Part shown: positions 1 through 64,000 of the stretch, piece after piece
Layout of the letters: each line of letters starts with the position of its first letter
How positions within the stretch are numbered: position 1 is the first letter of the stretch
NCBI GenBank assembly: GCA_027488865.1
Contig: JAIYAU010000025.1
Coordinates: 128,359 to 192,358 of the forward strand
Direction: 5' to 3'
DNA from: Cytophagaceae bacterium
GTDB lineage: Bacteria; Bacteroidota; Bacteroidia; Cytophagales; UBA9547
DNA: 64,000 nt
Notes under the pieces: model-generated
Told to the model about the DNA's origin: nothing
Database searches by the model: none
What the model saw: the letters and a program-made list of their open reading frames with translations, nothing else
Program-made: the position numbers and the translations under genes

Positions 1-473
1 TAATTATCATAAATAATCCGAATTTGTTTTATTAGTTCCATGCCATCATAGCTGATATCATCAAGTCTGCCTATAAATGGTGAAACATAGGTAGCCCCAG
101 CTTTGGCCGCCAAAAGCGCCTGACCTGCTGAAAACACCAAAGTGCAATTGGTTCTAATTCCCCTTTCGGAGAAGTATTTAATGGCCTTTACGCCATCTTT
201 AATCATAGGTACTTTCACTACAATTTTTTCATCTATTGCCGCCAATATTTCACCTTCTTGGATCATTCCTGCAAAATCTGTGGCTATCACTTCAGCACTT
301 ACATCTCCATCTACTATGTCACAAATGTCTTTATAATGTTTTAAAACTGCGTCTTGCCCCTTAATACCCTCTTTTGCCATAAGTGAAGGATTGGTAGTAA
401 CACCATCTAAAACTCCTAAATCAAATGCTTCTTTGATTTCGGCTAAGTTTGCTGTATCGATGAAAAATTTCAT
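1..473 (-). CDS. tal: fructose-6-phosphate aldolase / type 3B transaldolase, N-terminal ~157 codons (gene runs off window start)
   Basis: Reverse complement from ATG at 473-471 reads [39 protein letters not shown]...IVVKVPM...[30 protein letters not shown], the Fsa/TalC family pattern. It is absent from the ORF track because there is no stop in the window. Confidence 0.9.
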
Positions 474-677
474 ACTATTCTTTAATTTGTTAAAATATCA
501 TTAAGTGGTGAATGTGGACCAAGCCAATTAAGTTACAATATTAAGCATACAATCAATATGAAAAAAATAAAAACGATTTTAGACTCATTCACCTTTAATG
601 GTTGATTGATTAATTGGTAACCACAATTAATATTGACCAATTTAAATTGAATTTCGTATGTTTAAAATAAAAAGAAT

Positions 678-1586
678 ATGAAAACCTATGATTTTACGGA
701 AATTGATTTTAGGATAGAGCAACTAGCTCATATTCAACCACCTTTAAACGTTCTTACTTGCACACCTGACTATTTTGAGGTAAAAGACATCAAAAACGTT
801 CACATGAAAGGCAATGTAGGTAAAGTAGAGGTTTCAAAGGCTAATAGTCAATGGAATTTCATCAAAAACATCTATCTGCAGTTAGAAACCGAAGGAAAAT
901 TGCAATCCTATCATGAACTTCCTGGATTGAAATTAGCAGAGGACATGGTATTTGCAGCAAATCCCGCAGCAGCTTGGGTTTCTAATGAAGGTGTAAAACA
1001 ACTTGTTTTGAGTAACATGGTGCATCCTTCAAGGCAACTTGAAGTACCCGCTTTTAAAGAATTCTTTTTAAATCTAGGTTACCAAATCATTGCCTTACCT
1101 TCTGATTTACATTTTGAAGGCAATGGAGATTTAATTGCCCATCCTAACAAACGACTTCTATATGGTGGTTATGGTAAACGAACGCATAAAGCTGCACATG
1201 AACATATTGCAAAAAGTTTGCAAACACCAGTTGTATTGCTGCAATTAATAGACGATAGATTTTATCATTTAGATACATGTTTCCATCCCATTGATACCGA
1301 TACTGTTTTGGTTTGTCCTGAGGCATTTAGTCTAGAAAGTTTTAATAGTATTAAGAAATTATTTAAAAATGTAATTAGAATTTCCGCGCAAGAAAATGCT
1401 TCCTTCTTTGCTTTAAACTGTAATACAATCGTAAATGGAAGTGATAAAATTTGTATAATACATTATGGTAGTACAACGGTTTACAACCATCTTATTGAAC
1501 ATGGATTCCAAATACATGAGGTAGATACATCGGAATTTATGAAGTCTGGCGGAAGTGTGTTTTGTATGAAACTGATGTACTATTAG
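678..1586 (+). CDS. amidinotransferase / DDAH / arginine-deiminase-fold (guanidino-modifying) enzyme
   Basis: 302 aa with an HLDTCF motif and a C-terminal SGGSVFCM (GGGxxC catalytic Cys region) typical of this superfamily. Confidence 0.75.
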   Translation: MKTYDFTEIDFRIEQLAHIQPPLNVLTCTPDYFEVKDIKNVHMKGNVGKVEVSKANSQWNFIKNIYLQLETEGKLQSYHELPGLKLAEDMVFAANPAAAWVSNEGVKQLVLSNMVHPSRQLEVPAFKEFFLNLGYQIIALPSDLHFEGNGDLIAHPNKRLLYGGYGKRTHKAAHEHIAKSLQTPVVLLQLIDDRFYHLDTCFHPIDTDTVLVCPEAFSLESFNSIKKLFKNVIRISAQENASFFALNCNTIVNGSDKICIIHYGSTTVYNHLIEHGFQIHEVDTSEFMKSGGSVFCMKLMYY

Positions 1587-1786
1587 AAAAAATTAAAGGG
1601 TTAATCTATTTACTAAGAAACATTATGATTAATATTTCTTTAAAAATTGGTTAAGAAAAGGAATTTAGGTTAATATTATTTTTTATTGCCAATTTAAACT
1701 AAAAATGGGCGGCATTAATTAGCTTAAATGAATTGTTGAATTTCTGTTTTTTAAAGTTTAAGCTAATTTCTTTAATTTCCATCTTG

Positions 1787-1817
1787 TTTGTTATATCAAA
1801 TCGTTAAACTAAATTTG
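1787..1817 (+). promoter_or_regulatory. Bacteroidota-type promoter TTTG-N19-TAAATTTG
   Basis: Exact match to the -33 TTTG / -7 TAnnTTTG consensus with a 19-nt spacer, 29 nt upstream of ATG 1846. Confidence 0.5.
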
Positions 1818-1845
1818 TAATGAACTGGAAATTAGACTTAACTAC

Positions 1846-2790
1846 ATGCGTTATCTAGACCCCAAAAATGATTTAACTTTTAAAAAGATATTTGGAGAAC
1901 ATCCACATCTTGCTATCAGCTTGTTAAATTCACTTTTGCCCATCAATGATGATGAACTTATCGAATCTATTGAATATTTATCTCCTCAACTAACACCCAT
2001 CATTCCTATTTTTAAAGATTCTGTTGTAGATGTGCGCTGCAAAGACAAGAAAGGGCGTCAGTTTGTGGTAGAAATGCAAATGCTTTGGACAGATGGCTTT
2101 AAACAACGAGTTCTATTTAACTCTTCTAAAGCTTATGTGCAACAAATGAAAGTAAAACAAACTTACGATTTGTTACAGCCGGTATATGCTTTAAGTTTTG
2201 TAAACGAGGTATTTGAAAAAGAAACTAGTGAATTCTATCATCACTATTCTATGGTTTGCAATCATGATACCCAACTAAAAATTGAAGGTCTTGAGCTAAT
2301 TTTTATTGAATTGCCAAAGTTTGAACCAAAAAATTTGGTAGAAAAAAGATTAAATATTCTTTGGCTTAGGTTTTTAAAAGAAATGGATGGACAAAGAGAA
2401 CTAGCAGAAATACCTGCTGATTTTGCTAATTGCCCGGAAATCAATGAAGCTTTTCATTATCTAGAAGAAAGTTCCTTTAATGAAGAAGAACTCAATTATT
2501 ACAATCGCTATTGGGATAACGTAAATAGAGAAATCACCATTAAACAAGGTGGCTTTACAGAAGGAGAAAGATATGGGCTTCAATTGGCTCAAATTGAAAT
2601 TGATGAAGCTAAAGCAAGAGAAAAAGAAGCTATTGCAAAAGAAATGGTGGCAAAAGCAAGAGAAGAAGAAGCTTTAGCAAAAGAACAGGAAGCTAAACTC
2701 CAAAACCAAAAAGCGATTGAGTTGTTACTTTCCTTGGGGATGGATAAACAAAGTATTGCTGAAAAATTAGGATTAAATCCAAATAACTAA
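1846..2790 (+). CDS. Rpn-family recombination-promoting nuclease / PD-(D/E)XK putative transposase
   Basis: The N-terminus MRYLDPKNDLTFKKIFGEHPHL...VVDVRCKD...FVVEMQ is the characteristic PDDEXK_1/Rpn signature. The C-terminal part is a coiled-coil AKAREKEAIAKE repeat. Confidence 0.85.
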   Translation: MRYLDPKNDLTFKKIFGEHPHLAISLLNSLLPINDDELIESIEYLSPQLTPIIPIFKDSVVDVRCKDKKGRQFVVEMQMLWTDGFKQRVLFNSSKAYVQQMKVKQTYDLLQPVYALSFVNEVFEKETSEFYHHYSMVCNHDTQLKIEGLELIFIELPKFEPKNLVEKRLNILWLRFLKEMDGQRELAEIPADFANCPEINEAFHYLEESSFNEEELNYYNRYWDNVNREITIKQGGFTEGERYGLQLAQIEIDEAKAREKEAIAKEMVAKAREEEALAKEQEAKLQNQKAIELLLSLGMDKQSIAEKLGLNPNN

Positions 2791-2840
2791 TTTTGCGATT
2801 TAACCTAAAGTATACACCGATCCCTACTGTGTATTAAATA

Positions 2841-3371
2841 CTAGGTCGTGTTGTAAAAGTCGAGGTTGCCTAAACTAGTACCTTGCTTGGAATACGCAAT
2901 ATTTACATTTCGTGGCAAGAGAGGCATAGTTGGTTTTATAACTACTGAGGCTCTACGTCTTCTTCTGCCCTTGCTGGGCAAAACAGGCCTCATCTGGTGT
3001 ATTTCTTGCAAAATGGCCTCCCAACTAGCATATTTTGACGTTAAGGGCAATGGCAACGGAATATGAATACCCTTTAAGAAGTATTGTGTGGCTAACAAAT
3101 GCACGTTTAACTTCTTTTTGTTTTTGGCAATGGCAGTGTATGCTGCCTTGATTTCAGGTATTAACATGGCTCGGTTGGCATAGTACACTGCATCGCGGAA
3201 CTTACCGCGGCTTTTCTGCTGCTTGGGTGTATTGGATACTGGACCTGAGTACTTTAGATAGTACACGATGTGCCCACCATGTTGCCGACGAAACACCCAG
3301 TTACCAAATGTGCCCACCACTCCTTTTAAGAATCCCGCCTTAATAAGATACCCTAATCGATCACGTTCCAT
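2841..3371 (-). CDS. hypothetical basic protein (176 aa from internal ATG)
   Basis: The track ORF 2841..3758 starts at a TTG. Its first 129 aa are F/C/W-rich and not protein-like, while protein-like sequence starts at MERDRLGYLIKAGFLKG (ATG 3371-3369). It has Lys/Arg-rich stretches (RRRRR). No family recognised. Confidence 0.35.
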   Translation of the reverse strand: MERDRLGYLIKAGFLKGVVGTFGNWVFRRQHGGHIVYYLKYSGPVSNTPKQQKSRGKFRDAVYYANRAMLIPEIKAAYTAIAKNKKKLNVHLLATQYFLKGIHIPLPLPLTSKYASWEAILQEIHQMRPVLPSKGRRRRRASVVIKPTMPLLPRNVNIAYSKQGTSLGNLDFYNTT

Positions 3372-3877
3372 ACCACAAAGATAATTTGGCACAGTGCAAC
3401 TAGCGTGCACGGTAGTAAAAAGTTTAAGGTTAGTTGAAATAAAAAGGTAACATACTCGAAGGATGCTAGGAAGATGACCGTAGGATAGGCTTAAAAGGAG
3501 GGTTTCCCCTATGGCCCCACTGGTGCGCAAGTTTACTTCGTACCCAAAACATAGAAGCAACTCTGTTCTTATACCTGCAAAAAAGTACATAAACCTCAAT
3601 CCAAAAAACATACCCCAAAATTCTTTATTCCAACAACCGCGGAAAAAGAATCCGTTGCAGTTGCTTTTAGAGCCAAGCCCAACAAATCTATTACAGTTGT
3701 TTTTAAGTACCTGAAAAAAGGAGAAAATACTCCACACCCTTTCTTTCTCTACAATCAAATCCTAAAAATCTATAGCTTGTCCAACGTCAAAACCTTCATT
3801 CCTTATAATAAACCATCCATCAACTCATCCACAACGCTTATTTCTCACACTCAAACGTTCTTTGCCTCACTTCATTT

Positions 3878-4087
3878 CTTCATTCCTCCTAACGAAATAT
3901 CCATTTCTTAATCCAAGATGTTCATTTCTCGTAACAAGATGTTCATTCCTCGTGGTGAAACTGCCATCGCGTCAGTCACTTCGTTCATTTCTTAACAAAG
4001 ATCGTTCATTTCTTTACATGAGATGCTCATTTCTTAATCCAAAACCACTATCCCGTCATTCATTTCGTTCCTTTCTTTATTCAACTC
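3878..4087 (+). repeat. degenerate 21-bp tandem/phased array, ~10 units, core GTTCATTTC
   Basis: Cores sit at 3878, 3899, 3920, 3941, (3962 weak), 3983, 4004, 4025, (4046 weak) and 4067, exactly 21 bp apart. The unit consensus by eye is GTTCATTTCTTAAnnAAGAT. Confidence 0.8.
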
Positions 4088-4230
4088 CGCTGCTGTGTCA
4101 GAATAATGGATTTTGGCTTTGAAGATTCTTGAGCGTCTTGTATTTTTACTTAATAATCTTGTCAATCACAAATACTTAACGATAGGGGTAAAATTTTTCC
4201 CACACATATTAAAACAAACAATAACAAAAT

Positions 4231-4344
4231 ATGGAAGATATTTTAAATGAAAACAATGAAAGTTTAAACTTGATGAACAAGGACTTATTTACAAAAATCT
4301 GGACTTCTCCAAGGTATCGTCTTGTATGCAAGACAATAGATTAA
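4231..4344 (+). pseudogene. 37-codon ORF, probably a 5' remnant of a larger gene
   Basis: MEDILNENNESLNLMNKDLFTKIWTSPRYRLVCKTID* looks like the cytoplasmic N-terminus of a membrane protein cut short. Its 3' end overlaps a motif repeated at other cassette junctions. Confidence 0.25.
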
Positions 4345-4481
4345 TATTTTTAAAAAAAACCTAGAAATAAAACTAATCATCTCAAAGTATAGACCGCCTT
4401 CCAGCAATGAGAGTGCATTTGTTTGTTGGTAAATTGACAGTTTAGTCCCAATTCTTAAACCTACTTACCGTTAGTAAGCTT

Positions 4482-5204
4482 ATGGCAGATACTGCTAAAA
4501 ATATAAAGGAACTTCTAGATAATGGTTTTACAACTATTGAAAGAATCTATTCGACAGGCGAAGTGGAGCAAATTTTAGCAACTATTGACCAGGTAGACCA
4601 GACTTATCCAACTTTTAGGAAATCGGTTGACCTTTTTGCTATTCGTCAATTTTTAAAAGAAGTGCCGGAAACCATAAAATATATTTTCAATGACAACTTA
4701 AAAATGGTTATTCGACATATTTTTGGTGACCACTATTTTGCCGTAAAGAGCATTTACTTTGACAAACCAGAAAATTCAAATTGGTATGTAGCTTATCATC
4801 AAGATTTGACAATTTCAGTAGACAAAAAAATTGACCTTGACGGTTTTGGACCTTGGACAGTCAAGCAAAATCAGTTTGCAGTTCAACCACCTTTAGCCAT
4901 TTTAAATAACATTTTCACCGTTCGCATTCACCTTGACGAGACAAATGAAAATAACGGTGCGTTGAAAGTTATAGCAGGATCACATTTAAAAAATATTTAC
5001 AGACCTCAAGCTATTGACTGGACGAATGAAACAGAAACGATTTGCAATGTTGGCATAGGTGGAATTATGATAATGAAACCTCTTTTATTGCATAGTTCAA
5101 GTAGGACAACCAATAACCAAAAAAGAAGAGTAATACACATTGAATTTTCGGACCAAGAACTACCAAAAGAATTACAATGGGTAGAAAGAATAAATTTTTG
5201 TTAA
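4482..5204 (+). CDS. phytanoyl-CoA dioxygenase (PhyH) family Fe(II)/2-oxoglutarate oxygenase
   Basis: 240 aa with YHQDLT (HxD), NGALKVIAGSH and a C-terminal RRVIHIEF, typical PhyH motifs. Confidence 0.8.
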   Translation: MADTAKNIKELLDNGFTTIERIYSTGEVEQILATIDQVDQTYPTFRKSVDLFAIRQFLKEVPETIKYIFNDNLKMVIRHIFGDHYFAVKSIYFDKPENSNWYVAYHQDLTISVDKKIDLDGFGPWTVKQNQFAVQPPLAILNNIFTVRIHLDETNENNGALKVIAGSHLKNIYRPQAIDWTNETETICNVGIGGIMIMKPLLLHSSSRTTNNQKRRVIHIEFSDQELPKELQWVERINFC

Positions 5205-5274
5205 AAAGCCAAATACACCAAACAATATATTAGCAAAGCGTGAGTTTCTTGTTTATCAAATTATCATATTAACC

Positions 5275-5333
5275 ATTCCTTGTAAGTACTATTTTAATTA
5301 TTTTGCGAGGCGTTTATTAGTATTTCATATACC
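5275..5333 (+). promoter_or_regulatory. dispersed leader/promoter-like repeat, copy A
   Basis: attccttgtaagtactattttaattattttgcgaggcgtttattagtatttcatatacc. It is alignable to copies B-F and ends 38 nt before ATG 5371. Confidence 0.6.
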
Positions 5334-5370
5334 AATATTAGAAGCAAGGAATTCGAGAAGTTTAACCAAA

Positions 5371-6285
5371 ATGACAGAACATCCTCACATATTGTTTTGC
5401 GAAAACCCAATCGATTTTAACAAAATTGATGAAGATTTTGAGGACCAATTCATTTCTGCAAAAGAAAACGGTTTTGAGACACTATTATTCAACTTTGAAG
5501 ATTTAACAAGTGCCAACAGGTTTTTAAGTTCAACAAAAAGAATAAAACCCAGTGACAAATTATTGAATGTAATTTATAGAGGCTGGATGTTGACACCAGA
5601 ACAGTATTCAATTTTATACAATGACCTTTTATCAAAAAACTACAAACTCATTAACACAGTTGAGGAGTATCAAAATTGTCATTATTTGCCTGAAAGCCTA
5701 AAATTCATTAGCAGCAGAACACCAAAAACAGTATTTGAAAAATTTGACAATGAAACTAGTATTGACAAGCTTCTCGAAGAATCAAAAATATTCGGACAGA
5801 AATCTGTAATTGTGAAAGATTATGTAAAGTCCGAAAAGCATGATTGGGAAACTGCCTGTTTCGTTGCTGATGCTTCAAAAATTGATAATTTCAAAAAGAC
5901 AATTAAAAAGCTTATAGAACTACGTGGCAAATATTTGAATGAAGGGATTGTAGTTAGAGAATTTATAGAACTAAACTACTTAACTATTCATTCAAAAAGC
6001 GGAATGCCTTTAACTGAAGAATATCGTTTATTTTTTTGCAATAAAAAACTTGTAGGTATTTACGACTATTGGGAAGAAGGTGAATACAAACGTAATAAAC
6101 CTGATACAACCGAATTTGAAGAAATTGCCAAACAAATTGAAAGCAATTTTTTCAGTATGGATATTGCACGACAAAAAAACGGAGAATTAATAATTATTGA
6201 ACTTGGAGACGGACAAGTTGCAGGACTTCCTGATAAAACAAACAGAAATGAATTTTATAAACAAATACGAAATTGCTGTTGTTAG
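5371..6285 (+). CDS. ATP-grasp domain protein
   Basis: 304 aa. The C-terminal part (VIVKDYVKSEK ... GIVVREFIEL ... RLFF ... ELIIIELGDGQVAGLP) matches the ATP-grasp fold nucleotide/Mg site pattern. Confidence 0.65.
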   Translation: MTEHPHILFCENPIDFNKIDEDFEDQFISAKENGFETLLFNFEDLTSANRFLSSTKRIKPSDKLLNVIYRGWMLTPEQYSILYNDLLSKNYKLINTVEEYQNCHYLPESLKFISSRTPKTVFEKFDNETSIDKLLEESKIFGQKSVIVKDYVKSEKHDWETACFVADASKIDNFKKTIKKLIELRGKYLNEGIVVREFIELNYLTIHSKSGMPLTEEYRLFFCNKKLVGIYDYWEEGEYKRNKPDTTEFEEIAKQIESNFFSMDIARQKNGELIIIELGDGQVAGLPDKTNRNEFYKQIRNCCC

Positions 6286-6395
6286 CTCCCAAGCTTAATA
6301 AGACACTTAAAATTATTTAATATTGAATCTTTAACCAGTTGCGTTTATATCGTCTATTGGCGTGTTAGGTTCAACTGTTTGACACGACACAGACA

Positions 6396-6932
6396 ATGAA
6401 AAAAGAAAATCTTTACAAGGAAATATCGGACGCAGTTCAAATTCTTTTAAAAATGGCTTGTGAATTTTCTTTCAATAATATTTCGGACAATTGTAAGTTT
6501 ATCATTTCGGAAATTAAACATAGCGACAAAAACTTCTTTGAGCAAAACAAAATTCGCAAAATAGACAATGACAAAAAGATACCAAAACCTCTTACTGACA
6601 CCATTGTTGAACTAGAGACGATGTACGCAAATCTTTATGACGTAAATTTATATGTTTATAAAGCAGATAGCCATTCAACTATTATTGAAATACAATATTT
6701 CCCACGTTCATCACACGACTTAGAATATCAAAAAATATCTGCAACTCAAGAGACAATGCTTCATTGCAAAGTAGCTGTTCCAGCTTATGCATCTGACAAC
6801 AAAGAAAAGTTTGACATTAACTGGCAACTCGGGACTTTAAATCATAAATGGAAAATGTTTTGGTGGCAACGGAAGACAAAAAACATCTTGAATGTTGTGG
6901 AGTTAAATTATAGACAGACACTTATGCAATAG
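6396..6932 (+). CDS. hypothetical protein (178 aa)
   Basis: Clean ATG ORF with protein-like composition. No family recognised. Confidence 0.55.
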   Translation: MKKENLYKEISDAVQILLKMACEFSFNNISDNCKFIISEIKHSDKNFFEQNKIRKIDNDKKIPKPLTDTIVELETMYANLYDVNLYVYKADSHSTIIEIQYFPRSSHDLEYQKISATQETMLHCKVAVPAYASDNKEKFDINWQLGTLNHKWKMFWWQRKTKNILNVVELNYRQTLMQ

Positions 6933-7098
6933 AAAAATCGACAACAATGAAAATACTTTAGCGACAGACCTAAGCGAAACAAAACGTGACGAGCAGAATG
7001 GAAAATACAGCAGCACCTAACAACTAAGGTTTCGTCTTGTTTGCAAAACAAGAGATGAAACCCTATGATACTTTAACTTTACCATCAACTAAAAAATA

Positions 7099-7186
7099 TT
7101 TATAGACTTTTTATTTACTCATTTTAACCCTTCCTTACTAATCCTTTTTTAACTATTTTGCGAGTAGTTTTTTAGTAATTACAGAC
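7099..7186 (+). promoter_or_regulatory. dispersed leader/promoter-like repeat, copy B (extended form)
   Basis: ttatagactttttatttactcattttaacccttccttactaatccttttttaactattttgcgagtagttttttagtaattacagac. It ends 20 nt before ATG 7207. Confidence 0.6.
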
Positions 7187-7206
7187 TGCAATTGTTAAAA
7201 TTTAGA

Positions 7207-7803
7207 ATGAAAAAATCAGCTATTTACTTCGGATTAATTTTACTGATTACTAGTTGTAATTCTAGAAAAACAGCGTTAATAGTTGATGAAGTCAAATCTT
7301 TTAAAACAAATGTCAAATACTTCACTCCCGATAAATTTGAATTGGAAAAAATTCCTTATCCAAAAATAGATTCACTATTATTTCTATCCCACTTTTCATC
7401 AATTCCAGAACTAACAGAATATTCTGACCACACTTCGTCTGTCTATGTTTATTCCAAGAACAAATTTTCAAATGGAATTATTGGTATAACCTTCATGGCT
7501 CAAGACGATATGTTTACTAAAAAATATATCATGGTTTTGCTTAATAAAGATTATAAAATAGTAGATGCTTATTTAATAGCCTATTCAAATATGGACGAAG
7601 AGTGGTACGAAGTAACTGAAACCAGAATTACAAATGAAAATTTATTTAAAACAAACAAAGTTTCCTGTGAAATATTGTCGCATGTGGATACGATTAATTA
7701 TTGTAAATGTGATTCATCTAATATTTTGTTGAAACTGGAACCAAAGGGAGCATTAGTAAATTTTAAAGAAGATAAATATCAATATACAAGGGTTAATAAA
7801 TAA
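7207..7803 (+). CDS. hypothetical lipoprotein
   Basis: MKKSAIYFGLILLITSCNS is a signal peptide plus lipobox Cys. The track start at 7192 is a TTG extension. Confidence 0.65.
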   Translation: MKKSAIYFGLILLITSCNSRKTALIVDEVKSFKTNVKYFTPDKFELEKIPYPKIDSLLFLSHFSSIPELTEYSDHTSSVYVYSKNKFSNGIIGITFMAQDDMFTKKYIMVLLNKDYKIVDAYLIAYSNMDEEWYEVTETRITNENLFKTNKVSCEILSHVDTINYCKCDSSNILLKLEPKGALVNFKEDKYQYTRVNK

Positions 7804-7899
7804 AAAAGTTAAACTAAACATCCGTGTTTCGAAATGAAGGATGTTGGGGCACAAGCCTAACGAAAAAATCATATTAATCACAATGTTAAGGATTTAACA

Positions 7900-8445
7900 A
7901 TGGAAATAGGACAAAAATTTAATCAGTTGACTTTTGAGGAGTATTTCTACTATGTTGACAACTACAAAAAATATACAGACTTCAACACCCTTGGACTATA
8001 TCGTTCAATTGTGGAGAATGTAAAATTAAGTTTGAAAGAAAAAATTGATGTAAGGGAATATTGTCACCTAACGTTTAAAAAAACGTTCGACTTTTTACAG
8101 CTAAAAGATCCCAAGGTGTTTTTTGAGATTTCAACTTTGGGTCAAGAGCTTACCAATGGTGACATAGTCAAGATATGGGACGACATCAAAATTAATCAGC
8201 AAAAAATATTAAAAGACAAGAAAATTAGGCATAGAAATTTTGGGATATATTCAAAACACAATTGCGGTTATGAGAATTGTGTTTGGAACGGACTAATGAT
8301 TAAGCAAGGTTCTTGGTTAGCTGATGGAAATATGCATTTCACAGACGACAAAAATAAATACCAACAGAAACTAAATTCAGAAGGTAGAAAATCAGACAGG
8401 AAGAAGGAAAGACAAATAATAAGCAGAGAACTTGATAATAATTAA
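7900..8445 (+). CDS. hypothetical protein (181 aa)
   Basis: ATG ORF with a basic C-terminal tail. No family recognised. Confidence 0.5.
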   Translation: MEIGQKFNQLTFEEYFYYVDNYKKYTDFNTLGLYRSIVENVKLSLKEKIDVREYCHLTFKKTFDFLQLKDPKVFFEISTLGQELTNGDIVKIWDDIKINQQKILKDKKIRHRNFGIYSKHNCGYENCVWNGLMIKQGSWLADGNMHFTDDKNKYQQKLNSEGRKSDRKKERQIISRELDNN

Positions 8446-8660
8446 AGGTAGTCGAGTGGTTCAATCTTTATACCTCCGTGGCCGGTTGTATATAAGACAT
8501 TAATGTTTCGGATTGTATGCCAAATGTTATTTAGACTGAAGAGATAGCCAAACACATTGCTAAAACACCTTAGTTTATAGAGATAAAACAAGAAATTACT
8601 CATATAGTAAATACTTTACCAGATGAAGTTTTGGGACTTGCAAGAAGTTTTAGAAATTCA

Positions 8661-8748
8661 TTATAGACTTCTTCAACTATAATTTTTCCCTTCCTCGCTA
8701 AAACTATTTTAACTATTTTGCATAAGGTTTATTAGTTTTTTTACAAAC
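8661..8748 (+). promoter_or_regulatory. dispersed leader/promoter-like repeat, copy C (extended form)
   Basis: ttatagacttcttcaactataatttttcccttcctcgctaaaactattttaactattttgcataaggtttattagtttttttacaaac. It ends 19 nt before ATG 8768. Confidence 0.6.
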
Positions 8749-8767
8749 CCCCAACACCAACCAATAA

Positions 8768-9337
8768 ATGATAGACATTTTACGCAATCATATAACGAGC
8801 AGACTTGGAAATGATCTTGACAATTTGGACAAAGTGATTTCAACTTTTAAACACATTTCAACCAAACGCAACGAGCAACTTTTACAACAAGGCGAAACTT
8901 GCAAATATGTTTACTTCGTTGCCAAAGGTTGTTTACAGGTCTACGTGTATGACCAAGATTTTAACGAAACTACCAGAGACATCGTGATTGAAGACAATTG
9001 GTGTTCAGAACTCTTGAGTTTTGGAAGTGGCAACCCAGCAACAGAAAATATCAGGGCTGTAGAGCCTTGTGAGCTATTTGCCATCGACAGACAATCATTT
9101 CAAACCATGATGGAAACGGTTCCACAGTTTGACAAAGTGTATAAACAAATCCTTGAAGCCTCTTACGCCAATTCTGTTTATCGTATCAACACATTTGTTT
9201 CATTAACAGCACTTGATAGAATAAAATGGTTGATGGAATACCGCCCTACCTTAATGAACAGACTTTCTAGCAAACTCATCGCTTCTTATTTGGGCATCAA
9301 CAAAGATGTTTTTAGTAGATTAAAAGCCAAATTGTAA
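8768..9337 (+). CDS. Crp/Fnr family transcriptional regulator
   Basis: 189 aa. A cNMP-binding beta-roll pattern (LLQQGETCKYVYFVAKGCLQVY) is followed by a C-terminal HTH (IASYLGINKDVFSRLK). Confidence 0.85.
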   Translation: MIDILRNHITSRLGNDLDNLDKVISTFKHISTKRNEQLLQQGETCKYVYFVAKGCLQVYVYDQDFNETTRDIVIEDNWCSELLSFGSGNPATENIRAVEPCELFAIDRQSFQTMMETVPQFDKVYKQILEASYANSVYRINTFVSLTALDRIKWLMEYRPTLMNRLSSKLIASYLGINKDVFSRLKAKL

Positions 9338-9415
9338 AACATCGACTTTTGTCATCGTTTAAGGAAATTAGAATGTTGAATTTTGTTTTATTATTCACAA
9401 CTAATATTTCAAAAT

Positions 9416-9769
9416 ATGACAGAGTATTTATTATTATTTCGAAATGCGAGTGCCGACGGTGGCTACTTGACAACTACCCAGGATATGGCTGAAGATATGC
9501 CCAAGTGGCAATCTTGGATAGGCCATATTGCTATGCAAGGCAAACTAGTACATACCGCGCCTGTTCGTTATGACGCTGCCGTTGTAAATAATCATGGCAT
9601 AACCATGGGACCACATAAAGAAGCCGATACAGTTATGGTTTCGGGTTTTTTAATCTGCAAGTCCGACAGTTTGGAAGATGTGCAAGCATGGAGCAAGACC
9701 TGCCCAATTCTTAAATATCCCAACAGTTCTGTAGAAATCAGACCACTTATTCCTTTTCCAACCAATTAA
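9416..9769 (+). CDS. YciI-like (DGPF/YCII domain) protein
   Basis: MTEYLLLFRNAS...MPKWQSWIGHI...VSGFLICKSDSLEDVQAWSKTCPIL...VEIRPL fits the YciI family pattern. The track start at 9383 is a TTG extension. Confidence 0.75.
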   Translation: MTEYLLLFRNASADGGYLTTTQDMAEDMPKWQSWIGHIAMQGKLVHTAPVRYDAAVVNNHGITMGPHKEADTVMVSGFLICKSDSLEDVQAWSKTCPILKYPNSSVEIRPLIPFPTN

Positions 9770-9779
9770 TTTTACGACA

Positions 9780-10193
9780 ATGGACAAAATTTTAAACTTA
9801 GGAAAATATATTTTCCCACTTTCGTTTTTACTGTATGTTGGTTTACACCTTGGCAAACCAGAAGTTGGCGCGGCATTTGTGCCAGATTTTATTCCCTTCC
9901 CCTACTTTTGGAATTATTTCACTTTGGTTTGTATTCTACTATTTATTGTAAGTGCGGTTATTGGCAAATACGATAAATTGGCTTACACACTCATGGCTTT
10001 GTATGTCATCTTAATGGCTGTGTTGGTGCATTTGCCACGCGCCATGGGACACGAACTAACTTCTACCATGATGGCCGATTTGGGAAGAGAAAAAGAATTA
10101 GAAATGGTAAATTTTTTTCGTAACATAATGGTAACAGGAGCTTTGCTAGCTTTTGCTAAATTTGTAGCTAAGGACAAAAGCATAATTAACTAA
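9780..10193 (+). CDS. small 4-TM membrane protein (DoxX-like)
   Basis: 137 aa with four hydrophobic segments. Its position after a YciI gene is common for DoxX-type proteins. The family call is tentative. Confidence 0.55.
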   Translation: MDKILNLGKYIFPLSFLLYVGLHLGKPEVGAAFVPDFIPFPYFWNYFTLVCILLFIVSAVIGKYDKLAYTLMALYVILMAVLVHLPRAMGHELTSTMMADLGREKELEMVNFFRNIMVTGALLAFAKFVAKDKSIIN

Positions 10194-10211
10194 AACCCAA
10201 ATCAAAACAAA

Positions 10212-10598
10212 ATGGAAAAATTAAGCACAGCGACCAACGCTTTAAACTGGTTTGAAATTCCTGTAACGGATGTTGCAAGAGCAAAAAAATTCTATGAAAC
10301 TGCATTTGATATTGAAATGCAAGAATTGGATATGATGGGTATACAAATGGTGATGTTCCCATCAGAAAGTCCAAAATCGAGCGGCGCTTTGGTAAAAGGT
10401 CCAAATCACAAACCAAGTACCGAAGGTTCAATCATTTATTTAAACGGAAACCCAAATCTGCAAATAGTGCTTGACAAAATTGAAAGCGCAGGTGGAAAAA
10501 TAACCTTGCCAAAAACTAATATTGGTGGAGATAACGGATACATGGCCTTTTTCATTGACACCGAAGGCAATCTTGTTGGACTTCATTCTGGACAATAA
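10212..10598 (+). CDS. VOC (glyoxalase/bleomycin-resistance fold) family protein
   Basis: NWFEIPVTDVARAKKFYETAFDIEM ... GYMAFFIDTEGNLVGLHS is the typical VOC pattern. Confidence 0.85.
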   Translation: MEKLSTATNALNWFEIPVTDVARAKKFYETAFDIEMQELDMMGIQMVMFPSESPKSSGALVKGPNHKPSTEGSIIYLNGNPNLQIVLDKIESAGGKITLPKTNIGGDNGYMAFFIDTEGNLVGLHSGQ

Positions 10599-10621
10599 GT
10601 AATAATTTTTTATTCAAACTG

Positions 10622-10658
10622 AAGTGGGACTTTCGACGGTTCCACTTTTTCTGTTTTT
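10622..10658 (+). terminator. rho-independent terminator candidate
   Basis: The aagtgg(gac)...(gt)tccactt hairpin is followed by tttctgtttttat, 24 nt after the stop of 10212..10598. Confidence 0.5.
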
Positions 10659-10787
10659 ATGAAAGTCAAAGAGAGTAAAGGTTTAAAACTGCTTCAACTT
10701 AAAAGGATAGATTATGGGGTTCTAAAGTAAATCTAACACTAGTTTTTTATTCCAAATTTTGTATTTTTAAAAATTAATAGTGGTAAA

Positions 10788-10850
10788 TGGTTTAAATCCA
10801 AAACTTAGCCCACAGTTTAAACCGTGGGCTGGATTTAAACCATGGGCTGG
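10788..10850. repeat. 13-bp inverted repeat pair plus 18-bp tandem duplication
   Basis: TGGTTTAAATCCA (10788-10800) and its exact reverse complement TGGATTTAAACCA (10830-10842). There is an inner hairpin AGCCCAC/GTGGGCT, and a tandem pair gtttaaaccgtgggctgg / atttaaaccatgggctgg (10815-10850). Confidence 0.7.
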
Positions 10851-10876
10851 TTGTGATTTCTAAAAGGATGTATTAA

Positions 10877-11446
10877 ATGGAAAATGAAATAATAAAATAC
10901 CTGTCGAGATACATTCCAGTTACCAAAGAGTTGGAAGAAGCCATCAGTAAAAGTGGATTTATCCAATGCTTTGACAAGGGCACGCTTTTGGTAGAAGAAG
11001 GCAAGTTTACACAAAAATGTTTTTTTATTCTAAAAGGATGTGTAAGAAATTACTACATAAAAGACGGTGAAGAAAAAACGACAGAATTTTATACCGAAGA
11101 GCAAGCCATAATCGCTTCGGCAAATGGCAAAAATATCCCGTCCACCTATTATCTTGAATGTATGGAGCCAACCATTGCTGCAGTGAGCGATCCCGAATTT
11201 GAAGAAGATATGTATCGAAAATTTCCTGAACTAGAATCATTAAGTCGGGTGATGGCTGAAAAGATTTTAACCAAACAAATAGAAACATTTGCCGAATTTA
11301 AAATGGCTTCACCTGAGGAAAGATACTTAAACTTTTTAACGACCAGACCGGATTTAATTCAGCGCGTGCCGCAGCATCAAATAGCCAGTTATTTGGGTAT
11401 AAAACCCGAATCACTAAGTAGGATACGCAAGCGAATAATGAAATAA
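10877..11446 (+). CDS. Crp/Fnr family transcriptional regulator (second paralogue)
   Basis: 189 aa with the same architecture as 8768..9337 (FFILKGCVRNYY ... IASYLGIKPESLSRIRKR). Confidence 0.85.
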   Translation: MENEIIKYLSRYIPVTKELEEAISKSGFIQCFDKGTLLVEEGKFTQKCFFILKGCVRNYYIKDGEEKTTEFYTEEQAIIASANGKNIPSTYYLECMEPTIAAVSDPEFEEDMYRKFPELESLSRVMAEKILTKQIETFAEFKMASPEERYLNFLTTRPDLIQRVPQHQIASYLGIKPESLSRIRKRIMK

Positions 11447-11542
11447 ACTACAATAAGGATCTACATTTTTCATTTCTTAACTTAAGTCAACGAGCAAAAA
11501 ATCTTGGACTTATACTTTTGTAATAAATTATTTTACAACAAA

Positions 11543-12202
11543 ATGTATAAAAAGATGGGCTTAAAATATTATTCACTCGCATTTACGTTTGCATTAATTG
11601 TAGCAAAAGGATTTGGACAAAATCCTGAACAATCAGCAAAGACTTCGCCTAAAGATTCTGTTCGCGATTTCAAATTTTCAATTCACACGACTTGGTTGTC
11701 GTTTGTTAATTTTGAAGAGGAGAAAAAAAATCTTCAGCATTATGAGTTGCACTTTAGGTACAAACTCACCGACAAAGATAAGGTTGGAATAAAACTAGCC
11801 ACTTGGAAACTATTTGCACCAATGGGCATTCCTTTATGGGATCCATTATTTTTGAAGGAAAGCGAATTCTATCCTGGCCGAGTACGTGAAGACGGCCTGG
11901 GCTTGACCTATCAACGAATGCTTTGGAAAGGATTATTTGCTCAAGTTGAAATAATGCCTCAATTAAAAACCTATTTTGATGCGAATAATAAAAAAATTGG
12001 GAATGGTTTTAAATTATACACCTCTTATCACCTAGGTTATCATATTAAATTGTTTAAGAATAGAATGTTCATAGAACCCCAGATTCATTGCCAGTATTGG
12101 CCAATAAATACCAACGTTCCAGAAGGCTTCAAAGCAAAAGAAAATAGATGGAATAACTATTTTCTATTTGAGCCTAACATATATGTAGGTGTTAAATTTT
12201 AA
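11543..12202 (+). CDS. putative small outer-membrane beta-barrel protein
   Basis: Signal peptide MYKKMGLKYYSLAFTFALIVAKGFGQ, alternating aromatic strands and a C-terminal ...IYVGVKF. A perfect TActTTTG box at 11513-11520 supports ATG 11543 over the TTG at 11504. Confidence 0.6.
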   Translation: MYKKMGLKYYSLAFTFALIVAKGFGQNPEQSAKTSPKDSVRDFKFSIHTTWLSFVNFEEEKKNLQHYELHFRYKLTDKDKVGIKLATWKLFAPMGIPLWDPLFLKESEFYPGRVREDGLGLTYQRMLWKGLFAQVEIMPQLKTYFDANNKKIGNGFKLYTSYHLGYHIKLFKNRMFIEPQIHCQYWPINTNVPEGFKAKENRWNNYFLFEPNIYVGVKF

Positions 12203-12224
12203 ATCGGCAGCAACTTTAGAATGT

Positions 12225-12265
12225 ACAAACCAGATTTATTAAATCGTTTACACAATCTGGTTTGT
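12225..12265 (+). terminator. hairpin after 11543..12202
   Basis: 11-bp stem ACAAACCAGAT / ATCTGGTTTGT with a 19-nt loop. The T-tract is weak. Confidence 0.4.
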
Positions 12266-12307
12266 ATTCCTAGTCAAGAATAAACCCATAACTGACTGAT
12301 TTATAAA

Positions 12308-12560
12308 TTTGTGACATTTTTTGACGATACGATTATTTTTGTCACAACTTTGTGACAAATTTTAACGATACGTTTTTTTTTGTCACAACTTTGTGACATT
12401 TTTTGACGACACGTTTTTTTTTGTCACAACTTTGTGGCATTTTTTGACGATACGATTATTTTTGTCACAACTTTGTGGCATTTTTTAACAATACGTTTTT
12501 TTTTGCCACAACTTTGTGGCATTTTTTGACGATACGATTTTTTTTGCCACAACCTTGTGA
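12308..12560 (+). repeat. 41-bp tandem repeat, 6 full units plus a partial 7th, each carrying an 8-bp inverted repeat
   Basis: Units start at 12308, 12349, 12390, 12431, 12472 and 12513. The unit is TTTGTGACA-N23-TGTCACAAC. Units 5-6 carry the paired change TTTGTGGCA ... TGCCACAAC. Confidence 0.9.
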
Positions 12561-12675
12561 AAAATATTCTTAGACCTAAATGCATGACTTTCTCAACTAT
12601 ATTGCAAATAATCTTAACGCTCCAAAGAACTAGAAAAACTCACTTTGCTCAAGCATTTTAAGGATAAAGGTATTT

Positions 12676-12736
12676 TTTTCTTACTAAAAGTATTTTTATT
12701 ATTTTGCAATGGAGTTTGTAAGTTTTTCATAGGCTG
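12676..12736 (+). promoter_or_regulatory. dispersed leader/promoter-like repeat, copy D
   Basis: ttttcttactaaaagtatttttattattttgcaatggagtttgtaagtttttcataggctg. It is almost identical to copy E and ends 30 nt before ATG 12767. Confidence 0.6.
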
Positions 12737-12766
12737 ACAATTTTAAACCAAGCAAAAGAATAAACA

Positions 12767-13225
12767 ATGACAGAATATTATTTTGAAACAAGAGAGTTCG
12801 GGCTTTCTGATAAAGGAATTCATTTATTAAGAAGTGGTTATAACTATGAGACCCACGACTATTCCGACATTGACACGTTGACAGTTGAAAAAGGAAAGGA
12901 GTTAAATAATTGGATTATAATTTTTGTAATAGGACTCTGTTTGGTTACATTTTCAATTTGGTATAGTTTCCGATTATTTAATATAATTTACAATCGTGAA
13001 GTGAATGTTATTTATATCGAGAATTTATTTGTTCCACTAATTCCATTTATGGTTGGACTTTATTGCGTTTATACCTCCACTAGAAATGGCACAGTTTTGA
13101 GACTCAAGACAACAAAGGATAAAAAGGATAAATTTTCATTAAGAGAAATTGAAAAAGAAAATAAACTTGAGGGCTTCAAACAATTATTAAAGGACAAATT
13201 ACATACAAAAGTAAAAATTTATTAA
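12767..13225 (+). CDS. hypothetical 2-TM membrane protein
   Basis: 152 aa with two hydrophobic helices (WIIIFVIGLCLVTFSIWY and FVPLIPFMVGLYCVY) and a Lys-rich tail. Confidence 0.55.
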   Translation: MTEYYFETREFGLSDKGIHLLRSGYNYETHDYSDIDTLTVEKGKELNNWIIIFVIGLCLVTFSIWYSFRLFNIIYNREVNVIYIENLFVPLIPFMVGLYCVYTSTRNGTVLRLKTTKDKKDKFSLREIEKENKLEGFKQLLKDKLHTKVKIY

Positions 13226-13286
13226 TAACGGATCTACCGTTTAATAAGAGCGATTTTTTTAGGGAAAGAGCATTTTAGACAATTAC

Positions 13287-13346
13287 TTCCTTGCTAAAAG
13301 TATTTTTATTATTTTGCAATGGAGTTTGTGAGTTTTTCATAAGCTA
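13287..13346 (+). promoter_or_regulatory. dispersed leader/promoter-like repeat, copy E
   Basis: cttccttgctaaaagtatttttattattttgcaatggagtttgtgagtttttcataagct. It ends 29 nt before ATG 13376. Confidence 0.6.
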
Positions 13347-13375
13347 ATGTATTAACTAAACCATTACAACCCACC

Positions 13376-14272
13376 ATGGTAATATTCTTATTAATAATTG
13401 GCTGCATTATATTGGTGATTCTTGGCCTTGCTTTTTATTCAATAAATTCAAGACGACCAAAATTTTTTAGTGGCAATTTAAAAGCGTTTGAAAAAAGTCT
13501 TTTTAATGAATTAGAAAATAAATTACCACAAGAGGTTGGACAGCTAATTCCTAAACAGCTCTCCTTTTTAAAAAATGGTGTGAGACTTTATTTTCCTAAA
13601 AGTTATACCCTTGAACTTTACGATGACAAAACAAATCCAATATCTAGTGAACATCTCTTTAATCGCAAAGACGAATTTAAATTGGCAACAATTTCATTTA
13701 CTCACAACGAAATAAAATATAAAGCGGACTTTCAAACTTATTCAGGAAGAGTTTGGGGTATGACAGTAAGACCAAGCCCAAGGAAATTTTTAGGAACAAA
13801 GATTAAAACATTTGACAAGTTTAAATTAACCAACGACCCGACAGAGCAACTTGATTTAGAAATTGTGACCGAATATTTTGCAGACAATGAGGTTTTTCAT
13901 GGTACACTTCAAGACCTAAAACAGAAATATGGTCTGACACAAATAAAGAAGCCTTTGCCAGACAGACAGAGGGAACTATTTATTAGGCAATGTGAAACAA
14001 AACTCCCTATAGATTACATTTCATTGTGTGAACAGACAAATGGTTTTAATATTAAGGAAGTATGCATTGGTGGACTTGGTTCTTGGCAATCAGTTCCTCT
14101 TGATGATGATAATTATTTAATGCTTGCTGAAAAAAGTAGCGGTTGTTTGTCAATAAAGCAATCAAAACGATCTACCAAACTCAAATACCATTCTTATGAA
14201 GACGAGACAGACACTAGAGATTTAGGGGACAACTTCCTTAAAGCCTTAGACACTTTTCTAAAAATCGAGTAA
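13376..14272 (+). CDS. membrane-anchored protein with C-terminal SMI1/KNR4 (SUKH)-like region
   Basis: N-terminal TM MVIFLLIIGCIILVILGLAFY. The C-terminal LPIDYISLCEQTNGFNI...YLMLAEKSSGCL...LGDNFLKALDTFL resembles the SUKH-1 pattern (LPxDYxxxxxxxNG). Confidence 0.5.
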   Translation: MVIFLLIIGCIILVILGLAFYSINSRRPKFFSGNLKAFEKSLFNELENKLPQEVGQLIPKQLSFLKNGVRLYFPKSYTLELYDDKTNPISSEHLFNRKDEFKLATISFTHNEIKYKADFQTYSGRVWGMTVRPSPRKFLGTKIKTFDKFKLTNDPTEQLDLEIVTEYFADNEVFHGTLQDLKQKYGLTQIKKPLPDRQRELFIRQCETKLPIDYISLCEQTNGFNIKEVCIGGLGSWQSVPLDDDNYLMLAEKSSGCLSIKQSKRSTKLKYHSYEDETDTRDLGDNFLKALDTFLKIE

Positions 14273-14381
14273 TGTGGTCATTAACAACTAAAGTTTCGAT
14301 TAATTAAAAGCCAAAAATGGAACGAATCTAAAAATTTAACAGAATATATTAAATTTGACTACCTTAAAAATCAACAATAAT

Positions 14382-14789
14382 ATGGGAAAACAAATTTTTA
14401 TCAATTTAGCAGTAAAGGATCTGCAAAAATCAATGGACTTTTATACTGCTTTGGGCTTTACAAACAATCCTCAATTTTCAGATGACGAAGGAAAGTGCAT
14501 GGTTTGGAGTGAAAGTATTTTTGTAATGTTGCTTACACATGAAAAGTTTAAAATGTTTGCCACAAAACCAATAGCAGACACCAAATCAACTTTAGCTGGA
14601 CTTTTTTCTTTATCGATGGACAGCATAGATGAAGTAAACCATATGATTGAAAATGGACTAAAAGCAGGCGGAATAGAACCCTCAGAAATGAAAGATTATG
14701 GTTTTATGCAACAACGAACCATTGAAGATTTTGACGGGCATACTTGGGAAATTTTTTATATGGATGTTTCTAAATTTCCAAACGAATAA
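14382..14789 (+). CDS. VOC/glyoxalase-fold family protein
   Basis: MGKQIFINLAVKDLQKSMDFYTALGF...DFDGHTWEIFYMD. A perfect TAAATTTG box at 14350-14357 supports ATG 14382 rather than the TTG at 14355. Confidence 0.8.
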   Translation: MGKQIFINLAVKDLQKSMDFYTALGFTNNPQFSDDEGKCMVWSESIFVMLLTHEKFKMFATKPIADTKSTLAGLFSLSMDSIDEVNHMIENGLKAGGIEPSEMKDYGFMQQRTIEDFDGHTWEIFYMDVSKFPNE

Positions 14790-14821
14790 ACCAGCACTTA
14801 AACTCGATGTAATTAAAGCCC

Positions 14822-15250
14822 ATGGCACAAATTAATCCACACATCAACTTTAATGGCAATGCTGAAGAAGCATTTACATTCTATAAATCCGTATTTGGCG
14901 GAGAGTTTACAAAGATTATGCGCTTCAAGGATTTATCCAGTCCTGAATTCCCGGTATCAGATCATGAGGCAAATAAAATTATGCACATTGCATTACCCAT
15001 TGGAAATAATATTTTAATGGCGAATGATGTTCCTGAAATTTTGGGTGCAACCAACGAAAACGAAAACAGAAGCAAAATTTCAATAAGTGCTGAAACTAAA
15101 GAAGAAGCTGATAAAATATTTATTGGACTTTCTGCTGGCGGAACAGTAGAAATGCCCATCATGGACAGTCCTTGGGGTTCTTACTTTGGGATGTTTAGAG
15201 ACAAATATGGCATTGAATGGATGATTGAATATGATGGGAATTTGAAATAA
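14822..15250 (+). CDS. VOC family protein, PhnB/YjdN-like
   Basis: INPHINFNGNAEEAFTFYKSVFGGEF...HIALPIGNNILMAND...WGSYFGMFRDKYGIEWMI is the classic PhnB-like pattern. Confidence 0.85.
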   Translation: MAQINPHINFNGNAEEAFTFYKSVFGGEFTKIMRFKDLSSPEFPVSDHEANKIMHIALPIGNNILMANDVPEILGATNENENRSKISISAETKEEADKIFIGLSAGGTVEMPIMDSPWGSYFGMFRDKYGIEWMIEYDGNLK

Positions 15251-15314
15251 TAATTAATCTATTTCATTTGCTTAAAAGCTATTATTAGGAAAGTTGAAAT
15301 ACTAGAACTAAGAA

Positions 15315-15812
15315 ATGATAAAATTTACTGCAGTAATCAAAAAGTTTGGGAGCAAAGGAGAAAAAACGGGTTGGACCTACATCGACATTCCAGCCCATCT
15401 TTCAGCAGAGTTAAAACCACAGTATAAAAAAGCATATCGTGTAAGAGGCAAGATTGAAGACCATGACTTTCGTTGGGTAAGTTTGGTACCAATGGGTGAG
15501 GGCGACTACATATTGGCCTTAAATGCCAAAATGAGAAAGGGTATTAAAAAGAAAGAAGGAGCTATGGTGACAGTGCTACTTGAAGAAGATGATGAAGAAA
15601 AAGAGTTAAATGAAACACTTATGGACTGCCTCGAAGACGCTCCATTGGCTCAACAAAAGTTCCTAGCCATGCCAAGGTCACACCAAATGTACTATTCCAA
15701 TTGGATAGAGTCCTGTAAGACCGACAAAACTAAAGCCAAGCGTATCATGTTAGTCATCCAAGCGATGGAGCAAAATATGTCATTTGCCGAAATGCTAAGT
15801 ATACCAAAATAA
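15315..15812 (+). CDS. DUF1905 + YdeI/OmpD-associated family protein
   Basis: GWTYIDIPAHLSAELK...YRVRGKIEDHDFRWVSLVPMGEGDYILALNAKMRK (DUF1905), followed by a YdeI-like C-terminus. Confidence 0.75.
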   Translation: MIKFTAVIKKFGSKGEKTGWTYIDIPAHLSAELKPQYKKAYRVRGKIEDHDFRWVSLVPMGEGDYILALNAKMRKGIKKKEGAMVTVLLEEDDEEKELNETLMDCLEDAPLAQQKFLAMPRSHQMYYSNWIESCKTDKTKAKRIMLVIQAMEQNMSFAEMLSIPK

Positions 15813-15836
15813 GGCCTTCTACAATATGTCTAAAGC

Positions 15837-15881
15837 TTTGTAATTAACTGATAGTTAATTACAAATAATTTACTATTTTTG
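15837..15881 (+). promoter_or_regulatory. perfect 13-bp palindrome followed by a TAttTTTG -7 box
   Basis: TTTGTAATTAACT-gat-AGTTAATTACAAA (15837-15865), then TATTTTTG at 15874-15881, 35 nt before ATG 15916. Confidence 0.5.
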
Positions 15882-15915
15882 TTAGACACAAAATTTGACT
15901 AAACAGCTACAGGAA

Positions 15916-18807
15916 ATGAAGACCATCGTTTTAGTGTTCTTGACATTGATAATCTATTATTCTGATGCTCAAATTAGTACAGGAATAAATAATGAAAATC
16001 CTAATTCCAAAGCAGCATTGGACATCAAAGGTAGTTTTACCACGCCACAAGGCCTACTTATTCCTAGATATTCAACCGATCAAAGTCTAATTTTTAACTT
16101 ATCAGGCAATAACGCCGTGGGCCTTACCTATTATGATACCACTGCAGGCATTTTTAGATATTACCAAGGAAATGGCATATGGTCTACTTATGGAGGTATT
16201 GGATCTGGGTCAAACAACTGGTCGCTTACTGGAAATTCGTTTACTGCAGCGGATACAGCGGGGTCTGGAATTAAGTTTTTAGGTACTACAAATCTTACTC
16301 CATTGATTTTCATGACCAATGGTATACAACGAATGAGGATTGGACGAAATGGAAACTTGGGTATAGGTATGAATCCAAATTCTGGGATACCTGTCTCAAT
16401 AAAATCTACTGGTATTGGACAAATACTACAAATAGAGTCAAGTGCGGCGCAAGAACCACTTTTTGAATTTAGAGAAACTTCCAATAATTATGCGCGGTTG
16501 GTACTTAACAACGGTGGTACCAACGCAATTCAGCTTTCGGCAGGGCCCGATTTTTCCACCTATTTTAAAGGAACGTATGTTGGTATAAACAATTCATCTC
16601 CTACAGCTCGGTTTAATGTTACAGGATGGAGTAGATTCGATACCTTGGCTGGATCGGGTATTGCCTCAGTAATGGTAAATGCCAATGGAGATTTATATCG
16701 AGGTTCATCGGGTTTAGCCTGGAGTATAATTGGCAATTCGGGGACCAACAATACCAATTTTTTGGGCACAACAGATAACGTCGATTTGAGGTTTCGTACA
16801 AATAACTTGACTCGCATGGTGATAGATTCAGCAACTGGCAATATAGGTATTGGTACATCCACTCCAAACGGTGCACTTGATATCATGAGAGAAGGTATTC
16901 TTCCTGCTTTTTTGATAGCTACAAGCCATAGCGGTACTAATAATGCTAATGGCACCTCTATCATCATGAGAAGATCTGCTGGAACTACTGCCTCTGGGGC
17001 AGCCTTAGTTGGTACAGATGATCTTATAGGGCAAATAGCAGCTCAAGGATATACGAGTGGAAATGTCTTTGCAAATGCAGCAGGCATTCTTCTAGAAGTA
17101 GATTCCATTTCGTCGGTTACTAGCATGCCTGGCAGGATACGATTTACCACCACCCCAGTTGGTACAATTACGCCTATAGAAAGAATGAGAATTTCTAACA
17201 ATGGAAGGGTTGGTATTGGTACTACAGCCCCACTAGCAACTTTACATATTCAGTCACCAAGTGTGATTACCTCCAACACCCAATTTGGTAATTTACACGT
17301 TTCGTCTTCAAACTCCCAAACTTCTAATCTCGGCGGGTCTATTACGCTGGGAGGCTATAACGACATCGCAGCTACCAGTTTAAGCGTTTTTGGATCTATT
17401 GAAGGCCGTAAAACTACCGCCACTTCTGGTCAAAGCTCAGGTTATTTGATATTCAAAACCAATACATTAGGTATATTGTCAGAACAAATGCGTATTGCAA
17501 ATAATGGTAATATAGGGATTGGTACTGCTGTTACTGCGACCAAAAAGGTAAGTATCGATATTCCTTCAACAAATACCACAGAAGCGGACGCATTATCCAT
17601 TAATACAGCTTATAGTGGCATTGGCTCTAAAAGGGGTCTTTACATCAATCTTACTTCTGATGGAAGTGGTAACCATTATGGAATATATAATGATGTGGAT
17701 GGTTTGGCGGGAGATATAAGTCCTTTGTATGGAACTTACAATTCATTTACTCCTAATGGAACCGGAACTGCATATGGAAGTTACACAACTATTTCGAACG
17801 TTGGTACTGGTTTAAGATATGGTGCATATTATGAACTTACTAGTGGGGCTGCTAATGTTAGTCCTATCTACAGTACATATTCAAGGCTTAATGTAACTGG
17901 TACAAACACACATTATGCCTATTATGGTGAATTTCTTGGAGCTGGCACGGGCCTAAAGTATGGAATTTATATGGATGGGGACTCGATGAATTACTTTAAT
18001 GGTCGTGTAGGTATCGGAACAACCGCCCCTGCGGGAAAGCTTCATGTAGAAGAACGAGATGGAACTATCTTTACCTCTAATAATTTCGGTGATGGTGGCC
18101 CAGGTCTAGTAATTAATAATACTTCACCTACCGACGATGAAACCACGTTTTTGGAATTTAGGGCCAATAACACTCGAATAGGATCTATCCACATGAGATA
18201 TGTTAGTGGCGTTAATACTTCTGCTATGAATGTTGGTACCTATAATAATAACGCTCTGGTAATGGTAACAAATTCTTTTGAAAGAATGAGAATAACCCAA
18301 GCCGGTCTTGTAGGGATTGGAATGACCCCAGTATATCAACTTCAATTGTCGACCAACAGTGCAGCCAAACCAACTTCTGGTACATGGACCGTAGCCTCTG
18401 ATGCAAGGTTAAAAAAGGACATTGCTCCATTCAAGTCTGGTCTTACCGATGTTCTGTCAATTAATCCTGTTTGGTTTACTTACACTGGTAAAGCTGGTAT
18501 GCCAAAAGAAACAGGAGTTGGTGTAATTGCCCAAGAACTGCAAAAAGTAGCTCCTTATATGGTTGGCACTTGGAAACACAAAGAAGACAATTTGGAAACA
18601 GAATATTTAGCAGTCGACAATGGGGCAATGACTTACATGCTTGTGAATGCTACCAAAGAGTTACATGAAAAGCTAGAAATGGTAACCACCCAAAACTTGC
18701 TTCTGAAAAATGAAGTCGAAAATTTAAAGCGATTAAATCTACAATTTGCCTCTGAAATAGAAAAAATAAAGTCAGTTCTTGGATTAGGAATCGAGGCAAA
18801 AAAATAA
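15916..18807 (+). CDS. secreted tail-fibre-like repeat protein with C-terminal peptidase S74 (intramolecular chaperone) domain
   Basis: Signal peptide MKTIVLVFLTLIIYYSDAQ. A motif xRMRIxxxGNVGIGTxxP recurs at least 6 times. The C-terminal SDARLKKDIAPF...GVIAQELQKVAPYMV matches the S74 Ser-Lys autoprocessing motif SDxRxK, followed by a final coiled coil. Confidence 0.85.
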   Translation: MKTIVLVFLTLIIYYSDAQISTGINNENPNSKAALDIKGSFTTPQGLLIPRYSTDQSLIFNLSGNNAVGLTYYDTTAGIFRYYQGNGIWSTYGGIGSGSNNWSLTGNSFTAADTAGSGIKFLGTTNLTPLIFMTNGIQRMRIGRNGNLGIGMNPNSGIPVSIKSTGIGQILQIESSAAQEPLFEFRETSNNYARLVLNNGGTNAIQLSAGPDFSTYFKGTYVGINNSSPTARFNVTGWSRFDTLAGSGIASVMVNANGDLYRGSSGLAWSIIGNSGTNNTNFLGTTDNVDLRFRTNNLTRMVIDSATGNIGIGTSTPNGALDIMREGILPAFLIATSHSGTNNANGTSIIMRRSAGTTASGAALVGTDDLIGQIAAQGYTSGNVFANAAGILLEVDSISSVTSMPGRIRFTTTPVGTITPIERMRISNNGRVGIGTTAPLATLHIQSPSVITSNTQFGNLHVSSSNSQTSNLGGSITLGGYNDIAATSLSVFGSIEGRKTTATSGQSSGYLIFKTNTLGILSEQMRIANNGNIGIGTAVTATKKVSIDIPSTNTTEADALSINTAYSGIGSKRGLYINLTSDGSGNHYGIYNDVDGLAGDISPLYGTYNSFTPNGTGTAYGSYTTISNVGTGLRYGAYYELTSGAANVSPIYSTYSRLNVTGTNTHYAYYGEFLGAGTGLKYGIYMDGDSMNYFNGRVGIGTTAPAGKLHVEERDGTIFTSNNFGDGGPGLVINNTSPTDDETTFLEFRANNTRIGSIHMRYVSGVNTSAMNVGTYNNNALVMVTNSFERMRITQAGLVGIGMTPVYQLQLSTNSAAKPTSGTWTVASDARLKKDIAPFKSGLTDVLSINPVWFTYTGKAGMPKETGVGVIAQELQKVAPYMVGTWKHKEDNLETEYLAVDNGAMTYMLVNATKELHEKLEMVTTQNLLLKNEVENLKRLNLQFASEIEKIKSVLGLGIEAKK

Positions 18808-19112
18808 TTTTAATAGTTTAATTATTTCTCCTACAACTTCTTCCAGTAAAAATTTAATTATTTATTTTAAAATTACCCAAAAAGTTGACATCCCTCAAAA
18901 ATAAACAAGTAGACCTGAGGTAAATGAGGCAAAAAATAAGCGATTATGATGTTTATTTGAAATCAAAACTTAAAAAATGGCAACTTAAAAATTGGTGCGT
19001 GCGGAAGGACAAACTAAAATCATCATCCATAACAATACAATTTTAAATTGTTTCTAATAACAAGAATTACATTAATTTATATTAACAACCTCTCATTATA
19101 AACTCATAAAAA

Positions 19113-19143
19113 ACAGAGGCTGATCAAACTGACCAGCCTCTGT
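19113..19143 (-). terminator. rho-independent terminator after the GH3 gene
   Basis: 10-bp stem ACAGAGGCTG / CAGCCTCTGT. On the minus strand it is followed by TTTTTATGAG. Confidence 0.6.
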
Positions 19144-19182
19144 TCAAATTAATAAATATAACAAAACCAATATTTGAAAATA

Positions 19183-21498
19183 TTATTCAGTGTAAGCAAA
19201 TTTGGCAACTTTGTCCCCAATCATTAGCTCAAATTCACCTGCTTCTGTTACAGTTTTCAATTCAGCATTTACAAATGCCAAATCGTCTTTGTTAATAACA
19301 AATTCAACCAATTTTGACTGACCAGCTGCTATAAAAACCTTCTCGAATTTTCTTAACCTTTTAACATTTGGAGTAATAGAAGCAAATAAATCTTTAGAAT
19401 ATAATTCAACAGCTATTTTTCCATCAACTTTTCCAGTATTTTTTACTTCTACCGATACTTTAATCGAACCAGTCTTGGTTAATGTGCTTGAAGATAATTT
19501 CAAATCACCGTAGGCAAAAGTAGTATAACTCAACCCATGGCCAAATGGATATTGTGGTTTGTATCCGTTGTAAGTTATTCTACCTGGAGATAATTCCTGA
19601 ATTTCATCCAGTAATTTATGGTCATACGTCATAATATCACCTGTGAATCTTGGATATGTATAAGGAAGTTTGCCATCCGGATTGTAGTTTCCATAAAGAA
19701 CATCCGCGATTGCTTCAGCACCTTTGCTACCCGGCCAGTAAGCTTGTAATATGGCAGACGCTTTTGGCTCAATCGCATTTATAACACGTGGTCTACCTTC
19801 TGTAAGGACGATAATTACTTGTTTACCAGTTGCAAATGCCGCATTTGCCAAATCTATTTGATTTTGTGGCAAGGTAAGGTCGTCAATCACACCGGGCTGT
19901 TCTGCATAGGCATCCTCACCCAAACATAAGATGATTACATCCACAGTTTTGGCCATTTCTGTCAATACATCCACTTTGTAATTTTTCTTTTTATCAAAAC
20001 CTTCCGCCGACATAGTTACTACTTTATCTGCGCCAACAAGATTTTCAATAGCCTTACGAATTGTTATGTTAGATTGAGGATAGTACTTTGTAACATCTCC
20101 TTGCCAAGTATAAGACCAACAACCGTTTAATGATGTAAGATTTTCACCCCCAGGACCTGCTACTAATACTTTTTTCGTTTTACTTAAAGGTAAAGCATTA
20201 GCAATATCAGTTTCCACAAACTTTTCATTTTTTAATAAAGTAATAGATTCGTGTGCTAAATCTAAAGCTACAGATTTGTATTCTGCTAAACCAAAGTTTT
20301 TAGTGGCAGTAGGTTCAGGATAAGCATTATCAAATAAACCAGTGTTAAATTTCAATTTAAGAATTCTTCCACAAGCTTCGTCAATTCTGGCCATGGGCAC
20401 CTGACCTTCCTTCACCAAGGCTACAAGATGATCGAAAAAAGTAAAGTCATGCGGCACCATGCTCATGTCAATACCAGCCATTACTGCCATTTTCACAGCC
20501 TCTTTAGGAGTTGAAGCTACTTTGTGGCGTTCGTGTAATCTAATAATATCTTCCCAATCAGATACTGCAACACCTTTAAAACCAAGTTCTTTTCTTAAAA
20601 TATCTGTAAGTAGATATTTGCTTGCATGTACAGGAATTCCATTAATTTCACTTGAATTAACCATCACAGTAGACGCTCCAGCATCAACAGCTGCTTTAAA
20701 AGGAGGTAAAAAATATTCTCTTAAAGTAATATCAGGTATAAGTGCTGGTGTACGGTCTTTACCACTTTGAGGGAAAGAATATCCGATATAATGTTTCATA
20801 CAAGAAGCAACGGCAGTTGGATTTTTCAAGCCATCTTCTTCATAAGTTTTTACCACACCTGATCCAAACACCTTTGCCATGTACACATCCTCTCCAAAAG
20901 TTTCTGGAAATCTTGACCAAAGTGGTTGACGACCCACATCTAAAACTGGATTAAAATTCCAACGAATACCTGAAGCACGTGTCTCTTTAGCTGTTATTTT
21001 TGCTGCTTTATTTACCAAAGTGGGATTGCGAGTAGCTGCTAAGCCAATATTTTGTGGAAATAAAGTGGATTCCAAAGTAAATGTAGTTCCATGAATAGCA
21101 TCAATACCATATAAAACTGGAATTTTGTTGGGTGTTTCTTTGGTGGCTACATCTTGAATTTGTTTTAAAATAGAATGCCAAGTTTCAACAGAATATGCAT
21201 GATTTATAGCGTTTAATATTGAACCAACTTTATAATCTACTACTGCTTTGCGTAAAGCAACGATGTCAACAGAACCATCTTGGTTGCCATAGCCATCTTT
21301 TAAAACAAGATTAAGGTTTACCTGAGTCATTTGACCAACTTTTTCTTCAATGGTCATTTTAGCAAGCAAAGCCTCTACCTTTTTATCAGTTTCATCCTTA
21401 GTTTGTTGGTCTTTTTGAGGGTCTAATGCCATAACTAATGAGGTATTTGCAAGTATACCCAGTATTATTAAGGCTTTTTTAATATTAAGTTTGTTCAT
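19183..21498 (-). CDS. bglX: glycoside hydrolase family 3 beta-glucosidase-like enzyme
   Basis: 771 aa with a signal peptide. GFKGVAVSDWEDI carries the GH3 nucleophile motif SDW. It has the GH3 N and C domains plus a Fn3-like tail. Confidence 0.9.
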   Translation of the reverse strand: MNKLNIKKALIILGILANTSLVMALDPQKDQQTKDETDKKVEALLAKMTIEEKVGQMTQVNLNLVLKDGYGNQDGSVDIVALRKAVVDYKVGSILNAINHAYSVETWHSILKQIQDVATKETPNKIPVLYGIDAIHGTTFTLESTLFPQNIGLAATRNPTLVNKAAKITAKETRASGIRWNFNPVLDVGRQPLWSRFPETFGEDVYMAKVFGSGVVKTYEEDGLKNPTAVASCMKHYIGYSFPQSGKDRTPALIPDITLREYFLPPFKAAVDAGASTVMVNSSEINGIPVHASKYLLTDILRKELGFKGVAVSDWEDIIRLHERHKVASTPKEAVKMAVMAGIDMSMVPHDFTFFDHLVALVKEGQVPMARIDEACGRILKLKFNTGLFDNAYPEPTATKNFGLAEYKSVALDLAHESITLLKNEKFVETDIANALPLSKTKKVLVAGPGGENLTSLNGCWSYTWQGDVTKYYPQSNITIRKAIENLVGADKVVTMSAEGFDKKKNYKVDVLTEMAKTVDVIILCLGEDAYAEQPGVIDDLTLPQNQIDLANAAFATGKQVIIVLTEGRPRVINAIEPKASAILQAYWPGSKGAEAIADVLYGNYNPDGKLPYTYPRFTGDIMTYDHKLLDEIQELSPGRITYNGYKPQYPFGHGLSYTTFAYGDLKLSSSTLTKTGSIKVSVEVKNTGKVDGKIAVELYSKDLFASITPNVKRLRKFEKVFIAAGQSKLVEFVINKDDLAFVNAELKTVTEAGEFELMIGDKVAKFAYTE

Positions 21499-21554
21499 TT
21501 TGTATAATTATAGGTGAAATGTAAAATTTTAGTGACAATTACTTATAATAAAAA

Positions 21555-21589
21555 AGTACGCACCCATTGTAACTAGTTGAATGCGTACT
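21555..21589 (-). terminator. hairpin between the 196-aa gene and the GH3 gene (possible attenuator/terminator)
   Basis: AGTACGCA / TGCGTACT stem with a 19-nt loop. On the minus strand it is followed by TTTTTATTAT. Confidence 0.35.
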
Positions 21590-21600
21590 TTGTAATAAAA

Positions 21601-22191
21601 CTATTTTTTGTCGGCAGGTACTTTATCTGCGGTTAATAATTTAAACTCATCGATAAGGATAACTCCTGAAAATGGTTTTGAATGATTACCTGGATTCACA
21701 AAGAACAAAAATTCTTTAATTTCTTCAGGATCAACTTTATCGGTACTTGGCCAACTTTGTTTGAACTTATCAGCAGAGAATACAAAATAAACATCTTGCC
21801 ATTCTGTACCTGGTTCTATAGTTTTAATGATAGAGTTTGCGTTGGTAATTCTATCATCAACATCTTTCAAATCAAGTCTTAATTTTGTAGAAGTTGGTCC
21901 TTCTAGTTTAAGTCTTACTTTAACAGTGTTCAGTTTTGTAAAATCAATAGTTTCTGCAGCATGATCTCTACCAAATGTATTATAGCCGTTATCTACCTTT
22001 GGATCACCAGCATTAGTTATGGTAACTTTTAACGCACCTTCAACTTGTTCAACTTTGTAGGCGGCACTTTTCCACCAACTCCAAATACCCGGTTTTTCAA
22101 AATCATCTACTAACTTTTCAGTTTGTGAATACACTGTAGTAAATGCCATAGTAGCAAGCGCGAAGCAGATTGATGTTAATCTTTTTTTCAT
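21601..22191 (-). CDS. secreted single-domain protein of an unrecognised, putatively carbohydrate-binding (beta-sandwich-like) family
   Basis: Signal peptide MKKRLTSICFALATMAFTTVYSQ. It shares the motif LRLDLKDVDD...SWPS...V...FFVNPG...F.G...ID with both halves of 22253..23404. Confidence 0.65.
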   Translation of the reverse strand: MKKRLTSICFALATMAFTTVYSQTEKLVDDFEKPGIWSWWKSAAYKVEQVEGALKVTITNAGDPKVDNGYNTFGRDHAAETIDFTKLNTVKVRLKLEGPTSTKLRLDLKDVDDRITNANSIIKTIEPGTEWQDVYFVFSADKFKQSWPSTDKVDPEEIKEFLFFVNPGNHSKPFSGVILIDEFKLLTADKVPADKK

Positions 22192-22252
22192 TAGATGTAA
22201 AATTTAAAATTAAAGTTGTTATTATAAATGCAAATAGTCTGCCAAACTTATA

Positions 22253-23404
22253 TTATTTGTTGTCGTTGGCGTCACCCGTATACACTGCCTCAATATCGTC
22301 TATATAAATGGTTCCCTTAAAAGGTGCTTTACCAGCATTTACAAATATTACAAACTCAACGATACGTTGGCCATCCACCTCGTGCATATCAGGATATGAT
22401 TGTAAGAATCTGCCGCGATAAGAGAAGGTATATTCTTTAAAAGCTCCATCAGGACTTGGCATGATTCTGTTAGTAGCGGGACGAGAGTTGCAAGTAAACC
22501 CATCTACATCCTTTATATCAATTCTTAATTCAGGAACCTCTTCTGTGCCTTCTATTCTAGCTTTTAACTTAAGTTTATAGGCATTGTTAAAATTGATAGA
22601 TTTAAATCCACGTCCAAATGCTTCATAACCAGGGCCTGCACCATTACATTCAATTTTAAGCGATCCTTCTTCCGTTTTTGATAATTTATAAAATTTATCA
22701 GTGCCCCACCAAGGTGTAATATTGGAAGCAAAATCGTCAATCAAACCACCGTCCTTACCTGGAGGAAGTTGAATTTTTTCTGTTTCTTTAACCGAATCAC
22801 CAGGAACTACTTGAATCTGTTTTATTTTTAAACTTCCTGTATAAGGTGTGCCTCCTGGATTTACAAAAAACATCACCTTTGTAATAGCACCAGCATTTAC
22901 CTCATGAGCAGAAGGCCACGATTGTACAAAGGCACCTTTTAATGGGAAATAATAATCTCTCACTTTTCCGTCGTTGGCGATTCTATTGGTTGGTCTTTTA
23001 GCATTGGTTTGATATCCATCCACATCATCGAGTTGCAAACACATGGTTGGCATTTCATCACCATCTGCTACCGCTTGTACTTTAATAGCCAAATCTTTAG
23101 AGAAATCTAGTCCAGGAAGACCTTGACCAATTGGTGTGTATTTTGGACCAACATTTTTGAACCTAACATTATACCCCCCGTCAACTTGCTCAATAGATAT
23201 TTCTTCACCCGCATTGGAACCTGTCCACCAAACAGGACCATCCATTAAATTACCATTGGAATAACTTAATGCTGGTATACCTACCTCAACGGTAGTGTCA
23301 GCAGCTGCCGAGGTGTCGTCAAAAGTCGGGGTTTCTACACTAGCACAATCTTTGAGTACTAATAAAATCCCTAAACATGATATTTTTAATAAATTAATCA
23401 TCAT
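22253..23404 (-). CDS. secreted/lipoprotein with two tandem copies of the same domain
   Basis: 383 aa. Halves at ~45-200 and ~215-380 each contain GP.Y...G....DF....K...LDDVDG/IDIKDVDG ... QSWP/QSYP ... FFVNPG/IFVNAG ... G.L/IYID. Confidence 0.65.
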   Translation of the reverse strand: MMINLLKISCLGILLVLKDCASVETPTFDDTSAAADTTVEVGIPALSYSNGNLMDGPVWWTGSNAGEEISIEQVDGGYNVRFKNVGPKYTPIGQGLPGLDFSKDLAIKVQAVADGDEMPTMCLQLDDVDGYQTNAKRPTNRIANDGKVRDYYFPLKGAFVQSWPSAHEVNAGAITKVMFFVNPGGTPYTGSLKIKQIQVVPGDSVKETEKIQLPPGKDGGLIDDFASNITPWWGTDKFYKLSKTEEGSLKIECNGAGPGYEAFGRGFKSINFNNAYKLKLKARIEGTEEVPELRIDIKDVDGFTCNSRPATNRIMPSPDGAFKEYTFSYRGRFLQSYPDMHEVDGQRIVEFVIFVNAGKAPFKGTIYIDDIEAVYTGDANDNK

Positions 23405-23422
23405 CTACTAATTTGTTTATTA

Positions 23423-24769
23423 CTAATATTTTGAAGGATCGAAAGGCCCGCCTAAGGTAATTGTAGGGTAATCGAAAATCATTTTACTGAATGTTCTTGG
23501 AGATCCGGCAATTAGTGCCATTTGAACCCTACAAATGCGTGTTGGTTCTTTAATTTTATTCCCTGATCCACCAGAACCAGCCACTATAGAACTGTTTAAG
23601 TCAGAGAACCTAAAACTGTAGAGCTTCCATCCTTTGGTATCTGGTTTGATGCTTACTTCCCAAGAATCATCTGATGCTGGATCGTGTCTATTTCTTAAAG
23701 TGTACCCAAACCTTCCAAATTGACTTACGGTAACTTCAGTTTCTTGCACACGTGCATTACAAAACTCTTGTAATGGGCCACTTCTTTGATAAATACGCAA
23801 GGTATCTCGCTGTGCTTGTGTAATCGTTCCATTAAGAGCGGAAACTGGTTTTAGTTTGTCATTACTGGCATCAGCTTCATGTAATTGAAAACTTACCAAA
23901 GAATTCATCGTGGTATCATCACCATACAAATAAATATTGAGCCAGATATCAGAAGGGTCTGTCCAAGTGGTTAAGAATCCATTGCCTCTGCCGTAATATC
24001 TATGTTGTACAGCTCCTGCGAAATAAAACGTTTCGTCACATTTTCCTTTACCTACCGAATCAGGCACACCAGACATTCTAAAACATCTGTTACCTTCTAC
24101 CATTTTATCAATATTTGAATTTTTTAAAGTCACAACGGCTGACTTTCCAATATAAAGTGCAGATAAGCTTTTATAAGCTTCTGGTAAAGCAGCGGAGTTA
24201 GTTGAAGATTCTAAAAATTGAAACTGCGCTGGAAATTGAAGTGGTCTATTTGCACCTACAGTATCTTCAAAATCTCCAGTATTAATCAAATTTACTCCAT
24301 CAGCAATAGAATTAAAATTTCTAGGTCTTAAGATAGTGAATGTATCTCTTACTACATAACTGGTACCAAGAAACGACAATTCTGCAAAACATCTTTCATT
24401 TCTTTTAAAGAAAAATAGACCGTTATGACCACCTCTCCACAAAGTATTGATGTCATCAATAGAACTAGATAAGCCTGAAAATTCTTTATAAGCACCAGAT
24501 TTCTCACCAGTTATCACCAATTTCCAAGAAACAGGCTGATTAAATAAAGCGTTAAAACTAATTTTACTGGTAGTCGAAGTAAAATCAAGTGAATTGGCTT
24601 TGGCACCATTAATTTCCACGGTAAATGAATCTGCCTTGAAACCTGGTCCAGCCACCTGATATTTTGGTCCAACGTAATCAGGATACTTTTTACAAGCCAT
24701 CATCACTAGAAACATAACGAACGTTCCAGCTAATAATATTTGATAGAATTTACTTAAATTGGTTTTCAT
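23423..24769 (-). CDS. hypothetical lipoprotein (448 aa)
   Basis: Signal peptide plus lipobox ...FLVMMACKK. No family recognised. It is tightly spaced within the operon. Confidence 0.65.
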   Translation of the reverse strand: MKTNLSKFYQILLAGTFVMFLVMMACKKYPDYVGPKYQVAGPGFKADSFTVEINGAKANSLDFTSTTSKISFNALFNQPVSWKLVITGEKSGAYKEFSGLSSSIDDINTLWRGGHNGLFFFKRNERCFAELSFLGTSYVVRDTFTILRPRNFNSIADGVNLINTGDFEDTVGANRPLQFPAQFQFLESSTNSAALPEAYKSLSALYIGKSAVVTLKNSNIDKMVEGNRCFRMSGVPDSVGKGKCDETFYFAGAVQHRYYGRGNGFLTTWTDPSDIWLNIYLYGDDTTMNSLVSFQLHEADASNDKLKPVSALNGTITQAQRDTLRIYQRSGPLQEFCNARVQETEVTVSQFGRFGYTLRNRHDPASDDSWEVSIKPDTKGWKLYSFRFSDLNSSIVAGSGGSGNKIKEPTRICRVQMALIAGSPRTFSKMIFDYPTITLGGPFDPSKY

Positions 24770-24791
24770 TTAGCTAATTTTAAGTTGTTCA

Positions 24792-26501
24792 CTAAAATTT
24801 CAATGTGTAAACAAAGTAGATTTGAGTAAGACCTAGGTCTCTTTTGCTATCTAGTTTATCTTTCAATTTTGTATGTAACACCTGCACATTAAAAACGTTT
24901 GTTTGGTTAAAATTATATTTTAATCCTCCTGATACTATGCTTTGTTGTTGTTCAACAATAAGAAGATCAAGCCCTCCATTCGTTTCATTATTAAAAGCAT
25001 CTCTTTGTAAATAAACCTCATTTCCTTTTACATTAAAGCTTTTGTAACCAGCTAGTAAGAAGAATTTTTTATAGACTTCAGCTTCAAGACCAGCATCAAT
25101 TAACAAACTTTTAAGATCTATTTCGTTAGCACCAGATCTTTTGGTGGTTTCTCTTTTCACCCCTCCAGTGAGTGCCAAAGATTTTTCCCATCCTGCTAAT
25201 TTGTTAATATTAAAACGAGCACCACCAGTCAAAACTGTATATTTTCTTTTTTCTGTTTGATTATTACCATCATTTACCAATTCCCCTAATGATTCAAATT
25301 TTGCATCGCTCTTAATTATACCTTTTTTATCTTCATAGGCCGCTCCAAAATTAAACCCAACTCTGTTTGGAGAAGCAGCACCATAAGGATTTACGTTGTT
25401 GTAAACTACATTATAACGTTGCAAATAAGGCACAATTGAACGGTTGTTTAATCCGCCATATTCTTGTGTAAAGCGATCAAATAATAATTGATCTCTTGGG
25501 TTAACTGTTCCTAAATAATTAGGAAATAAATCTGGAGTTCCAATATCGTAGATTCTTTGGGTTTGAGCACCTGGACTTAAGAAGTAATAGCCCACTCTTT
25601 TGTAACCAGCAAATATTTTTAGATTTAAATCTTTTATCTTAGCAAATGCGGTAACATCAAAGAAATTATCATCACGTTTTACAGAATCTTTTTCATTATA
25701 CTGAACCTTGTACGCTGACATTCCCACTTCGCCATTTAAACCAAAAGTAACCTTTTCTAAATCAACATTTACTTTAAAATCAGTCGTAAAAACGTGATTG
25801 GAATATTTATTTTGATTTTGTAGTGTGGTGGAAGCTATATCAGAGAAACCTGTATAGTTTAAACCTATTTCAAAATACTTGCTTTGTACTACTCCTACTT
25901 TAGCACCATACAAAAATCGGTCTGGAGAAGTAAAGTAGTTTGATTGTCTGGTGCGCGCACCAAATGTTCTCAAGGTTAATTTTTCAATACCTTTGGTGAA
26001 ATTAAAAGCAGAAGCCGCATTTAATCCTTGAAGACGCCATTTATTTTCGTTATAAAAGTTTTCGTAGTTTACAATGTCCCTTCTAGTTTTAAAAATATCT
26101 GATTCATAATCACGATAAATTTCATCACTATTATAAACAGTATATTTTGTAAGTCCGACGTCAATATCACCAATTTCATATTTCACAACCTTGCCCAAGA
26201 TACCCTCCAAACGCATTTGGCGAAACTCAAAGGCAGCACCATTGCCAAAGAAACCACCAAATTCATTTCTTAAACGTAGGACCACACTCGCCTTAAATTC
26301 ATCATTTGGTTGAGCATTGATGCCCAAATCAAACAAGGTGTATCCTCTTGTATTTTTACCAATTTTGGAAGAATCAATATCTTTAAATTGAGTATTGTCC
26401 ACCACTGCCCTACCCAATCCAGAAAAGGTAACTATCTGGCTGTGTGCATAAAACCCGCAAAGATTTATTAATGTGATTAAGGTAATTAATTTTCTGTTCA
26501 T
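24792..26501 (-). CDS. putative outer-membrane beta-barrel (porin-like), 569 aa
   Basis: Signal peptide ...CGFYAHSQ, first strand VTFSGLGRAVV, alternating aromatic/Gly-rich strands throughout, and a C-terminal ...YFVYTLKF. Confidence 0.65.
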   Translation of the reverse strand: MNRKLITLITLINLCGFYAHSQIVTFSGLGRAVVDNTQFKDIDSSKIGKNTRGYTLFDLGINAQPNDEFKASVVLRLRNEFGGFFGNGAAFEFRQMRLEGILGKVVKYEIGDIDVGLTKYTVYNSDEIYRDYESDIFKTRRDIVNYENFYNENKWRLQGLNAASAFNFTKGIEKLTLRTFGARTRQSNYFTSPDRFLYGAKVGVVQSKYFEIGLNYTGFSDIASTTLQNQNKYSNHVFTTDFKVNVDLEKVTFGLNGEVGMSAYKVQYNEKDSVKRDDNFFDVTAFAKIKDLNLKIFAGYKRVGYYFLSPGAQTQRIYDIGTPDLFPNYLGTVNPRDQLLFDRFTQEYGGLNNRSIVPYLQRYNVVYNNVNPYGAASPNRVGFNFGAAYEDKKGIIKSDAKFESLGELVNDGNNQTEKRKYTVLTGGARFNINKLAGWEKSLALTGGVKRETTKRSGANEIDLKSLLIDAGLEAEVYKKFFLLAGYKSFNVKGNEVYLQRDAFNNETNGGLDLLIVEQQQSIVSGGLKYNFNQTNVFNVQVLHTKLKDKLDSKRDLGLTQIYFVYTLKF

Positions 26502-26557
26502 TCGTTCAAGCTTTAATAAGTTCTAGAAATTTTTAAAATTATGTTTCTGAATATTTT

Positions 26558-28942
26558 TTAAAAGAAAATCTTAAGTTCTGTTTCAATTTCGTGACCTTTA
26601 AATCTATCTCGCACGAAATTCTTATCTATATGGTCGTACCAACGGCTACGAATATTTAAACTGCTACGTTTATTAAATTGATAGTCAATTCCCAAGCCAG
26701 CACCACGACCAGTTTGGTTCATCGGTTTACCATTGGCATCATAAATTGGTTTGCTTTTTTCTTTCCCATCTACGGTAATAAGATTGCCATTTGCATCGGC
26801 CAATTCTGTTCTCATGTTACCAAGTGCGCGCTCAAATCCTACAAAGCCAATCACCGTTACCTTAGGATGTATATTATAAAATGCCATAAACTCTTCATAG
26901 AATTGCCTTAAAAATGCTTGATCGCTAAATACAGGAATTGGCGTTACTTTGTCTTGTACCGAATTATAATTGATATAATTTGATAAAATCATTTCTTTAC
27001 CCAATACAGAAAACTTATACTTCAAGGTAAGATCCATGGTGCTAAAAGCTTTTTTATAGTTGACGTCAGTATCGGTAATCTGAATATTTTCATAAGTTCG
27101 TCTATAAATATTCATTACACGACTGTAAGGACCTAAATAACGCTCAAAATAACCAAAACGAGACCTAGAGATCTGATTTACCCTATGTTGAAATGTGATT
27201 CCATTGGCAAAAGTACCACCCGAATTTGGAGAATTATCTCTTCCAAAACCTGATCTGTCATCATTGTATAAATTTGTAATTTCTTGTGCATTGGCATAAT
27301 CTATGGAAACTTTCAATCGCTTCACATTAAAACCAGTCATTATATTTACACCTTGTCTATTATTAGCATACTGGTTTATTTCAGTCACCATTCCCTGGAA
27401 ATAGTTGATTATGTTGGCATTACCCTGAGTTGGGGAAGCTCTAAAGTTTTCAATACTGGTATTTTGCACAACACTGGTATTATTGACCAATTGTGTACCG
27501 ATATGATATAAAGAAACTTTTAAAGGAATACGTAATACCTTTCTATCTAGCTCCATTTCTAAGAATAGCGCTGGATCCCAACTTCTTTTATAACGATATG
27601 TTTTGGCCGCATCATCATTAGCCAACCATGGTTTTGATAAATAATGCAGAACAGCATTTTGTGTTTTATCAGGTGTGCCTTGGTTATATTCAGGACTCAA
27701 AAAGGAACCCATTCCAAACTCAGCAAAAATCTTGAAATTGTCAAAATTTAACCTAGCATCAGTGGTTAAAATCAATTGACTCATTCTGTTCTTTTCAATT
27801 TTGAAACTAGAATCACCATCAATTTTTAACTGTTGTAGGTTAGCTTCAAGATACGTAGATTGATCTTGGCTTGCAGGCCTGTAGCCATATTGATTAAACC
27901 AGTTGAAGCCAAACTTATGCGTCTTGATGTTTTTACCAACCTTACCAGCGAACATATTTTGCGCGGGTTGACTTGCGAAAGCTGCTGCACCAGTTCCTAT
28001 TCCTGTTCCTGAAACAAAACCTCCAGAGTTTTGATTTTTACCATATATTATGGCTGCTGAAAAATTACTTGGAAGACCTGTTGCCTCAATGATAAACCCT
28101 TGCGTACCTTGGTTTCCCCAACGCTGGTCACGAGGAATATCTCCCTGAGAATAATAAGAATTATACCTTGCATAATCTGAACCTTCTGGCTCCCAAGGAT
28201 ATCTCTCAAACAAATCATCACGGTTTTGATACTGCCAAAGTGTAAAAGGACTTAACTTAAACCAGTTAACACCACCACCAGCAGTTAATTTAAACGATCC
28301 TATTTTGGTATGTGTACTTCCGGTAAATTGAAATATTCGATAAACAGTAGCAGCTCTACCATTGCTATCTGAATTGATTGAGTTGTAAATGGAATTTAAT
28401 TGTCTACCTACACGATGGTCAAAATAATACTCCATCTGGAACCAGGTTTTAAGTGAAGGATTTCCTTCTATTCTTATTAAGGCCAGTGGTTCTTGGTAGC
28501 CATCGGACAAACTTAGGTTTACAGGTAAAGTTGGCCATTCTTTCAAAACATCATTTGGATTTTGACTTCCTGGTCTAATACTTGGATAATATTCATACAT
28601 ATTTCTGTAAAAGCCCCACATACGAGCATATCCAGAAAATCTAAGTTCTATAGGCTTTTTCTTATTTTTAACATCAACTGTGGTTTTGTTAGCAGAAGTT
28701 GAATTATTTTCTCTAGCAATATCACTTGCTCTTTTGGTAGCTCTTTTAAAAGATATAATGTTTTTAAAACTTATACCAGATTTTTCAATCGGGGCAATTG
28801 TAGCCGAATCAACAGTCACTGTATTTTTTTTGGAATCGCTAACTTGTTGGGTACTGTCACCAGGTGTTGGATTATCTGCCAATATACACCCGCCAAAAGC
28901 TACGATTAATAGCGGAATTTTGAAATGAAAGCTTAATTTCAT
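26558..28942 (-). CDS. putative large outer-membrane beta-barrel, ~794 aa
   Basis: Start taken at MKLSFHFKIPLLIVAFGGC (ATG 28942; the track TTG at 28987 was rejected). A Ser/Thr/Lys-rich linker is followed by LRFSGYARMWGFY and barrel-like strands, with a C-terminal ...ETELKIFF. I saw no TonB box or plug motif. Confidence 0.65.
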   Translation of the reverse strand: MKLSFHFKIPLLIVAFGGCILADNPTPGDSTQQVSDSKKNTVTVDSATIAPIEKSGISFKNIISFKRATKRASDIARENNSTSANKTTVDVKNKKKPIELRFSGYARMWGFYRNMYEYYPSIRPGSQNPNDVLKEWPTLPVNLSLSDGYQEPLALIRIEGNPSLKTWFQMEYYFDHRVGRQLNSIYNSINSDSNGRAATVYRIFQFTGSTHTKIGSFKLTAGGGVNWFKLSPFTLWQYQNRDDLFERYPWEPEGSDYARYNSYYSQGDIPRDQRWGNQGTQGFIIEATGLPSNFSAAIIYGKNQNSGGFVSGTGIGTGAAAFASQPAQNMFAGKVGKNIKTHKFGFNWFNQYGYRPASQDQSTYLEANLQQLKIDGDSSFKIEKNRMSQLILTTDARLNFDNFKIFAEFGMGSFLSPEYNQGTPDKTQNAVLHYLSKPWLANDDAAKTYRYKRSWDPALFLEMELDRKVLRIPLKVSLYHIGTQLVNNTSVVQNTSIENFRASPTQGNANIINYFQGMVTEINQYANNRQGVNIMTGFNVKRLKVSIDYANAQEITNLYNDDRSGFGRDNSPNSGGTFANGITFQHRVNQISRSRFGYFERYLGPYSRVMNIYRRTYENIQITDTDVNYKKAFSTMDLTLKYKFSVLGKEMILSNYINYNSVQDKVTPIPVFSDQAFLRQFYEEFMAFYNIHPKVTVIGFVGFERALGNMRTELADANGNLITVDGKEKSKPIYDANGKPMNQTGRGAGLGIDYQFNKRSSLNIRSRWYDHIDKNFVRDRFKGHEIETELKIFF

Positions 28943-29490
28943 GAATATGTAAGTTTTGATTAATTCCTTATATAAAAGTTTTAACAACTTATTGGTCTAA
29001 CATCCACGAAGGATATCAAACTTAAGTACAAAATAATCTAAAATAAATTTAATTAGCAACTTAATTAACGGTAATTTTTGTGATTAAAAATTTAATTGGG
29101 CACATTCATCACATTTTTTTACAATAGAAAAAATTAACATTTATAACTTAAAAAACAATAAAATTGCAAGTTTTTAAATGTAATTTAAGGTTTCTAAAAC
29201 TATAAAAAAGTAGAGATATTATTTTTGAATCACATAAAATAATTTAAACAAAAAATCCTAAATACTTCTATAAACTTAAATTTTTATAATTATTGGAATA
29301 ACAAATTAAACATTATTAAGTTAAAAGTTACCGCATTAGTTAAAAAGCTCTAAAAAGTATTAATAATTACTTCGTTTTACGTTAACAACATCTTTATGTT
29401 CAAAATATTTAGCAAAGATTACAATTTCTTCGAAAAAGGAAGGTTAAATAATTAGTGAATTATTTATATCTACTTCAAACTAATATTAGT

Positions 29491-29498
29491 TAAATTTG
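29491..29498 (+). promoter_or_regulatory. -7 box TAAATTTG upstream of ftsK
   Basis: Exact TAnnTTTG, 12 nt before ATG 29510. Confidence 0.35.
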
Positions 29499-29509
29499 CA
29501 CCCTACATT

Positions 29510-32050
29510 ATGGCACAAAATACCTACAAGAAAAATACTTCTAAAGAAACAGAGAAACAATCTAAAAAGGTTGAATCATTACCAGATGAAGATGGAGAGC
29601 ACAAGGGCATATGGAAAGATCGGAGGTTGCATTTAGCCTTAGGGTTAAGTATGTTAGGGTTTGCAATAATCATGACATTCGCATCGTTATCTTATATAAT
29701 TACTGGTAAGGAGGATCAAAGTGTAGTTGAATCTTTGTTTAAATCAGGAATTATAGCCTCAGGGCTAGAAGTTCAAAACATTTTGGGTATTTTGGGAGCA
29801 GTGCTAGCTCATTATTTCATTTATAAGTGGTTTGGAGTGGCATTCTTCCTATTTATTCCCTTAGTTTTCTCATTGGGATTCTCTATAGTATTTGGCAAAC
29901 ATTTATTACCAGTTAAATCCTCCTTAACATTCATTTTATTTTTTACATTTTGGCTAAGTCTCACTTTAGGATATTTGGTACTTTCCACTGGTCAAGAAAA
30001 AACACTTGGTTTCTTAAGTGGTGGGCTAGGTTATGAATTGTCATTAGTTTTTCATGGAATAATTGGCTGGGGAACATTTCTTTTCCTTATTCTTTCTTTA
30101 TTAATATTTGTTATATTCTTTTTTGATATTAAGGATTTTGGATTTGCGCCTCAACGCCACAAACAATATGAGTCTCTTGAAGTGGTAGAAGAACATGGCT
30201 CCAACTTGCAAGAAATAGAGGAAATTGAAGAACCTCTCACGGAAAATGAATTATTAGGGATTACAGTTAAAAAACTAGCTGATGTTTCAATTGATACAAT
30301 TGAAGACCTGCCACTTGAGGAGGAGCCTTTATGGAATATAAAAAATGATTTACCAAAAGATAAATTTAAAACCAAAGATTCGGCGTTTGATTTAACACTA
30401 AATTTGGATGAATCAGAATTGGCAATAAACCAGACCTCTCCTTTGGTGGAAGAGAATACTTCTACTCTTGTTAAAAATCCATTGGATATAAAACTAAAAA
30501 GTAAAGAAGATGAACGTGTTGCAGCAGCATTAGATGATTTAGGGGACTACGACCCTACCTTAGAATTGTCAAACTACATCTATCCACCTCTTGATTTACT
30601 CAATGAACCTCCCCCAAATAAAGTACAAGTAACCAGAGAGGAACTTGAAGCCAACAAGGATAAAATCGTAGAAACGCTTTCACACTATAGCATTGGGATT
30701 ACAAAAATAAGTGCTACTATTGGTCCGACCGTAACGCTATATGAAATAGTGCCTGACCCTGGGGTAAGAATTGCCAAAATAAAAAATCTGGAAGACGATA
30801 TTGCCTTGAGCTTGTCAGCCTTAGGGATACGTATTATAGCCCCCATGCCTGGGAAAGGTACCATCGGAATTGAGGTACCAAACAAGAATAAAGAAATGGT
30901 TTCCATTAAATCAGTGCTGGCGTCGGAGGCTTTTCAAAAAACGGATAAAATATTACCCATTGCCCTTGGCAAAACTATTTCAAATGATGTTTTTATTGGA
31001 GATTTAGCAGCCATGCCTCATTTACTCATGGCAGGAGCGACTGGTCAGGGTAAATCGGTAGGATTAAACGCCCTAATTGCTTCACTCATTTACAAAATGC
31101 ATCCTGCACAGCTTAAATTTGTGATGGTAGATCCCAAAAAAGTGGAACTGTCTCTATTTAATAAACTAGAACGGCATTTCATGGCTAAATTGCCCAATAA
31201 TGATGAGGCAATTATTACAGATACAAAAAAAGTTATCTACACACTTAACTCTTTGTGTATTGAAATGGATAATCGCTATGACTTGCTTAAAAAGGCAGGA
31301 TGTAGAAATTTACGGGAATATAACGCCAAATTTATTGATAGGAAGTTACTCCCTACCGATGGTCATAAATTTTTACCTTATATTGTGTTGATAATAGATG
31401 AGTTGGCTGATTTAATGATGACAGCTGGCAAAGAAGTGGAAACACCTATAGCCAGGCTTGCACAATTAGCAAGGGCTATTGGGATACACCTTGTAGTAGC
31501 AACGCAGCGCCCTTCAGTAAACGTAATTACAGGTATTATAAAAGCAAATTTCCCTGCGAGGTTATCGTTTAAAGTTACTTCTAAAATTGATTCAAGAACA
31601 ATTTTAGATGCAGGTGGTGCAGACCAATTAATAGGCAAGGGTGATATGTTATTATCGCAGGGATCTGATATGATACGTATTCAATGTGCGTTTGTTGACA
31701 CCCCTGAAGTGGAAAAAATTTGTGATTTTATTGGTGAACAAAGAGGTTATCCATCAGCTTACTATTTACCGGAATATCTAGGTGATGAGGCAGATAGTGG
31801 AGGTGAATCTTTTAATTTTTCAGATAGAGACCCTATGTTTGAAGAAGCCGCACGTCTAATAGTGACGCACCAACAAGGAAGTACTTCATTGATTCAAAGA
31901 AAGCTAAGTCTTGGATATAACCGAGCGGGTAGACTCATTGACCAACTTGAGGCAGCTGGAATCGTTGGGCCTTTTGAAGGAAGTAAAGCGCGAGAAGTGT
32001 ATATTAAGGATGAAATGAGCTTAGAAGAATTATTAAAAAGTTATAAATAA
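29510..32050 (+). CDS. ftsK: DNA translocase FtsK/SpoIIIE
   Basis: N-terminal TM helices, an acidic linker, a motor domain with Walker A GATGQGKS and VLIIDELADL, and a C-terminal winged-helix gamma domain (LIQRKLSLGYNRAGRLIDQLE). Confidence 0.95.
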   Translation: MAQNTYKKNTSKETEKQSKKVESLPDEDGEHKGIWKDRRLHLALGLSMLGFAIIMTFASLSYIITGKEDQSVVESLFKSGIIASGLEVQNILGILGAVLAHYFIYKWFGVAFFLFIPLVFSLGFSIVFGKHLLPVKSSLTFILFFTFWLSLTLGYLVLSTGQEKTLGFLSGGLGYELSLVFHGIIGWGTFLFLILSLLIFVIFFFDIKDFGFAPQRHKQYESLEVVEEHGSNLQEIEEIEEPLTENELLGITVKKLADVSIDTIEDLPLEEEPLWNIKNDLPKDKFKTKDSAFDLTLNLDESELAINQTSPLVEENTSTLVKNPLDIKLKSKEDERVAAALDDLGDYDPTLELSNYIYPPLDLLNEPPPNKVQVTREELEANKDKIVETLSHYSIGITKISATIGPTVTLYEIVPDPGVRIAKIKNLEDDIALSLSALGIRIIAPMPGKGTIGIEVPNKNKEMVSIKSVLASEAFQKTDKILPIALGKTISNDVFIGDLAAMPHLLMAGATGQGKSVGLNALIASLIYKMHPAQLKFVMVDPKKVELSLFNKLERHFMAKLPNNDEAIITDTKKVIYTLNSLCIEMDNRYDLLKKAGCRNLREYNAKFIDRKLLPTDGHKFLPYIVLIIDELADLMMTAGKEVETPIARLAQLARAIGIHLVVATQRPSVNVITGIIKANFPARLSFKVTSKIDSRTILDAGGADQLIGKGDMLLSQGSDMIRIQCAFVDTPEVEKICDFIGEQRGYPSAYYLPEYLGDEADSGGESFNFSDRDPMFEEAARLIVTHQQGSTSLIQRKLSLGYNRAGRLIDQLEAAGIVGPFEGSKAREVYIKDEMSLEELLKSYK

Positions 32051-32172
32051 TTATTTACCTACTACACAATCATACATTATTTTTAAAAAAATTGCTTTAG
32101 ATTTGCAGCTTTGTGAAGAAAAAATATTTGGTACAAACTTTGCTTGCGTTGGTGAATACATCTCAATTAAAA

Positions 32173-32829
32173 ATGAAAAAATCTTTAATAATATATAGCG
32201 TTGGTTTCCTATGTGCAATCAACTGTTTTGCACAACAAGATCCTAAAGCTTCTAAGATTTTAGATGATATGGGTAAAAAATATCAAACAGTTAAATCATT
32301 TAAGGCTGAATTTACCTATACCCTAGAAAGCCCCGCAAAAAATGGTGTAAAAGAAAATTTTAAAGGTGGAATAACTGTAAAAGGAAACAAATTCTATCTC
32401 GACCTTGGCAGTCAAGAAGTAATAAATAATGGAACGCACCAATGGACCATTATGAAAGATGGAAAAAATATTGAGGTTACTAAGTCAGACTATACCCCGG
32501 ATGAGGACGATATAACTCCTACAAAAATATATACTGTTTATAAAAAAGGCTTCAAATACACAGTAAACACTGAAGCGAATGATAATAAAGTAGCTAATGA
32601 TGTTATTGACTTGATTCCTGAAGACAAAAGCAAGCCAGTGTTTAAAATAAGAATTGTAATTGCAAAAAAAGATAATTCCATTAAAAGTTGGAAAATTTTT
32701 GAAAAAAATGGTAATCGATATACTTATGTAGTTTCTAAATTTACGCCAAACGTACCCGTGGAAGATAAACTATTTGTATACGATCCTAAGAAATTCAAAG
32801 ATGCTGAATTTGTGGATCTTACAGAGTAG
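32173..32829 (+). CDS. lolA: LolA-like outer-membrane lipoprotein carrier protein
   Basis: Signal peptide MKKSLIIYSVGFLCAINCFAQ. KILDDMGKKYQTVKSFKAEFTY...VKGNKFYLDL is the LolA pattern, and the gene follows ftsK as is usual in Bacteroidota. The TAGATTTG box at 32098-32105 lies upstream of both the track GTG start (32113) and ATG 32173, so it does not separate them. ATG 32173 is preferred because the signal peptide starts there. Confidence 0.8.
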   Translation: MKKSLIIYSVGFLCAINCFAQQDPKASKILDDMGKKYQTVKSFKAEFTYTLESPAKNGVKENFKGGITVKGNKFYLDLGSQEVINNGTHQWTIMKDGKNIEVTKSDYTPDEDDITPTKIYTVYKKGFKYTVNTEANDNKVANDVIDLIPEDKSKPVFKIRIVIAKKDNSIKSWKIFEKNGNRYTYVVSKFTPNVPVEDKLFVYDPKKFKDAEFVDLTE

Positions 32830-32894
32830 ATATTACTTCTATAATCAACTCCAATGTACCTAAAAATCCCAATTAGGTACATTTTTATTTAACT

Positions 32895-33713
32895 ATGGAA
32901 AAATCTGCTTTAATAAAAGAAATTCGTTCTAAAGGTTCTTATCTCTGTGTGGGTTTGGATACTGATTTGACTAAGATTCCACACCATCTATTAAAAGAAA
33001 AGGATCCTATATTTGAATTTAATAAACAGATTATTGATGCTACTGAAAAATATTGTGTTGCATATAAACCTAATACGGCGTTTTATGAGGCATTAGGCAC
33101 AAAAGGATGGGATGCACTTGAAAAAACGCTAGATTATATTCCTAGAAATTGTTTCACTATTGCTGATGCTAAACGGGGTGATATAGGTAATACGTCTGGG
33201 CTTTATGCGAAGGCTTTTTTTGAAACCATGAATTTTGATGCTGTTACCGTAGCGCCTTATATGGGGCAAGATTCCGTAGTTCCATTTCTATGTTATCCAA
33301 ACAAATGGGTTATTCTTTTAGCGCTTACTTCCAACGCTGGTAGTAATGATTTTCAGGAAATTAACTTAGCTGATGGTGATAAAATTTATGAGCGGGTTAT
33401 TAAAATAAGTTCCACTTGGGCTGGTAGTGAACAGATGATGTATGTGGTGGGTGCCACCAAGGCAGAAATGTTACTAAAAATAAGGGAATTGATCCCCAAA
33501 CATTTTTTATTAGTGCCTGGCGTAGGAACACAAGGCGGAAGCCTAGCTGAGGTATCTAAGTATGGACTTAATGATGAAGTAGGACTGCTAGTAAACTCAA
33601 GTAGAGGCATCATTTATGCCTCAAGCGAACAAGATTTTTATAAAAGTGCAGCTATAGAGGCAAGCAAAATTGCTAGTGAAATGAAAATTTATTTAGATAA
33701 TTGTATAAATTAG
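32895..33713 (+). CDS. pyrF: orotidine-5'-phosphate decarboxylase (type 2)
   Basis: LCVGLDTD...YKPNTAFYE...[11 protein letters not shown]...VPGVGTQGG. Confidence 0.9.
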
Positions 33714-33717
33714 GAGG

Positions 33718-35319
33718 CTATTGCAAAGGTAGTTCAACACAAAAAGTAGTCCCCTCTCCTACCTGACTTTCGCAGTAAACTTTACCCCTAAATCTTTCTG
33801 TGTATTCTTTTACAATAGACAATCCCAAACCTGTTGTGGACTCGCCACCAGTAGGCTTATTTGATAATCTTTTAAATTTTTGAAATAAAAGCCCCATTTC
33901 TTCCGGTTTGATGCCTGGCCCTTGATCAGAAATTTTAATTAATAAAACTTTATCTAAAACCTCATACCCCACCTGAACTTTTTTCCCGGTAGGTGAAAAT
34001 TTAATGGCGTTAGAAAGCAAATTATCAATGATTTGTACAAAAACAAGTTTATCAGTTTTAAATAGGTAAGAGTCAGTTTTTTGCGAAAAAATAATACTAA
34101 TTTTCTTTTTGTTGGCAGCACTTTGGTAAATCGATACGGTATCTTTTAGAAGTTGCACTAAATCATAATCGCCAATTTCCAGTTCAAAGGTTCCAAGTTC
34201 TATTCTAGTAAGATCCAATAAATCACTTATCAGTGTTCTCATTTTTACAGAAGACTGTTCAATATAGCTAAGGTATTCGAGTACAATGGGACTCAAATCT
34301 TTTTCCTTTTTTACCAATCCCACCAAGGTAATAATGGCCATAATGGGATTTTTCAAATCATGGGCGGCCATTCCCAAAAATTTGTTTTTATCTTCATCTA
34401 AATTTGCAAGTTTATCATTAGCAGCCTTCAGTTTTTCATTGGCCTGATTTAACTCAACCTCTATTTTCTTTTGATCTGAAATATCATAACAAATACTTCT
34501 TGACCTTACAAAATCGCCTTTTGTATTACGAATAACACTGGTTGTGATGGAGATAGGCATAAAAGTACCATCGCTTTTTAACAACCTAACTGTACTTTCC
34601 TTTAAATACCCTTGATCTTTTAATTTTGTCAATAATTTACTTAGATATTCTCTGTCTGCAGGAACTACAAACTCGCTAAAACTTTTACCAATTACATCTT
34701 CCTTTTTATAGCCTAGCCACTTAAGTTCAGTTTCGTTTATTTTAACTATTATTCCTTCGGCATTTACCGAATGATAGCCACATGGAGCATTATTATATAA
34801 ATCATTGGCTTCTTCTAAAGCAAAATCAAGTTCAATCCGCTGTAATCTTAAAGCCACCTGTAGCGCACATTCTTTGGCAATCATTTCCAGGGCAAATTTT
34901 TGATCTGCTGTAAGTTTTCTAGGTTTGTGATCCATGATGCAAATGGTGCCTATGCTCACTCCTTCTGGTGATTTTAAAGGCACCCCAGCATAATATTGTA
35001 CATGAGGCTCATTGGTGACTAACGGATTGGAAGAGTATATTGTATCTTCAGTTAAATTTTGAATTTCATAAAAATCGTTTTTCTCAATGGTAGCTTTGCA
35101 AAATGTATCTGCCAAATCCATGGTGTTCACTTCAAGACCCATTTTGGATTTGAACCAATATCTAGATTGATCTACAAAACCTATCAAGGAAATGGGCACA
35201 CCACATACATTTGATGCCAATTGTGTTAAATTATCGAATTGTTCTTCAGGTGCTGTACCTAGTATATCGTATTGCTTATTAGCCTTATAAACACTTTCTT
35301 CAAGGATGTCAATGCTCAT
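33718..35319 (-). CDS. GAF-PAS sensor histidine kinase
   Basis: N-terminal GAF domain, a PAS domain, a coiled coil, the H-box MAAHDLKNP, and an HATPase region (NAIKFS ... DQGPGI ... GLGLSIV). Confidence 0.9.
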   Translation of the reverse strand: MSIDILEESVYKANKQYDILGTAPEEQFDNLTQLASNVCGVPISLIGFVDQSRYWFKSKMGLEVNTMDLADTFCKATIEKNDFYEIQNLTEDTIYSSNPLVTNEPHVQYYAGVPLKSPEGVSIGTICIMDHKPRKLTADQKFALEMIAKECALQVALRLQRIELDFALEEANDLYNNAPCGYHSVNAEGIIVKINETELKWLGYKKEDVIGKSFSEFVVPADREYLSKLLTKLKDQGYLKESTVRLLKSDGTFMPISITTSVIRNTKGDFVRSRSICYDISDQKKIEVELNQANEKLKAANDKLANLDEDKNKFLGMAAHDLKNPIMAIITLVGLVKKEKDLSPIVLEYLSYIEQSSVKMRTLISDLLDLTRIELGTFELEIGDYDLVQLLKDTVSIYQSAANKKKISIIFSQKTDSYLFKTDKLVFVQIIDNLLSNAIKFSPTGKKVQVGYEVLDKVLLIKISDQGPGIKPEEMGLLFQKFKRLSNKPTGGESTTGLGLSIVKEYTERFRGKVYCESQVGEGTTFCVELPLQ

Positions 35320-35516
35320 GTTGATATTAAAAGGTAATAAGAGTGTATCTTTTATTAAAGTAAATATACAAAAAAGTGATAAAAAATAAGATTTAAGTGA
35401 TAATTAAATGTTCAAACTCGAAAAAATTATTATCTCTGAAAAATCATAAATTTTATTCATTTCCAATCCCTTAGCTAAAGTACATTTCTATATTGCGGAA
35501 TTTGGGTTTAATTACT

Positions 35517-35524
35517 TATTTTTG
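35517..35524 (+). promoter_or_regulatory. -7 box TATTTTTG upstream of pheT
   Basis: Exact TAnnTTTG 42 nt before ATG 35567, with a TTG 21 nt upstream. Confidence 0.35.
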
Positions 35525-35566
35525 CCACTTTGGTGGTTAAGCCTAGTAGGTCAAAAAAAAACAAAC

Positions 35567-37984
35567 ATGAGAATCTCTTATAATTGGCTAAAGCAATTTA
35601 TTAATATAGAAGAAAGTCCTGAAGAGCTGGGCAAAATACTTACCGACGCGGGACTAGAAGTGGAGGCAATCGAAAAACATGAAAGTGTAAAAGGAGGTTT
35701 AGAAAATGTAATTATAGCACAAGTAATCACTTGTGTGCCACATCCTAATGCTGACAAATTAAGATTAACAACTGTTGACACGGGCAATGGCGTGGTACTT
35801 CCGGTGGTTTGTGGAGCTCCCAACGTAGCAGCGGGACAAAAGGTAATTCTTGCTAAAGTTGGCGCAATATTGTACCCAGTTGGCCAAACGGAACCACTCA
35901 AAATTAGCAAAGCAAAAATAAGAGGAGAAGTAAGTGAAGGAATGTTATGCGCTGAGGACGAACTAGGTCTTGGCCAATCACACGATGGTATTTTGGTGTT
36001 AGATACTGATTTACCCATTGGTACGCCAGCCGCCGCTTATTTTAATTTAACTACTGATTACGTTTTTGAAATAGGTCTTACGCCTAATCGTGCAGATGCA
36101 GCCTCACATCTTGGTGTAGCGAGAGATCTAAAAGCATTGCTAAAAAAGCCTATTTGTTTACCGGAACTTGATCATTTTAAGGCAGGTGATAACAAAAATT
36201 TAGTTAAAATTTCTGTTGAAAATAGCATAGCTTGTCCTCGATATACAGGTCTTGTTATAAAAAATGTGGTGGTGAAAGATTCACCAGAATGGTTAAAAAC
36301 AAAACTTTTAGCAATTGGCGTTAATCCAATAAACAACGTGGTAGACGTGACGAATTATGTTCTTCACGAACTTGGTCAACCACTTCATGCTTTTGACCTT
36401 CAGAAAATTGAGGGTAATCAAATTATTATAAAAAATGCCAAGGATGGAGATAAATTTATTACACTAGATGGTACAGAACGTACGCTTAAAGGAACTGACC
36501 TTATCATAAGCAACACTACCGAACCAATGTGTTTAGCAGGTGTTATGGGAGGCAAAACGAGTGGTGTATCAACTCTTACCACCAATATTTTCCTAGAAAG
36601 TGCCTATTTTTCACCAGAAACTGTACGTAAATCCGCGCAAAATCATGGACTTAAAACTGATTCCTCGTTTAGGTTCGAACGTGGCACTGACCCAAACATG
36701 CCACTTTTTGCACTTAAAAGAGCAGCTTTGCTCATACTGGAATTGGCAGGGGGAGAAATTGCTTCAGAGGTGCAAGATGTTTATCCTCATAAAATAAAAG
36801 ATTTTGAGTATGAAGTTTCTTGTGGGCGCATAAGAAGGTTGTTAGGTATTAAGGTTTCTGATGACGAAATTAGCACCATTCTTCAAGATTTAGGTATCAA
36901 AATTAACAACAAAGAACAGGATATTTTACAATTATCCGTGCCACCATTTAAAGTAGATGTGCAAAGAGAAGCAGATATAGCTGAGGAAATACTTCGCATT
37001 GTTGGTTTATCAAAAGTGGAACTTAATCCTTATTTGGGTGCCAATTATCTTGCAGATTTTCCCGAAAAGGATAAAGATAAACTCACGGCTTTGTTAGCTA
37101 ATGTACTGGCAGACAACGGCTATAACGAGATAATAACAAACTCTATCACCAAGCCTGCTTACGCTGAAAAAATAAAATCTTTGGATGTTTCTCAAAATGT
37201 GGACATTTTAAATAAATTAAGTGAAGACCTGGCGGTAATGCGGCAAACCATGTTGTTTTCGGGTTTGGAAGCTATTCTTTACAATGTTAATAGAAAACAA
37301 AAAGATCTCAAATTTTTTGAATTTGGCAAAACCTATCACAAAACGGGTGATAAGTATCTAGAAAAAAACCACTTGGTGTTATTTGCTATTGGTAATACTA
37401 CAAACGAAAGTTGGATTGAAAAACCAGCGCCAATTGAATTTCACGATTTGATGAAAATGGTGCAAATGGTGATTCAAAAAATAAAAATAAAAGACGTAAA
37501 ACTTGAGCCAATATCAGATGAGGTGTGGATTGAAGGATTGGCGATTGTTAAAAATAACAAGGAACTAGGGAGAATTGGCAAAGTGCAAAATGCCCTTTTA
37601 AAATTTGCCGATCTAAAACATGCCGTTTATTACGCAGATTTAGATATTGATTTGTTAATAAAACAATCCGAAACAAAGCTTCAATACGAGGAAATTTCAA
37701 AATTCCCAGAAGTACGTCGAGATTTATCATTGGTGATTGACAAAAAAGTGACTTTTGCTGAAATCGAGGAAATTGCTAAAAAAGCTGAAAAACAGTTGCT
37801 CAAGTCTACAAATATTTTCGATGTTTATGAAGGGGACAAGTTGGAAGCAGGGAAAAAATCTTATTCAGTTAGTTTTACCTTTCAACCCACAGAAAAAACC
37901 CTCACTGACGAAGAAGTGGATAAAATTATGCAAAAATTGATTCAGTCTTATGAATCAATTACTGGTGCGGTAATAAGAAAATAA
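35567..37984 (+). CDS. pheT: phenylalanine--tRNA ligase beta subunit
   Basis: MRISYNWLKQFI... with the tRNA-binding domain, B3/4, B5 and a FDX-ACB C-terminus. The track TTG at 35522 is an extension. Confidence 0.95.
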   Translation: MRISYNWLKQFINIEESPEELGKILTDAGLEVEAIEKHESVKGGLENVIIAQVITCVPHPNADKLRLTTVDTGNGVVLPVVCGAPNVAAGQKVILAKVGAILYPVGQTEPLKISKAKIRGEVSEGMLCAEDELGLGQSHDGILVLDTDLPIGTPAAAYFNLTTDYVFEIGLTPNRADAASHLGVARDLKALLKKPICLPELDHFKAGDNKNLVKISVENSIACPRYTGLVIKNVVVKDSPEWLKTKLLAIGVNPINNVVDVTNYVLHELGQPLHAFDLQKIEGNQIIIKNAKDGDKFITLDGTERTLKGTDLIISNTTEPMCLAGVMGGKTSGVSTLTTNIFLESAYFSPETVRKSAQNHGLKTDSSFRFERGTDPNMPLFALKRAALLILELAGGEIASEVQDVYPHKIKDFEYEVSCGRIRRLLGIKVSDDEISTILQDLGIKINNKEQDILQLSVPPFKVDVQREADIAEEILRIVGLSKVELNPYLGANYLADFPEKDKDKLTALLANVLADNGYNEIITNSITKPAYAEKIKSLDVSQNVDILNKLSEDLAVMRQTMLFSGLEAILYNVNRKQKDLKFFEFGKTYHKTGDKYLEKNHLVLFAIGNTTNESWIEKPAPIEFHDLMKMVQMVIQKIKIKDVKLEPISDEVWIEGLAIVKNNKELGRIGKVQNALLKFADLKHAVYYADLDIDLLIKQSETKLQYEEISKFPEVRRDLSLVIDKKVTFAEIEEIAKKAEKQLLKSTNIFDVYEGDKLEAGKKSYSVSFTFQPTEKTLTDEEVDKIMQKLIQSYESITGAVIRK

Positions 37985-38028
37985 TTGGTTCAAAATTTGC
38001 TTAGGGTTAAATCTACTTATTGTTCAAT

Positions 38029-38754
38029 ATGAGACCTTTAACACTAATTATTATCTTATTGGTTCAATTGTTATTTGCGCAAGATGGTAAAAACAATTGT
38101 ACCAAAGCCTACTTTAAAAACGGAAAAATATCAACCACTTCTTGTTATTTTGCGGATAAATATGGTGGACAGGCATTGGCCTACAACCAAAAGGGAGAAA
38201 TTATTGGCGAGTGGCATGTGAGTCGCATGCACCAATTGTCCTCCGTACATTTTACTTACCATGCTAACGGAGGTGTATATAAAGCAGAATATAGTTCACA
38301 CCCAGATGCTGGCATACAATGGTATAGAAGCACGACCACGTACAATGAAGCAGGCGTAAAGGTTGATTTTTGGCAAATGAGCCACGATGACCTTGTTACA
38401 TTTTACGACCCGAATAAAATAGACTTACCACCTTCTAATCCTCCACCTTCTTACAACAATTACACATCTGAACTATGGATTGATAACCGCAGCAACAGAA
38501 ATTTAATCGTAAGATGGAAACCTAAAAGTGCATCAAATTTTGAAGAAATTATGATAAAAAAATCTGAGCGAAAAAAAGTAACAGAACAAAAAAATACGCG
38601 TTTTTTGCCTCCTGCAAATCTCTATGACATTGAAATATCAAAAACAAATAGAAAATCGGCTCAACTCGCACTGGATTCTAACTACTTTGTACAAGAGGAC
38701 AAAAAAAATCCTAAAACCAAGGTCTATTTATACTCTACCAAAAATGTGCAATAA
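38029..38754 (+). CDS. hypothetical secreted protein
   Basis: Signal peptide MRPLTLIIILLVQLLFAQ. The N-terminal part has YwqK/MORN-like YFKNGKIS...NQKGEIIGEW. Confidence 0.55.
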   Translation: MRPLTLIIILLVQLLFAQDGKNNCTKAYFKNGKISTTSCYFADKYGGQALAYNQKGEIIGEWHVSRMHQLSSVHFTYHANGGVYKAEYSSHPDAGIQWYRSTTTYNEAGVKVDFWQMSHDDLVTFYDPNKIDLPPSNPPPSYNNYTSELWIDNRSNRNLIVRWKPKSASNFEEIMIKKSERKKVTEQKNTRFLPPANLYDIEISKTNRKSAQLALDSNYFVQEDKKNPKTKVYLYSTKNVQ

Positions 38755-38891
38755 GCTTTATATTCAAAGTTACCTATCAAGTTTGTATAAATCAGTTGAT
38801 TTCTAGCTTGATAATTTTTTATAAAGAGCGCAAATAGGAATTCATTTAAAAATAAATCAGGTTGGAGGTTCATTTAAATATAATTGGTAAC

Positions 38892-38932
38892 AAAAAAAAA
38901 GCCATTCGTTTTTAAAGAATGGCTTTTTTTTC
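38892..38932. terminator. bidirectional rho-independent terminator between convergent genes
   Basis: aaaaaaaaAGCCATTCgtttttaaaGAATGGCTtttttttt: a 9-bp stem flanked by A-run and T-run. Confidence 0.65.
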
Positions 38933-38949
38933 AAAATGGCAATCAAATT

Positions 38950-39372
38950 TTATTCAGCACCATTTATAAGTATTTTTATTAAATCTACAATCTGCCAGAT
39001 CCAAGAAGCTAAAGCTGGTAAACCTAACAAGATAAAACCAGGAAAAACCATTAGAGTCTGCCATAATGCTTTTTTGTTTTTCTTAAGATACCAGTTGTGA
39101 AATGCAAATGGTAACAATAAAACAGAAACCAGTCCTAAGATAATAGCAATAAGTTTTTTATCATCGCCCTTTGTTGCCTTTACTTTGGCCAACTCATCAA
39201 TATTTTTGTTAAAATCAGCAGTATTTATATGCTCAGTGCTTGTAATTTCCTTTTGTGAACTACTCTCCTCTACAATAGTAGCGGATTTTGAGTTTTCAAC
39301 AGGGAAAGAAGCATAAGATACTGTACCTAACAAGGTAAAACAAACGGTTAATCCAAAAATTAATTTTTTCAT
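38950..39372 (-). CDS. TM2-domain-like small membrane protein
   Basis: Signal peptide, then two closely spaced TM helices with the FHNWYLKK motif typical of TM2 domains. Confidence 0.5.
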   Translation of the reverse strand: MKKLIFGLTVCFTLLGTVSYASFPVENSKSATIVEESSSQKEITSTEHINTADFNKNIDELAKVKATKGDDKKLIAIILGLVSVLLLPFAFHNWYLKKNKKALWQTLMVFPGFILLGLPALASWIWQIVDLIKILINGAE

Positions 39373-39448
39373 GTTATTTATGATTTATATTTGAGGCAAT
39401 ATTAATAATTAATTACAAAATATAAACCATTTTTAGAAAAAAAATATC

Positions 39449-40300
39449 ATGTATCGTTTCATTTTAACCTTTATATGTTTGCAAATTCATTTAACTGCAT
39501 GGACACAAAATTTAGAATTTATTGGCACTTTAAAAACTACAGATAAAATAATCCTAAGCTATAAACTTAACATAAATATTGACAGTTCTGGTAAAATCTC
39601 AGGGGAATCAATTACTGACTTTTTGGGCAAGAATAGTACAAAAAGCAAAGTTTCTGGTACTTTTAATAAACAACTTTACACCGTTTCTTTTAAAGAAATT
39701 GAAAATATTAAAACCAAATCAAAGGCTAATCCTCAAAACTTTTGTTATGTCCAGGGGAATGAGCTTAAGATATTGACCATTAAAGGGAATCAATTCTTGC
39801 AGGGTAAGTTTAGTGGTTATTTTCCAAATGGCAAACTTTGCGCTTCTGGAAAACTCAATATGGTTAGCACTAGTGTTTTTGAAAAAATTGGTGTTAAAAG
39901 ATCTAAATTAGATTCTTTAAATTTGTCAGACTCCATTAAAAATCCGTCAAAACCAAATAAATTAATACTTAGGTCTGGTGACCAACTTGATTATAAATGG
40001 AACTCCCACACCATAGTGATTTATATATGGGACGGAAAAAATGAAGATAAAGATAAAATTGATATCTACATCAACGATATTCAATATTACTCTAAACTCG
40101 AAATTAGTAATAAAAAAAAGAAGTTAGAACATTTATTTTCAGAGGATTATGTTAAAATCAAAATAATCGCTTACGACGAAGGAATTTCTCCACCTAACAC
40201 AATAAACATACTGCTACAGGATGATGACCAGCTACATACATTAACCTCTGTCTTGAAAAAGGGAGAACAAATAAATATAAACCTTTCGAAAAATAAATAA
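39449..40300 (+). CDS. hypothetical secreted protein (283 aa)
   Basis: Signal peptide MYRFILTFICLQIHLTAWTQ. No family recognised. Confidence 0.55.
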   Translation: MYRFILTFICLQIHLTAWTQNLEFIGTLKTTDKIILSYKLNINIDSSGKISGESITDFLGKNSTKSKVSGTFNKQLYTVSFKEIENIKTKSKANPQNFCYVQGNELKILTIKGNQFLQGKFSGYFPNGKLCASGKLNMVSTSVFEKIGVKRSKLDSLNLSDSIKNPSKPNKLILRSGDQLDYKWNSHTIVIYIWDGKNEDKDKIDIYINDIQYYSKLEISNKKKKLEHLFSEDYVKIKIIAYDEGISPPNTINILLQDDDQLHTLTSVLKKGEQININLSKNK

Positions 40301-40392
40301 TTTTTTAAAGTAAGCTATCTATAAAGTATGTTTACAACATAAGTCATCAAAATGGAGCAATAAAATTATATTTACTTTGATTTTCATACTTC

Positions 40393-40450
40393 TTCCTTGT
40401 AAATAGATTTTTTAACTATTTTGCGGGGAGTTAGTAAGTTTTTTACAGAC
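40393..40450 (+). promoter_or_regulatory. dispersed leader/promoter-like repeat, copy F
   Basis: ttccttgtaaatagattttttaactattttgcggggagttagtaagttttttacagac, 138 nt before ATG 40588. Confidence 0.55.
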
Positions 40451-40587
40451 CGACCCTGATTAAGAGTCATAAAATTTAGAAGCCCTCAATATCAAAGAAT
40501 AATAAACCAAACAAAAAAATAGCTTTAAAATTAAAATAAATTGTTGGTTGGATTTTGAAGTAATAATACTCTCAAATATAGTTAATT

Positions 40588-41823
40588 ATGAAAAAGCAAT
40601 TTAATTATAAATCAAACCTATTGTTAATATTATCTATAACCTTATTGGTGAGGATAATAACAGTCTTTTTAATAGGAAAAATTCCTTGCATGGATTTTTC
40701 TTATTGGAATGAGGCTAATAATATTTTAAATGGTTCCTCTAAACAACCCATTTACCTGGTCCCATCCTATGGTTTTTTACTTTATTTCCTTAATAAAGTT
40801 TTGGGTAGTTTATTTCTTGCCTCGTCCATCTGTTATGTTTTGTTTTCATTTTGCATAGCATTGTTAATGTATTTAATCGCAAAAGTAATGTTCAATGAAA
40901 GAACCGCGACCATAACTTTGCTTTTAATAACATTCATGCCGAATTTAACGGTAGCAGTTGCTGGATATTCACACACTTCCACTGTAAGTTTGGCCTTTAT
41001 TCTATCAGCTTTGTATGTATTGATTTTAGGTAACTTTTCAAAAATGAAGCTAACCTCATGTATTATTTACTTTACAGTCTCATCCGCACTGGCAATTTTT
41101 ATAAGGCCTGAAAGTATAATTATTATTATTAGTATACTATTATTAACCATTCTAAACAAAGACCTTAAACTGATTAATCGTTTAAAAATAATTTTGATTT
41201 CCTCAGTTCTATTGTTTACAGCAATTAAAGGACACCAAATTTGGATAAAACACAATACCAATTCCCAATATGCTGGTACATTTTCTGATAATAAATACAC
41301 CTATTTAACATTCATGCATACTTTATCTTTAAAAAATGGAACAGGAATTGTCGACTCAATAGCATTAGATTTAAGTATAAAATCTTTTGGAAGTCCAGAA
41401 TCAAACAGATGGTCAACGATAAAAGCAATTAGTAAAAATCCTAAAATTTTTGTTTCGAATATATTATATAATATAAAGGAATTATTAGACTCATGTGCTC
41501 ACCCACTTTTCTACCCATTTTACCTATATTTTTTCATAGGAATTGGAATTTTTTCAATCTGGAATAAGAAAAATAGATATCTTCAACTATTACCCCTTAT
41601 TTTGCTGTTTTCATCAATCATTCCCGTTCTAGTTTTTCATGTTGAAATAAGGTATTTGGTAAATTTTTTAGTATCCATTATACTAATATCCAGTTATGGC
41701 CTAGCTGAAATGAATGATCTCGGCAAAACTAAAATAACACTTGCGTTATTGATATTCGCCAATTTTATAATTTATGCCGTGTATTTGATAAATAATAGCA
41801 AACTAGAGAGCTTGTGTGGCTAA
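40588..41823 (+). CDS. polytopic membrane protein, GT-C/ArnT(GT39/83)-like glycosyltransferase candidate
   Basis: 411 aa with ~11 hydrophobic segments. The overall layout resembles 4-amino-4-deoxy-L-arabinose / PMT-type transferases. The call rests on topology only. Confidence 0.45.
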   Translation: MKKQFNYKSNLLLILSITLLVRIITVFLIGKIPCMDFSYWNEANNILNGSSKQPIYLVPSYGFLLYFLNKVLGSLFLASSICYVLFSFCIALLMYLIAKVMFNERTATITLLLITFMPNLTVAVAGYSHTSTVSLAFILSALYVLILGNFSKMKLTSCIIYFTVSSALAIFIRPESIIIIISILLLTILNKDLKLINRLKIILISSVLLFTAIKGHQIWIKHNTNSQYAGTFSDNKYTYLTFMHTLSLKNGTGIVDSIALDLSIKSFGSPESNRWSTIKAISKNPKIFVSNILYNIKELLDSCAHPLFYPFYLYFFIGIGIFSIWNKKNRYLQLLPLILLFSSIIPVLVFHVEIRYLVNFLVSIILISSYGLAEMNDLGKTKITLALLIFANFIIYAVYLINNSKLESLCG

Positions 41824-41953
41824 ATCTGAAAGGCTTTTAGTAAAAAATAAATCCTAATGATTGTTTCAATTAAATACTTCAAGATGAAAATATTAACTTC
41901 TATCCGTCATCAATTTATCGTACTGAACTTAAATGGAATTTATAAAAAATATA

Positions 41954-42940
41954 CTAAAAACTATACCACACCCCCCCTATCAGTCTTCCAGCATTCCCAA
42001 TTACTGGCCCATTTAATTTCTCGTATACAGGGAGTTGCCAAAGTGCTTGCAAGGTTATAGACTTAAAAATAATGTCGACTCCAAAATTTCCAAAATAAGA
42101 TTTTCCACCTGTAGTGTGGACGATTTTATCCTGTACTATATCTTTTTGGGATTGTTCAAGGTAAATTCCTGATTTTGGAATTATACGCCATTTTTCATTA
42201 ATCTCAAAAACGTAAAAAAGATTGGTGTTTAAATTAATACTGTTCCCAAACAATACATCATTTTTATTTTTTGTATTTAATTTATAGTTAGTGCTCACAT
42301 CAAGTCCACTAGATGCATAAGTAAGTGTATAATTGAGTCTAAAAATAAAATCAACCGACCCTGTACCTAATTGTATATCAGGCATGAGTGTTTGATTATT
42401 GATTCGTTTGTTAAAGGAACCTGACGGTAACTTTACTGCTAATCCTGGTTTTATATAATGTTTAAATTTTGTGTTTTCTATAGTTTTGATGTAGTCTGCA
42501 GCTAAAATAACGTCTCCTATACCCTTTACAATTATTGTGCTGTCGGTTACTGGACGAGTCATGCTAAAAACGTTTTTGTAATAAACCTCATTTTTGCTAA
42601 AAGGACATAAAATTGTAATATTCCATTTGTTTTTAAGATTTATATTAGCCCTAAACTCTGTGGTTAGGTATCGTTCATAATCATATTTACTCTTTTCTAC
42701 CAAAATACCATCAGGTTCATGCGATATCCTTGCATTGTCTAAACTTTTAGAATCGACAAAAAATTGATGATTTTCGTCTAGATGTTTATATCCGTTAAAA
42801 ACTCTGTATCTAGTAAATATCCCAATATACGACTTGTTACTTCTGTTGGCGTATTCAAAAATATTACATACATCACATGCTAAGGCTGTTGTGCCAATAA
42901 GGGTAAAAACCAACAGAATTATCAAATTTCTATACTTCAT
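41954..42940 (-). CDS. putative outer-membrane beta-barrel with N-terminal CxxC
   Basis: Signal peptide ...GTTALA followed by CDVCN, then beta-strand periodicity and a C-terminal ...GGVWYSF. Its ATG overlaps the upstream stop (ATGA at 42940-42937). Confidence 0.6.
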   Translation of the reverse strand: MKYRNLIILLVFTLIGTTALACDVCNIFEYANRSNKSYIGIFTRYRVFNGYKHLDENHQFFVDSKSLDNARISHEPDGILVEKSKYDYERYLTTEFRANINLKNKWNITILCPFSKNEVYYKNVFSMTRPVTDSTIIVKGIGDVILAADYIKTIENTKFKHYIKPGLAVKLPSGSFNKRINNQTLMPDIQLGTGSVDFIFRLNYTLTYASSGLDVSTNYKLNTKNKNDVLFGNSINLNTNLFYVFEINEKWRIIPKSGIYLEQSQKDIVQDKIVHTTGGKSYFGNFGVDIIFKSITLQALWQLPVYEKLNGPVIGNAGRLIGGVWYSF

Positions 42941-43959
42941 TGGTTATTTCTGACAAAGGTAGTGTCGTTTAAAGTTTGCAAAAACAGCTTTATACTAGCT
43001 TTTTCTTCCTCAGTTATTGAAAAGGATGCTTGAAGAAAGGGCGACAAGGTAGCCGAACTAATAATTCCATTTTGATAATGATCTAAAACCTCATCTATAG
43101 TAGCTAATCGTCCATCGTGCATGTAGGGTGCGGTGAAGCTCAAATTTCTAAGTGTCGGGGTTTTATATTTACCTATATCATTTTGGGACAATGAAATCCG
43201 TGCTCTTCCAAGTTTAGGGTCGTCCATATTTCCATCTAAATCTGGAAATTGATTGTCCAACCCGTTATTATGATATTGAAGATCTGTAAATAAAACACCA
43301 CTGTGGCATTGTTGACATTTTTGTTTAAATACCTTTTCACCTTGTAGCTCCTCATTTGACAGCACAAGTTGTTTAATGAGGTATTGATCGTATTTAGAAT
43401 CTCCTGAAACAAGGGTTCGTTCAAATTGCGCTAGCGCGGTGGTAATGTACTGCGTGATAATTGTATCCTTGCCAAATGCCTTATAAAACAGTGCATTATA
43501 ATCTGGCAAAGCTTTTAATTTAGCAGGCAATTTAGCCAAATCCATGTTCATTTCATTATGTGCTGTGATAGGGCCAAGGGATTGCAATTCCAAACTTTTT
43601 GCTCCACCATCCCAAAAAAAATCAGTTTGCCAAGCCAAATTAAATAGTGGCATAGCATTTCTCACACCGGCTAGTTGATTAACACCTAAGCTCACGGGAG
43701 ATTGATCTGAAAATGATTTACTTGGTTTATGGCATGAAGCACAAGAAACAGCATCATTGCTAGAAAGCGCAGGATCAAAAAATAGTTTTTTCCCTAAGTC
43801 AATTTGATTTTTATTAGGAATATTATCTTTAAGTGCCTGTGGATAAGGAAAATAAGATGGAACCTCCACCAATATAGGGGAAGGCTCCACATTATTTTTA
43901 TTTGTATCACAGGCTATTAATACCCATGACAACAATAGTATACCAATTTTCTTTTGCAA
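42937..43959 (-). CDS. mbnH: di-haem cytochrome c peroxidase / MauG-like enzyme (MbnH-type)
   Basis: Lipobox LIAC. Two CxxCH motifs (CASCH, CQQCH) and TPTLRNLSFTAPYMHDGRLATIDEVLDHY. It has a TTG start 9 nt after the upstream stop. Confidence 0.8.
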   Translation of the reverse strand: MQKKIGILLLSWVLIACDTNKNNVEPSPILVEVPSYFPYPQALKDNIPNKNQIDLGKKLFFDPALSSNDAVSCASCHKPSKSFSDQSPVSLGVNQLAGVRNAMPLFNLAWQTDFFWDGGAKSLELQSLGPITAHNEMNMDLAKLPAKLKALPDYNALFYKAFGKDTIITQYITTALAQFERTLVSGDSKYDQYLIKQLVLSNEELQGEKVFKQKCQQCHSGVLFTDLQYHNNGLDNQFPDLDGNMDDPKLGRARISLSQNDIGKYKTPTLRNLSFTAPYMHDGRLATIDEVLDHYQNGIISSATLSPFLQASFSITEEEKASIKLFLQTLNDTTFVRNNQ

Positions 43960-43967
43960 TGGGGTGC

Positions 43968-44753
43968 CTATTCGTTAGTAACGTCTTTCAGCTTAATCAT
44001 ATCTACATAATTATTTGCGGCATCAGTAGCACCTGCACCACCCATTACATTCTTGTAATCCTTAAGCGCCAAAGTTTTAGGAGCAACAAATATTTCATTT
44101 ATGTCCGCCCAAAAAGCTACAGTTGATTCCTTTTGTTTTTTCAAAACTACAGTTTTTGATAGATCAAACTTAACAGATTTAAAGTTTGCGTTATTACCCA
44201 CGTGTAATAACAATGGCTGGGTGCTTGTACTATCTTTTGCTCTAACAGTACCTTCAAGAACGGTAAACTTGTATCCAGAACTCCAAGTCCAAAGCATGCC
44301 ATAATTAGGATCTAACCAACCTGATTGATTTCCGTTGGAATTTTGAAAATTATCAATTCCTATTGCAAATAGAATTTGGTCATATTCGTTGGCTGGAATG
44401 CCTTTGATATGAAAATTATTAGCATGTTCTACTCGACCGTGTTCTGCATTGGCTAAATCAAAAAGATAATAGCTATTAGGTACATCGAAATAGGTGCCTG
44501 ATGATTTTCTCCTAAGTTTCACATTACTGATATAAAACTTAAATGAAGAGACGTTCGTAATAGAGTCTCCGTTATCAAGGGCATATTTAGCGCCATTCAA
44601 TTTTAACGCTTGCTCCTTAAAACCAGCCTTAAAACCTAGTGTCAGTGTTCCTGTAGTATCTTCTGGAGTAATAGTAATTGTTTCCTTTTCTTTTTTACAA
44701 GAAAATAGGGATATGGATATGACAGTAACTGCCAAAATAATAATATTTTTCAT
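43968..44753 (-). CDS. mbnP: MbnP-family (copper-binding partner of MbnH) lipoprotein
   Basis: 261 aa, lipobox LFSCKK, with FKFYISNVKL...YYLFD...GMLWTWSSGYKFTVLEG. It sits directly upstream of the di-haem enzyme, the canonical MbnP-MbnH pairing. Confidence 0.6.
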   Translation of the reverse strand: MKNIIILAVTVISISLFSCKKEKETITITPEDTTGTLTLGFKAGFKEQALKLNGAKYALDNGDSITNVSSFKFYISNVKLRRKSSGTYFDVPNSYYLFDLANAEHGRVEHANNFHIKGIPANEYDQILFAIGIDNFQNSNGNQSGWLDPNYGMLWTWSSGYKFTVLEGTVRAKDSTSTQPLLLHVGNNANFKSVKFDLSKTVVLKKQKESTVAFWADINEIFVAPKTLALKDYKNVMGGAGATDAANNYVDMIKLKDVTNE

Positions 44754-44839
44754 TTTGTGTAAATTTTTAAAATGTATAATTAATCTAGGACTATAAAAGC
44801 TGTTAGATTAAAATAAAAAGTTGTAAATTCTGATAATTG

Positions 44840-45220
44840 CTAAGCAGCAAGTGGAGGTCTAAATACCTCTATTTTTTGAGAATGGATAAAAGAAAATTGG
44901 TATTGTGTAAGATGCTCAATTTCGAATAAAACTAATAAATCCTTAGATACTAATAAATCATGTTGCTCGCCAACATATTCTATTCCAATCTGTTGAATTA
45001 CCTCTTTATCTGTTTGATTTTTACTAATGGCTTTTATCACTTTGTTTAAGTGACATTTTCCAGCACATTTTAGTTTAGGCTTGTCTTTATTAACACATAG
45101 ATTATTAGCAAAATAATCCCTGTTGAGATCAAAACATAATTTATACATTGCAATACTACTTATGTTTACCACCATAAGCATTATTAACACTAAACTCGAT
45201 ATGTTTCTTAAATTTTTCAA
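44840..45220 (-). CDS. small membrane-anchored Cys-rich protein
   Basis: 126 aa with a TTG start, an N-terminal TM helix, and CVNKDKPKLKCAGKCHL (C-X9-C-X3-CH). Confidence 0.5.
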   Translation of the reverse strand: MKNLRNISSLVLIMLMVVNISSIAMYKLCFDLNRDYFANNLCVNKDKPKLKCAGKCHLNKVIKAISKNQTDKEVIQQIGIEYVGEQHDLLVSKDLLVLFEIEHLTQYQFSFIHSQKIEVFRPPLAA

Positions 45221-45261
45221 TTGATGGCAAAACTAGCCTAGAAAATTAATAAAACAAAATA

Positions 45262-46359
45262 TTAATTTATAAACGGATCAGAAAAACGTTTATCATTAAT
45301 AAATGTAGAATCGGTTAACATTTTCAAAAACAGGATGATATCTGCTTTTTCCTTATTGGTTAATTTAAGAGATTTGCCATTTTTTTCGTTGCTTGCTCCT
45401 ATTATTAAAGGATCTAGTGTTGGACTGGTTTGTATATGTTCATTGTAGTGATCTAATACTTGTTCTAAAGTAGAAAATCGCCCATCGTGCATATAAGGAG
45501 CAGTTATGGCGATATTTCTAAGAGAAGGAGTTTTAAATTTTCCTTTATCAAATGGATTTCCCGTAACTGCCATAAGGCCAATATCTGGCTCAGTATCCAA
45601 TCCATTATTATGAAATCCTCTTAATGAAGTCAAATATCCACCATGGCAATCTCCACAATTCCCACCTCTAAGTCCCTCTTCAGGATTGGGATGGGTTAAA
45701 AAGAGATTTAAACCATTCAATTCATCTTCAGTGGGGGTATACTTATTTTTTAAATAAAGATCGTATTTAGAATTAGAGGTAATTAAGGCCCTTTCAAACT
45801 GTGCTATTGCTTTAGCCAAATTTTTTGAATTAATTATTGAATCTCCAAAAACAACATAAAATGCTTTAGGATAATAGGTTGTGTTTTGTAATTTACCCAC
45901 TGCAGCTTCCAAAGACTGATGTAATTCTATCGGATCTGAAATTGGCAAAAGTGCTTGTTCTTCTAGAGAGGAGGATCTTCCATCCCAAAAGAATTTATCC
46001 TGCCAAAACAAATTGGCCAAGGCCATACTTTGTTTGGTTCCTGCTATTCCATCTATCCCTACACTAAATTGATTGGGATCTGCAAAGCCAAATTTCTGTT
46101 TGTGACACGACCCACAAGACATGGTATTGTCAGCAGATAACTTCTTTTCATAAAAAAGCCTTCTTCCAAGCGCCACCCCAGAATCTGTGAGTGGGTTGTC
46201 TGCTGGTATTTTATAGCTACCAAAATAAAATGGAACATTAAGTTGGTAAGTATTATTTACAACTGCATTTTGAACTTTAGGATTCTCTTTATTTTTATTA
46301 CAGGCAATCAATACAATTGTAAAAAAAATCAAAATCCATTGGCGAGTTGTAAATTTCAT
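45262..46359 (-). CDS. di-haem cytochrome c peroxidase paralogue
   Basis: Lipobox LIAC, CGSCH and CGDCH motifs, and TPSLRNIAITAPYMHDGRFSTLEQVLDHY. Confidence 0.85.
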   Translation of the reverse strand: MKFTTRQWILIFFTIVLIACNKNKENPKVQNAVVNNTYQLNVPFYFGSYKIPADNPLTDSGVALGRRLFYEKKLSADNTMSCGSCHKQKFGFADPNQFSVGIDGIAGTKQSMALANLFWQDKFFWDGRSSSLEEQALLPISDPIELHQSLEAAVGKLQNTTYYPKAFYVVFGDSIINSKNLAKAIAQFERALITSNSKYDLYLKNKYTPTEDELNGLNLFLTHPNPEEGLRGGNCGDCHGGYLTSLRGFHNNGLDTEPDIGLMAVTGNPFDKGKFKTPSLRNIAITAPYMHDGRFSTLEQVLDHYNEHIQTSPTLDPLIIGASNEKNGKSLKLTNKEKADIILFLKMLTDSTFINDKRFSDPFIN

Positions 46360-46405
46360 TTAATAATTAATCTGTTTTATTTAAACTATAAATAAAAAAA
46401 ACTGT

Positions 46406-47818
46406 TTACCAAATTTTTCTATTAATGTCGAATCCCTCCAAATAATCTGCCACTTTCCTTACAAACATGCCTCCTAAAGCACCATCTACCACGCGATGGT
46501 CATAAGAGTGAGATAAAAACATCATGTGACGAATCCCTATGGCATCGCCATATTGGGTTTCTACTACGGCTGGCTTTTTCTGAACAGTTCCAAAGGCCAT
46601 AATAGCTATCTGTGGTTGTACGATTATTGGTGTGCCCATCACGTTGCCAAACGAACCCACATTAGACATAGTGTATGTACCATCAGCCAATTCATCTGCA
46701 GTTATTTTGTTTTCTCTGGCACGTTTTGCAAGGTCATTTACCTTTTTAGTGATACCTACAATACTTAATTGGTCTACATTTTTTATAACAGGAACTATTA
46801 AATTTCCTGTTGGCAAAGCTACTGCTAAACCGATGTTTATATATTTTTTTACAATAATTTTATCACCTTCCACTGTTGCATTTATGAGGGGATAATCTTT
46901 GATAGCCCTTGCGATGGCTTCAATGAAGAGAGGGGTCAAGGTAAGTGCATCACCTTCTTTGTTCATAAACTCGTGTTTCACTTTATTTCTCCAATACACA
47001 AGGTTGGTAACATCCGCTTCCACAAATGATGTAACATGGGCAGATATTTGCTGAGATTCAAGCATTCTTTGTGCTATCATTTTACGCATTCTGTCCATTT
47101 CAATTATCTCAGTTTCACCACCAAATGAAATGGCTGGTTTAACTGGCTCTATGTAAGTATCATTTGAAGTTACTGGAGTTATAATTTCATTAATTTCTGG
47201 CTTGTTTGTTTCAAGATTTGCCAAATATGTGTCATCTATAATAGTAGTTGTACTTACTACCTCATCCACAAGTGATACAGGAGTTTGAACAACCATGTTA
47301 TTATTGCTACGAATTCTTATATAATGTAGCATGTCTGATTTAGTCAAACGGCCGTCTAATCCAGTGCCTGGTATCAGCTCTAACTCTTGAAGGGGGATTC
47401 CTTCTTGTTTGGCCATATTTAAAACTAATGGAGAATAAAAACGGCCTACCACGGGGCTAGTAAGCAGCTGCGTGAATTTTTGTTGAATATCTTCTTGTTG
47501 AATTATTGGAGTTTCCACAACAATTGGTTTGTTAATTTCTGGCTCTGAAAATACAGTTGGCTTAACCGGCTCATCCACATTGGTAGATATAATTGCGATG
47601 GTGTGACCGATTTGCACAATATCTCCTTCTTTGGCAATAATTTTGGTAATTGTGCCGGCATGTGTTGAGGGAATTTCAGTATCTACCTTGTCCGTAGCAA
47701 CTTCTAGAATAGATTCATCCACCTTAATCACATCACCCACATTTTTAAGCCAACGGATGATGGTACCTTCCATTACACTTTCGCCCATTTTGGGCATTAC
47801 CATTTCGATGATCGCCAT
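46406..47818 (-). CDS. 2-oxoacid dehydrogenase E2 (dihydrolipoyl acyltransferase)
   Basis: Lipoyl domain (EVATDKVDTEIPS), a peripheral-subunit-binding domain, and a catalytic domain with SHSYDHRVVDG. Confidence 0.9.
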   Translation of the reverse strand: MAIIEMVMPKMGESVMEGTIIRWLKNVGDVIKVDESILEVATDKVDTEIPSTHAGTITKIIAKEGDIVQIGHTIAIISTNVDEPVKPTVFSEPEINKPIVVETPIIQQEDIQQKFTQLLTSPVVGRFYSPLVLNMAKQEGIPLQELELIPGTGLDGRLTKSDMLHYIRIRSNNNMVVQTPVSLVDEVVSTTTIIDDTYLANLETNKPEINEIITPVTSNDTYIEPVKPAISFGGETEIIEMDRMRKMIAQRMLESQQISAHVTSFVEADVTNLVYWRNKVKHEFMNKEGDALTLTPLFIEAIARAIKDYPLINATVEGDKIIVKKYINIGLAVALPTGNLIVPVIKNVDQLSIVGITKKVNDLAKRARENKITADELADGTYTMSNVGSFGNVMGTPIIVQPQIAIMAFGTVQKKPAVVETQYGDAIGIRHMMFLSHSYDHRVVDGALGGMFVRKVADYLEGFDINRKIW

Positions 47819-48008
47819 TGTAGAATTGAATTAATTGTAGCAATTTTAAGCTTAAATAACGAATATTTAAAATGAATCGGAAGATTTTGGGATTGAAAAA
47901 TAAAATAATCTTTACCAAATATTATAAACATCTGATAAATTGATACTTACAATAATGTCAGGACTTTATTCCCTAATCCAATATTAAGTTTTCATTATTT
48001 ACAAAAGA

Positions 48009-48037
48009 CCTGTTAGGTTTAAATAAATCCTGACAGG
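48009..48037 (-). terminator. hairpin downstream of the LRR gene
   Basis: CCTGTTAGG / CCTGACAGG (8 of 9 bp) with T-rich flanks on both strands. Confidence 0.4.
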
Positions 48038-48058
48038 CATTTTTATTTGCAGGGAGGG

Positions 48059-49570
48059 TTAATAGTATGTAATTGCACAATTTGGATGCGTCTTTTTATA
48101 ACCTGCAGCTTCACCTTTTGAAATATTTGTATGGTACATTTTGAACTCGGAAATGTAAGAATACTTTTTTACTGGGTCTAAAGACGAAATTTCTGTACCC
48201 GCTATATTTAGTTCTCTTACCACATTAAAATTTTTAATTGGCGACAAGTCTTTTACTAGCGTGTGTGACAATGACAACTTGGTAATATATCCCATTTTAG
48301 AAATAGGCTCAAGGGTGGTAATTGGGTTAAAATCAATGTATAAAAAGGCGATTTTATAATTATTACTAATGGGTGCCAAGTTAGTTATCTTATTGTTAAA
48401 TATATCCAACCTCACTAAGTCAATCATATTGCGGAGAGGGTCCAAGCTTTCTACTTGGTTTTTACCAAATCTTAAATCTGTTATTTTGATTAAATCCTTT
48501 ACGGCGTTAACATTAGTAATCTCATTTAAGCTACAATTAAATTTTTCCATATTTACAAGCCCCTTCACAGAATCAATAGTCTTTAATAAATTTTCAACAC
48601 ATTCAAAATCTGTAAGTTTAACCAAATTTTGCACTGCATCTATATTGGTAAGTTCGTTTGAATTAACATATAACTTTCTTAAACTTTTTAAATTTTTTAT
48701 TGGCTCCAGATCTCTAACTTTGGTTTTATTAATATTTAGTTCACCCATAAACTTGAGGTTAGCAATTGGCGCCAAGGAAGAAACCGCAGTGTTGGAAAGA
48801 TCAAGTTTTCGTAGTTCAGTAATCTTTTCTAGTGGTGAAATATCCGAAATATTGGTTCCTGCCAAATTAAGCTCAAATATATAGGGTAGGTTTTTAAGGT
48901 CATTTTCTGAAGGTAACTCAGCCATGTTATTCTTTTTGATAAAGATTTCTTTCCACTGCGGCGTAAGGGTGACCCACCAAGCCGTATATTCGGGCAAAGG
49001 CAAAAATTGATTTTCACCTTGTTTACTTATCGAATAAATCTGAGGATTTTTTATTTGGTTTAATTCTTTATCAAACCTGACAAAAAATGTTAATTGAACT
49101 GTTCGTTCTTTTACAATTGTATCAATTTTAATTAGTGAATCAACTTGTTGATAACGATAGGTTTTATTGACAATACTTTTAAGAACTGTAATTTTAAAAT
49201 CATAAGTATTTCTCATGAAGTTAAGCTCTGGCTTACTTACTGTGGTTATGTCACACTTTATCACCGTATTTTTTATTTCTTCACGATATTTTTTAATATA
49301 GTCTTTAATAGGTAGATATCCCGTTCCTATACTGTCCATATCATTAAATGTGGGGACATCTATAGTATAAAAATCTGGCAAAAGTGTTACCATTCCCGAC
49401 TTTTTTAATGCTGGTGCAGCGGCGGAGTCCGATAATAAGTTAAGGCAGTTGGTGTAATTTTTAAGGATTCTAGTGGCCTCAATCTTGGCACTATTAGTAA
49501 GATCTTGAGCACTTAATACCAAGAAACAACTAAAAGATAGTATAAAAAATATTTTGCTTATATTGTTCAT
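48059..49570 (-). CDS. secreted leucine-rich-repeat (internalin-like) protein
   Basis: Signal peptide. The C-terminal ~300 aa are ~22-residue LRRs (L..L..L.L..N.I.DI.PL). Confidence 0.85.
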   Translation of the reverse strand: MNNISKIFFILSFSCFLVLSAQDLTNSAKIEATRILKNYTNCLNLLSDSAAAPALKKSGMVTLLPDFYTIDVPTFNDMDSIGTGYLPIKDYIKKYREEIKNTVIKCDITTVSKPELNFMRNTYDFKITVLKSIVNKTYRYQQVDSLIKIDTIVKERTVQLTFFVRFDKELNQIKNPQIYSISKQGENQFLPLPEYTAWWVTLTPQWKEIFIKKNNMAELPSENDLKNLPYIFELNLAGTNISDISPLEKITELRKLDLSNTAVSSLAPIANLKFMGELNINKTKVRDLEPIKNLKSLRKLYVNSNELTNIDAVQNLVKLTDFECVENLLKTIDSVKGLVNMEKFNCSLNEITNVNAVKDLIKITDLRFGKNQVESLDPLRNMIDLVRLDIFNNKITNLAPISNNYKIAFLYIDFNPITTLEPISKMGYITKLSLSHTLVKDLSPIKNFNVVRELNIAGTEISSLDPVKKYSYISEFKMYHTNISKGEAAGYKKTHPNCAITYY

Positions 49571-49590
49571 ATAAATACGATTAACGACAA

Positions 49591-49614
49591 AAGCCTTCTT
49601 AAAAAAGAAGGCTT
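49591..49614 (-). terminator. hairpin between the DUF1987 gene and the LRR gene
   Basis: AAGCCTTCTT-aaaa-AAGAAGGCTT, a perfect 10-bp stem with a weak T-tract on the minus strand. Confidence 0.4.
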
Positions 49615-49638
49615 AAAATATAATATTATAAGAACAGA

Positions 49639-50013
49639 CTAATAAGTTCTAAATTCAAAAGGCACTTCAACCAGCTCAGAAAATTCTTCACCAGCTTCTT
49701 GCATGTCTTCGTCATCATCTCTATGGAACCATAGAATTCTAACTTCCATACCTGCCTCTTTGCAGTTTTCTAATTTAGTTAATACATCCAATATCAACTT
49801 AGAAGATGCTGTATTAAAATACTCTAACTTAAATTCGAAATCAACGCTTTTAATTCCTGAAGTTTTTAAACCCTCAAGCCAATTGAGAACAGGCTTGTAA
49901 AATTCGGCTGAATCTTCTGGCAATGACCTTCCTGATATTTCATATATACCAGAATCTGCATTTAACATTATTTTAGGTGTATCTTCAGTACCTTCTAAAA
50001 ATATTTTGTCCAT
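49639..50013 (-). CDS. DUF1987 (SiaC-like) partner-switch protein
   Basis: MDKIFLEGTEDTPKIMLNADSGIYEISGRSLPEDSAEFYKPVLNWL is the DUF1987 N-terminal signature. Confidence 0.8.
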   Translation of the reverse strand: MDKIFLEGTEDTPKIMLNADSGIYEISGRSLPEDSAEFYKPVLNWLEGLKTSGIKSVDFEFKLEYFNTASSKLILDVLTKLENCKEAGMEVRILWFHRDDDEDMQEAGEEFSELVEVPFEFRTY

Positions 50014-50045
50014 GAGTGAAAAAGAGTTTTATGTGTTGAGTATTA

Positions 50046-50618
50046 TTACAGCAAGGCCTTTTCTCTAGAAATTTTTGTTTTCAAGGAGAAGAACGTGTAG
50101 TTGTCATCAATTGGTTCAAAGGAGAATTCCAGTTTTTGACCTGATTTTCTGGCCATATCCACAAAACCCAATCCAGCACCACCTTTATCGGAAATACTTC
50201 CTGTAGTAATAATTTCTTTGTAAAGTGCCTTAAGACCATCTTTATCCAAACTGTTAATTTTCTCTAGTTTAGATTCCAAATTAGGCACAAATTCATTCGA
50301 CATGGGATTGCCAGAAATAATGATATACTCATTAAACTCTAACCCTATCATGAATACGGCACCAGTGCGCAAATCACTAAATGAAAACTGTGTATCTTCT
50401 GTATGTTTACAAATGTTTTGGAGACATTCTACCATCACATTAAAAACTTTTCTTTTGATACTTTCCTCTTCACCAAAAGATTCCAGATTTCTTTCTGCCA
50501 TAGAAAGTACCGATTTGGTAATTTCTTGGGTAAACTCACCTTCATAAACTAAAATGATTTTTCTTTCAATCATTAGTTTGTGAAGGTCGAAAATGTAACG
50601 CATGTCTTGCTTGCTCAT
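50046..50618 (-). CDS. SiaB-like protein kinase (GHKL/anti-sigma-kinase fold)
   Basis: 190 aa. ILVYEGEFTQEITKSVL... with a C-terminal GGAGLGFVDMARKSG ATP-lid-like motif. It lies between the PP2C and DUF1987 genes, as in sia loci. Confidence 0.7.
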   Translation of the reverse strand: MSKQDMRYIFDLHKLMIERKIILVYEGEFTQEITKSVLSMAERNLESFGEEESIKRKVFNVMVECLQNICKHTEDTQFSFSDLRTGAVFMIGLEFNEYIIISGNPMSNEFVPNLESKLEKINSLDKDGLKALYKEIITTGSISDKGGAGLGFVDMARKSGQKLEFSFEPIDDNYTFFSLKTKISREKALL

Positions 50619-50684
50619 ACAGTAAAAATTAAAGGCTACACTATGGTACTTACTATGTTTTATTAAAATTAAAAAACCTATTTA

Positions 50685-53600
50685 CTAAAATTTAATACCT
50701 ATTAAAAGTACGTCATCAGTTTGTTTTGTACCAAACTTCCAATCTTCAAATAATTTGTCAAAATTGGCATTCATTTGATCCATTGGTGTGTTTGGATTTT
50801 CATTTATTAGATTACGTATTCTAGCGGGAGAAAGTTTTCTATTTTCTGGCCCGCCAAATTGATCAGGGTATCCATCAGAACAGAAATATATTGAGTCTCC
50901 TAAGTTCAATTTCACTTTATGCGTAACGAAGTTAGTTTGATTCCTATAAATACCTCCCCCTATCGGGAATTTGTCACCTTTAAACTCAAGAAATTCACCC
51001 CCTTTAATAGCAAATAACGGCCTATGCGCACCTGAATATTCCACCTCATTTGTTTCGGTATTTATCTTCACAAAGGCTATATCCATGCCATCTTTGGTTT
51101 CAGAACCTTCCACATCTTGGCGCAAGGTTTGTGTTACACCTCGATCTAGCGCATCCAATATTTCACCAGTGGTTTTATATTTTCCACTATTAACAACATC
51201 ATTCAGGATAAAATAACCTATCAAAGACAATAGCGCACCTGGCACTCCATGACCCGTACAATCTACTGCGGCAATATAAATAAATTTATCAATTTTCATA
51301 AACCAAGGAAAATCACCACTCACCACATCTTTCGCTTTATAGAGAATAAAGGATTGTGGCAAATATTTATTTATGACTGAATTATCAGGCAATATTGCCT
51401 TTTGAATTCTTTGAGCATAGTTGATACTTTCGGTAATTTTTTTGTTTTTCGTTTGTATTTCTACTTCCGCTTGTTTACGTTCTGTTATATCACTTGATAC
51501 CAATAAAATAGACTCTAAAGTACTATTTTCACCAAATTCAGGAATCGCATTTACAGACATTACTTTGAGACCTTCCGCCGTTGGAAAATTCATTTCTCGG
51601 TTTATTTTCTCCTGTTCGTTTATTACTGTTTGAATAATATTTTCCCAATCTTTGACCACCCCTTGGTTAAGCTCTGTTTCTTGTAGGAACTTTTGGTTAA
51701 AATCACTATGAGGTTTGCCAGTAAGTTTTTCAATAACCGGGTTTACATAATAAAACTTACCTTTTGTATTAATTCTGCAAATAAGATCTGGCGAATTTTC
51801 AGAAAGTGACTGCATTTGACTTCGCATACGACTCTCTTTTTCCGCCAGCTTGCGCACGGTTATATCCCTTGAATTGATTACTATGCCACCAATTGATTCG
51901 TCTTTAATAAGATTTTTGGCAGTGGCTTCCATCCATATTTCTTCCCCGTTTTTCTTACGATATATGTATTCTAGAGTAGCGGTATTAGATACATGCGCTG
52001 CAACTCCTTCAAGCATTTTAGCAAAATCATCTTGATAATCGATGTTAACTTTATCCTCAAAATCCTTCCACATGAGATCTTCTTGCTCGTAACCTGCTAT
52101 GCTATGAATAGATGGACTTACATAAGAGATGTATCCCTTATCATCACAGATGTAAATCACTTCTTGAGAATTTTCTAGTAGTACGTGAATTTTCTTTTGT
52201 GACTTACTTACTTCGTTAATTTGCTCTTCTAGTTTTAGATTAGTTCTTTTGAGTTCTTCCTGTGTTGCTTGCATTTCCTCAGCATTTTGCTGCAACATCA
52301 TCGATTGTTCTTTTAACTCACCAGACATTTTTTGTGATGCATCTAACAGTTTTCTTGTTCGGTCGTTTACTTGAACGTTAAAAATAGAGCGTGCGATTAT
52401 TTCACTAATCTCTCTAATCAACAAGATTTGTTGTTGGCTAAATTTATAGATTGAAGCAAATTCTATAGCACCATATACATTTTCGTTGGTAATCAACGGC
52501 ATAATCAAGATAGATTGTGGACGCTTATCTCCTAACAACCCTGACTTAATAGAAACGTAATCTTTAGGAATTTCAGTACGGTGTATTAAATCTCGTTCAA
52601 TAACAGCTTGACCCACTAGACCTTCGCCAATTTTAAAACTTTTGCTTAAGTACTTTTTTCTATTGTAAGCAAAGGCATTTTGAAGTTGTAGAAACTTTTG
52701 ACCTGATTTATCATCTTCCTCTATGATATAAAAAGCACCTTGAACGGCATCAACTTTTTTACATAAATATTGGATTAATTTATCCCCAAGTTCTTCTAAG
52801 TTGTTGTATGTGTTTAAAATAGTGCTTACATCGGCTATGGATGAAACAATTAAATTTTGTTCTTCATCTTTAGCTGCAGCTACTTTTAGGCTACGCCTCA
52901 TTTCTAACAGTGCTTGGCCAAGTGTATCGCTTTGGCTCAAAGGCACAAAATCCGCATCAAGCTCTCCTTTACCTATATTGTTGGCAAACAACGTGGTTTT
53001 CTTTAGTCCTGAAATGAGCTTTCTGATGGCCTCCTGAATATCGCCGATTTCATCATCCATCTTTTTCATAGAAAATTCTGGCAACTCCCCTCTACTCATT
53101 TGCACTAAAAAATCTTTGATTTGTTTAATTGATCCCACTACCGAACGAGACATATAAACTGAAACAAATATGCCAGAAAGTATCAATATGAAACCCAATA
53201 CAATAACACAAACCCTTATGTATTCGGATCGCTTGAGAAGTTCCTGCTCCAGATGCCTTTTAGTTTGATTGATGGTGTTGGAACTGGTTTTAAGTTTTTC
53301 AATTAATTCGGTGTAGTTTTGAGCATATTCGCTGTAGTAGCTAATTGCTAATGAGGCGCGACCAGATGAATCCAAAAGGTTTAAGTCTCCTTTATCCTTA
53401 ATTTTTTTAGTAATCTTTTCAAAATCTGCTAATGACGAATTAATATTTTCACGTATTTCATCGTTAGTTAACTGATTTTGAAGAGTAAGAAGATTATTTT
53501 TAACTAAGGTAAATTCAACATCATTAATCTTAGCAAGATTAGATGCAGCATTTACGTCACTGGAATTGGTAAAAAGCTTGGTGAGATTTTTTTCTGATTT

Positions 53601-53780
53601 GAACAAAAGTTCATTAAAATCATTAATTCCTTCTAAAGACGGATCAATAACGGTGTGTATTTCAGACAAAGTTTGTCTGTTTTTATTAAGTGCAACAATA
53701 CTTAAGGTGGCGATGGTAACGAAGAACACAATTATAACCGCAAACCCTAGAAAAATCTTTTGTGCTATCCCAAATTTCAT
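50685..53780 (-). CDS. membrane sensor: 4-helix-bundle-like periplasmic region, HAMP, GAF, three PAS, PP2C/SpoIIE phosphatase (SiaA-like)
   Basis: Two TM segments flank a ~165-aa helical domain. HAMP is followed by GAF, a coiled coil, PAS repeats and a C-terminal SpoIIE pattern (GDFPWF ... DCTGHGVPGA ... SDGYPDQFGG ... DDVLLIGIKF). Confidence 0.9.
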   Translation of the reverse strand: MKFGIAQKIFLGFAVIIVFFVTIATLSIVALNKNRQTLSEIHTVIDPSLEGINDFNELLFKSEKNLTKLFTNSSDVNAASNLAKINDVEFTLVKNNLLTLQNQLTNDEIRENINSSLADFEKITKKIKDKGDLNLLDSSGRASLAISYYSEYAQNYTELIEKLKTSSNTINQTKRHLEQELLKRSEYIRVCVIVLGFILILSGIFVSVYMSRSVVGSIKQIKDFLVQMSRGELPEFSMKKMDDEIGDIQEAIRKLISGLKKTTLFANNIGKGELDADFVPLSQSDTLGQALLEMRRSLKVAAAKDEEQNLIVSSIADVSTILNTYNNLEELGDKLIQYLCKKVDAVQGAFYIIEEDDKSGQKFLQLQNAFAYNRKKYLSKSFKIGEGLVGQAVIERDLIHRTEIPKDYVSIKSGLLGDKRPQSILIMPLITNENVYGAIEFASIYKFSQQQILLIREISEIIARSIFNVQVNDRTRKLLDASQKMSGELKEQSMMLQQNAEEMQATQEELKRTNLKLEEQINEVSKSQKKIHVLLENSQEVIYICDDKGYISYVSPSIHSIAGYEQEDLMWKDFEDKVNIDYQDDFAKMLEGVAAHVSNTATLEYIYRKKNGEEIWMEATAKNLIKDESIGGIVINSRDITVRKLAEKESRMRSQMQSLSENSPDLICRINTKGKFYYVNPVIEKLTGKPHSDFNQKFLQETELNQGVVKDWENIIQTVINEQEKINREMNFPTAEGLKVMSVNAIPEFGENSTLESILLVSSDITERKQAEVEIQTKNKKITESINYAQRIQKAILPDNSVINKYLPQSFILYKAKDVVSGDFPWFMKIDKFIYIAAVDCTGHGVPGALLSLIGYFILNDVVNSGKYKTTGEILDALDRGVTQTLRQDVEGSETKDGMDIAFVKINTETNEVEYSGAHRPLFAIKGGEFLEFKGDKFPIGGGIYRNQTNFVTHKVKLNLGDSIYFCSDGYPDQFGGPENRKLSPARIRNLINENPNTPMDQMNANFDKLFEDWKFGTKQTDDVLLIGIKF

Positions 53781-53826
53781 AAAATTTTACTTTAAAAATT
53801 GTGATTACTATTTTTTGCTAATATGT

Positions 53827-54600
53827 TTAACTTAAAATGGCTTCAAGAACCACCTTGGTGCTTGTTACTATTTCTTCTATTTCTTTATCACTATATTCTT
53901 TAAAACTAGCTAATTCGGCGATAGCTACCGTTTGTTCATTTACAAATAATGGAACAATGATCAAATTAGAAGGAGATAACTCGCCCAACCCAGAAAGAAC
54001 CTTCATGTAACCAGCAGGTACTTCTTTAAGATATACAAATTGTCCCGTTTTAGCTACCTGTCCTGCTATTCCCTCGCCTACATGAATGGTGTCATGTGTA
54101 TTTTCAGTAATTACAAAGGCATAATGTACATTTAATCGCAATATGTTCTCTTCTTTAAGATATGTGACTGCTTGTGCAAACTCATATTTCGTACATAACA
54201 ATGACAGTATTTTCTCACTTCTTCTTAAGGCATCAGTTTCCTTTTCTTTTAGGGACCAGATATCCTCTTTAAACTTTTCCTGTTGCGCTAAATTAAACTG
54301 ATCCGCTTCCTCAGCTATATTGTTGATAGATTGGTTTACCGTTTCAGGTGTTGATTCCACCGTAATATATTTAATCACCTCGTTCTTATAGGTGATAAAA
54401 TAGGCAACTAGAAGTATTCCTAATACATTAGAAGCAATGATTATTGATTGAAATAAATTCCAATTTTTAATTCCAAATGGAAGCGCATTCACTTTAATGA
54501 TTCCATTAGAAGGTTCAATAAGCAATGTTATTAATGCCGAAAATGTGGCAAAAATCACAAAACTGATATTGAGGATATTAATAACTTTTTTATTTTTCAT
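53827..54600 (-). CDS. membrane-anchored GAF-domain protein
   Basis: Two N-terminal TM helices and a C-terminal GAF-like region (IHVGEGIAGQVAKTGQFVYL ... IIVPLFVNEQTVAIAELAS). Confidence 0.7.
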   Translation of the reverse strand: MKNKKVINILNISFVIFATFSALITLLIEPSNGIIKVNALPFGIKNWNLFQSIIIASNVLGILLVAYFITYKNEVIKYITVESTPETVNQSINNIAEEADQFNLAQQEKFKEDIWSLKEKETDALRRSEKILSLLCTKYEFAQAVTYLKEENILRLNVHYAFVITENTHDTIHVGEGIAGQVAKTGQFVYLKEVPAGYMKVLSGLGELSPSNLIIVPLFVNEQTVAIAELASFKEYSDKEIEEIVTSTKVVLEAILS

Positions 54601-54623
54601 TGGTGTTCAAATTTTCGTTTCAA

Positions 54624-55208
54624 TTAATCACAAAATGAATTTAAAAACTGTATTATTTCACTTGTTTTAAGTATTTGATCAATGGTAGTTATTTCTAAAG
54701 CTGCCTCAGGCATGGTAGTAATTGTACATTCTTTAGGATCTTGTACGATGGTATAACCTCCTCGATTTTTCAAACGTTTCATACCAATTGCTCCATCTTT
54801 ATTTGCTCCAGATAGTAGTATTCCTATTATCTTTTGTTTGTATACATAAGAGGCCGTATCAATAGTAATATCAATAGCTGGTCTTGAGTTATTTACCATT
54901 TCTTCTGTCGAAAGAGAAAAATAATTACCCAATTCGACACACAAGTGATAATTTGCTGGTGCCAGATAAACCATCCCTTTTTTAATAGCCTCTTTATCAG
55001 CAGGCTCAATAATTGGTTTTTTTGATTTAATCGACAACGCTTCCACAAATCCGTTTCGCACATGTTTAAGCCTATGCAAAGCCATGATGATAGGCAAATC
55101 AAATTTAGGGTTAATTTCACTCAATATTTTTGAAATCACCTGAAACGAACCAGCCGAACCACCTATTACTACCGCTTTATAAATCTCTTTATTGTCTATA
55201 ATGGCCAT
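54624..55208 (-). CDS. cheB: CheB-type protein-glutamate methylesterase, catalytic domain only (no receiver)
   Basis: VVIGGSAGSFQ...PIIMALHR...GANKDGAIG matches the CheB Ser/His/Asp catalytic-domain motifs. At 194 aa there is no room for a REC domain. Confidence 0.8.
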   Translation of the reverse strand: MAIIDNKEIYKAVVIGGSAGSFQVISKILSEINPKFDLPIIMALHRLKHVRNGFVEALSIKSKKPIIEPADKEAIKKGMVYLAPANYHLCVELGNYFSLSTEEMVNNSRPAIDITIDTASYVYKQKIIGILLSGANKDGAIGMKRLKNRGGYTIVQDPKECTITTMPEAALEITTIDQILKTSEIIQFLNSFCD

Positions 55209-55224
55209 CTTGATAAATGAGCTA

Positions 55225-56055
55225 TTACTCTCTTACTCTTTTATAAATTTTTTCTTCATTGTTAACAGTAATAAACTTGTTGGCGATATCACACCAAACT
55301 AGTGTTTCTTTACTTCCAATAATAAGATAGCCATAATTAAATAAACTAGTATGAAACACCTTAAAAACTTCATTTTGCAAAGTTTGATTAAAATAAATCA
55401 TCACATTTCTGCAAAGAATAATGTCAAACTTTGAAAACCAACCAGTTTTAACCAAGTCGTGTTCTCTGAACGTAACGTTTCTAAGTAAATTTTGCTCCAT
55501 TATTACGTTTTGTCCGTCTATTTTATAGTAGTCTGAAAGTTTACCTTTACCTTCAAAACGCACATAATTTTTATCATTTACCTCTTGTGTATTTTTAAGA
55601 AGATATTTGCCTTCTTTGGCTTTTTTAATAATCACATGATCAATATCAGTGGCAAAGATTTTTACTTTGTCCAACCATCCATTTTCTTCAAGAAGCACAC
55701 ACATAGAAAAAACCTCTTCTCCAGACGAGCAGCCTGCATGCCAAATTTTAACCTCATTCTGCATTTGAAAAAGGTTAGGAAAGATTTGATCTCTTAAGAC
55801 CCTCCATAAGGACGGATCACGAAACATTTCAGTAACGTTTACTGTAATTTCGGATAGTAATGTTTTAGAAAATTCAGGCTCTTTAGTAAGTTTTTGGATG
55901 ATTTGATCAGCATTCGTAAACTTATAAAGTTCCATTATTCTAATAATCCTTCTTTTGAATGACGAAAGTGCGTAGTTTGTGAAATCATAAGAAAACTCAT
56001 CTTTAATAAAAGTGGCGAGTTTTTTGATTTCTGCTAACTCAATATCTTCAACCAT
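55225..56055 (-). CDS. cheR: CheR-type protein-glutamate O-methyltransferase
   Basis: FKRRIIRIM...TEMFRDPSLW...IWHAGCSSGEEVFS...FDIILCRNVMIYF. Confidence 0.85.
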   Translation of the reverse strand: MVEDIELAEIKKLATFIKDEFSYDFTNYALSSFKRRIIRIMELYKFTNADQIIQKLTKEPEFSKTLLSEITVNVTEMFRDPSLWRVLRDQIFPNLFQMQNEVKIWHAGCSSGEEVFSMCVLLEENGWLDKVKIFATDIDHVIIKKAKEGKYLLKNTQEVNDKNYVRFEGKGKLSDYYKIDGQNVIMEQNLLRNVTFREHDLVKTGWFSKFDIILCRNVMIYFNQTLQNEVFKVFHTSLFNYGYLIIGSKETLVWCDIANKFITVNNEEKIYKRVRE

Positions 56056-56254
56056 GCGAACGTATAATTATATAAGTGGGTATCTTTAATCAAAAATCAC
56101 CGATTCAAAAATTAAACTTTATTGAATTAAAAAAAACATTCAACAAAGCCACCGGCCAACCTAAACGAGTATACTGAAATTCACAACAACAAGTTTTAAT
56201 ATTTACTAAAAAAATATAACTAAAAATTAAAATTTAGACACAAATCCTCCAATT

Positions 56255-59200
56255 CTAGTTACCAAACTTAGGCATAGATTCAAGCATTACAAATGCGCCC
56301 CAATAAATGGCCTCAGGATGTTGTTCTTTAACTTTTGTTTTTGCGTAATTAAACGATTGGTTTTTGTTGGCTGAGACTAACCAGCTTTCATAAAAATATT
56401 TCATAAATTTTTGAGTAACTTCATCATTTACCTTAAACAATGTCATCACTACTGCTTTTGCGCCAGCAATAAAAAGAGAGCGTTGTAACCCGTATACTCC
56501 CTCTCCATTAACCACTTCGCCCCTTCCTGTTTCACATGCACTCAACACTACTAGCTCTGTGCCGTCTAGCTTGAGTGTGGCGGCCTCCATTGCTGTGAGT
56601 ATTCCTTTTTGGGCATTCACATTTAAACCAGCATCAAACAGATCTCCAGATCCCTTAAGCATAAGGCCAGAATTAAGAAGTGGATTTGCCATAAAATTAT
56701 TGTCATCTTCTGGTGTATTTTCTTTAAAAAAACCATGAGTGGCAATATGGAAAACTTTTGGACTATTCATTTTAACCAAGGTGTCTTCCGTAACTGATTT
56801 GCCCACTAGCAGTTGTATATTAAGACTTGATTTTAAAATAACAGAAATTTCATTTATTTCTTGTTCGGCACCTGGTAAAGAAGGCACAGATCTATTGGCT
56901 GCCTGTTCATTGATTACATAAAATTCAGGATTGCCACAAATTATATAATTGTCATTTTGTGGTTGAGACTTTCCATTCGTCTTTTTTATCAATGGTGGCT
57001 GGTTAAGAATATCTTTACTATTGGAGATAAATCTAAACTTATATTGATCAAAAAGACATTTATTGGTAGGAGTGGTAAAAGTTTCAGGGTTCATTTGGCT
57101 ATAAACGCCATCTGGAGAGAAATAAATAGTCTTAATTCCCTTGAGCTGATTATCAATGGGCTGCCAAAAATTCTTATAAGTAAGATTGTCATTCAACTTT
57201 TTAATGATTGCATTTCTGTAATATTTAAAATAACGCTTTTCTAAATGAGATGCATTGGGAATGATAACACACAAAGGATTTGATCGTGTTTGTTGGGTTA
57301 CTACCAAAGCTGCATAAAGTGCAGAATCGAGAAATTTATGGTTAAAGTATCTAAAATGTACCATTTCTACTACAGCTTCATCCGGGGTAAGTACATCTCG
57401 AATATTTTGCCAATCAATTTTCCTTTTATTGGCTTCTGTGTCAAATAGCTGTGAACGAGTATTTATTGACTTTTCTAATTGGTCAATTTGATTCTCTAAT
57501 AGTGGCAAATCAATGCCTTGTTCTGCCAATTGTGTTTTACTCAGAGCGTAAGCAGTATTCATTACCTCTTTCTTTTCAACCCAACTATCATATAAACTAA
57601 TTAATAGGGTATCGCCACTTGTAAAAATCTTTTGTCTTACCTTGGTGTCTGATGCCAATAAAATGGCCTTAGTAGAAATGACGTTATTAAATACCTTGCT
57701 AATTTCACTTGGTTTTTCTGTGATAAATTGGCTACATATTAAAAAATTAAAAAACTCAAACTCATCTTTTATGGAATTCCAGTAGTTACCCTTTTGACCA
57801 AAACTCATACTTGGAAATAACTTATCCACAATTTTTAGATAAGTAGGAATGATCTCTTCCATAACATCTAAAGAATTGTTGTATTGTTTTAACATAAATA
57901 ATGAGCGTGCTTCGTGTCCTTTGCTTTTGTTGTACAAAGGATGGTTAATTGAAAAAATTGATTTATACTGGTCTGACGACTCTTTAAAGTATTTTAGTGC
58001 GTTTTTATAATCTTTTGATCCATAATACATTTTACCACTCAAGAAGGCAAGTTCGGCGCTTACGGATGACTCCCCTTTCACATTTTGATAATAGGCAACA
58101 GCCTTACTTAAAAGATTTTTTGCTTCTACAAAATTTTCAACGGTTATTAAAAACTCTGCATTTCTAATAAGGACATTAATATAAATTGGGTTATTTTCAC
58201 CAAGGCTTGTTCGAGCTAGTTTAATGGCGTTGTCATACAAAGCCATCACTTCTTTCACATCAAACTTTGAAGATCTCACCTTAATTTTTGCCTTCAAAAG
58301 TAGGATATCAATATTATTGAAATTGTTAGTTCCATATACCGTATTTTGGATAGTTGTAGCCACATTAATATCGTCTAGCGCTTTCTTATAGTCAGCAATG
58401 GCCTCGTAGTATTGTGCGGCCATAATTTTAGCACGTGCATAGGTTACGCCTTTTTCACCAAATCCTTTTGCTGAAATTTCTAATGCAGTGGTAACGTACT
58501 TGTCGGCTTGAGGGTAATTACCTTTAATGATATCTAATTGAGCCATTAAATGAAACAACTCAAGAGCAATTGATGAATATGGTACCTTAGTTTTTACTAT
58601 TTGGTAGGCGTTTTGAAGCTGTTTTTGTGCTTTTAAAAAATTCCCACTTTGTAAATAAATCGCACCCAACGCAATATTATTTTCTACCTCCAATTCTAGA
58701 TTTTTGTGCGTTAAACGCGCTTTGCTGAAACTTACCATTTCAGATTTTAATTTATTTTCTTTATCATACTGCCCAGTAATACCATAAATCTCACGCAGAA
58801 GTAACGTGCATTTTAACTTTTCAGGGTCTTGATTGGAAAGATTTTTTTGTTCCAACTCATAGGTAGCTAAAATCTCGTTTGCTTGAGAAATTTTGCCCTT
58901 TAGCAATAAATAATATGCTGATTTTAGGTTGTAATAAATTTTTAGTCCATTTTCATTCGGGTGAATATTAGTAGCTAAATTGGCATGTATAACTGCAGAA
59001 TCCAACAAGCCTACCTTGAAATAATAATCCGCTAAAAACGACTGCAAAAATGCCATTTCAAAACTTACAGGATGTAATTGTAACAATTGGTTTGGCAAAT
59101 CTTTTTCAACTACTTGTCTAAGTGAATCGGCAATACCCACGTATTTTAAAACTAAAACTCCCTTATAAGCTGCCCATTTATCCAAGTAAGGGGAGTTACT

Positions 59201-60418
59201 GGCTAAAAAAGGATTTTGACTATGAATAATATCATTAATAAATCCAACAGCTTTTATTGGGTTTAGTTGCTCTTGACTCCATTTAGCCCCCATTGCCAAT
59301 GCTGATAATCTTGAAGGGTGATTTTTGGGCAAATGACCATATTCTTTAAGAAATGCTTCTAAGTCATAAATACCTTGGCTTGGGTCCTCCCAATAGAATT
59401 GTTTAACTGCTAGAGCCAAATTATAATAGGGCTGAAAAGGCTCAAAAAGTCCAGAATTGCTATTGGCCAAAATTTGTAATTTCCTTAAAAGCGCATCGGT
59501 TTGGACAGGTTGATTATTATAAATGTGGCAAACAATGTTTTGGAATAAAATTTCGATTTTTGTTGGATTTTTATCAAAACTACTGCAAGCTGCAAATGCC
59601 TCAGTATAAGCATTTATCGCTTTGTCGATGTTACTTTCGTTTTGAAACATCTGTCCTTCTTGTTTACAAACTCTTGCATAATGGGTTGAAGGGCGCCCTA
59701 AGTTTTCCTTAATGAGTTTTTTTGATTTTGAAATATTGATGGCTGCGTTGTCATCATCTCCTTGTCCTAAATAAATTTCATTTTTAAGTATTAATAACTC
59801 TGCAAAAACCGAAGTTTTAAATAATAGATCATTTTTATTAATGGCACTTAACTTAAATTCGGCATTAGAGGTTTTAGTGGAGATTAAAGAATTAAAATAA
59901 TTTTCTAGGGGCAAAACCATTTCTAATGCTTGATTGAGCCAACCAGTTTTGGCCTTTATGGTTGCGAGTTGTAATTGTAACAAATTGTTTTCCAGCTCGG
60001 TATTACTTTTATCTTGAGCCTTACCGTTATAAATAAGGGCTTCATTAAAATTACCGATGTACAAATAATAATCTGCTAGTGCATGATAAATATCAAATCT
60101 TTCGGTGACTGGAAAGACAGTCCCTAACAAGTTTACAAATGCCTGTTCAATGGCTTTAGCTTTTTCAAAATCTGCATTATCGTAATGAGCCTTAGCTAAT
60201 AGGCAATAAGTTTTAAAATAAAACCTATTTGGAGTAGAGGCATTTTTCTTATTGTTTATAGCAACAGTAGCTGATGCTATTACTTCATCAATATCACCTT
60301 CGTTATATTTGTAAAACAAGTATCCATATTTAGACTCTAGTCGTTCCGCAGTAGCAGGAGAGCCAAGAAAAAAACATACACTTAAAAATATGGCAAAAAT
60401 ATAAGTTTTAAGATTCAT
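56255..60418 (-). CDS. secreted TPR-repeat protein with C-terminal CHAT (caspase-like) protease domain
   Basis: Signal peptide, ~900 aa of TPR-like repeats, and a CHAT core with FHIATHGFF (His) and LVVLSACETGRGE (Cys). Confidence 0.9.
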   Translation of the reverse strand: MNLKTYIFAIFLSVCFFLGSPATAERLESKYGYLFYKYNEGDIDEVIASATVAINNKKNASTPNRFYFKTYCLLAKAHYDNADFEKAKAIEQAFVNLLGTVFPVTERFDIYHALADYYLYIGNFNEALIYNGKAQDKSNTELENNLLQLQLATIKAKTGWLNQALEMVLPLENYFNSLISTKTSNAEFKLSAINKNDLLFKTSVFAELLILKNEIYLGQGDDDNAAINISKSKKLIKENLGRPSTHYARVCKQEGQMFQNESNIDKAINAYTEAFAACSSFDKNPTKIEILFQNIVCHIYNNQPVQTDALLRKLQILANSNSGLFEPFQPYYNLALAVKQFYWEDPSQGIYDLEAFLKEYGHLPKNHPSRLSALAMGAKWSQEQLNPIKAVGFINDIIHSQNPFLASNSPYLDKWAAYKGVLVLKYVGIADSLRQVVEKDLPNQLLQLHPVSFEMAFLQSFLADYYFKVGLLDSAVIHANLATNIHPNENGLKIYYNLKSAYYLLLKGKISQANEILATYELEQKNLSNQDPEKLKCTLLLREIYGITGQYDKENKLKSEMVSFSKARLTHKNLELEVENNIALGAIYLQSGNFLKAQKQLQNAYQIVKTKVPYSSIALELFHLMAQLDIIKGNYPQADKYVTTALEISAKGFGEKGVTYARAKIMAAQYYEAIADYKKALDDINVATTIQNTVYGTNNFNNIDILLLKAKIKVRSSKFDVKEVMALYDNAIKLARTSLGENNPIYINVLIRNAEFLITVENFVEAKNLLSKAVAYYQNVKGESSVSAELAFLSGKMYYGSKDYKNALKYFKESSDQYKSIFSINHPLYNKSKGHEARSLFMLKQYNNSLDVMEEIIPTYLKIVDKLFPSMSFGQKGNYWNSIKDEFEFFNFLICSQFITEKPSEISKVFNNVISTKAILLASDTKVRQKIFTSGDTLLISLYDSWVEKKEVMNTAYALSKTQLAEQGIDLPLLENQIDQLEKSINTRSQLFDTEANKRKIDWQNIRDVLTPDEAVVEMVHFRYFNHKFLDSALYAALVVTQQTRSNPLCVIIPNASHLEKRYFKYYRNAIIKKLNDNLTYKNFWQPIDNQLKGIKTIYFSPDGVYSQMNPETFTTPTNKCLFDQYKFRFISNSKDILNQPPLIKKTNGKSQPQNDNYIICGNPEFYVINEQAANRSVPSLPGAEQEINEISVILKSSLNIQLLVGKSVTEDTLVKMNSPKVFHIATHGFFKENTPEDDNNFMANPLLNSGLMLKGSGDLFDAGLNVNAQKGILTAMEAATLKLDGTELVVLSACETGRGEVVNGEGVYGLQRSLFIAGAKAVVMTLFKVNDEVTQKFMKYFYESWLVSANKNQSFNYAKTKVKEQHPEAIYWGAFVMLESMPKFGN

Positions 60419-60489
60419 CGATGAAAACAGATAATCTGTTAGGGTTTTATACTAAGAGCTACAAATGAACTTTCAGTGTTAATATAATA

Positions 60490-60530
60490 ATAAAAAAATC
60501 ATGATTCTTATGGTTTAAAGAACCATGATT
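60490..60530 (-). terminator. rho-independent terminator after osmC
   Basis: AATCATGATTCTT / AAGAACCATGATT (12 of 13 bp). On the minus strand it is followed by TTTTTTTATTATT. Confidence 0.6.
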
Positions 60531-60557
60531 ATTAAGCACTTTAACTTAATTAAAAAA

Positions 60558-60968
60558 TCAAGCTAATGATGCTTCTACTGATATTTTGGTATTTAAAAGT
60601 TTGGAAATAGGGCAATTGGCCTCTGCATCTGCCACTAGTTCGTCAAATTTAGCTTGATCAAGACCTGGCACAACTGCTTGCACAGTAATATGAGAAGAGG
60701 TAATTACACCATTGTCCAAAGTAATAACACAAGAAGAATCAATTGAAGTTGGTACAAATCCAGCTCCACCTATGTTAAAACTAAGTTTCATTGAGAAACA
60801 TCCTGCATGTGCGGCAGCTACTAGTTCTTCAGGATTAGTTCCGATGCCTTCTTCAAAACGTGAATTAAATGAATATTGTGTTTTGTTTAAGACAGTACTT
60901 TGTGTAGATAATACACCGTGGCCTTCTTTGCCAGAACCTATCCAATTTGCAGTTGCGTTCCTTTTCAT
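60558..60968 (-). CDS. osmC: OsmC family peroxiredoxin
   Basis: NPEELVAAAHAGCFSM ... AEANCPISK: the two conserved Cys motifs of OsmC. Confidence 0.9.
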   Translation of the reverse strand: MKRNATANWIGSGKEGHGVLSTQSTVLNKTQYSFNSRFEEGIGTNPEELVAAAHAGCFSMKLSFNIGGAGFVPTSIDSSCVITLDNGVITSSHITVQAVVPGLDQAKFDELVADAEANCPISKLLNTKISVEASLA

Positions 60969-61184
60969 GTTTTAAAAATTTACTATTCTAAAAAGATTTA
61001 TTTTGTATTTTGTCAAAAATAGACAACCTAGTTGGCACAAGCAAACAAAATAAATGAAATATTTTAACACAAGTTTTGCCGCACAATATAAAAAAATACC
61101 CAAACTCCGAGTTATTTCATTAGGCCCACTTTCTTTGAAGCCAATTTATACTTAAACTCTTCAATCAAAAATACAAAAATTAAA

Positions 61185-61222
61185 CCTAATAGGGAGTTCC
61201 TTGATGGACAAACCCTATTAGG
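61185..61222 (-). terminator. rho-independent terminator after the VWA gene
   Basis: CCTAATAGGG / CCCTATTAGG, a 10-bp stem with T-runs on both sides. Confidence 0.6.
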
Positions 61223-61236
61223 CTTTTTCAATTATC

Positions 61237-62991
61237 TTATCTGCGGGTTGAATTTAAATCATTCAACAAACTTGCTGTTTTTACCAATTTAATAAACTTT
61301 GTCCTATAACCTTCATTGTCAGCTCCTACAGCACTTTTGGCTAACTCTATCACACCTTCATAAGAAAGATCGCCTTTGTATTTGGAATCGCGTAGTAACA
61401 TACCAAATGAAGCCACAGCCGCTGAAAATTTAAAATTTTCGGAAGAAGAAGATAAACTTACTTGCTTGTCCAACAATGGATGTACAATTAACTTACTTAT
61501 TGTATCTTGTGGTGACTTGTATCTGAACTTGACGGTCAAAATTTCATTAGAAACTTTGTTAGTATTTTTAGCCACAGTTTGTTGATATTTAAGCGCATCA
61601 ACTGATCCACTTACGTCTTCTTTGCTATCTGCAGGGATAATTTCATAAAGTGCTGTAACTGTATGTCCGGCCCCCAACTCACCTGCATCTTTTTTATCAT
61701 CATTAAAATCCTCTTTTTTGAGCATTCTGTTTTCGTATCCCACTAAACGGTAAGCCTTTACTTTGGCAGGGTTAAACTCAACTTGTATTTTAACATCCTT
61801 TGCTATGGTATTCAAGGTGCCGTCAATATCAGTAACAAATACTTTCTTAGCTTCATTGATGTTATCGATGTAAAAATAATTACCATTGCCATTGTCTGCA
61901 ATACTTTCCATTTTAGAATCTTTATAGTTACCCATTCCAAAGCCAAGAACAGAAATAAAAATGTCATCTTTTCTTTTGTCTTCGATTAAACGGGTCATTT
62001 CTGCATCTGATGAAGCACCGATGTTAAAGTCGCCGTCGGTGGCCAAAATTACCCTGTTGTGACCATTCTTAATTAGATTTTCCTTGGCAATCTTATAAGC
62101 AAGCTCGATTCCTTCACCGCCTGCGGTAGAGCCACCAGCTTGTAGATTATCCAAAGCATCAAGAATTTTGTTTTTTTCGCTACCAGAAGTAGCAGGAAGC
62201 ACCAAACCAGCCGCACCAGCATAAACCACCATGGCAATTTTATCTTGGGGTCTTAATTTTTTTACTAACAAACCAAATGATTGTTTAAGTAATGGTAGCT
62301 TGTTTTTATCTTCCATAGAGCCAGATACATCAATTAAGAAAACCAAGTTAATAGGAGCCATTTCTACAAAGTCATGTTTAACTCCTTGCAAACCAATATG
62401 AATAAGTTTTCTATTTTTATTCCAGGGACATTCGGATATTTCTGTATTGATAGAAAAAGGATGTTTTCCTGTGGGTTGAGGATATTGATAATCAAAGTAA
62501 TTGATAAATTCTTCAATTCTTACAGCATCTATTGGCGGCAAGGTGTTATTATCCAAATATCGCCTACAGTTGGTATAGCTTGCATTATCTACATCAATGC
62601 TGAAAGTAGACAATGGATTATTATTAACAGCTAAATAATCATTTTCTTTAATGATATTATATCCTTCTGTATTATAATCCTTTACGATTACCTCCTCATC
62701 ATTTGAGTTATTAAAAGTGGAGGAAATAGATTTTTTGCTTTCAGGTCCATTTTGGATTTGACTAGGATATTGTTGTTCTCCCATAGACTCATCCTTTTTA
62801 TATTTAGATAATCCGCTTGGAGAATTTACTTCCTCAGGAGCTACTTGATCGGTAACCTCATTTGATTCAGATTTGGTCTCATAACCAAAAGTATAGGTGT
62901 TACAAGTCTTACATCCTTTTTTGCAAGAAAACATTGTAAACGAAAGGACCAACAATAAACCAACCAATAAGGTTGAAAATAGATTTTTCAT
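61237..62991 (-). CDS. von Willebrand factor A domain lipoprotein (YfbK-like, VWA + DUF3520-type C-terminus)
   Basis: Lipobox FSCKK and a MIDAS motif in VFLIDVSGSMEDKNKL. Confidence 0.85.
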   Translation of the reverse strand: MKNLFSTLLVGLLLVLSFTMFSCKKGCKTCNTYTFGYETKSESNEVTDQVAPEEVNSPSGLSKYKKDESMGEQQYPSQIQNGPESKKSISSTFNNSNDEEVIVKDYNTEGYNIIKENDYLAVNNNPLSTFSIDVDNASYTNCRRYLDNNTLPPIDAVRIEEFINYFDYQYPQPTGKHPFSINTEISECPWNKNRKLIHIGLQGVKHDFVEMAPINLVFLIDVSGSMEDKNKLPLLKQSFGLLVKKLRPQDKIAMVVYAGAAGLVLPATSGSEKNKILDALDNLQAGGSTAGGEGIELAYKIAKENLIKNGHNRVILATDGDFNIGASSDAEMTRLIEDKRKDDIFISVLGFGMGNYKDSKMESIADNGNGNYFYIDNINEAKKVFVTDIDGTLNTIAKDVKIQVEFNPAKVKAYRLVGYENRMLKKEDFNDDKKDAGELGAGHTVTALYEIIPADSKEDVSGSVDALKYQQTVAKNTNKVSNEILTVKFRYKSPQDTISKLIVHPLLDKQVSLSSSSENFKFSAAVASFGMLLRDSKYKGDLSYEGVIELAKSAVGADNEGYRTKFIKLVKTASLLNDLNSTRR

Positions 62992-63156
62992 AAGAAAGAG
63001 ATTTAGTGTGAAAAGAAATTAAAGTTCAATTTCCTTTAAGATGTAAGCGTCTAAAAAATTCCATAAAAAATTAAAAATATTTTCAATCTTTTAAATCCAA
63101 TGAATGAAATTATTAATCATTTCGCAATTTTATTCGGTTAAATATCAAATAAAATG

Positions 63157-63164
63157 TAATTTTG
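63157..63164 (+). promoter_or_regulatory. -7 box TAATTTTG upstream of the 7TM-DISM gene
   Basis: Exact TAnnTTTG, 29 nt before ATG 63194. Confidence 0.35.
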
Positions 63165-63193
63165 CAAGAAAGTATATCATTATTTACTGCTTC

Positions 63194-64000
63194 ATGCGTT
63201 ACACCTATTTATATGTTTTTCTGGGAGTATTGTGCCTTAGCCTCAATACCTTTGCACGCCAAAAGAATATCTTGGAAGTAGAAGATTATCAAAATGATTT
63301 TTTTATTACCAATGACCACATAGAAGTATATGAAGATTTTGAGAAAAGGCTTTCACTAAGCGATGTGCTTTTGCCCGAAAATCAAAAATATTTTAAAACA
63401 CAAAACACCAGTGACAACTTCCCCTACCTGCTTACCAATCAGGCAGTTTATTGGATCAAGGTTACGGTTAAACTCAAAAAACCAACCACAAAACGCTGGG
63501 TATTAGAAAACCAAGATTTACATATAGATCAATTTGAATTTTATAAAATAGATGGTGGCCACTACATAAAACAGGATGCAGGATATGCACTTAATTTTGG
63601 CGTACGCGATTATGAGCATAAGAATTTTGTATTTGATTTACCACTTGACACATTTCCGCAAACATTTTATATAAAAGCTAGCGCCAAAAACAAGTATGTC
63701 TTAAAATTAAAGATAAGAACAGGTAGTTTTTTCACTTCATATGCTCTTAAGGAATACTTTGCTCTAGGTATTTTTTATGGCATCATCCTTATCATGGCAG
63801 CTTATAATTTATTTGTATATTTTTCGGTAAAAGAGAAGGTATATTTATACTACGTAGCGTATGCGCTTAGTTGTTGTTTGATTGCACTTTCTGAGGATGG
63901 CCTCGGTTTTCAATTTATTTGGCCTCAGTTTTATCAACTGAATCACCTTTTGGCCATGTTTTCGCCGTTACTTTTGCTATTAAGCTTTTCGTTATATTCC
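63194..64000 (+). CDS. 7TM-DISM sensor protein, N-terminal part (7TMR-DISMED2 extracellular domain plus first TM helices); runs off window end
   Basis: The frame is open from ATG 63194 to the window end. It reads MRYTYLYVFLGVLCLSLNTFA..., AVYWIKVTV...WVLENQDLHIDQFEFY (DISMED2 pattern), then FALGIFYGIILIMAAYNLFVYF TM helices. Confidence 0.8.
   Translation, partial: MRYTYLYVFLGVLCLSLNTFARQKNILEVEDYQNDFFITNDHIEVYEDFEKRLSLSDVLLPENQKYFKTQNTSDNFPYLLTNQAVYWIKVTVKLKKPTTKRWVLENQDLHIDQFEFYKIDGGHYIKQDAGYALNFGVRDYEHKNFVFDLPLDTFPQTFYIKASAKNKYVLKLKIRTGSFFTSYALKEYFALGIFYGIILIMAAYNLFVYFSVKEKVYLYYVAYALSCCLIALSEDGLGFQFIWPQFYQLNHLLAMFSPLLLLLSFSLYS

Follow-up and report, generated by a model that had tools for sequence, protein, structure and literature searches.

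A decayed 21-bp tandem array in a Cytophagaceae bacterium and the clustered periods of unrelated intergenic arrays in the same genome

Direct repeats that recur on one face of the DNA helix may be read in several ways, and the locus described here raises the question of which of these applies. The window, i.e. the whole stretch of 64,000 nucleotides that was analysed, comes from a contig of an uncultured Cytophagaceae bacterium, and it carries, close to the gene for an Rpn-family nuclease, a run of similar short words at steps of 21 bp. The initial annotation had taken these words for protein-binding sites of a decayed mobile or replicative element: replication-initiator iterons, LytTR-type sites or recombinase arm-type sites. 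Is the array such a set of sites, or is it a tandem repeat of another origin, and what holds its period at 21 bp? Our preferred answer, to which we give a probability of roughly 0.55, is that the array is a decayed, non-coding, helix-phased minisatellite that was built by block duplication and whose period is under DNA-level constraint via bending or predicted protein docking. The role in docking or bending is the less certain half of this explanation.

Structure, composition and coding status of the array

The array and the tract that holds it comprise the following features:

3794..4087, + strand: degenerate tandem array of 14 units of 21 bp, consensus GTTCATTTCTTAATACAAAAC, with a conserved core at positions 2-11
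3794-3877, 3878-3961, 3962-4045 and 4046-4087, + strand: the higher-order blocks of the array, of 84 bp (four units)
3575..4087, + strand: G-poor, C-rich tract holding the array (G 9.4%, C 27.1%; window means 16.4% and 17.4%)
3615..3635, no strand assigned: left arm of an imperfect 21-nt inverted pair (17/21 complementary) that brackets the G-poor tract and the array
4096..4116, no strand assigned: right arm of this pair, starting 9 bp past the last array unit
3862..4122, + strand: 86-aa open reading frame with RCSFLxx heptads, a by-product of the G-poor 21-bp repeat and not a gene

The core GTTCATTTC was found at 3920, 3983 and 4004. Cores with one mismatch lie in register at 3941, 4025 and 4067 and out of register at 3870 and 4058; CTTCATTCC occurs at 3878 and the weaker ATCCATTTC at 3899, and in the units at 3962 and 4046 the core is almost gone. 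On re-reading, the phased cores, their common orientation and the two degenerate units were as the initial annotation had described them. The ten-position array that it placed at 3878-4087 is real but too short, as the 21-bp register opens at 3794 with CTTCATTCC, giving 14 units, all in the same orientation. The units combine a conserved core, xTTCATTTCT, with a loose spacer of 11 nt. Tandem Repeats Finder (TRF) reported a period of 21 in three overlapping rows at the array.

Autocorrelation over positions 3836-4087 gave an identity of 0.51 at a lag of 21 (z = 7.5 versus shuffles), and the strongest lag was 84 (identity 0.565, z = 8.4). There was no signal at a lag of 7 over the same positions (identity 0.27, z = -0.6). 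Units four apart are 59% identical, as compared with 48% for neighbouring units, and the 84-bp blocks show 54-69% mutual identity. This higher-order structure indicates that the array grew by duplication of four-unit blocks. The earlier view that this is not a slippage repeat thus holds only in part.

Mismatches are unevenly distributed across the 21 columns of the aligned units (column heterogeneity p = 0.003), and the conserved ones adjoin one another, at positions 2-11 TTCATTTCTT (p = 0.01). These values substantiate the contrast between a conserved core and a drifting spacer that had been read from the sequence, although some of the column heterogeneity may stem from the history of the higher-order blocks and not from constraint. 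With a unit identity of about 50%, the array is old and degenerate, and the near-loss of the core in 2 of its 14 units fits decay without selection.

When one mismatch was allowed, 8 core matches fell within 200 bp at the array, as compared with 1653 genome-wide (both strands of 4.33 Mb, i.e. 8.65 Mb); no second cluster of five or more such matches was present on either strand anywhere in the genome. The Logan assembly of run SRR30952584 is 100% identical to the window over 3462-6496. As this assembly is independent, the array is not an assembly artefact.

The array is non-coding. An open frame across it is expected because the strand is nearly without G, and its other frames carry stops, including the minus-strand EMN frame. 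The 86-aa open reading frame, for which the initial annotation had proposed a check for homologues, has no match in Pfam or NCBIfam and no homologue among 5.8 billion proteins. With these stops, and with no family or homologue for the one open frame, a coding repeat or a gene for a heptad-repeat protein was rejected across all six frames. A structured RNA at the array was also rejected, as the sequence folds no better than shuffles (z = -0.77 and +1.11 for the two strands), and a search of Rfam over window positions 1-9000 returned nothing relevant.

The G-poor stretch noted earlier at ~3760-4100 proved to be real and wider, spanning 3575-4087. Its portion from 3575 to 3793 is a unique, non-repetitive spacer for which no further genomic copy was found. 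The two inverted arms that bracket the tract are single-copy in the genome and might be a chance match, as ~0.4 such pairs are expected, by estimate, per 1.4 kb of the same composition. The reading of the tract as a MITE was rejected because these arms are unique in the genome.

Neighbouring mobile DNA and the replicon and operator readings

The genes and repeats that flank the array are listed here:

1846..2790, + strand: gene for an Rpn-family PD-(D/E)XK nuclease / putative transposase (PF12784, 9.5e-38; TIGR01784, 1.2e-19)
2841..3371, - strand: ORF176, carried by a ~680-bp element (window ~2823-3495) of which the genome has 22-23 copies; its product has a conserved N-terminal domain and a variable basic tail
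3372..3495, - strand: 5' leader of the ORF176 element, conserved over ~117 bp in an alignment of 10 full copies
3516..3611, + strand: REP-like multicopy repeat with the hairpin core GGTGCGCAAGTTTACTTCGTACC, present in ~25 or more genomic copies
4353..4427, + strand: short dispersed repeat module that precedes the PhyH gene and recurs on contigs C21 and C4
4482..5204, + strand: gene for a PhyH-type dioxygenase (PF05721), the next gene downstream of the array

The Rpn-family nuclease gene was borne out by both of its profile matches. The supposed orphan basic gene at 2841-3371 is not an orphan: it is one of about 22 copies of the ~680-bp element, which were counted as 23 pieces by tblastn and as 22 by the family profile, and window positions 2823-3508 belong to a repeat that occurs more than 20 times in the genome, in many cases at contig ends. 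When 10 full copies were aligned, the element was seen to consist of a leader of ~117 bp, a frame of 176 codons and ~25 bp past the stop, after which the flanks diverge. Its leader carries a promoter-like TTG...TAtcTTTG box of Bacteroidota type that abuts the ATG, and a GTGCA..TGCAC dyad that is also present upstream of a full-length ORF176 paralogue. This genome holds two full-length genes of the family and ~20 truncated, basic-tailed derivatives. Among relatives, this family occurs sporadically, 5 of 61 genomes having 1-3 copies, and its members there are ~187 aa long with a C-terminal beta-rich domain.

ORF176 has 295 distant relatives in a library of 1.8 billion proteins and no Pfam or PHROG family. 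Two AlphaFold models were made (pLDDT of the better one, 78), and neither matched an entry of PDB or BFVD. The gene is better labelled as that of a proliferating single-gene element without a fold match.

Could ORF176 be a partner of the array? A systematic link between the two was rejected, since other copies of the element diverge directly after the ~117-bp leader and no 21-bp arrays follow them. Short heptamer runs were seen near some other ORF176 copies only. Inverted copies of the REP-like repeat flank the ORF176 element at two other loci. ORF176 and the REP-like hairpin are separate mobile DNA between the Rpn gene and the array and are not the partner of the latter; presumably they were inserted there, although no empty site was seen.

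The presence of mobile DNA next to the array (the Rpn gene, the ORF176 element and the REP-like repeat) would suit the notion that an integrated plasmid or ICE has decayed here and that the units are its iterons, centromere-like repeats or recombinase arm sites, whose cores a Rep, ParR-type protein or integrase once bound. So would its geometry. Iterons of theta-replicating plasmids are several direct repeats of 17-22 bp in one orientation, with conserved cores and a helical phasing of about two turns, as in the R6K gamma origin with its seven 22-bp iterons, and the array has 14 same-orientation units of exactly 21 bp with a conserved core. On a replicon, iterons are also accompanied by their rep gene, by DnaA or IHF sites and by an AT-rich unwinding element, and here the likeness ends: the array has no adjacent initiator gene, no unwinding element with DnaA boxes, no DnaA/IHF sites and no replicon context of par, mob or integrase genes. 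In window 1-16 kb, i.e. within ~12 kb of the array, a search for Rep, Par, Mob and integrase genes found none; the genes there are tal, those for a DDAH-like enzyme, the Rpn protein, ORF176, PhyH, an ATP-grasp enzyme and two cNMP-binding proteins, and small unknowns.

Arm sites of a tyrosine recombinase would be expected next to an integrase gene and an att core, often at a tRNA gene, and no integrase gene adjoins the array. The genome encodes just two tyrosine recombinases, both on other contigs, and there is no tRNA gene within the 64-kb window. Around 132 kb on contig C36, neither a turn in GC skew nor a cluster of DnaA boxes is present. Among 72,556 plasmid and 50,697 phage records, none resembles the array or the ORF176 family, and the 22-copy gene ORF176 itself has no Rep-like family or fold. 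Sequence-unrelated 21-bp arrays occur at four or more other chromosomal sites, likewise without replicon-type genes, and iterons would not be expected as 14 decayed units on a chromosomal contig of 401 kb. The idea of a decayed mobile or replicative element thus holds insofar as the array adjoins mobile DNA and fails for want of replicon genes. We consider the iteron, ICE and plasmid readings to be largely refuted already and give them almost no credence; the array is not a replication origin, and it has no functional tie to either the Rpn gene or ORF176.

The same core and spacer invite comparison with operators. LytTR sites (AgrA- and ComE-type) have a 9-nt core with a 12-nt spacer, and the 9-10 nt core and 11-12 nt spacer of the array share this geometry. 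The array might on this account be an operator through which a transcription factor, of LytTR type or another that binds direct repeats, controls the downstream PhyH and ATP-grasp genes. The array core includes GTTCAT, PhyH lies ~400 bp downstream on the same strand, and the genome encodes 8 LytTR regulators. However, all eight genes are elsewhere, the nearest 160 kb from the array. LytTR operators have two or three sites at the regulated promoter, usually with a linked regulator gene, and the motif is reused in the regulon. The 14 sites of the array far exceed this number, and core pairs at 21-bp spacing outside arrays are not enriched genome-wide (12 versus a background of ~11). Loci of PhyH homologues elsewhere have no such array. 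An operator of this type, LytTR sites included, is therefore very unlikely. The search for the motif at 21-bp phasing that the initial annotation had recommended yielded nothing beyond background in the genome and nothing similar in plasmid or phage records.

Comparison with relatives was of limited help in this respect. The window region 3600-4480 has a match in none of 40 relatives, and the array sequence has none in 400 order-level genomes, plasmids or phages. Eighty metagenomic loci with PhyH homologues (up to 79% amino acid identity) have neither the array nor DNA similarity to 1600-4481, and a unique flank word of the array was not matched among metagenome contigs. On these sequence comparisons, the array is lineage-specific. 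Within the family, the flanking DDAH-like protein reaches no more than 54% identity, and family-level relatives are ~50% identical in flanking proteins; because of this low identity of the DDAH-like gene, the synteny comparison is uninformative.

Other arrays in the genome and their periods

The array is not peculiar to this locus: no fewer than four further non-coding arrays of 21-bp period, their units unrelated, occur at other places on the chromosome. In whole-genome TRF output, rows of period 21 are in excess and are of three kinds: heptamer-based arrays; A-rich coding repeats; and true 21-mers without a sub-period. Besides the array at 3794-4087, the true 21-mer arrays are:

C1:1434-1795: 18 units
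C28:22105-22336
C28:63969-64180
C40:152762-152888
C42:645-965: 16 units

All six true 21-mer arrays are intergenic, and four of the five others lie between convergent genes. A census of periods, in which arrays of this one genome were counted if they had 8 or more copies and a lag identity of at least 50% and lacked both a sub-period and a long open frame, returned 13 arrays:

20 bp: 2 arrays
21 bp: 5 arrays
22 bp: 2 arrays
41 bp: 1 array, at window ~12.2-12.6 kb
42 bp: 1 array
every other period from 16 to 45 bp: 0 or 1 array each

The primary non-coding arrays of this genome thus pile up at 20-22 bp (nine arrays) and at 41-42 bp (two arrays).

Their unit sequences differ, the arrays on C1 and C40 alone sharing a unit (18/21). 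An 8-mer, TTCATTTC, is common to the array and that on C42, and the whole units match at 12 of 21 positions (p = 0.11). A unit common to the array and either the C42 array or an array in G264 was rejected (whole-unit p = 0.11 and 0.48, respectively). A further candidate, in which the array and its upstream gene would be a duplicate of the C42 locus, was dropped, there being no protein similarity and only a short flank match (p ~0.01, uncorrected). The genome G264, which belongs to a different Cytophagales family, has at least 10 near-perfect 21-bp units of CTTCATTTCCGTGGTTTGTGT located ~150-170 bp upstream of a GH65 gene; the likeness of their core to ours could be due to chance, since the core itself was the search query. 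In a global scan, three copies of TCATTTC at 21-bp phase turned up at 120 or more loci, spread over many phyla, and this phased pattern is consequently not diagnostic.

The exact 21-bp step recurs across unrelated sequences, and because neither coding nor RNA structure explains it, we infer that the period reflects a constraint at the DNA level; the period, rather than the sequence, appears to be the constrained property. According to the minisatellite explanation that we prefer, a 21-bp unit and later 84-bp blocks of four units would have been amplified head to tail by slipped-strand mispairing or unequal recombination, after which the array would have decayed to its present unit identity. 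It is one of five or more long non-coding 21-bp arrays on the chromosome, each with its own unit sequence, that have a period of about two helical turns in common. Such a period places equivalent positions, and hence the conserved cores, on one face of the DNA. Its likely causes would be an intrinsic bend of the DNA, or an architectural or loosely specific DNA-binding protein that docks cooperatively on the same face, and either of these would explain why a core of 9-10 nt was kept while the spacer drifted.

We advance only tentatively, as a possible extension, the idea that sequence-unrelated intergenic arrays locked to ~21 (and 42) bp make up an undescribed class of cis-elements in Cytophagales and other Bacteroidota, for which the helical phase and not the sequence is selected. 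The members of such a class might serve an architectural DNA-binding protein as platforms for docking or bending; alternatively, amplification that measures length might set their unit to two turns. The array at 3794-4087 would then be an ageing member that has retained its core on one face of the helix.

It is rather doubtful, in our judgement, that the array is neutral junk, i.e. an old and functionless local tandem duplication with an unselected period, whose core and 21-bp bias would derive from block history and from a vocabulary of 7- and 11-nt words (3x7 and 2x11). Arrays of 7 and 11 nt are indeed abundant in this genome and contain the word GAAATGA. The degeneracy of the array, with units at ~50% identity and those at 3962 and 4046 nearly unrecognisable, is consistent with such an origin, as are its lack of a match in the 40 relatives, the 400 order-level genomes, plasmids and phages and its absence from the loci of PhyH homologues. 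However, a 7-nt sub-period is present neither in the array nor in the other four primary 21-bp arrays (lag-7 identity 0.19-0.33), the conserved columns of the array are contiguous, and slippage alone gives no reason why periods of 23-40 bp should be avoided while arrays pile up at 20-22 and 41-42 bp.

The composition of the tract suggests yet another role, in transcription. Rho-loading (rut) sites are unstructured, C-rich and G-poor stretches of RNA with regularly spaced YC words. Transcription that enters from the Rpn side could be terminated or insulated by a transcribed, rut-like spacer ahead of the PhyH promoter. The 513-nt tract 3575-4087, which on the + strand would give RNA with such YC words and which has 27-29% C and 8.5-9.4% G (a C/G ratio of ~3) and no stable RNA fold predicted, resembles such a site, no intrinsic terminator was found between 3210 and 4600, and the location of four other arrays between convergent gene ends would suit the same role. 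Nevertheless, we regard this reading as improbable: the arrays in G264, C28b and C1 are not strongly G-poor; the skewed arrays of this genome follow no clear strand rule (11 versus 5 in tandem gene pairs); and rut function leaves the exact 21-bp period unexplained.

Taken alone, the array is an ordinary decayed minisatellite of modest interest, and the reading of a hidden origin can be dropped. What is notable is that long primary non-coding arrays in this genome occur almost only at two or four helical turns despite their unrelated sequences. If this proved to be true across Bacteroidota, it would point to a DNA-shape or protein-docking rule for the formation or retention of repeats. No description of such a period lock was found in the literature covered by a limited search, and the class-level regularity of the period is worth a proper census.

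Comparison with known repeat systems

Bacterial minisatellites (VNTRs) grow by slippage or unequal recombination, often contain higher-order blocks and have lineage-specific sequences. The array resembles them in being a head-to-tail, non-coding repeat with a unit in the range of 10-100 bp. Copy-number variation between strains is the defining behaviour of VNTRs, and the likeness here is one of structure alone, the sole other assembly found (Logan) being identical. To our knowledge, VNTRs have no preferred unit length, whereas the unrelated arrays of this genome cluster at 20-22 and 41-42 bp.

Within the Bacteroidota, a closer comparison is offered by BrickBuilt, a minisatellite-MITE of Porphyromonas gingivalis with a 23-nt unit and no spacers, whose 19 dispersed copies agree in unit, leader and tail (Klein et al. 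2015, PMC4596501). Both BrickBuilt and the array are intergenic minisatellites with a unit of about two helical turns, and just as the leader and tail of BrickBuilt have small inverted-repeat ends, the tract of the array is bracketed by the imperfect 21-nt inverted pair (PMC4596501). Unlike the dispersed BrickBuilt family, the array has a unit, flanks and inverted arms that are all single-copy, and it is thus not a MITE of the BrickBuilt type.

Intergenic heptamer repeats, including the TAACTGA repeats (MacGregor 2015, PMC4679880), the GGGNATC repeats (Rehm et al. 2015, PMC4692102) and the cyanobacterial STRR, are known from cyanobacteria, Beggiatoaceae and Bacteroidetes, with no function assigned (PMC4679880, PMC4692102), and abound in Bacteroidota and cyanobacteria. 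Like the array, they are strand-asymmetric and intergenic, and the word GAAATGA is common to the array and the heptamer arrays of this genome. Their period is 7 nt, whereas the array is a true 21-mer with a core and a spacer and does not belong with them. The array is accordingly of a kind already described, the minisatellite, and it departs from that kind in the clustering of the periods of unrelated arrays at 20-22 and 41-42 bp.

The ORF176 element and the REP-like repeats

ORF176, a 176-codon gene, is the only gene of a ~680-bp element laid out as a 117-bp leader, the ORF and a short tail, apparently without terminal inverted repeats. The genome containing the window, G000, carries about 22 copies, and its assembly breaks at many of them. 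REP-like hairpin repeats of the GGTACGGAAGTGAACTTCCGCACC type (25 or more copies in G000) are in some cases tandem and in others inverted, flanking the ORF176 element on both sides.

ORF176 elements and GGTACGGAAGTGAACTTCCGCACC-type REP-like repeats (C, contigs of G000)
Window 2823-3495, - strand: ORF176 element
C61:7157-7830: ORF176 element copy
C5:22893-23576: ORF176 element copy
C5:283824-284496: ORF176 element copy
C36:206377-207075: ORF176 element copy
Window 3516-3611: REP-like repeat
C5:22705-22772: REP-like repeat
C61:7946-7997: REP-like repeat
C28:84826-87071: REP-like repeat

The ORF176 protein has a confident predicted fold (pLDDT 78), for which no match was found in the PDB or BFVD. 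It derives from a ~187-aa family that is sporadic (295 distant relatives) and corresponds to no Pfam family, in a form truncated at the C-terminus and with a basic tail. A full-length paralogue is present at C55:33466-34026. Upstream of it, a heptamer-type array of CAATTTA / CAATTAA words (C55:34042-34106) lies between the start codon and a conserved promoter-like dyad (GTGCACACTGGTTGCAC), and is presumed to be within the 5' UTR.

Rpn genes beside ORF176 copies

G000 has only two paralogues of the Rpn nuclease gene (PF12784), at window 1846-2790 and C36:205676-206248, and each has an ORF176 copy whose 3' end is no more than ~130 bp away. With 22 ORF176 copies in 4.3 Mb, this proximity is unlikely to have arisen by chance, and is suggestive of a preferred target or of some functional connection.

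Array periods in G000 and other genomes

In G000, long primary non-coding tandem arrays (8 or more copies, without a sub-period) concentrate at periods of 20-22 bp and of 41-42 bp; the rest of the 16-45 bp range is almost empty.

Non-coding arrays with clustered periods
C1:1434-1795
C28:22105-22336
C28:63969-64180
C40:152762-152888
C42:645-965
C58:4930
C58:47474
C58:111453
Window ~12.2-12.6 kb

The C1 and C40 arrays are built from a shared unit (GACTCTCTGACACTCGTGAAA, 18/21) and also have the short word GTTTATACTC in common in their left flanks. On C40, the 21-bp array is adjoined by a second REP family (GCACCGACGGACGTCGGCGC), which also neighbours a RAYT-like gene encoding an HIHLL motif (C40:153168-153557).

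G264, from another Cytophagales family, has 21-bp arrays at C116:12908-13148 (locus L032, 3909-4149) and C628:2287-2399. Ten or more near-perfect units (CTTCATTTCCGTGGTTTGTGT) were observed, with a split GH65 phosphorylase gene ~150-170 bp downstream, and the assembly is broken by the array.

In many phyla, 21-bp arrays combine a conserved core, TGTCATTTCGAC, with a 9-nt variable tail (loci L048, L049, L063, L102, L111, L126, L128, L132 and others). They terminate in a near-palindrome (GTCATTTCGACC..GGGAGAAATC), and L102 has an inverted partner downstream. These arrays look as if a single arm of a hairpin element, itself widespread, had been multiplied in tandem.

Follow-up and report, generated by a model that had tools for sequence, protein, structure and literature searches.

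Six mutually unrelated transcription units in the window (the whole stretch of DNA analyzed, 64 kb) are each headed by a copy of one repeat, which is probably a lineage-specific, duplicated promoter/5'-leader module of the "putative mobile promoter" kind that co-regulates accessory operons. The copies comprise promoter and leader sequence, are 60 to 90 bp long, and all lie on the + strand. Their positions, originally proposed in a sequence-only reading of this DNA, were verified by profile and pattern searches of the window. Five copies (A to E) are clustered in 8.1 kb, amid small accessory genes that all run in the same direction on the + strand (5.2 to 14.3 kb). Copy F lies outside this cluster, 27 kb away and 2.4 kb downstream of pheT, with ftsK, lolA, and pyrF also in the neighborhood. 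Genome coverage was 64 kb, and copy number and downstream gene classes refer to this window.

Copy A, 5261-5340, + strand: 55.3 bits (nhmmer), pattern match, box TATTTTGC at 5299-5306, downstream block at 5312-5333
Copy B, 7100-7191, + strand: 51.7 bits (nhmmer), box at 7154-7161, downstream block at 7167-7188
Copy C, 8661-8753, + strand: 50.3 bits (nhmmer), pattern match, box at 8714-8721, downstream block at 8727-8749
Copy D, 12671-12741, + strand: 51.0 bits (nhmmer), box at 12700-12707, downstream block at 12714-12735
Copy E, 13282-13351, + strand: 54.7 bits (nhmmer), box at 13310-13317, downstream block at 13324-13345
Copy F, 40388-40457, + strand: 57.2 bits (nhmmer), box at 40417-40424, downstream block at 40430-40452

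Since the six copies themselves served to build the nhmmer profile, their scores (50.3 to 57.2 bits) are circular, and the informative part is the runner-up: the next best site on either strand of the 64 kb reached 4.3 bits. The pattern TTTTWAYTATTTTGCN{5,6}GTTNNTNAGT, likewise designed on the six copies, had 6 matches in the window versus 0 in 100 shuffles. Genome, metagenome, and viral collections, scanned with exact patterns, yielded chance matches only. Alignment of the six copies revealed 31 invariant columns across roughly 62 nt, promoter spacer included. Pairwise identity of the core was 67 to 75% in 14 pairs, giving a star-like picture, and 90% between copies D and E. The near identity of these two despite unrelated downstream proteins, which had already been noticed, extended over ~64 nt (90 to 91%) and included idiosyncratic linker bases and a common 1-nt insertion, by which the linker of copy D is longer than those of A, B, C, and F. 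As their flanks and downstream genes are unrelated, this identity suggests that the sequence was copied recently, beyond a mere sharing of binding sites. Copies B and C have ~25 further nt in common upstream (local alignment of 7100-7176 versus 8661-8736), which form an AT-rich extension. In general, the edges of the repeat were ragged rather than sharp. A short-read contig of the same organism (L020) begins at window position 13300, within copy E, as expected from a repeated k-mer shared with copy D.

Each copy consisted of two blocks separated by a variable linker of 5 to 6 nt. The promoter block comprises, in this order, CCTTCCTT, a T-rich spacer, and TATTTTGC; the second block, GTTTnTnAGTnnTTnAnAnnC, would occupy ~+2 to +22 if transcription starts as presumed. 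In the 64-kb window, the one block was never found without the other. TATTTTGC was present in all six copies and exactly matches TAnnTTGY, motif SM5 of the Flavobacterium psychrophilum transcription start site (TSS) map, where it occupies -12 to -5 and was validated by promoter mutagenesis (PMC9723704). The initial description of a promoter-like repeat with a box "one T short" was thus borne out. For many other genes in the window, a canonical TAnnTTTG box was located 15 to 63 nt upstream of the ATG, and the repeat therefore belongs to a promoter class of its own instead of reflecting the general consensus. A TTG at -33, an element reported to be dispensable in Flavobacterium, occurred in just three of the six copies. 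Conservation was blocky, with TTCCTT, TATTTTGC, and GTT..T.AGT invariant. The most variable part, indel included, was the 5 to 6 nt around the predicted +1, as expected for a promoter. As also claimed earlier, conservation continued beyond the promoter box, for ~25 nt past TATTTTGC. A small hairpin is possible in block 2 (compatible in 85.7% of cells), its covariation among the six copies was not above that of shuffles, and it was thermodynamically negligible in five of them (0 to -1.9 kcal/mol).

All six copies are oriented toward the adjacent downstream gene. Measured from the ends assigned in the sequence-only reading, the distances to the start codon agreed with that reading (37, 20, 19, 30, 29, and 137 nt for A to F); by the profile, the core ended 15 to 31 nt before the ATG in five of six copies. 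The gap to the upstream stop codon was variable (57 to 469 nt). The downstream units are as follows.

Unit A, 5371-6932, + strand: R2K-clade ATP-grasp gene at 5371-6285 (Pfam R2K_3, 2.9e-31; R2K_2, 6.9e-26) and a 178-aa gene of unknown function at 6396-6932
Unit B, 7207-8445, + strand: putative lipoprotein gene at 7207-7803 and a 181-aa gene of unknown function at 7900-8445
Unit C, 8768-10598, + strand: genes for, in this order, a cNMP-binding Crp-like regulator, a YCII-like protein, a membrane protein, and a glyoxalase-fold protein (Pfam)
Gene D, 12767-13225, + strand: 152-aa predicted 2-TM protein (ORF list)
Gene E, 13376-14272, + strand: 298-aa protein whose N terminus forms a TM helix and whose C-terminal domain has a SUKH fold
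Gene F, 40588-41823, + strand: PMT_2 (GT-C-like) membrane glycosyltransferase (Pfam PMT_2, 9.6e-07)

Repeat-headed units thus contain one to several genes, spaced 10 to 110 nt apart with no repeat between them, which gives them an operon-like look; a terminator scan placed a terminator-like hairpin after unit C (10621-10648). Other transcription units within the run have ordinary TAnnTTTG promoters. The GC content was 30.7% for units A and B, 30.9% for D and E, 27.9% for F, and 35.1% for C, with 33.8% for the whole window. The ATP-grasp, Crp-like, and GT-C-like identities assigned at the outset were confirmed by Pfam (R2K, cNMP-binding, and PMT_2, respectively); the nearest homologue of gene F showed just 53% identity. 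Neither the unit B genes nor the gene D protein had a significant Pfam match, and the lipoprotein call, read off a signal peptide with Cys, and the 2-TM call are plausible at the sequence level. The "SUKH-like" label of gene E found no direct Pfam match in the 298-aa protein itself, but held at the level of the family (SMI1_KNR4 match in 13 of 52 homologues) and of the fold, since the top PDB match of its AF2 model (pLDDT 95.8) was the SMI1/KNR4 protein 3d5p (probability 1.00). It was the only immunity-like protein among those encoded downstream.

The repeat is independent of its cargo. As proposed, the six downstream proteins are mutually unrelated, with no pair below an E value of 0.1 in an all-against-all BLASTP comparison. 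Moreover, the repeat is absent from two close homologues of gene E in other organisms, L024 (72% amino acid identity) and L025 (~85% nucleotide identity), which become similar to the window only from 3 to 10 nt upstream of the ATG onward. For gene E, the module was demonstrably not inherited together with the gene, and the idea that the unit is separable from the gene behind it was borne out.

Integron cassettes consist of promoterless ORFs, each followed 3' by an attC site, an imperfect palindrome that folds as an ssDNA hairpin, and the edge of the array carries an IntI tyrosine recombinase with attI and Pc. Initially, the repeat had been likened to such cassettes and to the recombinase-associated orphan-immunity arrays (rAID-1) that Bacteroidales carry (Ross et al. 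2019; bioRxiv 10.1101/471110), and had been suggested to serve as a landing or recombination site, with a tyrosine recombinase to be sought at the array edge. Capture of gene cassettes at the repeat by a recombinase encoded outside the window is highly improbable. It would fit the co-directional run of small accessory genes with five copies in 8.1 kb, the slightly lower GC of most repeat-headed units (28 to 31% versus 34% in the window; 35.1% in unit C), and an immunity-type SUKH-fold protein and an R2K ATP-grasp downstream. As in rAID-1, at least two co-directional downstream genes have repetitive intergenic sequences. A PD-(D/E)XK_2 "transposase"-family gene at 1846-2790 would likewise fit capture. 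However, no tyrosine or serine recombinase, integrase, resolvase, or DDE domain was found in window ORFs of at least 240 aa, in agreement with the earlier statement that no recombinase was in view, nor in 1.6 kb further upstream (L007). Bottom-strand ssDNA of the six copies showed no attC-like fold (z scores of -0.65 to +0.57 versus shuffles), and no flanking or terminal inverted repeats were consistent across them. An integron cassette array is not supported because no IntI/Phage_integrase domain (ORFs of at least 240 aa and 1.6 kb upstream) and no attC-like hairpin were found, nor is rAID-1, because these window ORFs showed no tyrosine recombinase domain (XerD-like in rAID-1). In contrast to both kinds of arrays, the repeat is promoter-like and lies 5' of units that can hold several genes, some units in the run have ordinary promoters, copy F sits among core genes outside any array, and most genes do not look immunity-like (R2K ATP-grasp, Crp-like, glyoxalases, and unknowns). 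PADLOC gave only weak partial matches (of the cNMP-binding-domain type in the case of the Crp-like protein, and to Specificity_I, at 19 bits, in that of the lipoprotein). The cassette analogy and the recombination-site idea were therefore not supported. It is also very doubtful that the repeat is an actively propagating "promoter cassette," a 70- to 90-nt unit placed before newly acquired or silent genes, or used to recombine gene units there, by dedicated machinery such as the nearby PD-(D/E)XK_2 nuclease-family protein or a recombinase encoded beyond the window; if so, it would allow the lineage to domesticate foreign genes by bringing them under a single regulator.

Alternatively, the copies might be a pure regulon signal, having arisen independently as sites for one alternative sigma factor and one regulator, with nothing copied or moved. 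The star-like identities in all pairs but one and the blocky conservation with its variable linker are what functional constraint would produce. Yet ~31 invariant positions over ~62 nt, spacer included, are far above the usual need of a sigma or transcription factor, neither block stands alone, and the D/E agreement down to linker bases and the insertion, together with the further upstream extension common to B and C, argues against independent origins, so that we regard this explanation as unlikely. Spread by transposition of a nonautonomous element, MITE-like and with its promoter facing outward as in Correia elements, is very unlikely: the repeat is short, multicopy, intergenic, and lineage-restricted, and the known mobile repeats Correia, ERIC, and REPIN carry promoters, but common terminal inverted repeats and target-site duplications were absent (inverted pairs differ in position between copies), ssDNA and RNA folds were no better than those of shuffles, the edges are ragged, and the same orientation of all six copies to the downstream gene is not expected from random insertion. 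Conservation past the promoter box could also point to a structured cis-regulatory RNA, such as a riboswitch or leader, or to a family of small RNA genes, with the element transcribed whole from an upstream promoter, and in several copies part of the element is complementary over 10 to 19 nt to the stretch just before the start codon. The complementary partners vary between copies, however, and Rfam gave zero matches at gathering thresholds in the whole window. Folding z scores were between -1.6 and +1.1 in the leader and between -0.2 and -1.4 when the element was folded whole, and the consensus fold reached just -3.4 kcal/mol with an unfavorable covariation term, which makes such an RNA extremely unlikely.

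If the repeat is a duplicated promoter/leader module, local duplication, gene conversion, or promoter capture would have brought copies of it in front of six or more unrelated transcription units in the course of this Cytophagales lineage. Block 1 (~-42 to -5, consisting of CCTTCCTT, a phased T-tract spacer, and TATTTTGC) would be the RNA polymerase recognition site, with a -7 box of the SM5-like TAnnTTGY class and not the housekeeping TAnnTTTG. Transcription would start ~5 nt after the GC, within the variable linker, so that block 2 may either open every mRNA as its first ~20 nt or act as an operator that overlaps +1, and would be read at the sequence level by a shared factor. As a result, mostly lineage-specific, AT-rich accessory operons would come under one common control.

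Putative mobile promoters (PMPs), of which >4,000 families upstream of nonparalogous genes have been described and which were proposed to rewire transcription (Matus-Garcia, Nijveen and van Passel 2012; PMC3575422), are likewise highly similar upstream noncoding sequences of nonparalogous genes in one genome with no tie to a known mobile element. Against the PMP cutoff (identity of 80% or more across 50 nt or more), applied to -150 to -50 (PMC3575422), only the D/E pair qualifies (~90% over ~64 nt) and the other 14 pairs (67 to 75%) fall below; nonparalogy holds for all downstream proteins at the BLASTP threshold given above. Unlike PMPs, the repeat lies nearer to the start codon (-95 to -31) and includes a conserved segment that is presumably transcribed. 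The likeness to SM5, which spans classes from Flavobacteriia to Cytophagia, consists of the exact TAnnTTGY in six of six copies, with a TA-TTG spacing one base shorter than in TAnnTTTG, and, loosely, of an envelope glycosyltransferase downstream (gene F), reminiscent of the link between SM5 and LPS genes. In contrast, no 60-nt conservation has been reported for SM5, a short sigma-type motif, and here the host is a distant member of the Cytophagales with predicted TSSs. The "upstream homology box" of the Borrelia burgdorferi erp (ospE/ospF/elp) loci is similarly a conserved promoter-operator before divergent genes, and shared DNA-binding proteins co-express all erp loci at once (PMC9112904); we propose such co-expression, by analogy, as a working model for the repeat. 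Unlike the erp loci, which occupy equivalent positions on paralogous cp32 prophage plasmids and whose products share leader peptides, the genes here are chromosomal and fully unrelated.

Overall, the lineage appears to have reused a promoter of its own for co-regulation, and the repeat does not have the look of an integron-like cassette system. The kind of feature is already known, and no new category of system is opened by it. If our reading is right, it would represent a clean natural case of promoter reuse in Bacteroidota, with a rare TAnnTTGY-box module before unrelated, mostly lineage-specific genes. The 70-nt module is a ready test piece for the role of the conserved, presumably early-transcribed block. 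It would also add to the poorly understood SM5 class a second data point, this one from outside Flavobacterium, and provide a compact candidate regulon in an uncultured, deep-branching member of the Cytophagales.

Alignment of the six + strand copies of the repeat delimited a common core of ∼62 nt with 31 invariant columns. The copies (window coordinates) and the genes that they precede, to which the same letters are applied, were as follows.

Copy A, ∼5270-5340, + strand, upstream of an ATP-grasp gene
Copy B, 7100-7191, + strand, upstream of a putative lipoprotein gene
Copy C, 8661-8753, + strand, upstream of a Crp-like regulator gene
Copy D, 12671-12741, + strand, upstream of a gene for a predicted 2-TM protein
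Copy E, 13282-13351, + strand, upstream of a gene for a SUKH-like protein of 298 aa
Copy F, 40388-40457, + strand, upstream of a PMT_2/GT-C gene

A profile of the six copies scored 50-57 bits on each of them, values that are circular because the profile was made from the same copies; what is informative is the gap to the strongest other site in the 64-kb window, which scored only 4 bits with both strands considered. Given this gap, the six copies form a discrete family, distinct from AT-rich noise and from the general promoter consensus of the organism. A degenerate pattern over the central 30 nt matched six times in the window, compared with no match in 100 dinucleotide shuffles, and independent repeat finding returned the same copies. 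Alignment, profile, and pattern thus bore out the conserved repeat in six copies reported by the sequence-only reading, an observation that was real and correctly made. Pairwise identity was 67-75%, with the exception of the neighbors D and E (90%), and copies B and C shared ∼25 nt of additional upstream similarity.

All six copies faced the next gene. The profile-based core ended 131 nt from the ATG in copy F and 15-31 nt from it in the other five, and the distances to the start codons as first given held up; 57 to 469 nt separated the core from the previous stop codon. Later genes within a unit were spaced 10-110 nt apart and had no repeat, and therefore the repeat heads units of one to several genes, not each gene. 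Unit C was closed by a terminator-like hairpin detected in a terminator scan, and a second hairpin seen by eye (∼7028-7062) closed unit A. The calls of an R2K-clade ATP-grasp, a cNMP-binding Crp-like protein, and a PMT_2/GT-C protein were confirmed. The 298-aa product of gene E had no direct Pfam match; the SUKH-like call nevertheless holds by family matches and structure modeling, with an SMI1_KNR4 match in 13 of 52 family members and an alignment-based AF2 model (pLDDT 95.8) whose top match was the Bacteroides fragilis SMI1/KNR4 structure 3d5p, followed by the SUKH proteins 2icg and 2prv. This model superseded an unusable single-sequence model (pLDDT 39.8). The six downstream proteins were mutually unrelated, as originally proposed.

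A search of representative proteins found homologues of gene E, two of which were located on contigs (L024 and L025). In L024 (72% amino acid and 74% nucleotide identity), similarity to the window began 10 nt upstream of the ATG, and in L025 (∼85% nucleotide identity) it began 3 nt upstream. In both contigs the DNA farther upstream was unrelated to the window and lacked the motif; the module is therefore not tied to the gene that it heads, and the promoter-leader of gene E is specific to this lineage. This comparison is the strongest evidence here for a putative replacement or capture of the promoter. The L025 homologue (103-384; sample SRR31309789) was an internally deleted remnant of 93 aa, joining the N-terminal 56 and the C-terminal ∼37 residues. 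Its identity to gene E exceeded the 72-75% nucleotide identity between the window and L018, a contig with 80% amino acid identity in pheT, over the lolA-pheT region; L025 could derive from a closer relative or reflect horizontal transfer.

Each copy consisted of two conserved blocks split by a linker of 5-6 nt, which in the alignment varied more than any other part of the element and, T-tract length differences aside, carried the sole internal indel. Separate profiles of the two blocks detected no solitary block 1 or block 2 in the window. Block 1, the putative promoter block, is ordered CCTTCCTT, TAAAAnTATTTTnAn, and TATTTTGC, and block 2, presumed to be transcribed early, reads GTTTnTnAGTnnTTnAnAnnC. 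The box TATTTTGC (named swap partner, TAATTTTG) had rightly been described as one T short of TAnnTTTG; it matches TAnnTTGY exactly. In the transcription start site map of Flavobacterium psychrophilum, TAnnTTGY is motif SM5, located at -12 to -5; its TA and TTG are separated by one base fewer than those of the sigma-A box, and promoter mutagenesis confirmed SM5 in that organism (PMC9723704). The same study reports that promoters there can dispense with the -33 TTTG box and often have T-rich 5' extensions (PMC9723704). The presence of a -33 TTG in only three of the six copies fits the dispensability reported for F. psychrophilum. Other genes of the window, including ftsK, lolA, and several inside the supposed cassette array, had a canonical TAnnTTTG box, often TAAATTTG, 15-63 nt 5' of the ATG, and the repeat therefore represents a separate promoter class. 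If the SM5 geometry is applied, +1 would fall in the variable linker, where the predicted base was by eye a purine in five of six copies, and block 2 would cover transcript positions from about +2 to +22. A mini-ORF of 7 codons (MEFVSFS*) with its ATG in the linker was present in copies D (12709-12732) and E (13319-13342), differing only by a synonymous change (GTA to GTG) and a change from stop to stop (TAG to TAA). The other four copies (A, B, C, and F) lack it, its ATG precedes the predicted +1, and it is probably a coincidence.

Several other readings of the repeat were weighed. A sigma-54 reading of TTGC was rejected by eye, as no GG was present at -24, 10 nt upstream of GC. The copies were also rejected as terminators: no GC-rich stem preceded their T-runs, and the terminator scan flagged none of them. 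For a structural RNA, the pairs of a 7-bp hairpin in block 2 were compatible in 85.7% of cells versus 28-43% with the partners slid. As a mechanism, this 5'-terminal hairpin was dropped, since its covariation was no better than that of column shuffles and it was essentially unstable in five of six copies. The repeat had no Rfam match, the folds of leaders (z, -1.6 to +1.1) and of whole elements (z, -0.2 to -1.4) were not significant, and the consensus fold reached -3.4 kcal/mol with unhelpful covariation; in view of these negative results, no structural RNA role is proposed.

Within the available sequence, the analogy to integron cassettes and to rAID-1, the recombinase-associated immunity arrays of Bacteroidales, does not pass the tests that define such systems. 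As noted before, no recombinase is in view: neither the window ORFs of ≥240 aa nor the 1.6 kb recovered upstream had recombinase, integrase, resolvase, or DDE domains, and in this the locus differs from the published description of rAID-1. Folds of the bottom strands as attC-like single-stranded DNA were not significant (z, -0.65 to +0.57), and inverted repeats around the copies were not consistent, differing from copy to copy. Two further rAID-1 traits gave a mixed picture: units A+B (30.7% GC), D+E (30.9%), and F (27.9%) lay below the 33.8% GC of the whole window and unit C (35.1%) above it, and one downstream protein, the SUKH-fold product of gene E, was of immunity type. Copy F lay 27 kb from the cluster, at a distance of 2.4 kb downstream from pheT. 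Among the genes in view, only one was recombination-related, a PD-(D/E)XK_2 "transposase"-family (Rpn-like) gene (1846-2790), 2.5 kb upstream of the first copy, with an internal 21/42-nt coding repeat (2605-2697).

The window, 64 kb of a 401-kb source contig, is chromosomal (33.8% GC) and holds ftsK, lolA, pyrF, and pheT. Named relatives in pheT were Cytophagales at 56-61% identity, which indicates an uncultured, deep-branching member of this order; one short-read contig reached 80%. Identical proteins were carried only by short contigs of run SRR30952584. Of the short-read contigs, L020 broke in copy E, as the D/E identity predicts, and L021 began inside copy B; other breaks fell in unique sequence, and contig breaks were thus uninformative as a proxy for extra copies. 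Exact-pattern scans, based on patterns derived from these same six copies and thus liable to miss diverged relatives, gave five single matches in unrelated taxa among 185,579 species genomes, three in unrelated taxa in JGI metagenomes, and none in IMG/VR viral contigs. The genome and metagenome matches are due to chance, because they scored ≤19 bits against the full profile. BLASTN of copy E against plasmid and phage collections returned chance fragments only. The motif was absent around PMT_2 homologues of ≤53% identity (L008-L014), from the nearest NCBI metagenome-assembled genome (61% identity in pheT), and from the contigs of the nearest pheT relative (80% amino acid identity; L018 and L019), which stop short of the position orthologous to copy F.

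Further repeats and gene clusters were observed in the window. Between the gene ending at 12202 and copy D, with Crp-like regulator genes nearby (8768 and 10877), a tandem array (12308-12560) comprised 6.2 copies of a 41-bp unit (89% matching), in which the palindrome TGTCACAACTTTGTGACA is followed by a T-run and reads as both a CRP/FNR-box-like dyad and a weak terminator-like hairpin. An 18-bp direct repeat, TTTAAACCATGGGCTGGA (10816-10850; 1.9 copies), closely preceded the second Crp-like gene (10877) and could be its operator. Iteron-like direct repeats, at least 8 copies of GTTCATTTCT(T) at ∼21-nt spacing (3860-4090), occupied the gap between a - strand gene ending at 3758 and a PhyH gene, and an 86-aa "ORF" there (3862-4122) is therefore probably not a gene. 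A co-directional run of accessory genes ended with a 970-aa protein (15895-18807) bearing a C-terminal Peptidase_S74 domain, an intramolecular chaperone of the endosialidase and tail-fiber type. Duplicated di-heme peroxidase (CCP_MauG) genes (42937-46359; paralogous DNA 71-77% identical at 2.37-kb spacing), one adjoining an MbnP-family gene, and a - strand signaling cluster (49639-60418) encoding a SiaC-family phosphoprotein, DUF6272, a PAS-GAF-SpoIIE phosphatase, a GAF protein, CheB, CheR, and a 1387-aa TPR-CHAT protein were also present.

The evidence best supports reading the repeat as a family of duplicated modules, each a promoter with an early leader, that is specific to this lineage; "putative mobile promoter" is the published term for such a family (PMC3575422). 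The D/E pair and the clustering of five copies within 8 kb suggest that copies may have spread by local duplication or gene conversion. The module, which has an SM5-like -7 box, would subject several accessory operons with unrelated genes to a common control, a proposed role functionally like that of the promoter/operator conserved among the erp loci of Borrelia (PMC9112904).

Follow-up and report, generated by a model that had tools for sequence, protein, structure and literature searches.

Between nt 12202 and 12767 of a 64,000-nt stretch of Cytophagaceae bacterium DNA (the window, meaning throughout the whole stretch that was analysed), an intergenic region carries a series of 41-bp repeats, each with inverted-repeat arms, and the question is what such an array is for and which protein, if any, recognises it. 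An earlier note on this DNA had put forward a structured multi-hairpin RNA, a set of dimeric-regulator operators (with two nearby Crp/Fnr proteins in mind), and iterons or a recombination hotspot.

Tandem Repeats Finder (TRF) calls a period of 41 bp at nt 12308–12560 (6.2 copies, 89% matches, 0% indels, score 387) and, within the array, also a super-period of 123 bp (2.1 copies). All six complete units have the layout TTTGTGRCA, 23 nt, TGYCACAAC, the T-rich middle being centred on (G/A)AC(G/A)A(T/C)ACG, and a decayed seventh half-site, CTTGTGAAA, begins at nt 12554. There are 12 perfect half-sites (TGTGNCA/TGNCACA) in strict + − alternation, with start-to-start distances of 30 and 11 bp. The palindromes formed where units abut lie at nt 12340–12357, 12381–12398, 12422–12439, 12463–12480 and 12504–12521, and each of these five is followed on the plus strand by a terminator-like T6 tract. 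A degenerate sixth palindrome is the decayed right edge of the array. The parts of the array are:

12308..12560, no strand assigned: the whole array, six complete 41-bp units and a degenerate seventh half-site (TRF, sequence, pattern counts against shuffles)
12308..12430, no strand assigned: units 1–3, all six half-sites of A-type, TGTGACA / TGTCACA (sequence)
12431..12553, no strand assigned: units 4–6, half-sites TGTGGCA / TGCCACA (G-type) but for a right arm in unit 4 that still has the A-type (sequence)
12340..12521, no strand assigned: five 18-bp palindromes, TGYCACA-ACTT-TGTGRCA, 41 bp apart, candidate dimer operators (pattern count)
12545..12562, no strand assigned: sixth palindrome, degenerate, TGCCACA-ACCT-TGTGAAA, with one mismatch (pattern count)

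The pattern TGTGNCA-N20-25-TGNCACA occurs six times in the window, always within the array, against 0.01 expected from shuffles, and the 18-bp junction palindrome likewise occurs six times (one copy with one mismatch), in the array only, against 0.10 expected. The arm sequence TTGTGRCA is found 18 times against 5.4 expected, 12 of the 18 lying inside the array. Chance is excluded as the origin of the array. The description given in the earlier note, with its exact 41-bp period, A/T, G/T and G/C arm states, truncated half-site at nt 12554 and abutting palindromes between adjacent units, agrees with TRF and the sequence, the last half-site being degenerate and the palindromes comprising five perfect copies and one with a single mismatch.

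Nine of the 41 unit positions vary (7, 10, 11, 16, 19, 21, 25, 28 and 35), and positions 7 and 35, the only variable ones within the arms, are mutual dyad partners. The arm states are A...T in units 1–3, G...T in unit 4 and G...C in units 5–6, the G...T state being the plus-strand view that arises from the A-type right arm of unit 4. By a rough estimate, only some 2% of random pairs of arm substitutions would fall on dyad partners and be complementary, and the paired substitution emphasised in the earlier note is real. A dyad-symmetric protein site predicts a paired arm change just as well as a stem does; the A>G and T>C changes would together be one dyad-symmetric event, amplified by duplication of units. 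The G/T state of unit 4 is regarded as one intermediate, not as a sign of a plus-strand RNA.

The immediate surroundings of the array contain the following features:

11555..12202, plus strand: gene for a secreted, OMP-like protein of 215 aa that matches no Pfam family (ORF, Pfam, orthologue loci)
12225..12265, plus strand: hairpin with a 12-bp stem and no T tail, separate from the repeat (sequence)
12672..12735, plus strand: copy of a promoter-like 'leader' repeat (repeat family D2)
12767..13225, plus strand: gene for a 152-aa predicted membrane protein (ORF, domain scan)

The array starts 106 bp past the stop codon of the 215-aa protein gene, which had been labelled a beta-barrel gene, a guess that finds no support in Pfam; the hairpin said to follow this gene was found in the sequence. 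The leader copy, which begins about 110 bp past the array and ends 32 bp short of the next gene, is common to the 152-aa protein gene and at least five other genes of the window. Were the array regulatory, the 152-aa protein gene, 207 bp beyond it, would be its likeliest target in cis. Crp/Fnr, OMP-like, membrane, VOC and DUF1905 genes make up the neighbourhood, and the window as a whole is core chromosome (FtsK, LolA, PyrF, PheT, 2-oxoacid dehydrogenase E2 and a GH3 enzyme), with no integrase, rep, par or cas domain among the window ORFs scanned with Pfam.

The 215-aa protein gene stands after a Crp/Fnr-type gene, and this pairing is also seen in relatives. Orthologues of the upstream gene with 74–79% identity (in a Pedobacter MAG, according to one of the sources) retain the Crp gene beside them, but the DNA downstream is unrelated and the array is absent. 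No insertion boundaries of the array could be defined from the orthologous loci. Its absence there indicates that the array is a lineage-specific acquisition and not a conserved part of an operon. The same organism has also been assembled independently from short reads (Logan SRR30952584, L011); there the flank is identical and the contig breaks inside unit 1.

Both Crp/Fnr-type genes reported upstream of the array are present (nt 8768–9337 and 10877–11446, with cNMP_binding and HTH_Crp_2 domains, 0.9–3.5 kb from it), and the half-sites contain the pentamers TGTGA and TCACA of CRP/FNR sites (TGTGA-N6-TCACA), so that an operator array for these neighbouring paralogues might be considered. The geometry is wrong, however. 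Spacing and orientation both differ, the pentamers being arranged as TCACA-N4-TGTGA at the junctions and TGTGA-N27-TCACA within the units, and never as TGTGA-N6-TCACA, a departure from the canonical spacing that the earlier note had already recognised. Furthermore, the pair of Crp gene and putative barrel gene is kept without the array in two relatives (L013 and L014), and Crp genes do not recur beside arrays elsewhere. Hardly any likelihood is left for Crp/Fnr proteins as the binders.

Three other candidates were rejected. A CRISPR array does not fit, as the period is just 41 bp, the 22–23-nt 'spacers' are near-identical and there is no cas domain among the scanned ORFs. The LexA boxes of Bacteroidetes are GGA-N5-TCC and CTAA-N5-TTAG (PMC8565304), and the array does not match them. 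The DnaA box TTWTNCACA, when compared by eye with TTTGNCACA, differs at one base, a T that is normally conserved, and short dispersed arrays are unlike oriC.

Comparison with other genomes placed the array in a family. The strict pattern TTGTGNCA-N18-28-TGNCACAACTTTGTGNCA, scanned over one genome per species, gave 10 genome loci, mostly in Flavobacterium, Chitinophagales, Cyclobacteriaceae and Ferruginibacter, and no match in viral contigs, and a relaxed pattern added 60 metagenome loci and one viral contig. Ten JACCDI01 loci, L034 (18 x 44 bp) and the GC-rich L017 were left out as other repeat families. The roughly 50 AT-rich Bacteroidota arrays that remain usually have two or three units and two layouts. 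Flavobacterium tegetincola DSM 22377 (L002) and Flavobacterium sp. 9AF are cultured bacteria that carry arrays of this kind. In layout (a), + − + − + −, the half-sites are 29–30 / 11 / 29–30 / 11 / 29 bp apart (start to start), which amounts to two or three 40–41-bp units; in layout (b), + + − − + −, the distances are 14 / 15 / 15 / 11 / 30 bp. Judged by its 30 / 11 spacing, the window array is a case of layout (a), apparently expanded to six units.

Family spacers are A/T-rich and unconserved in sequence, while the extended consensus T-TGTGNCA-A is the same in 78 sites near genes for an XRE-type protein (described below), in 199 orphan sites and in the window, where T stands at position −1 in 100% of the 12 half-sites. 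The free base N is uniform within the array in 53 of 79 arrays and varies from array to array, and in four loci (L031, L036, L037 and L059) it has switched across the whole module, G vs T at all six sites. None of about 85 array clusters lies inside an ORF. Where the context could be classified, 25 arrays were between tandem, 7 between divergent and 7 between convergent genes, and five independent orphan arrays were found between convergent genes. Several copies can occur in one genome or contig (L018, L055 and L057; L041 and L048 on one contig). An arrangement in which L041 and L048 would flank one giant gene was considered and rejected, the likeness being one of paralogues only.

All ORFs within 2.5 kb of family arrays were clustered in a search for recurrent neighbours. 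A single neighbour family recurred in 10 loci, an XRE-type protein of 160–182 aa, and in 9 of the 10 its start codon lies 4–91 bp from the array. The next-best clusters (T9SS cargo, histidine kinase, Pol I) have no consistent geometry and look ordinary. The association was then tested in reverse with six homologues from a profile search, for which the DNA was fetched by exact protein look-up; the same array architecture lies directly upstream of five of the six genes:

P0125 / L077: layout (b), with TGTGNCA sites upstream
P0127 / L086: layout (b), with TGTGNCA sites upstream
P0134 / L093-94: three layout (a) units of 40–41 bp, ending 2 bp before the ATG
P0137 / L083: + − + − upstream, with a variant core
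P0129 / L079 (33% identity): spacing 15 / 15 / 15 / 11 / 29, all six sites TGTTGCA / TGCAACA
P0133 / L092: no clear array upstream

In L079 the core has changed along with the diverged protein and the lattice has been kept, so that the array behaves as a cognate operator would.

The XRE protein matches only the generic HTH_3 in Pfam, NCBIfam and PHROGs. Its AlphaFold model (pLDDT 86.9) has a helix-turn-helix (HTH) domain at residues 3–55, a helix at 60–119 and two helices folding back; beyond the HTH domain the helical stalk comprises about 110 aa, including the helix of about 60 residues. Foldseek and a PDB sequence search match only the HTH domain, with 434 repressor (36% identity over 47 residues), C.BclI, C.AhdI and HipB. 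The family is large and widespread in Bacteroidota, with 1,679 clusters (50% identity) at E<=1e-10, and its top hits are nearly all full-length proteins of 160–200 aa. In the plasmid collection no match was found, and in the phage collection there was no full-length match, only one partial HTH match in one record. Nothing in these searches, or in the near-empty result for viral contigs, points to an origin from phages or plasmids.

A protein of 135–138 aa of uncharacterised kind is often encoded downstream of the XRE gene, and the XRE genes are often in defence-island-like neighbourhoods (RloB, ResIII, Mrr, type I R-M). Between G-type and A-type arrays the recognition helix shows a suggestive Ser/Ala split, from few and non-independent loci (4 vs 6).

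No member of the XRE family is encoded within the 64-kb window, according to tblastn and an HMM search of all ORFs, and the window array is therefore an orphan, as are most of the arrays found by pattern. Orphan arrays outnumber XRE-proximal ones, and both kinds can occur together, since MAG JAAFIK01 carries an XRE gene with its own array (L077) and an orphan array (L007). The source genome of the window presumably encodes an XRE family protein as well.

Whether orphan arrays matter to the cell can be judged from relatives. The orthologous orphan arrays L055/L057 and L018 flank an RCC1/T9SS gene, one of them lying between convergent genes. Their half-sites are fully identical (28/28), whereas loops agree at 39–41/48 and flanks at about 80%. 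Identity of the half-sites amid diverging loops and flanks shows that they are constrained, and orphan half-sites are under purifying selection. Copy number and flanked DNA, on the other hand, are fluid between relatives. The number of units at orthologous loci is 3 in L018 vs 2 in L055/L057, and 4 in L035 vs 3 in L046. In addition, a 1.8-kb gene that stands between two near-identical arrays in L018 is absent from L019, where a single array is left.

This fluidity is one of several traits that would suit a selfish or neutral dispersed palindromic repeat without host function, of the REP/BIME or MITE kind. The REP/BIME elements of Enterobacteria and Pseudomonas are short palindromic motifs in alternating orientation, with two linker classes and variable copy number; they are dispersed intergenically, including at the 3' ends of convergent genes, and can bind host proteins. 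The arrays resemble them in having alternating palindromic motifs, two linker classes, intergenic dispersal and variable copy number. Units would form hairpins or cruciforms in single-stranded DNA and be spread or amplified by an uncharacterised enzyme or by slippage, and the XRE gene would merely share or have captured the sequence. The strictly intergenic position with contexts in roughly random proportions (25 : 7 : 7), the presence of several copies per genome or contig, the breaking of assemblies at arrays (L011), the lack of the array at the orthologous loci of the window's neighbour gene and the variable 1.8-kb gene of L018 and L019 all agree with this. Set against it, the motif is a half-site of 7–9 bp and not a stem-loop of 20–40 nt, no transposase or RAYT-like gene recurs beside the arrays, which are instead strongly linked to an HTH regulator gene, and target-site duplications or terminal modules were not recognised. 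The perfect conservation of orphan half-sites while loops and flanks diverge argues for a function, and complementarity at N, which a hairpin would need, is broken in all units of both L035 and L046, as it is in several arrays near XRE genes. A selfish or neutral origin is considered unlikely, yet it deserves some weight.

Taken together, the geometry of the family, the association with XRE genes and the constraint on half-sites lead to the reading of the window array as an orphan operator array that acts as double-stranded DNA. It is probably, with a confidence somewhat better than even, an expanded orphan member of the family, bound as dsDNA by XRE HTH/coiled-coil regulators encoded elsewhere and grown by slippage. 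Of the suggestion of dimeric-regulator operators, then, the operator array itself is favoured by the comparative evidence, and Crp/Fnr as the regulator is not.

In this proposal the building block would be the 7-bp half-site in its T-TGTGNCA-A setting, alternating at 30 and 11 bp. The 41-bp unit is close to four helical turns, which would place all sites on about the same side of the double helix. Adjacent units would form 18-bp palindromes, TGNCACA-N4-TGTGNCA, of the size of a classical helix-turn-helix dimer operator. The presumed binder, as suggested by its gene neighbourhood and predicted fold, is the uncharacterised XRE regulator of about 165–200 aa, with a 434-repressor-like HTH domain and a helical stalk of about 60 residues that folds back. 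In XRE genes the array lies, nearly always, directly before the gene's own start codon, which suggests autoregulation. The window array would instead act in trans, as a platform for several dimers with five full operators and two edge half-sites, and presumably has a regulatory effect; the most plausible effects would be repression or insulation of the adjacent promoter, or a block to read-through from the upstream gene. Growth from the usual two or three units to six may have occurred by slipped-strand or unequal recombination.

Among the closest known systems are the operators of 434/lambdoid and other XRE-family repressors, including the controller (C) proteins of R-M systems with their multiple dyad operators and autoregulation. 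The XRE family has an HTH domain of the 434/C-protein type, and in both cases dyad sites of about 18 bp lie immediately upstream of the regulator's own gene, each control region containing several of them, which points to cooperative binding. They differ in that the arrays form a strictly phased lattice of 40–41 bp with extra half-sites 29–30 or 14–15 bp away, in that the XRE protein has a helical stalk of about 110 aa and not a globular dimerisation/peptidase domain, and in that many orphan arrays are far from the regulator gene, some of them between convergent genes.

The same inverted repeats may also form hairpins, and a role as single strands is possible. If the array were transcribed, six stem-loops could serve as an sRNA, a UTR element or a protein sponge. 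Folding is strong on both strands (z = −11.7 on the plus and −9.4 on the minus strand), but z-scores of this size are typical of any inverted-repeat array, and Rfam gave no match in the window at gathering score, with only sub-threshold noise at E<=10. The G...T pair of unit 4 would be a G-U wobble on the plus strand only, and on that strand units 1 and 4 fit the Bacteroidetes promoter consensus TTTG-N22-TAnnTTTG. This motif is not enriched in the window (12 occurrences vs 7.7 expected), and a promoter reading therefore stays a side remark; the −33 and −7 boxes of units 1 and 4 fall inside the arms, a position in which a repressor would cover them. Where N is mixed within an array, arms 30 bp apart agree in 18 of 31 cases vs 16 of 49 for the halves of the 11-bp palindromes, which favours a hairpin or at least falls outside the operator model, and is unlike what a dimer reading N on the 18-bp palindrome would produce.

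The family data nevertheless weigh against an RNA. From array to array the loops vary freely in sequence, and an array may point either way with respect to its neighbours or lie between convergent genes. Every unit of L035 and L046 has a T.T mismatch (T-type with A-type arms), and XRE-proximal arrays, such as L005, L006, L077 and L086, often have discordant arms. At the distant XRE homologue (L079) all six sites have changed together with the spacing kept, which tracks the protein and not a fold. The multi-hairpin RNA of the earlier note, with no Rfam match, free loops and tolerated arm mismatches, is thus unsupported and is regarded as improbable.

A similarly low likelihood is given to the array being a set of tandem weak intrinsic terminators, or an insulator, for the upstream plus-strand gene. 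The junctions form hairpins with a 7-bp stem and 4-nt loop followed by T6 (−7.7 to −10.4 kcal/mol), four plus-strand junctions were flagged in a loose scan, the region has 5 terminator-like sites vs 0.9 expected, and no T tail follows the hairpin of the upstream gene itself. The junction stems, however, are short and low in GC (3–4 GC pairs), and elsewhere in the family the palindromes precede A runs, or the T-rich strand faces no gene (L002, L018b). Since the family as a whole does not share the T tail, an effect as terminator or insulator would be confined to the window, possibly as a side effect compatible with the operator reading.

Several observations also tell against operators. The XRE protein is linked to the sites through guilt by association, the homologue P0133 (L092) has no clear array, and orphan arrays between convergent genes offer no obvious job for a repressor site. 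To these may be added the agreement of arms in mixed-N arrays, the lack of an XRE family gene in the window and the surplus of orphan over XRE-proximal arrays, all given above.

A platform of many binding sites would also be expected of a centromere-like or iteron array. The F-plasmid centromere, sopC, consists of 12 x 43-bp direct repeats, in each of which SopB binds a 16-bp inverted repeat (PMC3177203). The window array is similar in layout, as direct repeats of near-identical period (41 vs 43 bp) that each contain an inverted-repeat protein site, and in both copy number is probably not critical. Unlike sopC, it is chromosomal and intergenic and has no ParA/ParB partner, its putative binder is an XRE HTH protein and not ParB, and copy number in the family is usually 2–3. 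No parA, parB or rep genes are nearby or among the scanned window ORFs, the setting is core chromosome (FtsK, PheT, PyrF, LolA), and the XRE family has no full-length match in the plasmid and phage collections. A centromere or iteron is accordingly very improbable. The earlier suggestion of iterons or a recombination hotspot is loosely apt in so far as copy number and the gene between arrays vary; rep or par genes are absent nearby.

A bolder extension of the operator reading, which is thought unlikely, would make the arrays and the XRE/coiled-coil proteins an undescribed system of orthogonal protein-DNA 'addresses' in Bacteroidota, with a bridging stalk and with orphans of architectural or insulator function. 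The free base of TGTGNCA would choose the binding paralogue, which would explain both the six-site switches (L031, L036, L037, L059) and the A-then-G blocks of the window array. A helical stalk of about 9 nm would let bound proteins bridge arrays, and the orphan arrays and gene-flanking pairs (L018, L055, L057) would be architectural or insulator elements and not operators of the classical kind.

A repressor with multiple dyad operators and autoregulation is well known. The 40–41-bp lattice, the long helical stalk, the many constrained orphan arrays and the module-wide switches of the free base appear to be undescribed in the literature searched, where the motif strings of the array returned primers and unrelated matches only, and where nothing relevant was found on Flavobacterium intergenic hairpin repeats or on XRE/coiled-coil operators in Bacteroidetes.

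For the window itself the significance is modest: a single orphan array, with a possible influence on one gene for a small membrane protein. If the operator reading is true, it would account for a type of intergenic tandem repeat at which short-read assemblies break (as in L011) and which can readily pass for an RNA gene, a CRISPR-like array or a Crp site. The XRE subfamily, large and unannotated (at least 1,679 clusters, with no Pfam family beyond the HTH domain), would gain a DNA signature for which any genome of the Bacteroidota can be scanned, and this would provide a testable regulon or binding map for a phylum with few known transcription-factor motifs.

At least six plus-strand genes in the window, one of them a Crp/Fnr gene, carry a copy of a leader repeat just upstream. 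This repeat is 54–64 nt long and follows the pattern CTTCCTTGCTAAAA..TATTTT.A.TATTTTGC....GTT.GT.AGTTTTT; the copies beginning at nt 12672 and nt 13282 share 91% identity. It looks like the shared promoter and 5' leader of a small regulon. The relevant window features are:

nt 5268–5321, 7123–7176, 8683–8749, 12672–12735, 13282–13345 and 40386–40451: promoter-like leader copies, before plus-strand genes
nt 12225–12265: hairpin directly after the gene for the secreted OMP-like protein, with a 12-bp perfect stem, a 17-nt loop and no T tract
nt 15895–18807: large protein with repeated 'IGIGT..P...L.V' segments (counterpart in locus L006, nt 4384–5985)

The hairpin is distinct from the window's repeat array. 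Within an unusually long gene-free region (nt 3612–4481, ~870 bp), a GTTCATTTCT-like motif occurs about nine times, spaced ~21 bp apart (nt 3814–4037); TRF lists this stretch as several arrays of period 21.

The 'IGIGT..P...L.V' gene of the window, the product of which has an additional Peptidase_S74 (tail-fibre chaperone) domain, lies 3.3 kb downstream of the array, and its L006 counterpart is near the XRE regulator gene and array of that locus, a proximity that may be coincidence. The XRE gene is usually followed by one for a conserved all-helical protein of 119–138 aa (L004, L006, L040, L077, L086, L093), which has no match in Pfam, PHROG or NCBIfam; in L086 a 122-aa protein comes next. Genes for restriction or defence (RloB, ResIII, Mrr, type I R-M) often surround the XRE module. 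Four very long predicted proteins (P0142, of 4162 aa, P0144, P0164 and P0192) have 7–17 separate stretches matching the XRE profile, which suggests tandem HTH repeats; these may be genuine multi-HTH proteins or gene-calling artefacts.

Arrays and look-alike repeats at other loci are:

L021, L023, L047, L051, L053, L060, L061, L065, L074, L075 (JACCDI01 contigs): dispersed ~250-bp repeat
L034, nt 800–1599: tandem array, 18 units of 44 bp
L018, nt 3735–3852 and 5560–5677 (also L055, L057): near-identical arrays on both sides of a 1.8-kb RCC1-repeat T9SS gene
L031, nt 16–258; L036, nt 10812–11038; L037, nt 5609–5851; L059, nt 280–522: two adjoining array modules of ~150 bp each

The JACCDI01 sequence, with TGTCACA-N3/4-TGTGACA palindromes, conserved, non-AT-rich flanks and many copies from one metagenome, frequently at contig ends, is a different repeat and does not belong to the Bacteroidota array family. 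The L034 array, each unit of which carries TGTCACA-AGTG-TGTGACA (the second half often decayed to TATGACA) and a GC-containing spacer, is far longer and of a related-looking yet distinct design.

Within the family, L019 lacks the RCC1-repeat T9SS gene, and one array (nt 2138–2255) connects the same outer flanks as in L018. Either recombination between the arrays or a cassette-like indel accounts for this difference. The paired modules resemble each other in their loops and flanks and differ at the half-sites: in one module all six read TGTGGCA, in the other TGTGTCA. The difference is a coordinated switch of the sole free base, possibly an altered binding specificity.

Follow-up and report, generated by a model that had tools for sequence, protein, structure and literature searches.

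For decades it has been asked how Cytophaga-type bacteria take up the products of cellulose breakdown when neither cellulosomes nor free cellulases nor SusC/SusD are involved. The best genetic lead is the chu_1276–chu_1280 locus of Cytophaga hutchinsonii, which Zhang et al (AEM 2025, PMC12016534) have put forward as a cellulose "atypical PUL" and whose products CHU_1276–CHU_1279 have been studied genetically since 2014 (PMC12016534). According to the summaries given in PMC12016534 and PMC5553014, chu_1276, chu_1277, chu_1279 and chu_1280 are each required for cellulose use, CHU_1277 has been linked to the assimilation of cello-oligosaccharides, CHU_1279 binds cellulose and is located at the outer membrane, and loss of CHU_1276 or CHU_1277 lowers cell-associated β-glucosidase activity. 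CHU_1276 is also implicated in glucose uptake, going by the title of a 2016 paper cited in PMC12016534. Structurally, CHU_1278 has been reported as a two-domain β-sandwich and not a TPR protein, CBM11-like and SGBP-B-like folds have been described, and matches to TonB-dependent transporters (TBDTs) were noted for the model of CHU_1276 (PMC12016534). Only for C. hutchinsonii has it been described that the genes are induced by cellulose, controlled by an ECF sigma factor and needed for growth on cellulose (PMC12016534), and the published work covers only the cellulose version of the system, in three cultured species.

Here we analyze a six-gene block in a 64,000-nt stretch of DNA (referred to throughout as the window) from an uncultured Cytophagales lineage. 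We find that it is a GH3-type member of the CHU_1276–CHU_1280 family, the SusC/SusD-less "atypical" PULs of Cytophagales, and therefore a variant of a recently described system and not a wholly new one.

A GH3-type relative of chu_1276–chu_1280

The block consists of six co-oriented ORFs on the minus strand at 19183–28942, whose coordinates and sizes we verified: g1 (26558–28942, 794 aa, with an ATG start backed by the N-termini of homologues), g2 (24792–26501, 569 aa), g3 (23423–24769, 448 aa), g4 (22253–23404, 383 aa), g5 (21601–22191, 196 aa) and g6 (19183–21498, 771 aa). From g1 to g6, the gaps are 56, 22, 18, 61 and 102 nt, as expected from the original prediction of six co-oriented minus-strand genes separated by 18–102 nt.

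The first four genes are collinear with those encoding CHU_1276, CHU_1277, CHU_1278 and CHU_1279, and their products are homologues with 28–39% identity (hereafter the A, B, C and D families). We recognized the C. hutchinsonii locus as chu_1276–1280 by its gene sizes, its GH9 gene and six residues given in PMC12016534 that it matches exactly. The two loci share the four homologous genes in identical order and on the same strand, a glycoside hydrolase gene in last position, the absence of SusC/SusD and the conservation of cellulose-binding aromatic residues. They differ in that the window has a GH3 exo-glycosidase where C. hutchinsonii has the GH9 endoglucanase CHU_1280; in that g5, an extra non-lipidated protein with a single CBM-like domain, has no C. 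hutchinsonii counterpart; in that g3 is ~70 aa longer; and in that the organism belongs to an uncultured Cytophagales lineage. No GH9 homologue was found in the window and no endoglucanase among its scanned ORFs. The best relative in GTDB is 66% identical in g1.

Two barrels without a plug domain

g1 belongs to the CHU_1276 family, with 38% identity over 725 aa to the 743-aa C. hutchinsonii protein (E = 1.5e-148). It is composed of a signal peptide, an N-terminal extension of ~70 aa that carries a G-D-S motif, and a barrel spanning aa ~100–794. In the AF2 model (pLDDT 82, pTM 0.82), g1 is a large β-barrel without a plug; aa 15–90 are disordered and there is no N-terminal globular domain. The number of strands can be given only approximately from this model, at roughly 24–27 DSSP segments. 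The g1 family was aligned over 103 sequences. Conservation in g1 is highest in the third loop (aa 229–277; mean 0.73, 18 near-invariant columns), compared with 0.19–0.47 for most of the other long loops and 0.62–0.68 for two short ones of 13–14 aa. Some A-family proteins carry a fused CBM_4_9 domain.

g2 is a CHU_1277-family protein (39% identity, E = 7e-132), and NCBI gives its homologues the name "CHU_1277 family cellulose-binding protein". Its AF2 model (pLDDT 92, pTM 0.87) has 22 DSSP strands and again no plug; the barrel begins at aa 24, straight after the signal peptide, with no N-terminal extension. The conserved long loops of g2 are L3 (aa 116–153) and L7 (aa 304–379). The porin-like first strands and terminal aromatic residues that had been predicted for both barrels are seen in the models, where the motifs quoted in that prediction lie within the first strands and the C-terminal residue is F. 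The two barrels are weakly related to each other over their C-terminal third (hhalign 81%, E = 1.2e-5). Barrels of the g1/g2 type are always encoded as an adjacent pair.

A TonB-dependent transporter has an N-terminal plug of ~150 aa inside a 22-strand barrel. Pfam scans of g1–g5 returned no match, with none to Plug, TonB_dep_Rec, CarboxypepD_reg or SusD even at E ≤ 1; for g1 and g2, NCBIfam likewise gave no TonB-dependent transporter match at E ≤ 1. Across g1–g5, NCBIfam returned only chance-level matches (E ≥ 0.008, far under the curated cut-offs); those to SteC, MdcB and YdfG (E 0.008–0.03) were dismissed as chance. Likewise, neither Plug nor TonB_dep_Rec or SusD was found in 10 distant or domain-extended A-family members that were scanned, and phmmer searches of PDB sequences with g1 and g2 gave nothing even at E ≤ 10. 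The A-family profile retrieved only 310 relatives from 1.84 billion representatives, so that by sequence the family is not connected to the TBDT superfamily, which is very large. Together, the scans and models support the assignment of g1 and g2 as predicted outer-membrane barrels that lack a plug domain.

Foldseek placed neither barrel in a family. Both gave many significant matches, but these were to generic barrels and had low TM-scores (≤ 0.35 for g1 and ≤ 0.42 for g2). The best g2 match by query TM-score was the TBDT barrel of ZnuD (TM 0.42), and the top g2 matches also included ushers (FimD) and LptD. TBDTs do not match clearly better than porins, ushers or LptD. The diffusion channels LamB, ChiP, CymA, OprD/Occ and AlgE, which are plug-less oligosaccharide barrels and also appear among the matches, are alike in having a long conserved third loop that likely lines the lumen, as we predict for g1 and g2. 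However, they have 12–18 strands compared with 22 in g2 and probably more in g1, they match with query TM-scores of only ≤ 0.37 and have no sequence relationship to g1 and g2, and the window barrels form an obligate pair with lipoprotein partners.

One feature of g1 could speak for energized import. A G-D-S-[LAS]-x-V motif is found at the N-terminus of 77 of 93 g1-family members, always equally far from the signal peptide and ahead of a long flexible linker, and to our eye it loosely resembles a TonB box. In principle, g1 might be a non-canonical, plug-less TonB-dependent transporter in which G-D-S-x-x-V, on the ~70-aa linker that AF2 leaves disordered, serves as a TonB box or periplasmic handle through which a loop-plugged barrel is gated. 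The TBDT barrels among the Foldseek matches, with ZnuD as the top g2 query TM-score, and the TBDT matches noted for CHU_1276 in PMC12016534 fit such a transporter. On the other hand, TonB would find no plug domain on which to act, the profile search does not connect the family to TBDTs at the sequence level, the motif comprises few residues, and g2 lacks an extension of this kind. We consider a TonB-gated g1 improbable. We infer TonB independence of the block from the missing plug only. In this respect, the original proposal of a TonB-independent uptake module holds for a SusC/SusD-less glycan locus with plug-less barrels, while its TonB-independent part is tempered by the existence of the G-D-S-x-x-V motif.

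Lipoproteins and CBM-like domains

g3 is a CHU_1278-family protein (28% identity, E = 1e-38) whose lipobox Cys26 is invariant in 44 homologues; we regard it as a putative surface glycan-binding lipoprotein. When the g3 family profile was compared with the PDB, only chance matches were obtained, with no relative and no SusD among them, and g3 and g4 did not match the SusD families of Pfam. Every sequence test applied thus supports the conclusion that g3 is not a SusD. Comparison of the g3 family with the CBM-like domain of g4 and g5 by hhalign revealed no relationship beyond the signal peptide.

g4 is related over its full length to CHU_1279 (33% identity, E = 2e-68). The original prediction listed only the 448-aa g3 as a lipoprotein; its lipobox Cys is indeed invariant, but g4 is a lipoprotein too, with a Cys20 that is conserved in all large D homologues. 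BLASTP located the g5 domain twice in g4 (E = 8e-22 and 6e-19), in agreement with the predicted two copies in g4 and one in g5, and we place these CBM-like domains at nt 23284–22781 (N domain) and 22768–22256 (C domain) of the minus strand. At the positions of the cellulose-binding residues Y253/F256/F343 of CHU_1279, the C domain has Y, F and F and the N domain has Y, I and F. g5 comprises only one CBM-like domain, which shares 36% of its residues with the CHU_1279 C domain (E = 5e-28) and retains the aromatic triad. It has an ordinary signal peptide and no lipobox Cys, and small D proteins likewise lack the Cys. A word-indexed search with g5 recovered 9 close orthologues only; orthologues occur in the clade of the window, one of them named "carbohydrate binding domain-containing protein". 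The profile of the CBM-like domain produced only chance matches in the PDB. The barrels and the repeated domain, which had been described as unrecognized, are members of the CHU_1276, CHU_1277 and CHU_1279 families.

These results bear on whether the block is simply a canonical PUL that has diverged, in which SusC/TBDT and SusD would have degenerated into g1 and g3, respectively. The original prediction had allowed for the 794-aa protein being a divergent TBDT and the 448-aa lipoprotein a SusD homologue; neither was found to be so. The PUL-like order of transporter, lipoproteins and glycoside hydrolase and the generic TBDT matches from Foldseek would suit a diverged PUL, but Plug, TonB_dep_Rec, CarboxypepD_reg and SusD are absent even at E ≤ 1, the g1 barrel begins directly after the disordered N-terminus in the AF2 model, the A profile retrieves just 310 proteins in 1.84e9, no SusD structure turned up when the PDB was searched with the g3 profile, and CHU_1278 is a β-sandwich and not a TPR protein (PMC12016534). 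With g1 as SusC/TBDT and g3 as SusD, this explanation is effectively refuted by the domain scans, AF2 models and profile searches, and we give it almost no weight. The prediction of a glycan capture and uptake locus without SusC/SusD was in turn supported. Compared with SusC/SusD PULs such as the B. thetaiotaomicron Sus, the window block has in common one co-oriented set of genes for barrels, surface glycan-binding lipoproteins and a glycoside hydrolase, and its family also has paralogous copies with differing enzymes in one genome. It differs in that plug, TonB_dep_Rec signature and SusD-like TPR lipoprotein are all missing, and in having two distinct barrels where such PULs have a single SusC.

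The GH3 enzyme and a model for glycan capture and import

The Pfam matches of g6 are Glyco_hydro_3 (1.8e-73), Glyco_hydro_3_C (6e-41) and an Fn3-like domain, and it scores 490 bits against the NCBIfam model BglX, consistent with its prediction as a GH3 β-glucosidase-like enzyme. An SDW motif is located at aa 313. A signal peptide is present, and a lipobox and T9SS C-terminal domain are absent; on these features, g6 is presumably a periplasmic GH3 exo-glycosidase. Its identity to GH3s from other cassettes ranges from 59 to 73%, apart from that of locus L019 (49%). The NCBIfam scores for β-glucosidase, exo-1,3/1,6-glucosidase and xylosidase are comparable and each below cut-off, and the substrate of the GH3 cannot be assigned from the protein sequence.

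Our preferred reading, to which we assign a probability of roughly 0.6, is that g1–g6 form a SusC/SusD-less locus that captures and imports β-glucan or cellodextrin by means of plug-less barrels and without TonB. In this model, the lipoproteins g3 and g4 would sit at the outer membrane and capture β-1,4-glucan chains or cellodextrins through CBM-like domains, working in complex with the plug-less barrels g1 and g2. The long conserved loops (L3 of g1; L3 and L7 of g2) would narrow the barrel lumens in place of a TonB-operated plug, so that oligosaccharides would cross by facilitated diffusion. Sugars arriving in the periplasm would be bound and degraded by g5, as a soluble binder, and g6, as a GH3 exo-glucosidase, and an inward gradient would be maintained in this way. 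Homology, barrel folds, the lack of a plug and the conserved order of the genes come from our analysis, and the location of g3–g6, the substrate, channel activity and TonB independence are inferred.

Alternatively, the barrels might serve not as sugar channels but as platforms for assembly or anchoring, by which lipoproteins and glycosidases would be exported, held or displayed at the cell surface in the manner of LptD/LptE, Slam or ushers, with sugars entering otherwise. Each cassette combines two barrels with two lipoproteins, FimD ushers and LptD are in the top g2 Foldseek matches, and the lowered cell-associated β-glucosidase activity after loss of CHU_1276 or CHU_1277, as summarized in the literature, would fit a platform equally well. 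LptD/LptE, the FimD/PapC ushers and MtrB also resemble the window proteins in barrel size and in the genetic coupling of barrel and lipoprotein, and they are among the best Foldseek E-values; however, sequence similarity is absent, TM-scores are low, and they have unrelated gene neighborhoods and tasks (export of LPS or pili, electron conduit). Against a platform, all of the Foldseek TM-scores are low (≤ 0.42), CHU_1276 is tied to glucose uptake by the title of the 2016 paper cited in PMC12016534, and the enzymes that accompany the cassette are of periplasmic type and depend on oligosaccharides being imported (GH3s with a plain signal peptide; the periplasmic GH9 CHU_1280). We therefore judge a platform role to be unlikely, and favor import of oligosaccharides by the barrels.

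Transcription signals

The clean terminator predicted after g6 was confirmed: an intrinsic terminator of the block lies at 19108–19142 on the minus strand, with a 16-bp stem followed by U6 (dG −25.5 kcal/mol, z −7.3). A second, terminator-like or attenuator hairpin is located between g5 and g6 (21549–21591, minus strand; dG −16.8 kcal/mol, z −5.7), also followed by U6. Both were found by eye and by folding, and both were missed in a scan for sigma-70-type promoters, which was itself uninformative (39 sites vs 44 expected). The g5–g6 position is occupied by a perfect hairpin of different sequence in loci L053 and L054; in L053, which is 90% identical, the structure is thus kept but the sequence is not. 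Because of this internal hairpin, it is uncertain whether g6 is co-transcribed with the other five genes, and the GH3 gene may be partly uncoupled from genes 1–5. Of the predicted six-gene operon, the order, strand and gaps stand, while membership of the GH3 gene is in doubt.

Upstream of g1, a conserved block at 29014–29120 (minus strand) is a candidate promoter/operator, being 87–100% identical to the corresponding part of L053 when the remaining intergenic region is only 23–57% identical. It contains TAAGTTTG at 29024–29017, a match to the Bacteroidota −7 pattern TAnnTTTG 82 nt before the g1 ATG, and a palindrome, TGTGAT-N23-ATCACA, at 29113–29079. A single copy of the palindrome is present in the window, where chance would give 0.06. 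It was rejected as a family-wide operator since it is present just in the window, in the closest relative and at one unrelated site. No sigma or anti-sigma gene was seen adjoining the block, and searching the window for Rfam families and tRNAs returned nothing.

A conserved core with interchangeable enzymes

Co-occurrence across genomes, which had been suggested together with the original prediction, was clear: the barrel–barrel–lipoprotein–CBM core is nearly invariant across 51 genome loci. Counting loci with enough DNA, B is adjacent to A in all 44, C is present in 40 of 41 and D in 38 of 39. This order extends to remote homologues of A, after which a B homologue and a CBM protein are again encoded. 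Attached to the core we observed GH9, GH3, GH9 with GH3 and GH5, or GH97 with GH13, and one distant metagenome cassette lies beside a pectin/uronate gene set (GH88, PL14 and KduI/KduD). The 29 related loci with enough DNA were divided into 10 with GH9 only, 7 with GH3 only, 2 with both and 10 with neither, and some genomes have up to four copies of the cassette. Sporocytophaga is among the cultured bacteria with a locus of the GH3 type.

The distribution also informs the choice of substrate. The uptake machine could be as we propose and yet serve laminarin or another β-1,3-glucan, mixed-linkage glucan, xylo-oligosaccharides or aryl β-glucosides in place of cellodextrins. This would agree with the comparable, sub-cut-off scores of the GH3 for β-glucosidase, exo-1,3/1,6-glucosidase and xylosidase models, with the lack of an endoglucanase in the scanned window ORFs and with a cassette family that serves several glycans, as the GH97+GH13 and pectin-type loci suggest. 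The barrels of the window are, in addition, outside the GH9 clade, and the clade nearest to theirs is the α-glucan (GH97/GH13) one. Conversely, both g5 and the C domain of g4 keep the cellulose-binding aromatic triad known from CHU_1279, but loci of the GH97/GH13 type have lost its first residue. GH3s orthologous to g6 are moreover co-encoded with cellulases: those of L019 and L031 (49–59% identical to g6) adjoin a GH9 cellulase, accompanied by a GH5 in L019. A substrate other than cellodextrins is a less likely alternative, with perhaps one chance in a few, and we retain β-glucan or cellodextrin as the probable substrate.

Since the core is linked to at least four enzyme sets and has multiplied within genomes, it could be a general importer and not a cellulose-specific curiosity. 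We tentatively put forward, at somewhat less than even odds, that it represents a second general glycan-import architecture in Cytophagales, parallel to SusC/SusD, with paired, plug-less, loop-gated barrels that would form a new family of 22 or more strands and would be TonB-free and enzyme-modular. Cellulose would then be served by pairing the core with GH9, cellodextrins (the case of the window) by GH3, α-glucans by GH97 and GH13, and uronate polymers by GH88, PL14 and KduI/KduD.

Implications for Bacteroidota polysaccharide feeding

The window presents a natural variant of chu_1276–1280 in which an exo-acting GH3 stands in for the endoglucanase and a soluble binder has been added. The four-gene core is a conserved, portable module found with at least four different enzyme sets, and the cassette family offers many natural sequence variants for studies of structure and specificity. 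If the barrels do import oligosaccharides without TonB, the repertoire of polysaccharide feeding in Bacteroidota would be wider, and PUL-prediction pipelines keyed on susC/susD pairs would miss such loci.

A GH3-type member of the CHU_1276-CHU_1280 family

The block comprises six head-to-tail ORFs on the minus strand (19183-28942), referred to here as g1 (26558-28942, 794 aa), g2 (24792-26501, 569 aa), g3 (23423-24769, 448 aa), g4 (22253-23404, 383 aa), g5 (21601-22191, 196 aa) and g6 (19183-21498, 771 aa), with successive gaps of 56, 22, 18, 61 and 102 nt. The mechanical ORF of g1 extends to a TTG at 28987; homologue N-termini favour the ATG at 28942. The GH3 encoded by g6 is complete: it has the N-terminal, C-terminal and Fn3-like domains, most resembles BglX-type enzymes and carries an SDW motif at residue 313. 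The g5 domain is present twice in g4 (E = 8e-22 and 6e-19). The block ends in a hairpin (19142-19108, minus strand) with a 16-bp GC-rich stem followed by U6 (dG -25.5 kcal/mol, z -7.3). In all of this, from gene order and gaps to the GH3 domains, the repeated domain and the terminator, the original prediction was borne out.

None of the ORFs scanned across the window encoded SusC, SusD, a sigma factor or an anti-sigma factor. The neighbours of the block are unrelated housekeeping genes, with a divergent FtsK and then LolA and PyrF on one side. On the other flank, a plus-strand gene (15895-18807) is convergent with the GH3 gene; its 970-aa product has Peptidase_S74, an intramolecular chaperone domain of the endosialidase/tail-fibre kind, at the C-terminus. 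This gene is missing at the equivalent position in the close relative L053. Further away lie a PD-(D/E)XK nuclease-family transposase gene (PDDEXK_2; 1846-2790, plus strand), two di-haem cytochrome c peroxidase/MauG-like genes (42937-43959 and 45262-46359) in a small unannotated cluster (41954-46359, minus strand), and a 1387-aa TPR and CHAT-domain protein adjoining a vWA/YfbK-type protein (56255-62991, minus strand), a pair that could be signalling or defence-like.

For g1-g5, Pfam and PDB sequence searches returned no match and an NCBIfam scan only chance-level matches. A database search with g1 yielded 105 relatives, nearly all from Cytophagales or Cytophagaceae. One was in Cytophaga hutchinsonii ATCC 33406, on a contig whose genes follow the same order and encode 743-, 606-, 380- and 375-aa proteins and then a 589-aa GH9. 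This locus is the published chu_1276-chu_1280 cluster, because CHU_1279 is reported to be 375 aa long (PMC12016534, PMC5553014) and the six residues mutated in the study of that protein (W89, F92, F180, Y253, F256 and F343) are all found at those positions of the 375-aa protein. Identities were 38% for g1 and CHU_1276 (E = 1.5e-148), 39% for g2 and CHU_1277 (E = 7e-132), 28% for g3 and CHU_1278 (E = 1e-38), 33% for g4 and full-length CHU_1279 (E = 2e-68), and 36% for g5 and CHU_1279's C-terminal domain (E = 5e-28). NCBI names g2 homologues 'CHU_1277 family cellulose-binding protein'. The barrels and the repeated domain, which had been called unrecognised, therefore do have named homologues. 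The block is a GH3-type member of the CHU_1276-1280 family; it ends in a GH3 whereas the C. hutchinsonii cluster ends in a GH9, and it has an extra soluble CBM-like protein, g5.

The five C. hutchinsonii genes are co-oriented and jointly induced by cellulose (PMC12016534, PMC5553014). These papers describe the chu_1276 product as an outer-membrane protein on which cellulose use depends, as implicated in the uptake of glucose and as the key target of an ECF sigma factor, and CHU_1277 as needed for use of cellulose and cello-oligosaccharides. CHU_1278 is a predicted two-domain beta-sandwich, CHU_1279 binds cellulose mainly through Y253, F256 and F343 in its C-terminal domain, and CHU_1280 is a periplasmic GH9 endoglucanase (PMC12016534, PMC5553014). 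The authors proposed an atypical polysaccharide utilisation locus (PUL), reported in only two further cellulolytic species (PMC12016534, PMC5553014); our literature search found no other paper extending this proposal.

Two barrels without a plug

The AlphaFold2 model of g1 (103 homologues in the alignment; pLDDT 82, pTM 0.82) has a disordered stretch at residues 15-90 and a continuous beta-barrel from residue 100 to the C-terminal Phe; DSSP gave about 24-27 strand segments. The g2 model (119 homologues; pLDDT 92, pTM 0.87) has 22 strands, the first at residue 24, immediately after the signal peptide. Neither model contains an N-terminal globular domain. A TonB-dependent transporter (TBDT) has a plug of ~150 residues within a 22-strand barrel. 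A Pfam scan of ten distant or domain-extended relatives of g1 detected neither Plug nor TonB_dep_Rec; in two of the ten, an N-terminal CBM_4_9 was fused to the barrel. The g1-family profile retrieved only 310 of 1.84 billion representative proteins at E <= 1e-3; had g1 been a divergent TBDT, many more would be expected, given the great size of that superfamily. The two barrels are weakly related to each other across the C-terminal third (hhalign 81%, E = 1.2e-5).

One family feature bears on TonB dependence. A G-D-S-[LAS]-x-V motif lies a few residues past the signal peptide in 77 of 93 g1-family members (in g1 at 28838-28867, aa 26-35), and a disordered linker of ~50-70 aa separates it from the first strand. 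The TonB box is D-T-[IL]-x-V-x-A. This loose likeness, together with the flexible linker, could indicate a non-canonical dependence on TonB; we consider this quite unlikely, as there is no plug for TonB to pull on.

In g2, assuming a periplasmic N-terminus, the even-numbered connections are short (2-10 residues), and two of the odd-numbered connections are long loops: L3, which spans 38 aa and contains a helix, and L7, which spans 76 aa. The third loop of g1 (aa 229-277) had a mean column conservation of 0.73 with 18 near-invariant columns, compared with 0.19-0.47 for most other long loops and 0.59 for strands, and in g2, too, conservation was concentrated in L3 and L7. The analogy with porin L3 suggests that the conserved loops may line or narrow the barrel lumen.

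Foldseek matched both models to hundreds of outer-membrane barrels in the PDB, among them porins, AlgE, chitoporin, ushers, LptD, MtrB, SlpA and TBDTs, with query TM-scores of at most 0.35 (g1) and 0.42 (g2) and identities of 6-11%, and assigned neither to a specific structural family. The usher and LptD matches would suit barrels that act as platforms on which lipoproteins and glycosidases are assembled or displayed, as would the reported lowering of cell-associated beta-glucosidase activity in C. hutchinsonii mutants. Such a role, which we regard as unlikely, agrees less well with the reported glucose-uptake phenotype and the periplasmic-type enzymes.

Lipoproteins and CBM-like domains

A lipobox Cys is common to 44/44 g3 homologues. 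Every large g4-type protein has the Cys and then a conserved x-x-F/L-E...L-D-D stretch; in the small g5-type proteins the signal peptide is of the ordinary kind and the Cys is absent. The aromatic triad of CHU_1279 is retained by the C domain of g4 (Y, F, F) and by g5, and the corresponding residues of the g4 N domain are Y, I and F. In sequence searches of the PDB, profiles of the g3 and CBM-like families retrieved nothing, and the two families showed no detectable relationship to each other. Sequence searches with g3, g4 and g5 gave no SusD-family signal. The original prediction of a glycan locus with two barrels, neither with a plug, and with no SusC or SusD was correct. A degenerate SusC/SusD pair, a reading that we rate as extremely improbable, was tested and rejected on the lack of a plug, of TonB_dep_Rec and of any SusD signal.

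Candidate transcription signals

Upstream of g1, a block of ~105 nt (29120-29014, minus strand) is 87-100% identical to L053, against 23-57% for the remainder of the 567-nt intergenic region. It holds TAAGTTTG, 82 nt before the g1 start codon, which fits TAnnTTTG, the -7 promoter element of Bacteroidota. A palindrome, TGTGAT-N23-ATCACA (29079-29113), lies in the block as well; the window has a single copy (0.06 expected), and the only relative to share it is L053, the closest one. This block is a candidate promoter/operator of g1. Two cNMP-binding (Crp/Fnr-type) proteins are encoded in the window (8768-9337 and 10877-11446).

The g5-g6 gap contains a terminator-like hairpin (21591-21549, minus strand; 14 bp, then U6; dG -16.8, z -5.7). 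At the equivalent place, the 90%-related loci L053 (g1 90% identical) and L054 have a perfect palindrome of different sequence. Since the structure is conserved and the sequence is not, GH3 expression may be attenuated, or its message separately stabilised, relative to g1-g5, and the six genes may not form one strict transcript.

A constant core with variable enzyme partners

Scanning one genome per GTDB species, we found 51 loci that encode a relative of g1. Almost all of them lie in Cytophagales-type MAGs, with C. aurantiaca and Sporocytophaga in addition; the window's own species is absent from this set, in which the best match is 66% identical. With A to D denoting the families of g1, g2, g3 and g4/g5, the order A-B-C-D was kept wherever there was sufficient sequence, and the core was near-constant (B in 44/44, C in 40/41 and D in 38/39 loci). 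All six genes are carried by the closest relatives, L053 and L002 (g1 66% identical); the flanking genes of L002 differ from those in the window, and the block therefore behaves as a unit.

The enzymes vary. Of the 29 loci whose sequence extends at least 8.5 kb downstream of the core, 10 had GH9 only, often followed by a conserved ~315-aa protein; seven had GH3 only, and each of these totalled three CBM-like domains, as 2+1 or fused; two had both, L019 with a further T9SS-signal GH5-CBM6; and 10 had neither. Loci with a single-domain D lipoprotein, in which the first aromatic of the binding triad is lost, occurred among these 29 and the shorter loci. In L009, L010, L011, L013 and L049, A-B-C and this lipoprotein precede GH97 and/or a T9SS-signal GH13 alpha-amylase (e.g. 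L010:9773-20044), apparently the same importer adapted to alpha-glucans; in L005 and L014 a DUF6377 protein follows instead. A distant A-B-C-C-D cassette from a metagenome (L057:8601-17519), beside LacI, a pectate-lyase-like gene, KduI, KduD, GH88, DUF4861 and PL14, is in a uronate polysaccharide context. Among three further distant loci (L055:2543-4921, L056:215-2629 and L058:157-6015), some A barrels have CBM_4_9 at the N-terminus. The metagenome cassette L055 has such a fusion plus B, beside a GH5; in L058, also from a metagenome, A and B (945 and 646 aa) are very remote homologues and a CBM30 protein follows them. A conserved ~695-aa protein without a Pfam match, absent from the window, is encoded on the same strand directly upstream of A in Sporocytophaga-type GH3 loci (L015, L017, L018, L027, L029, L035, L036 and L047; e.g. 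L036:7407-9485).

In a neighbour-joining tree of A barrels, computed without bootstrap support, loci clustered by enzyme type and the window fell in a small GH3 clade with L002-L004, separate from the C. hutchinsonii GH9 clade. Cassette GH3s were 59-73% identical to g6, whereas the barrels were only ~40% identical. Several MAGs carried two to four paralogous loci that differ in type.

Proposed mechanism and significance

The most economical mechanism is one in which surface lipoprotein binders would pass oligosaccharides to the two plug-less, presumably loop-narrowed barrels, passage would be by facilitated diffusion, independent of TonB, and a presumably periplasmic binder (g5) and exo-glucosidase (g6) would maintain the inward gradient. 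The conserved aromatic triad and the co-location with GH3, GH9 and GH5 point to a beta-1,4-glucan or cellodextrins as the probable substrate. The GH3 sequence itself gives no substrate assignment, so the same machinery might handle another beta-glycan, which we think rather unlikely. The lack of an endoglucanase suggests scavenging of soluble oligomers, not attack on crystalline cellulose.

Earlier work has described the four-gene core and, in part, characterised it by genetics. Three things are new against the literature we found: the GH3 variant with its extra soluble CBM-like protein, the direct evidence that both barrels are without a plug, and the finding that the core occurs widely and in multiple copies, coupled to several sets of enzymes. 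The evidence allows, and does not prove, that the A-B-C-D cassette may be a general second PUL architecture, a reading to which we give a probability of roughly 0.4.
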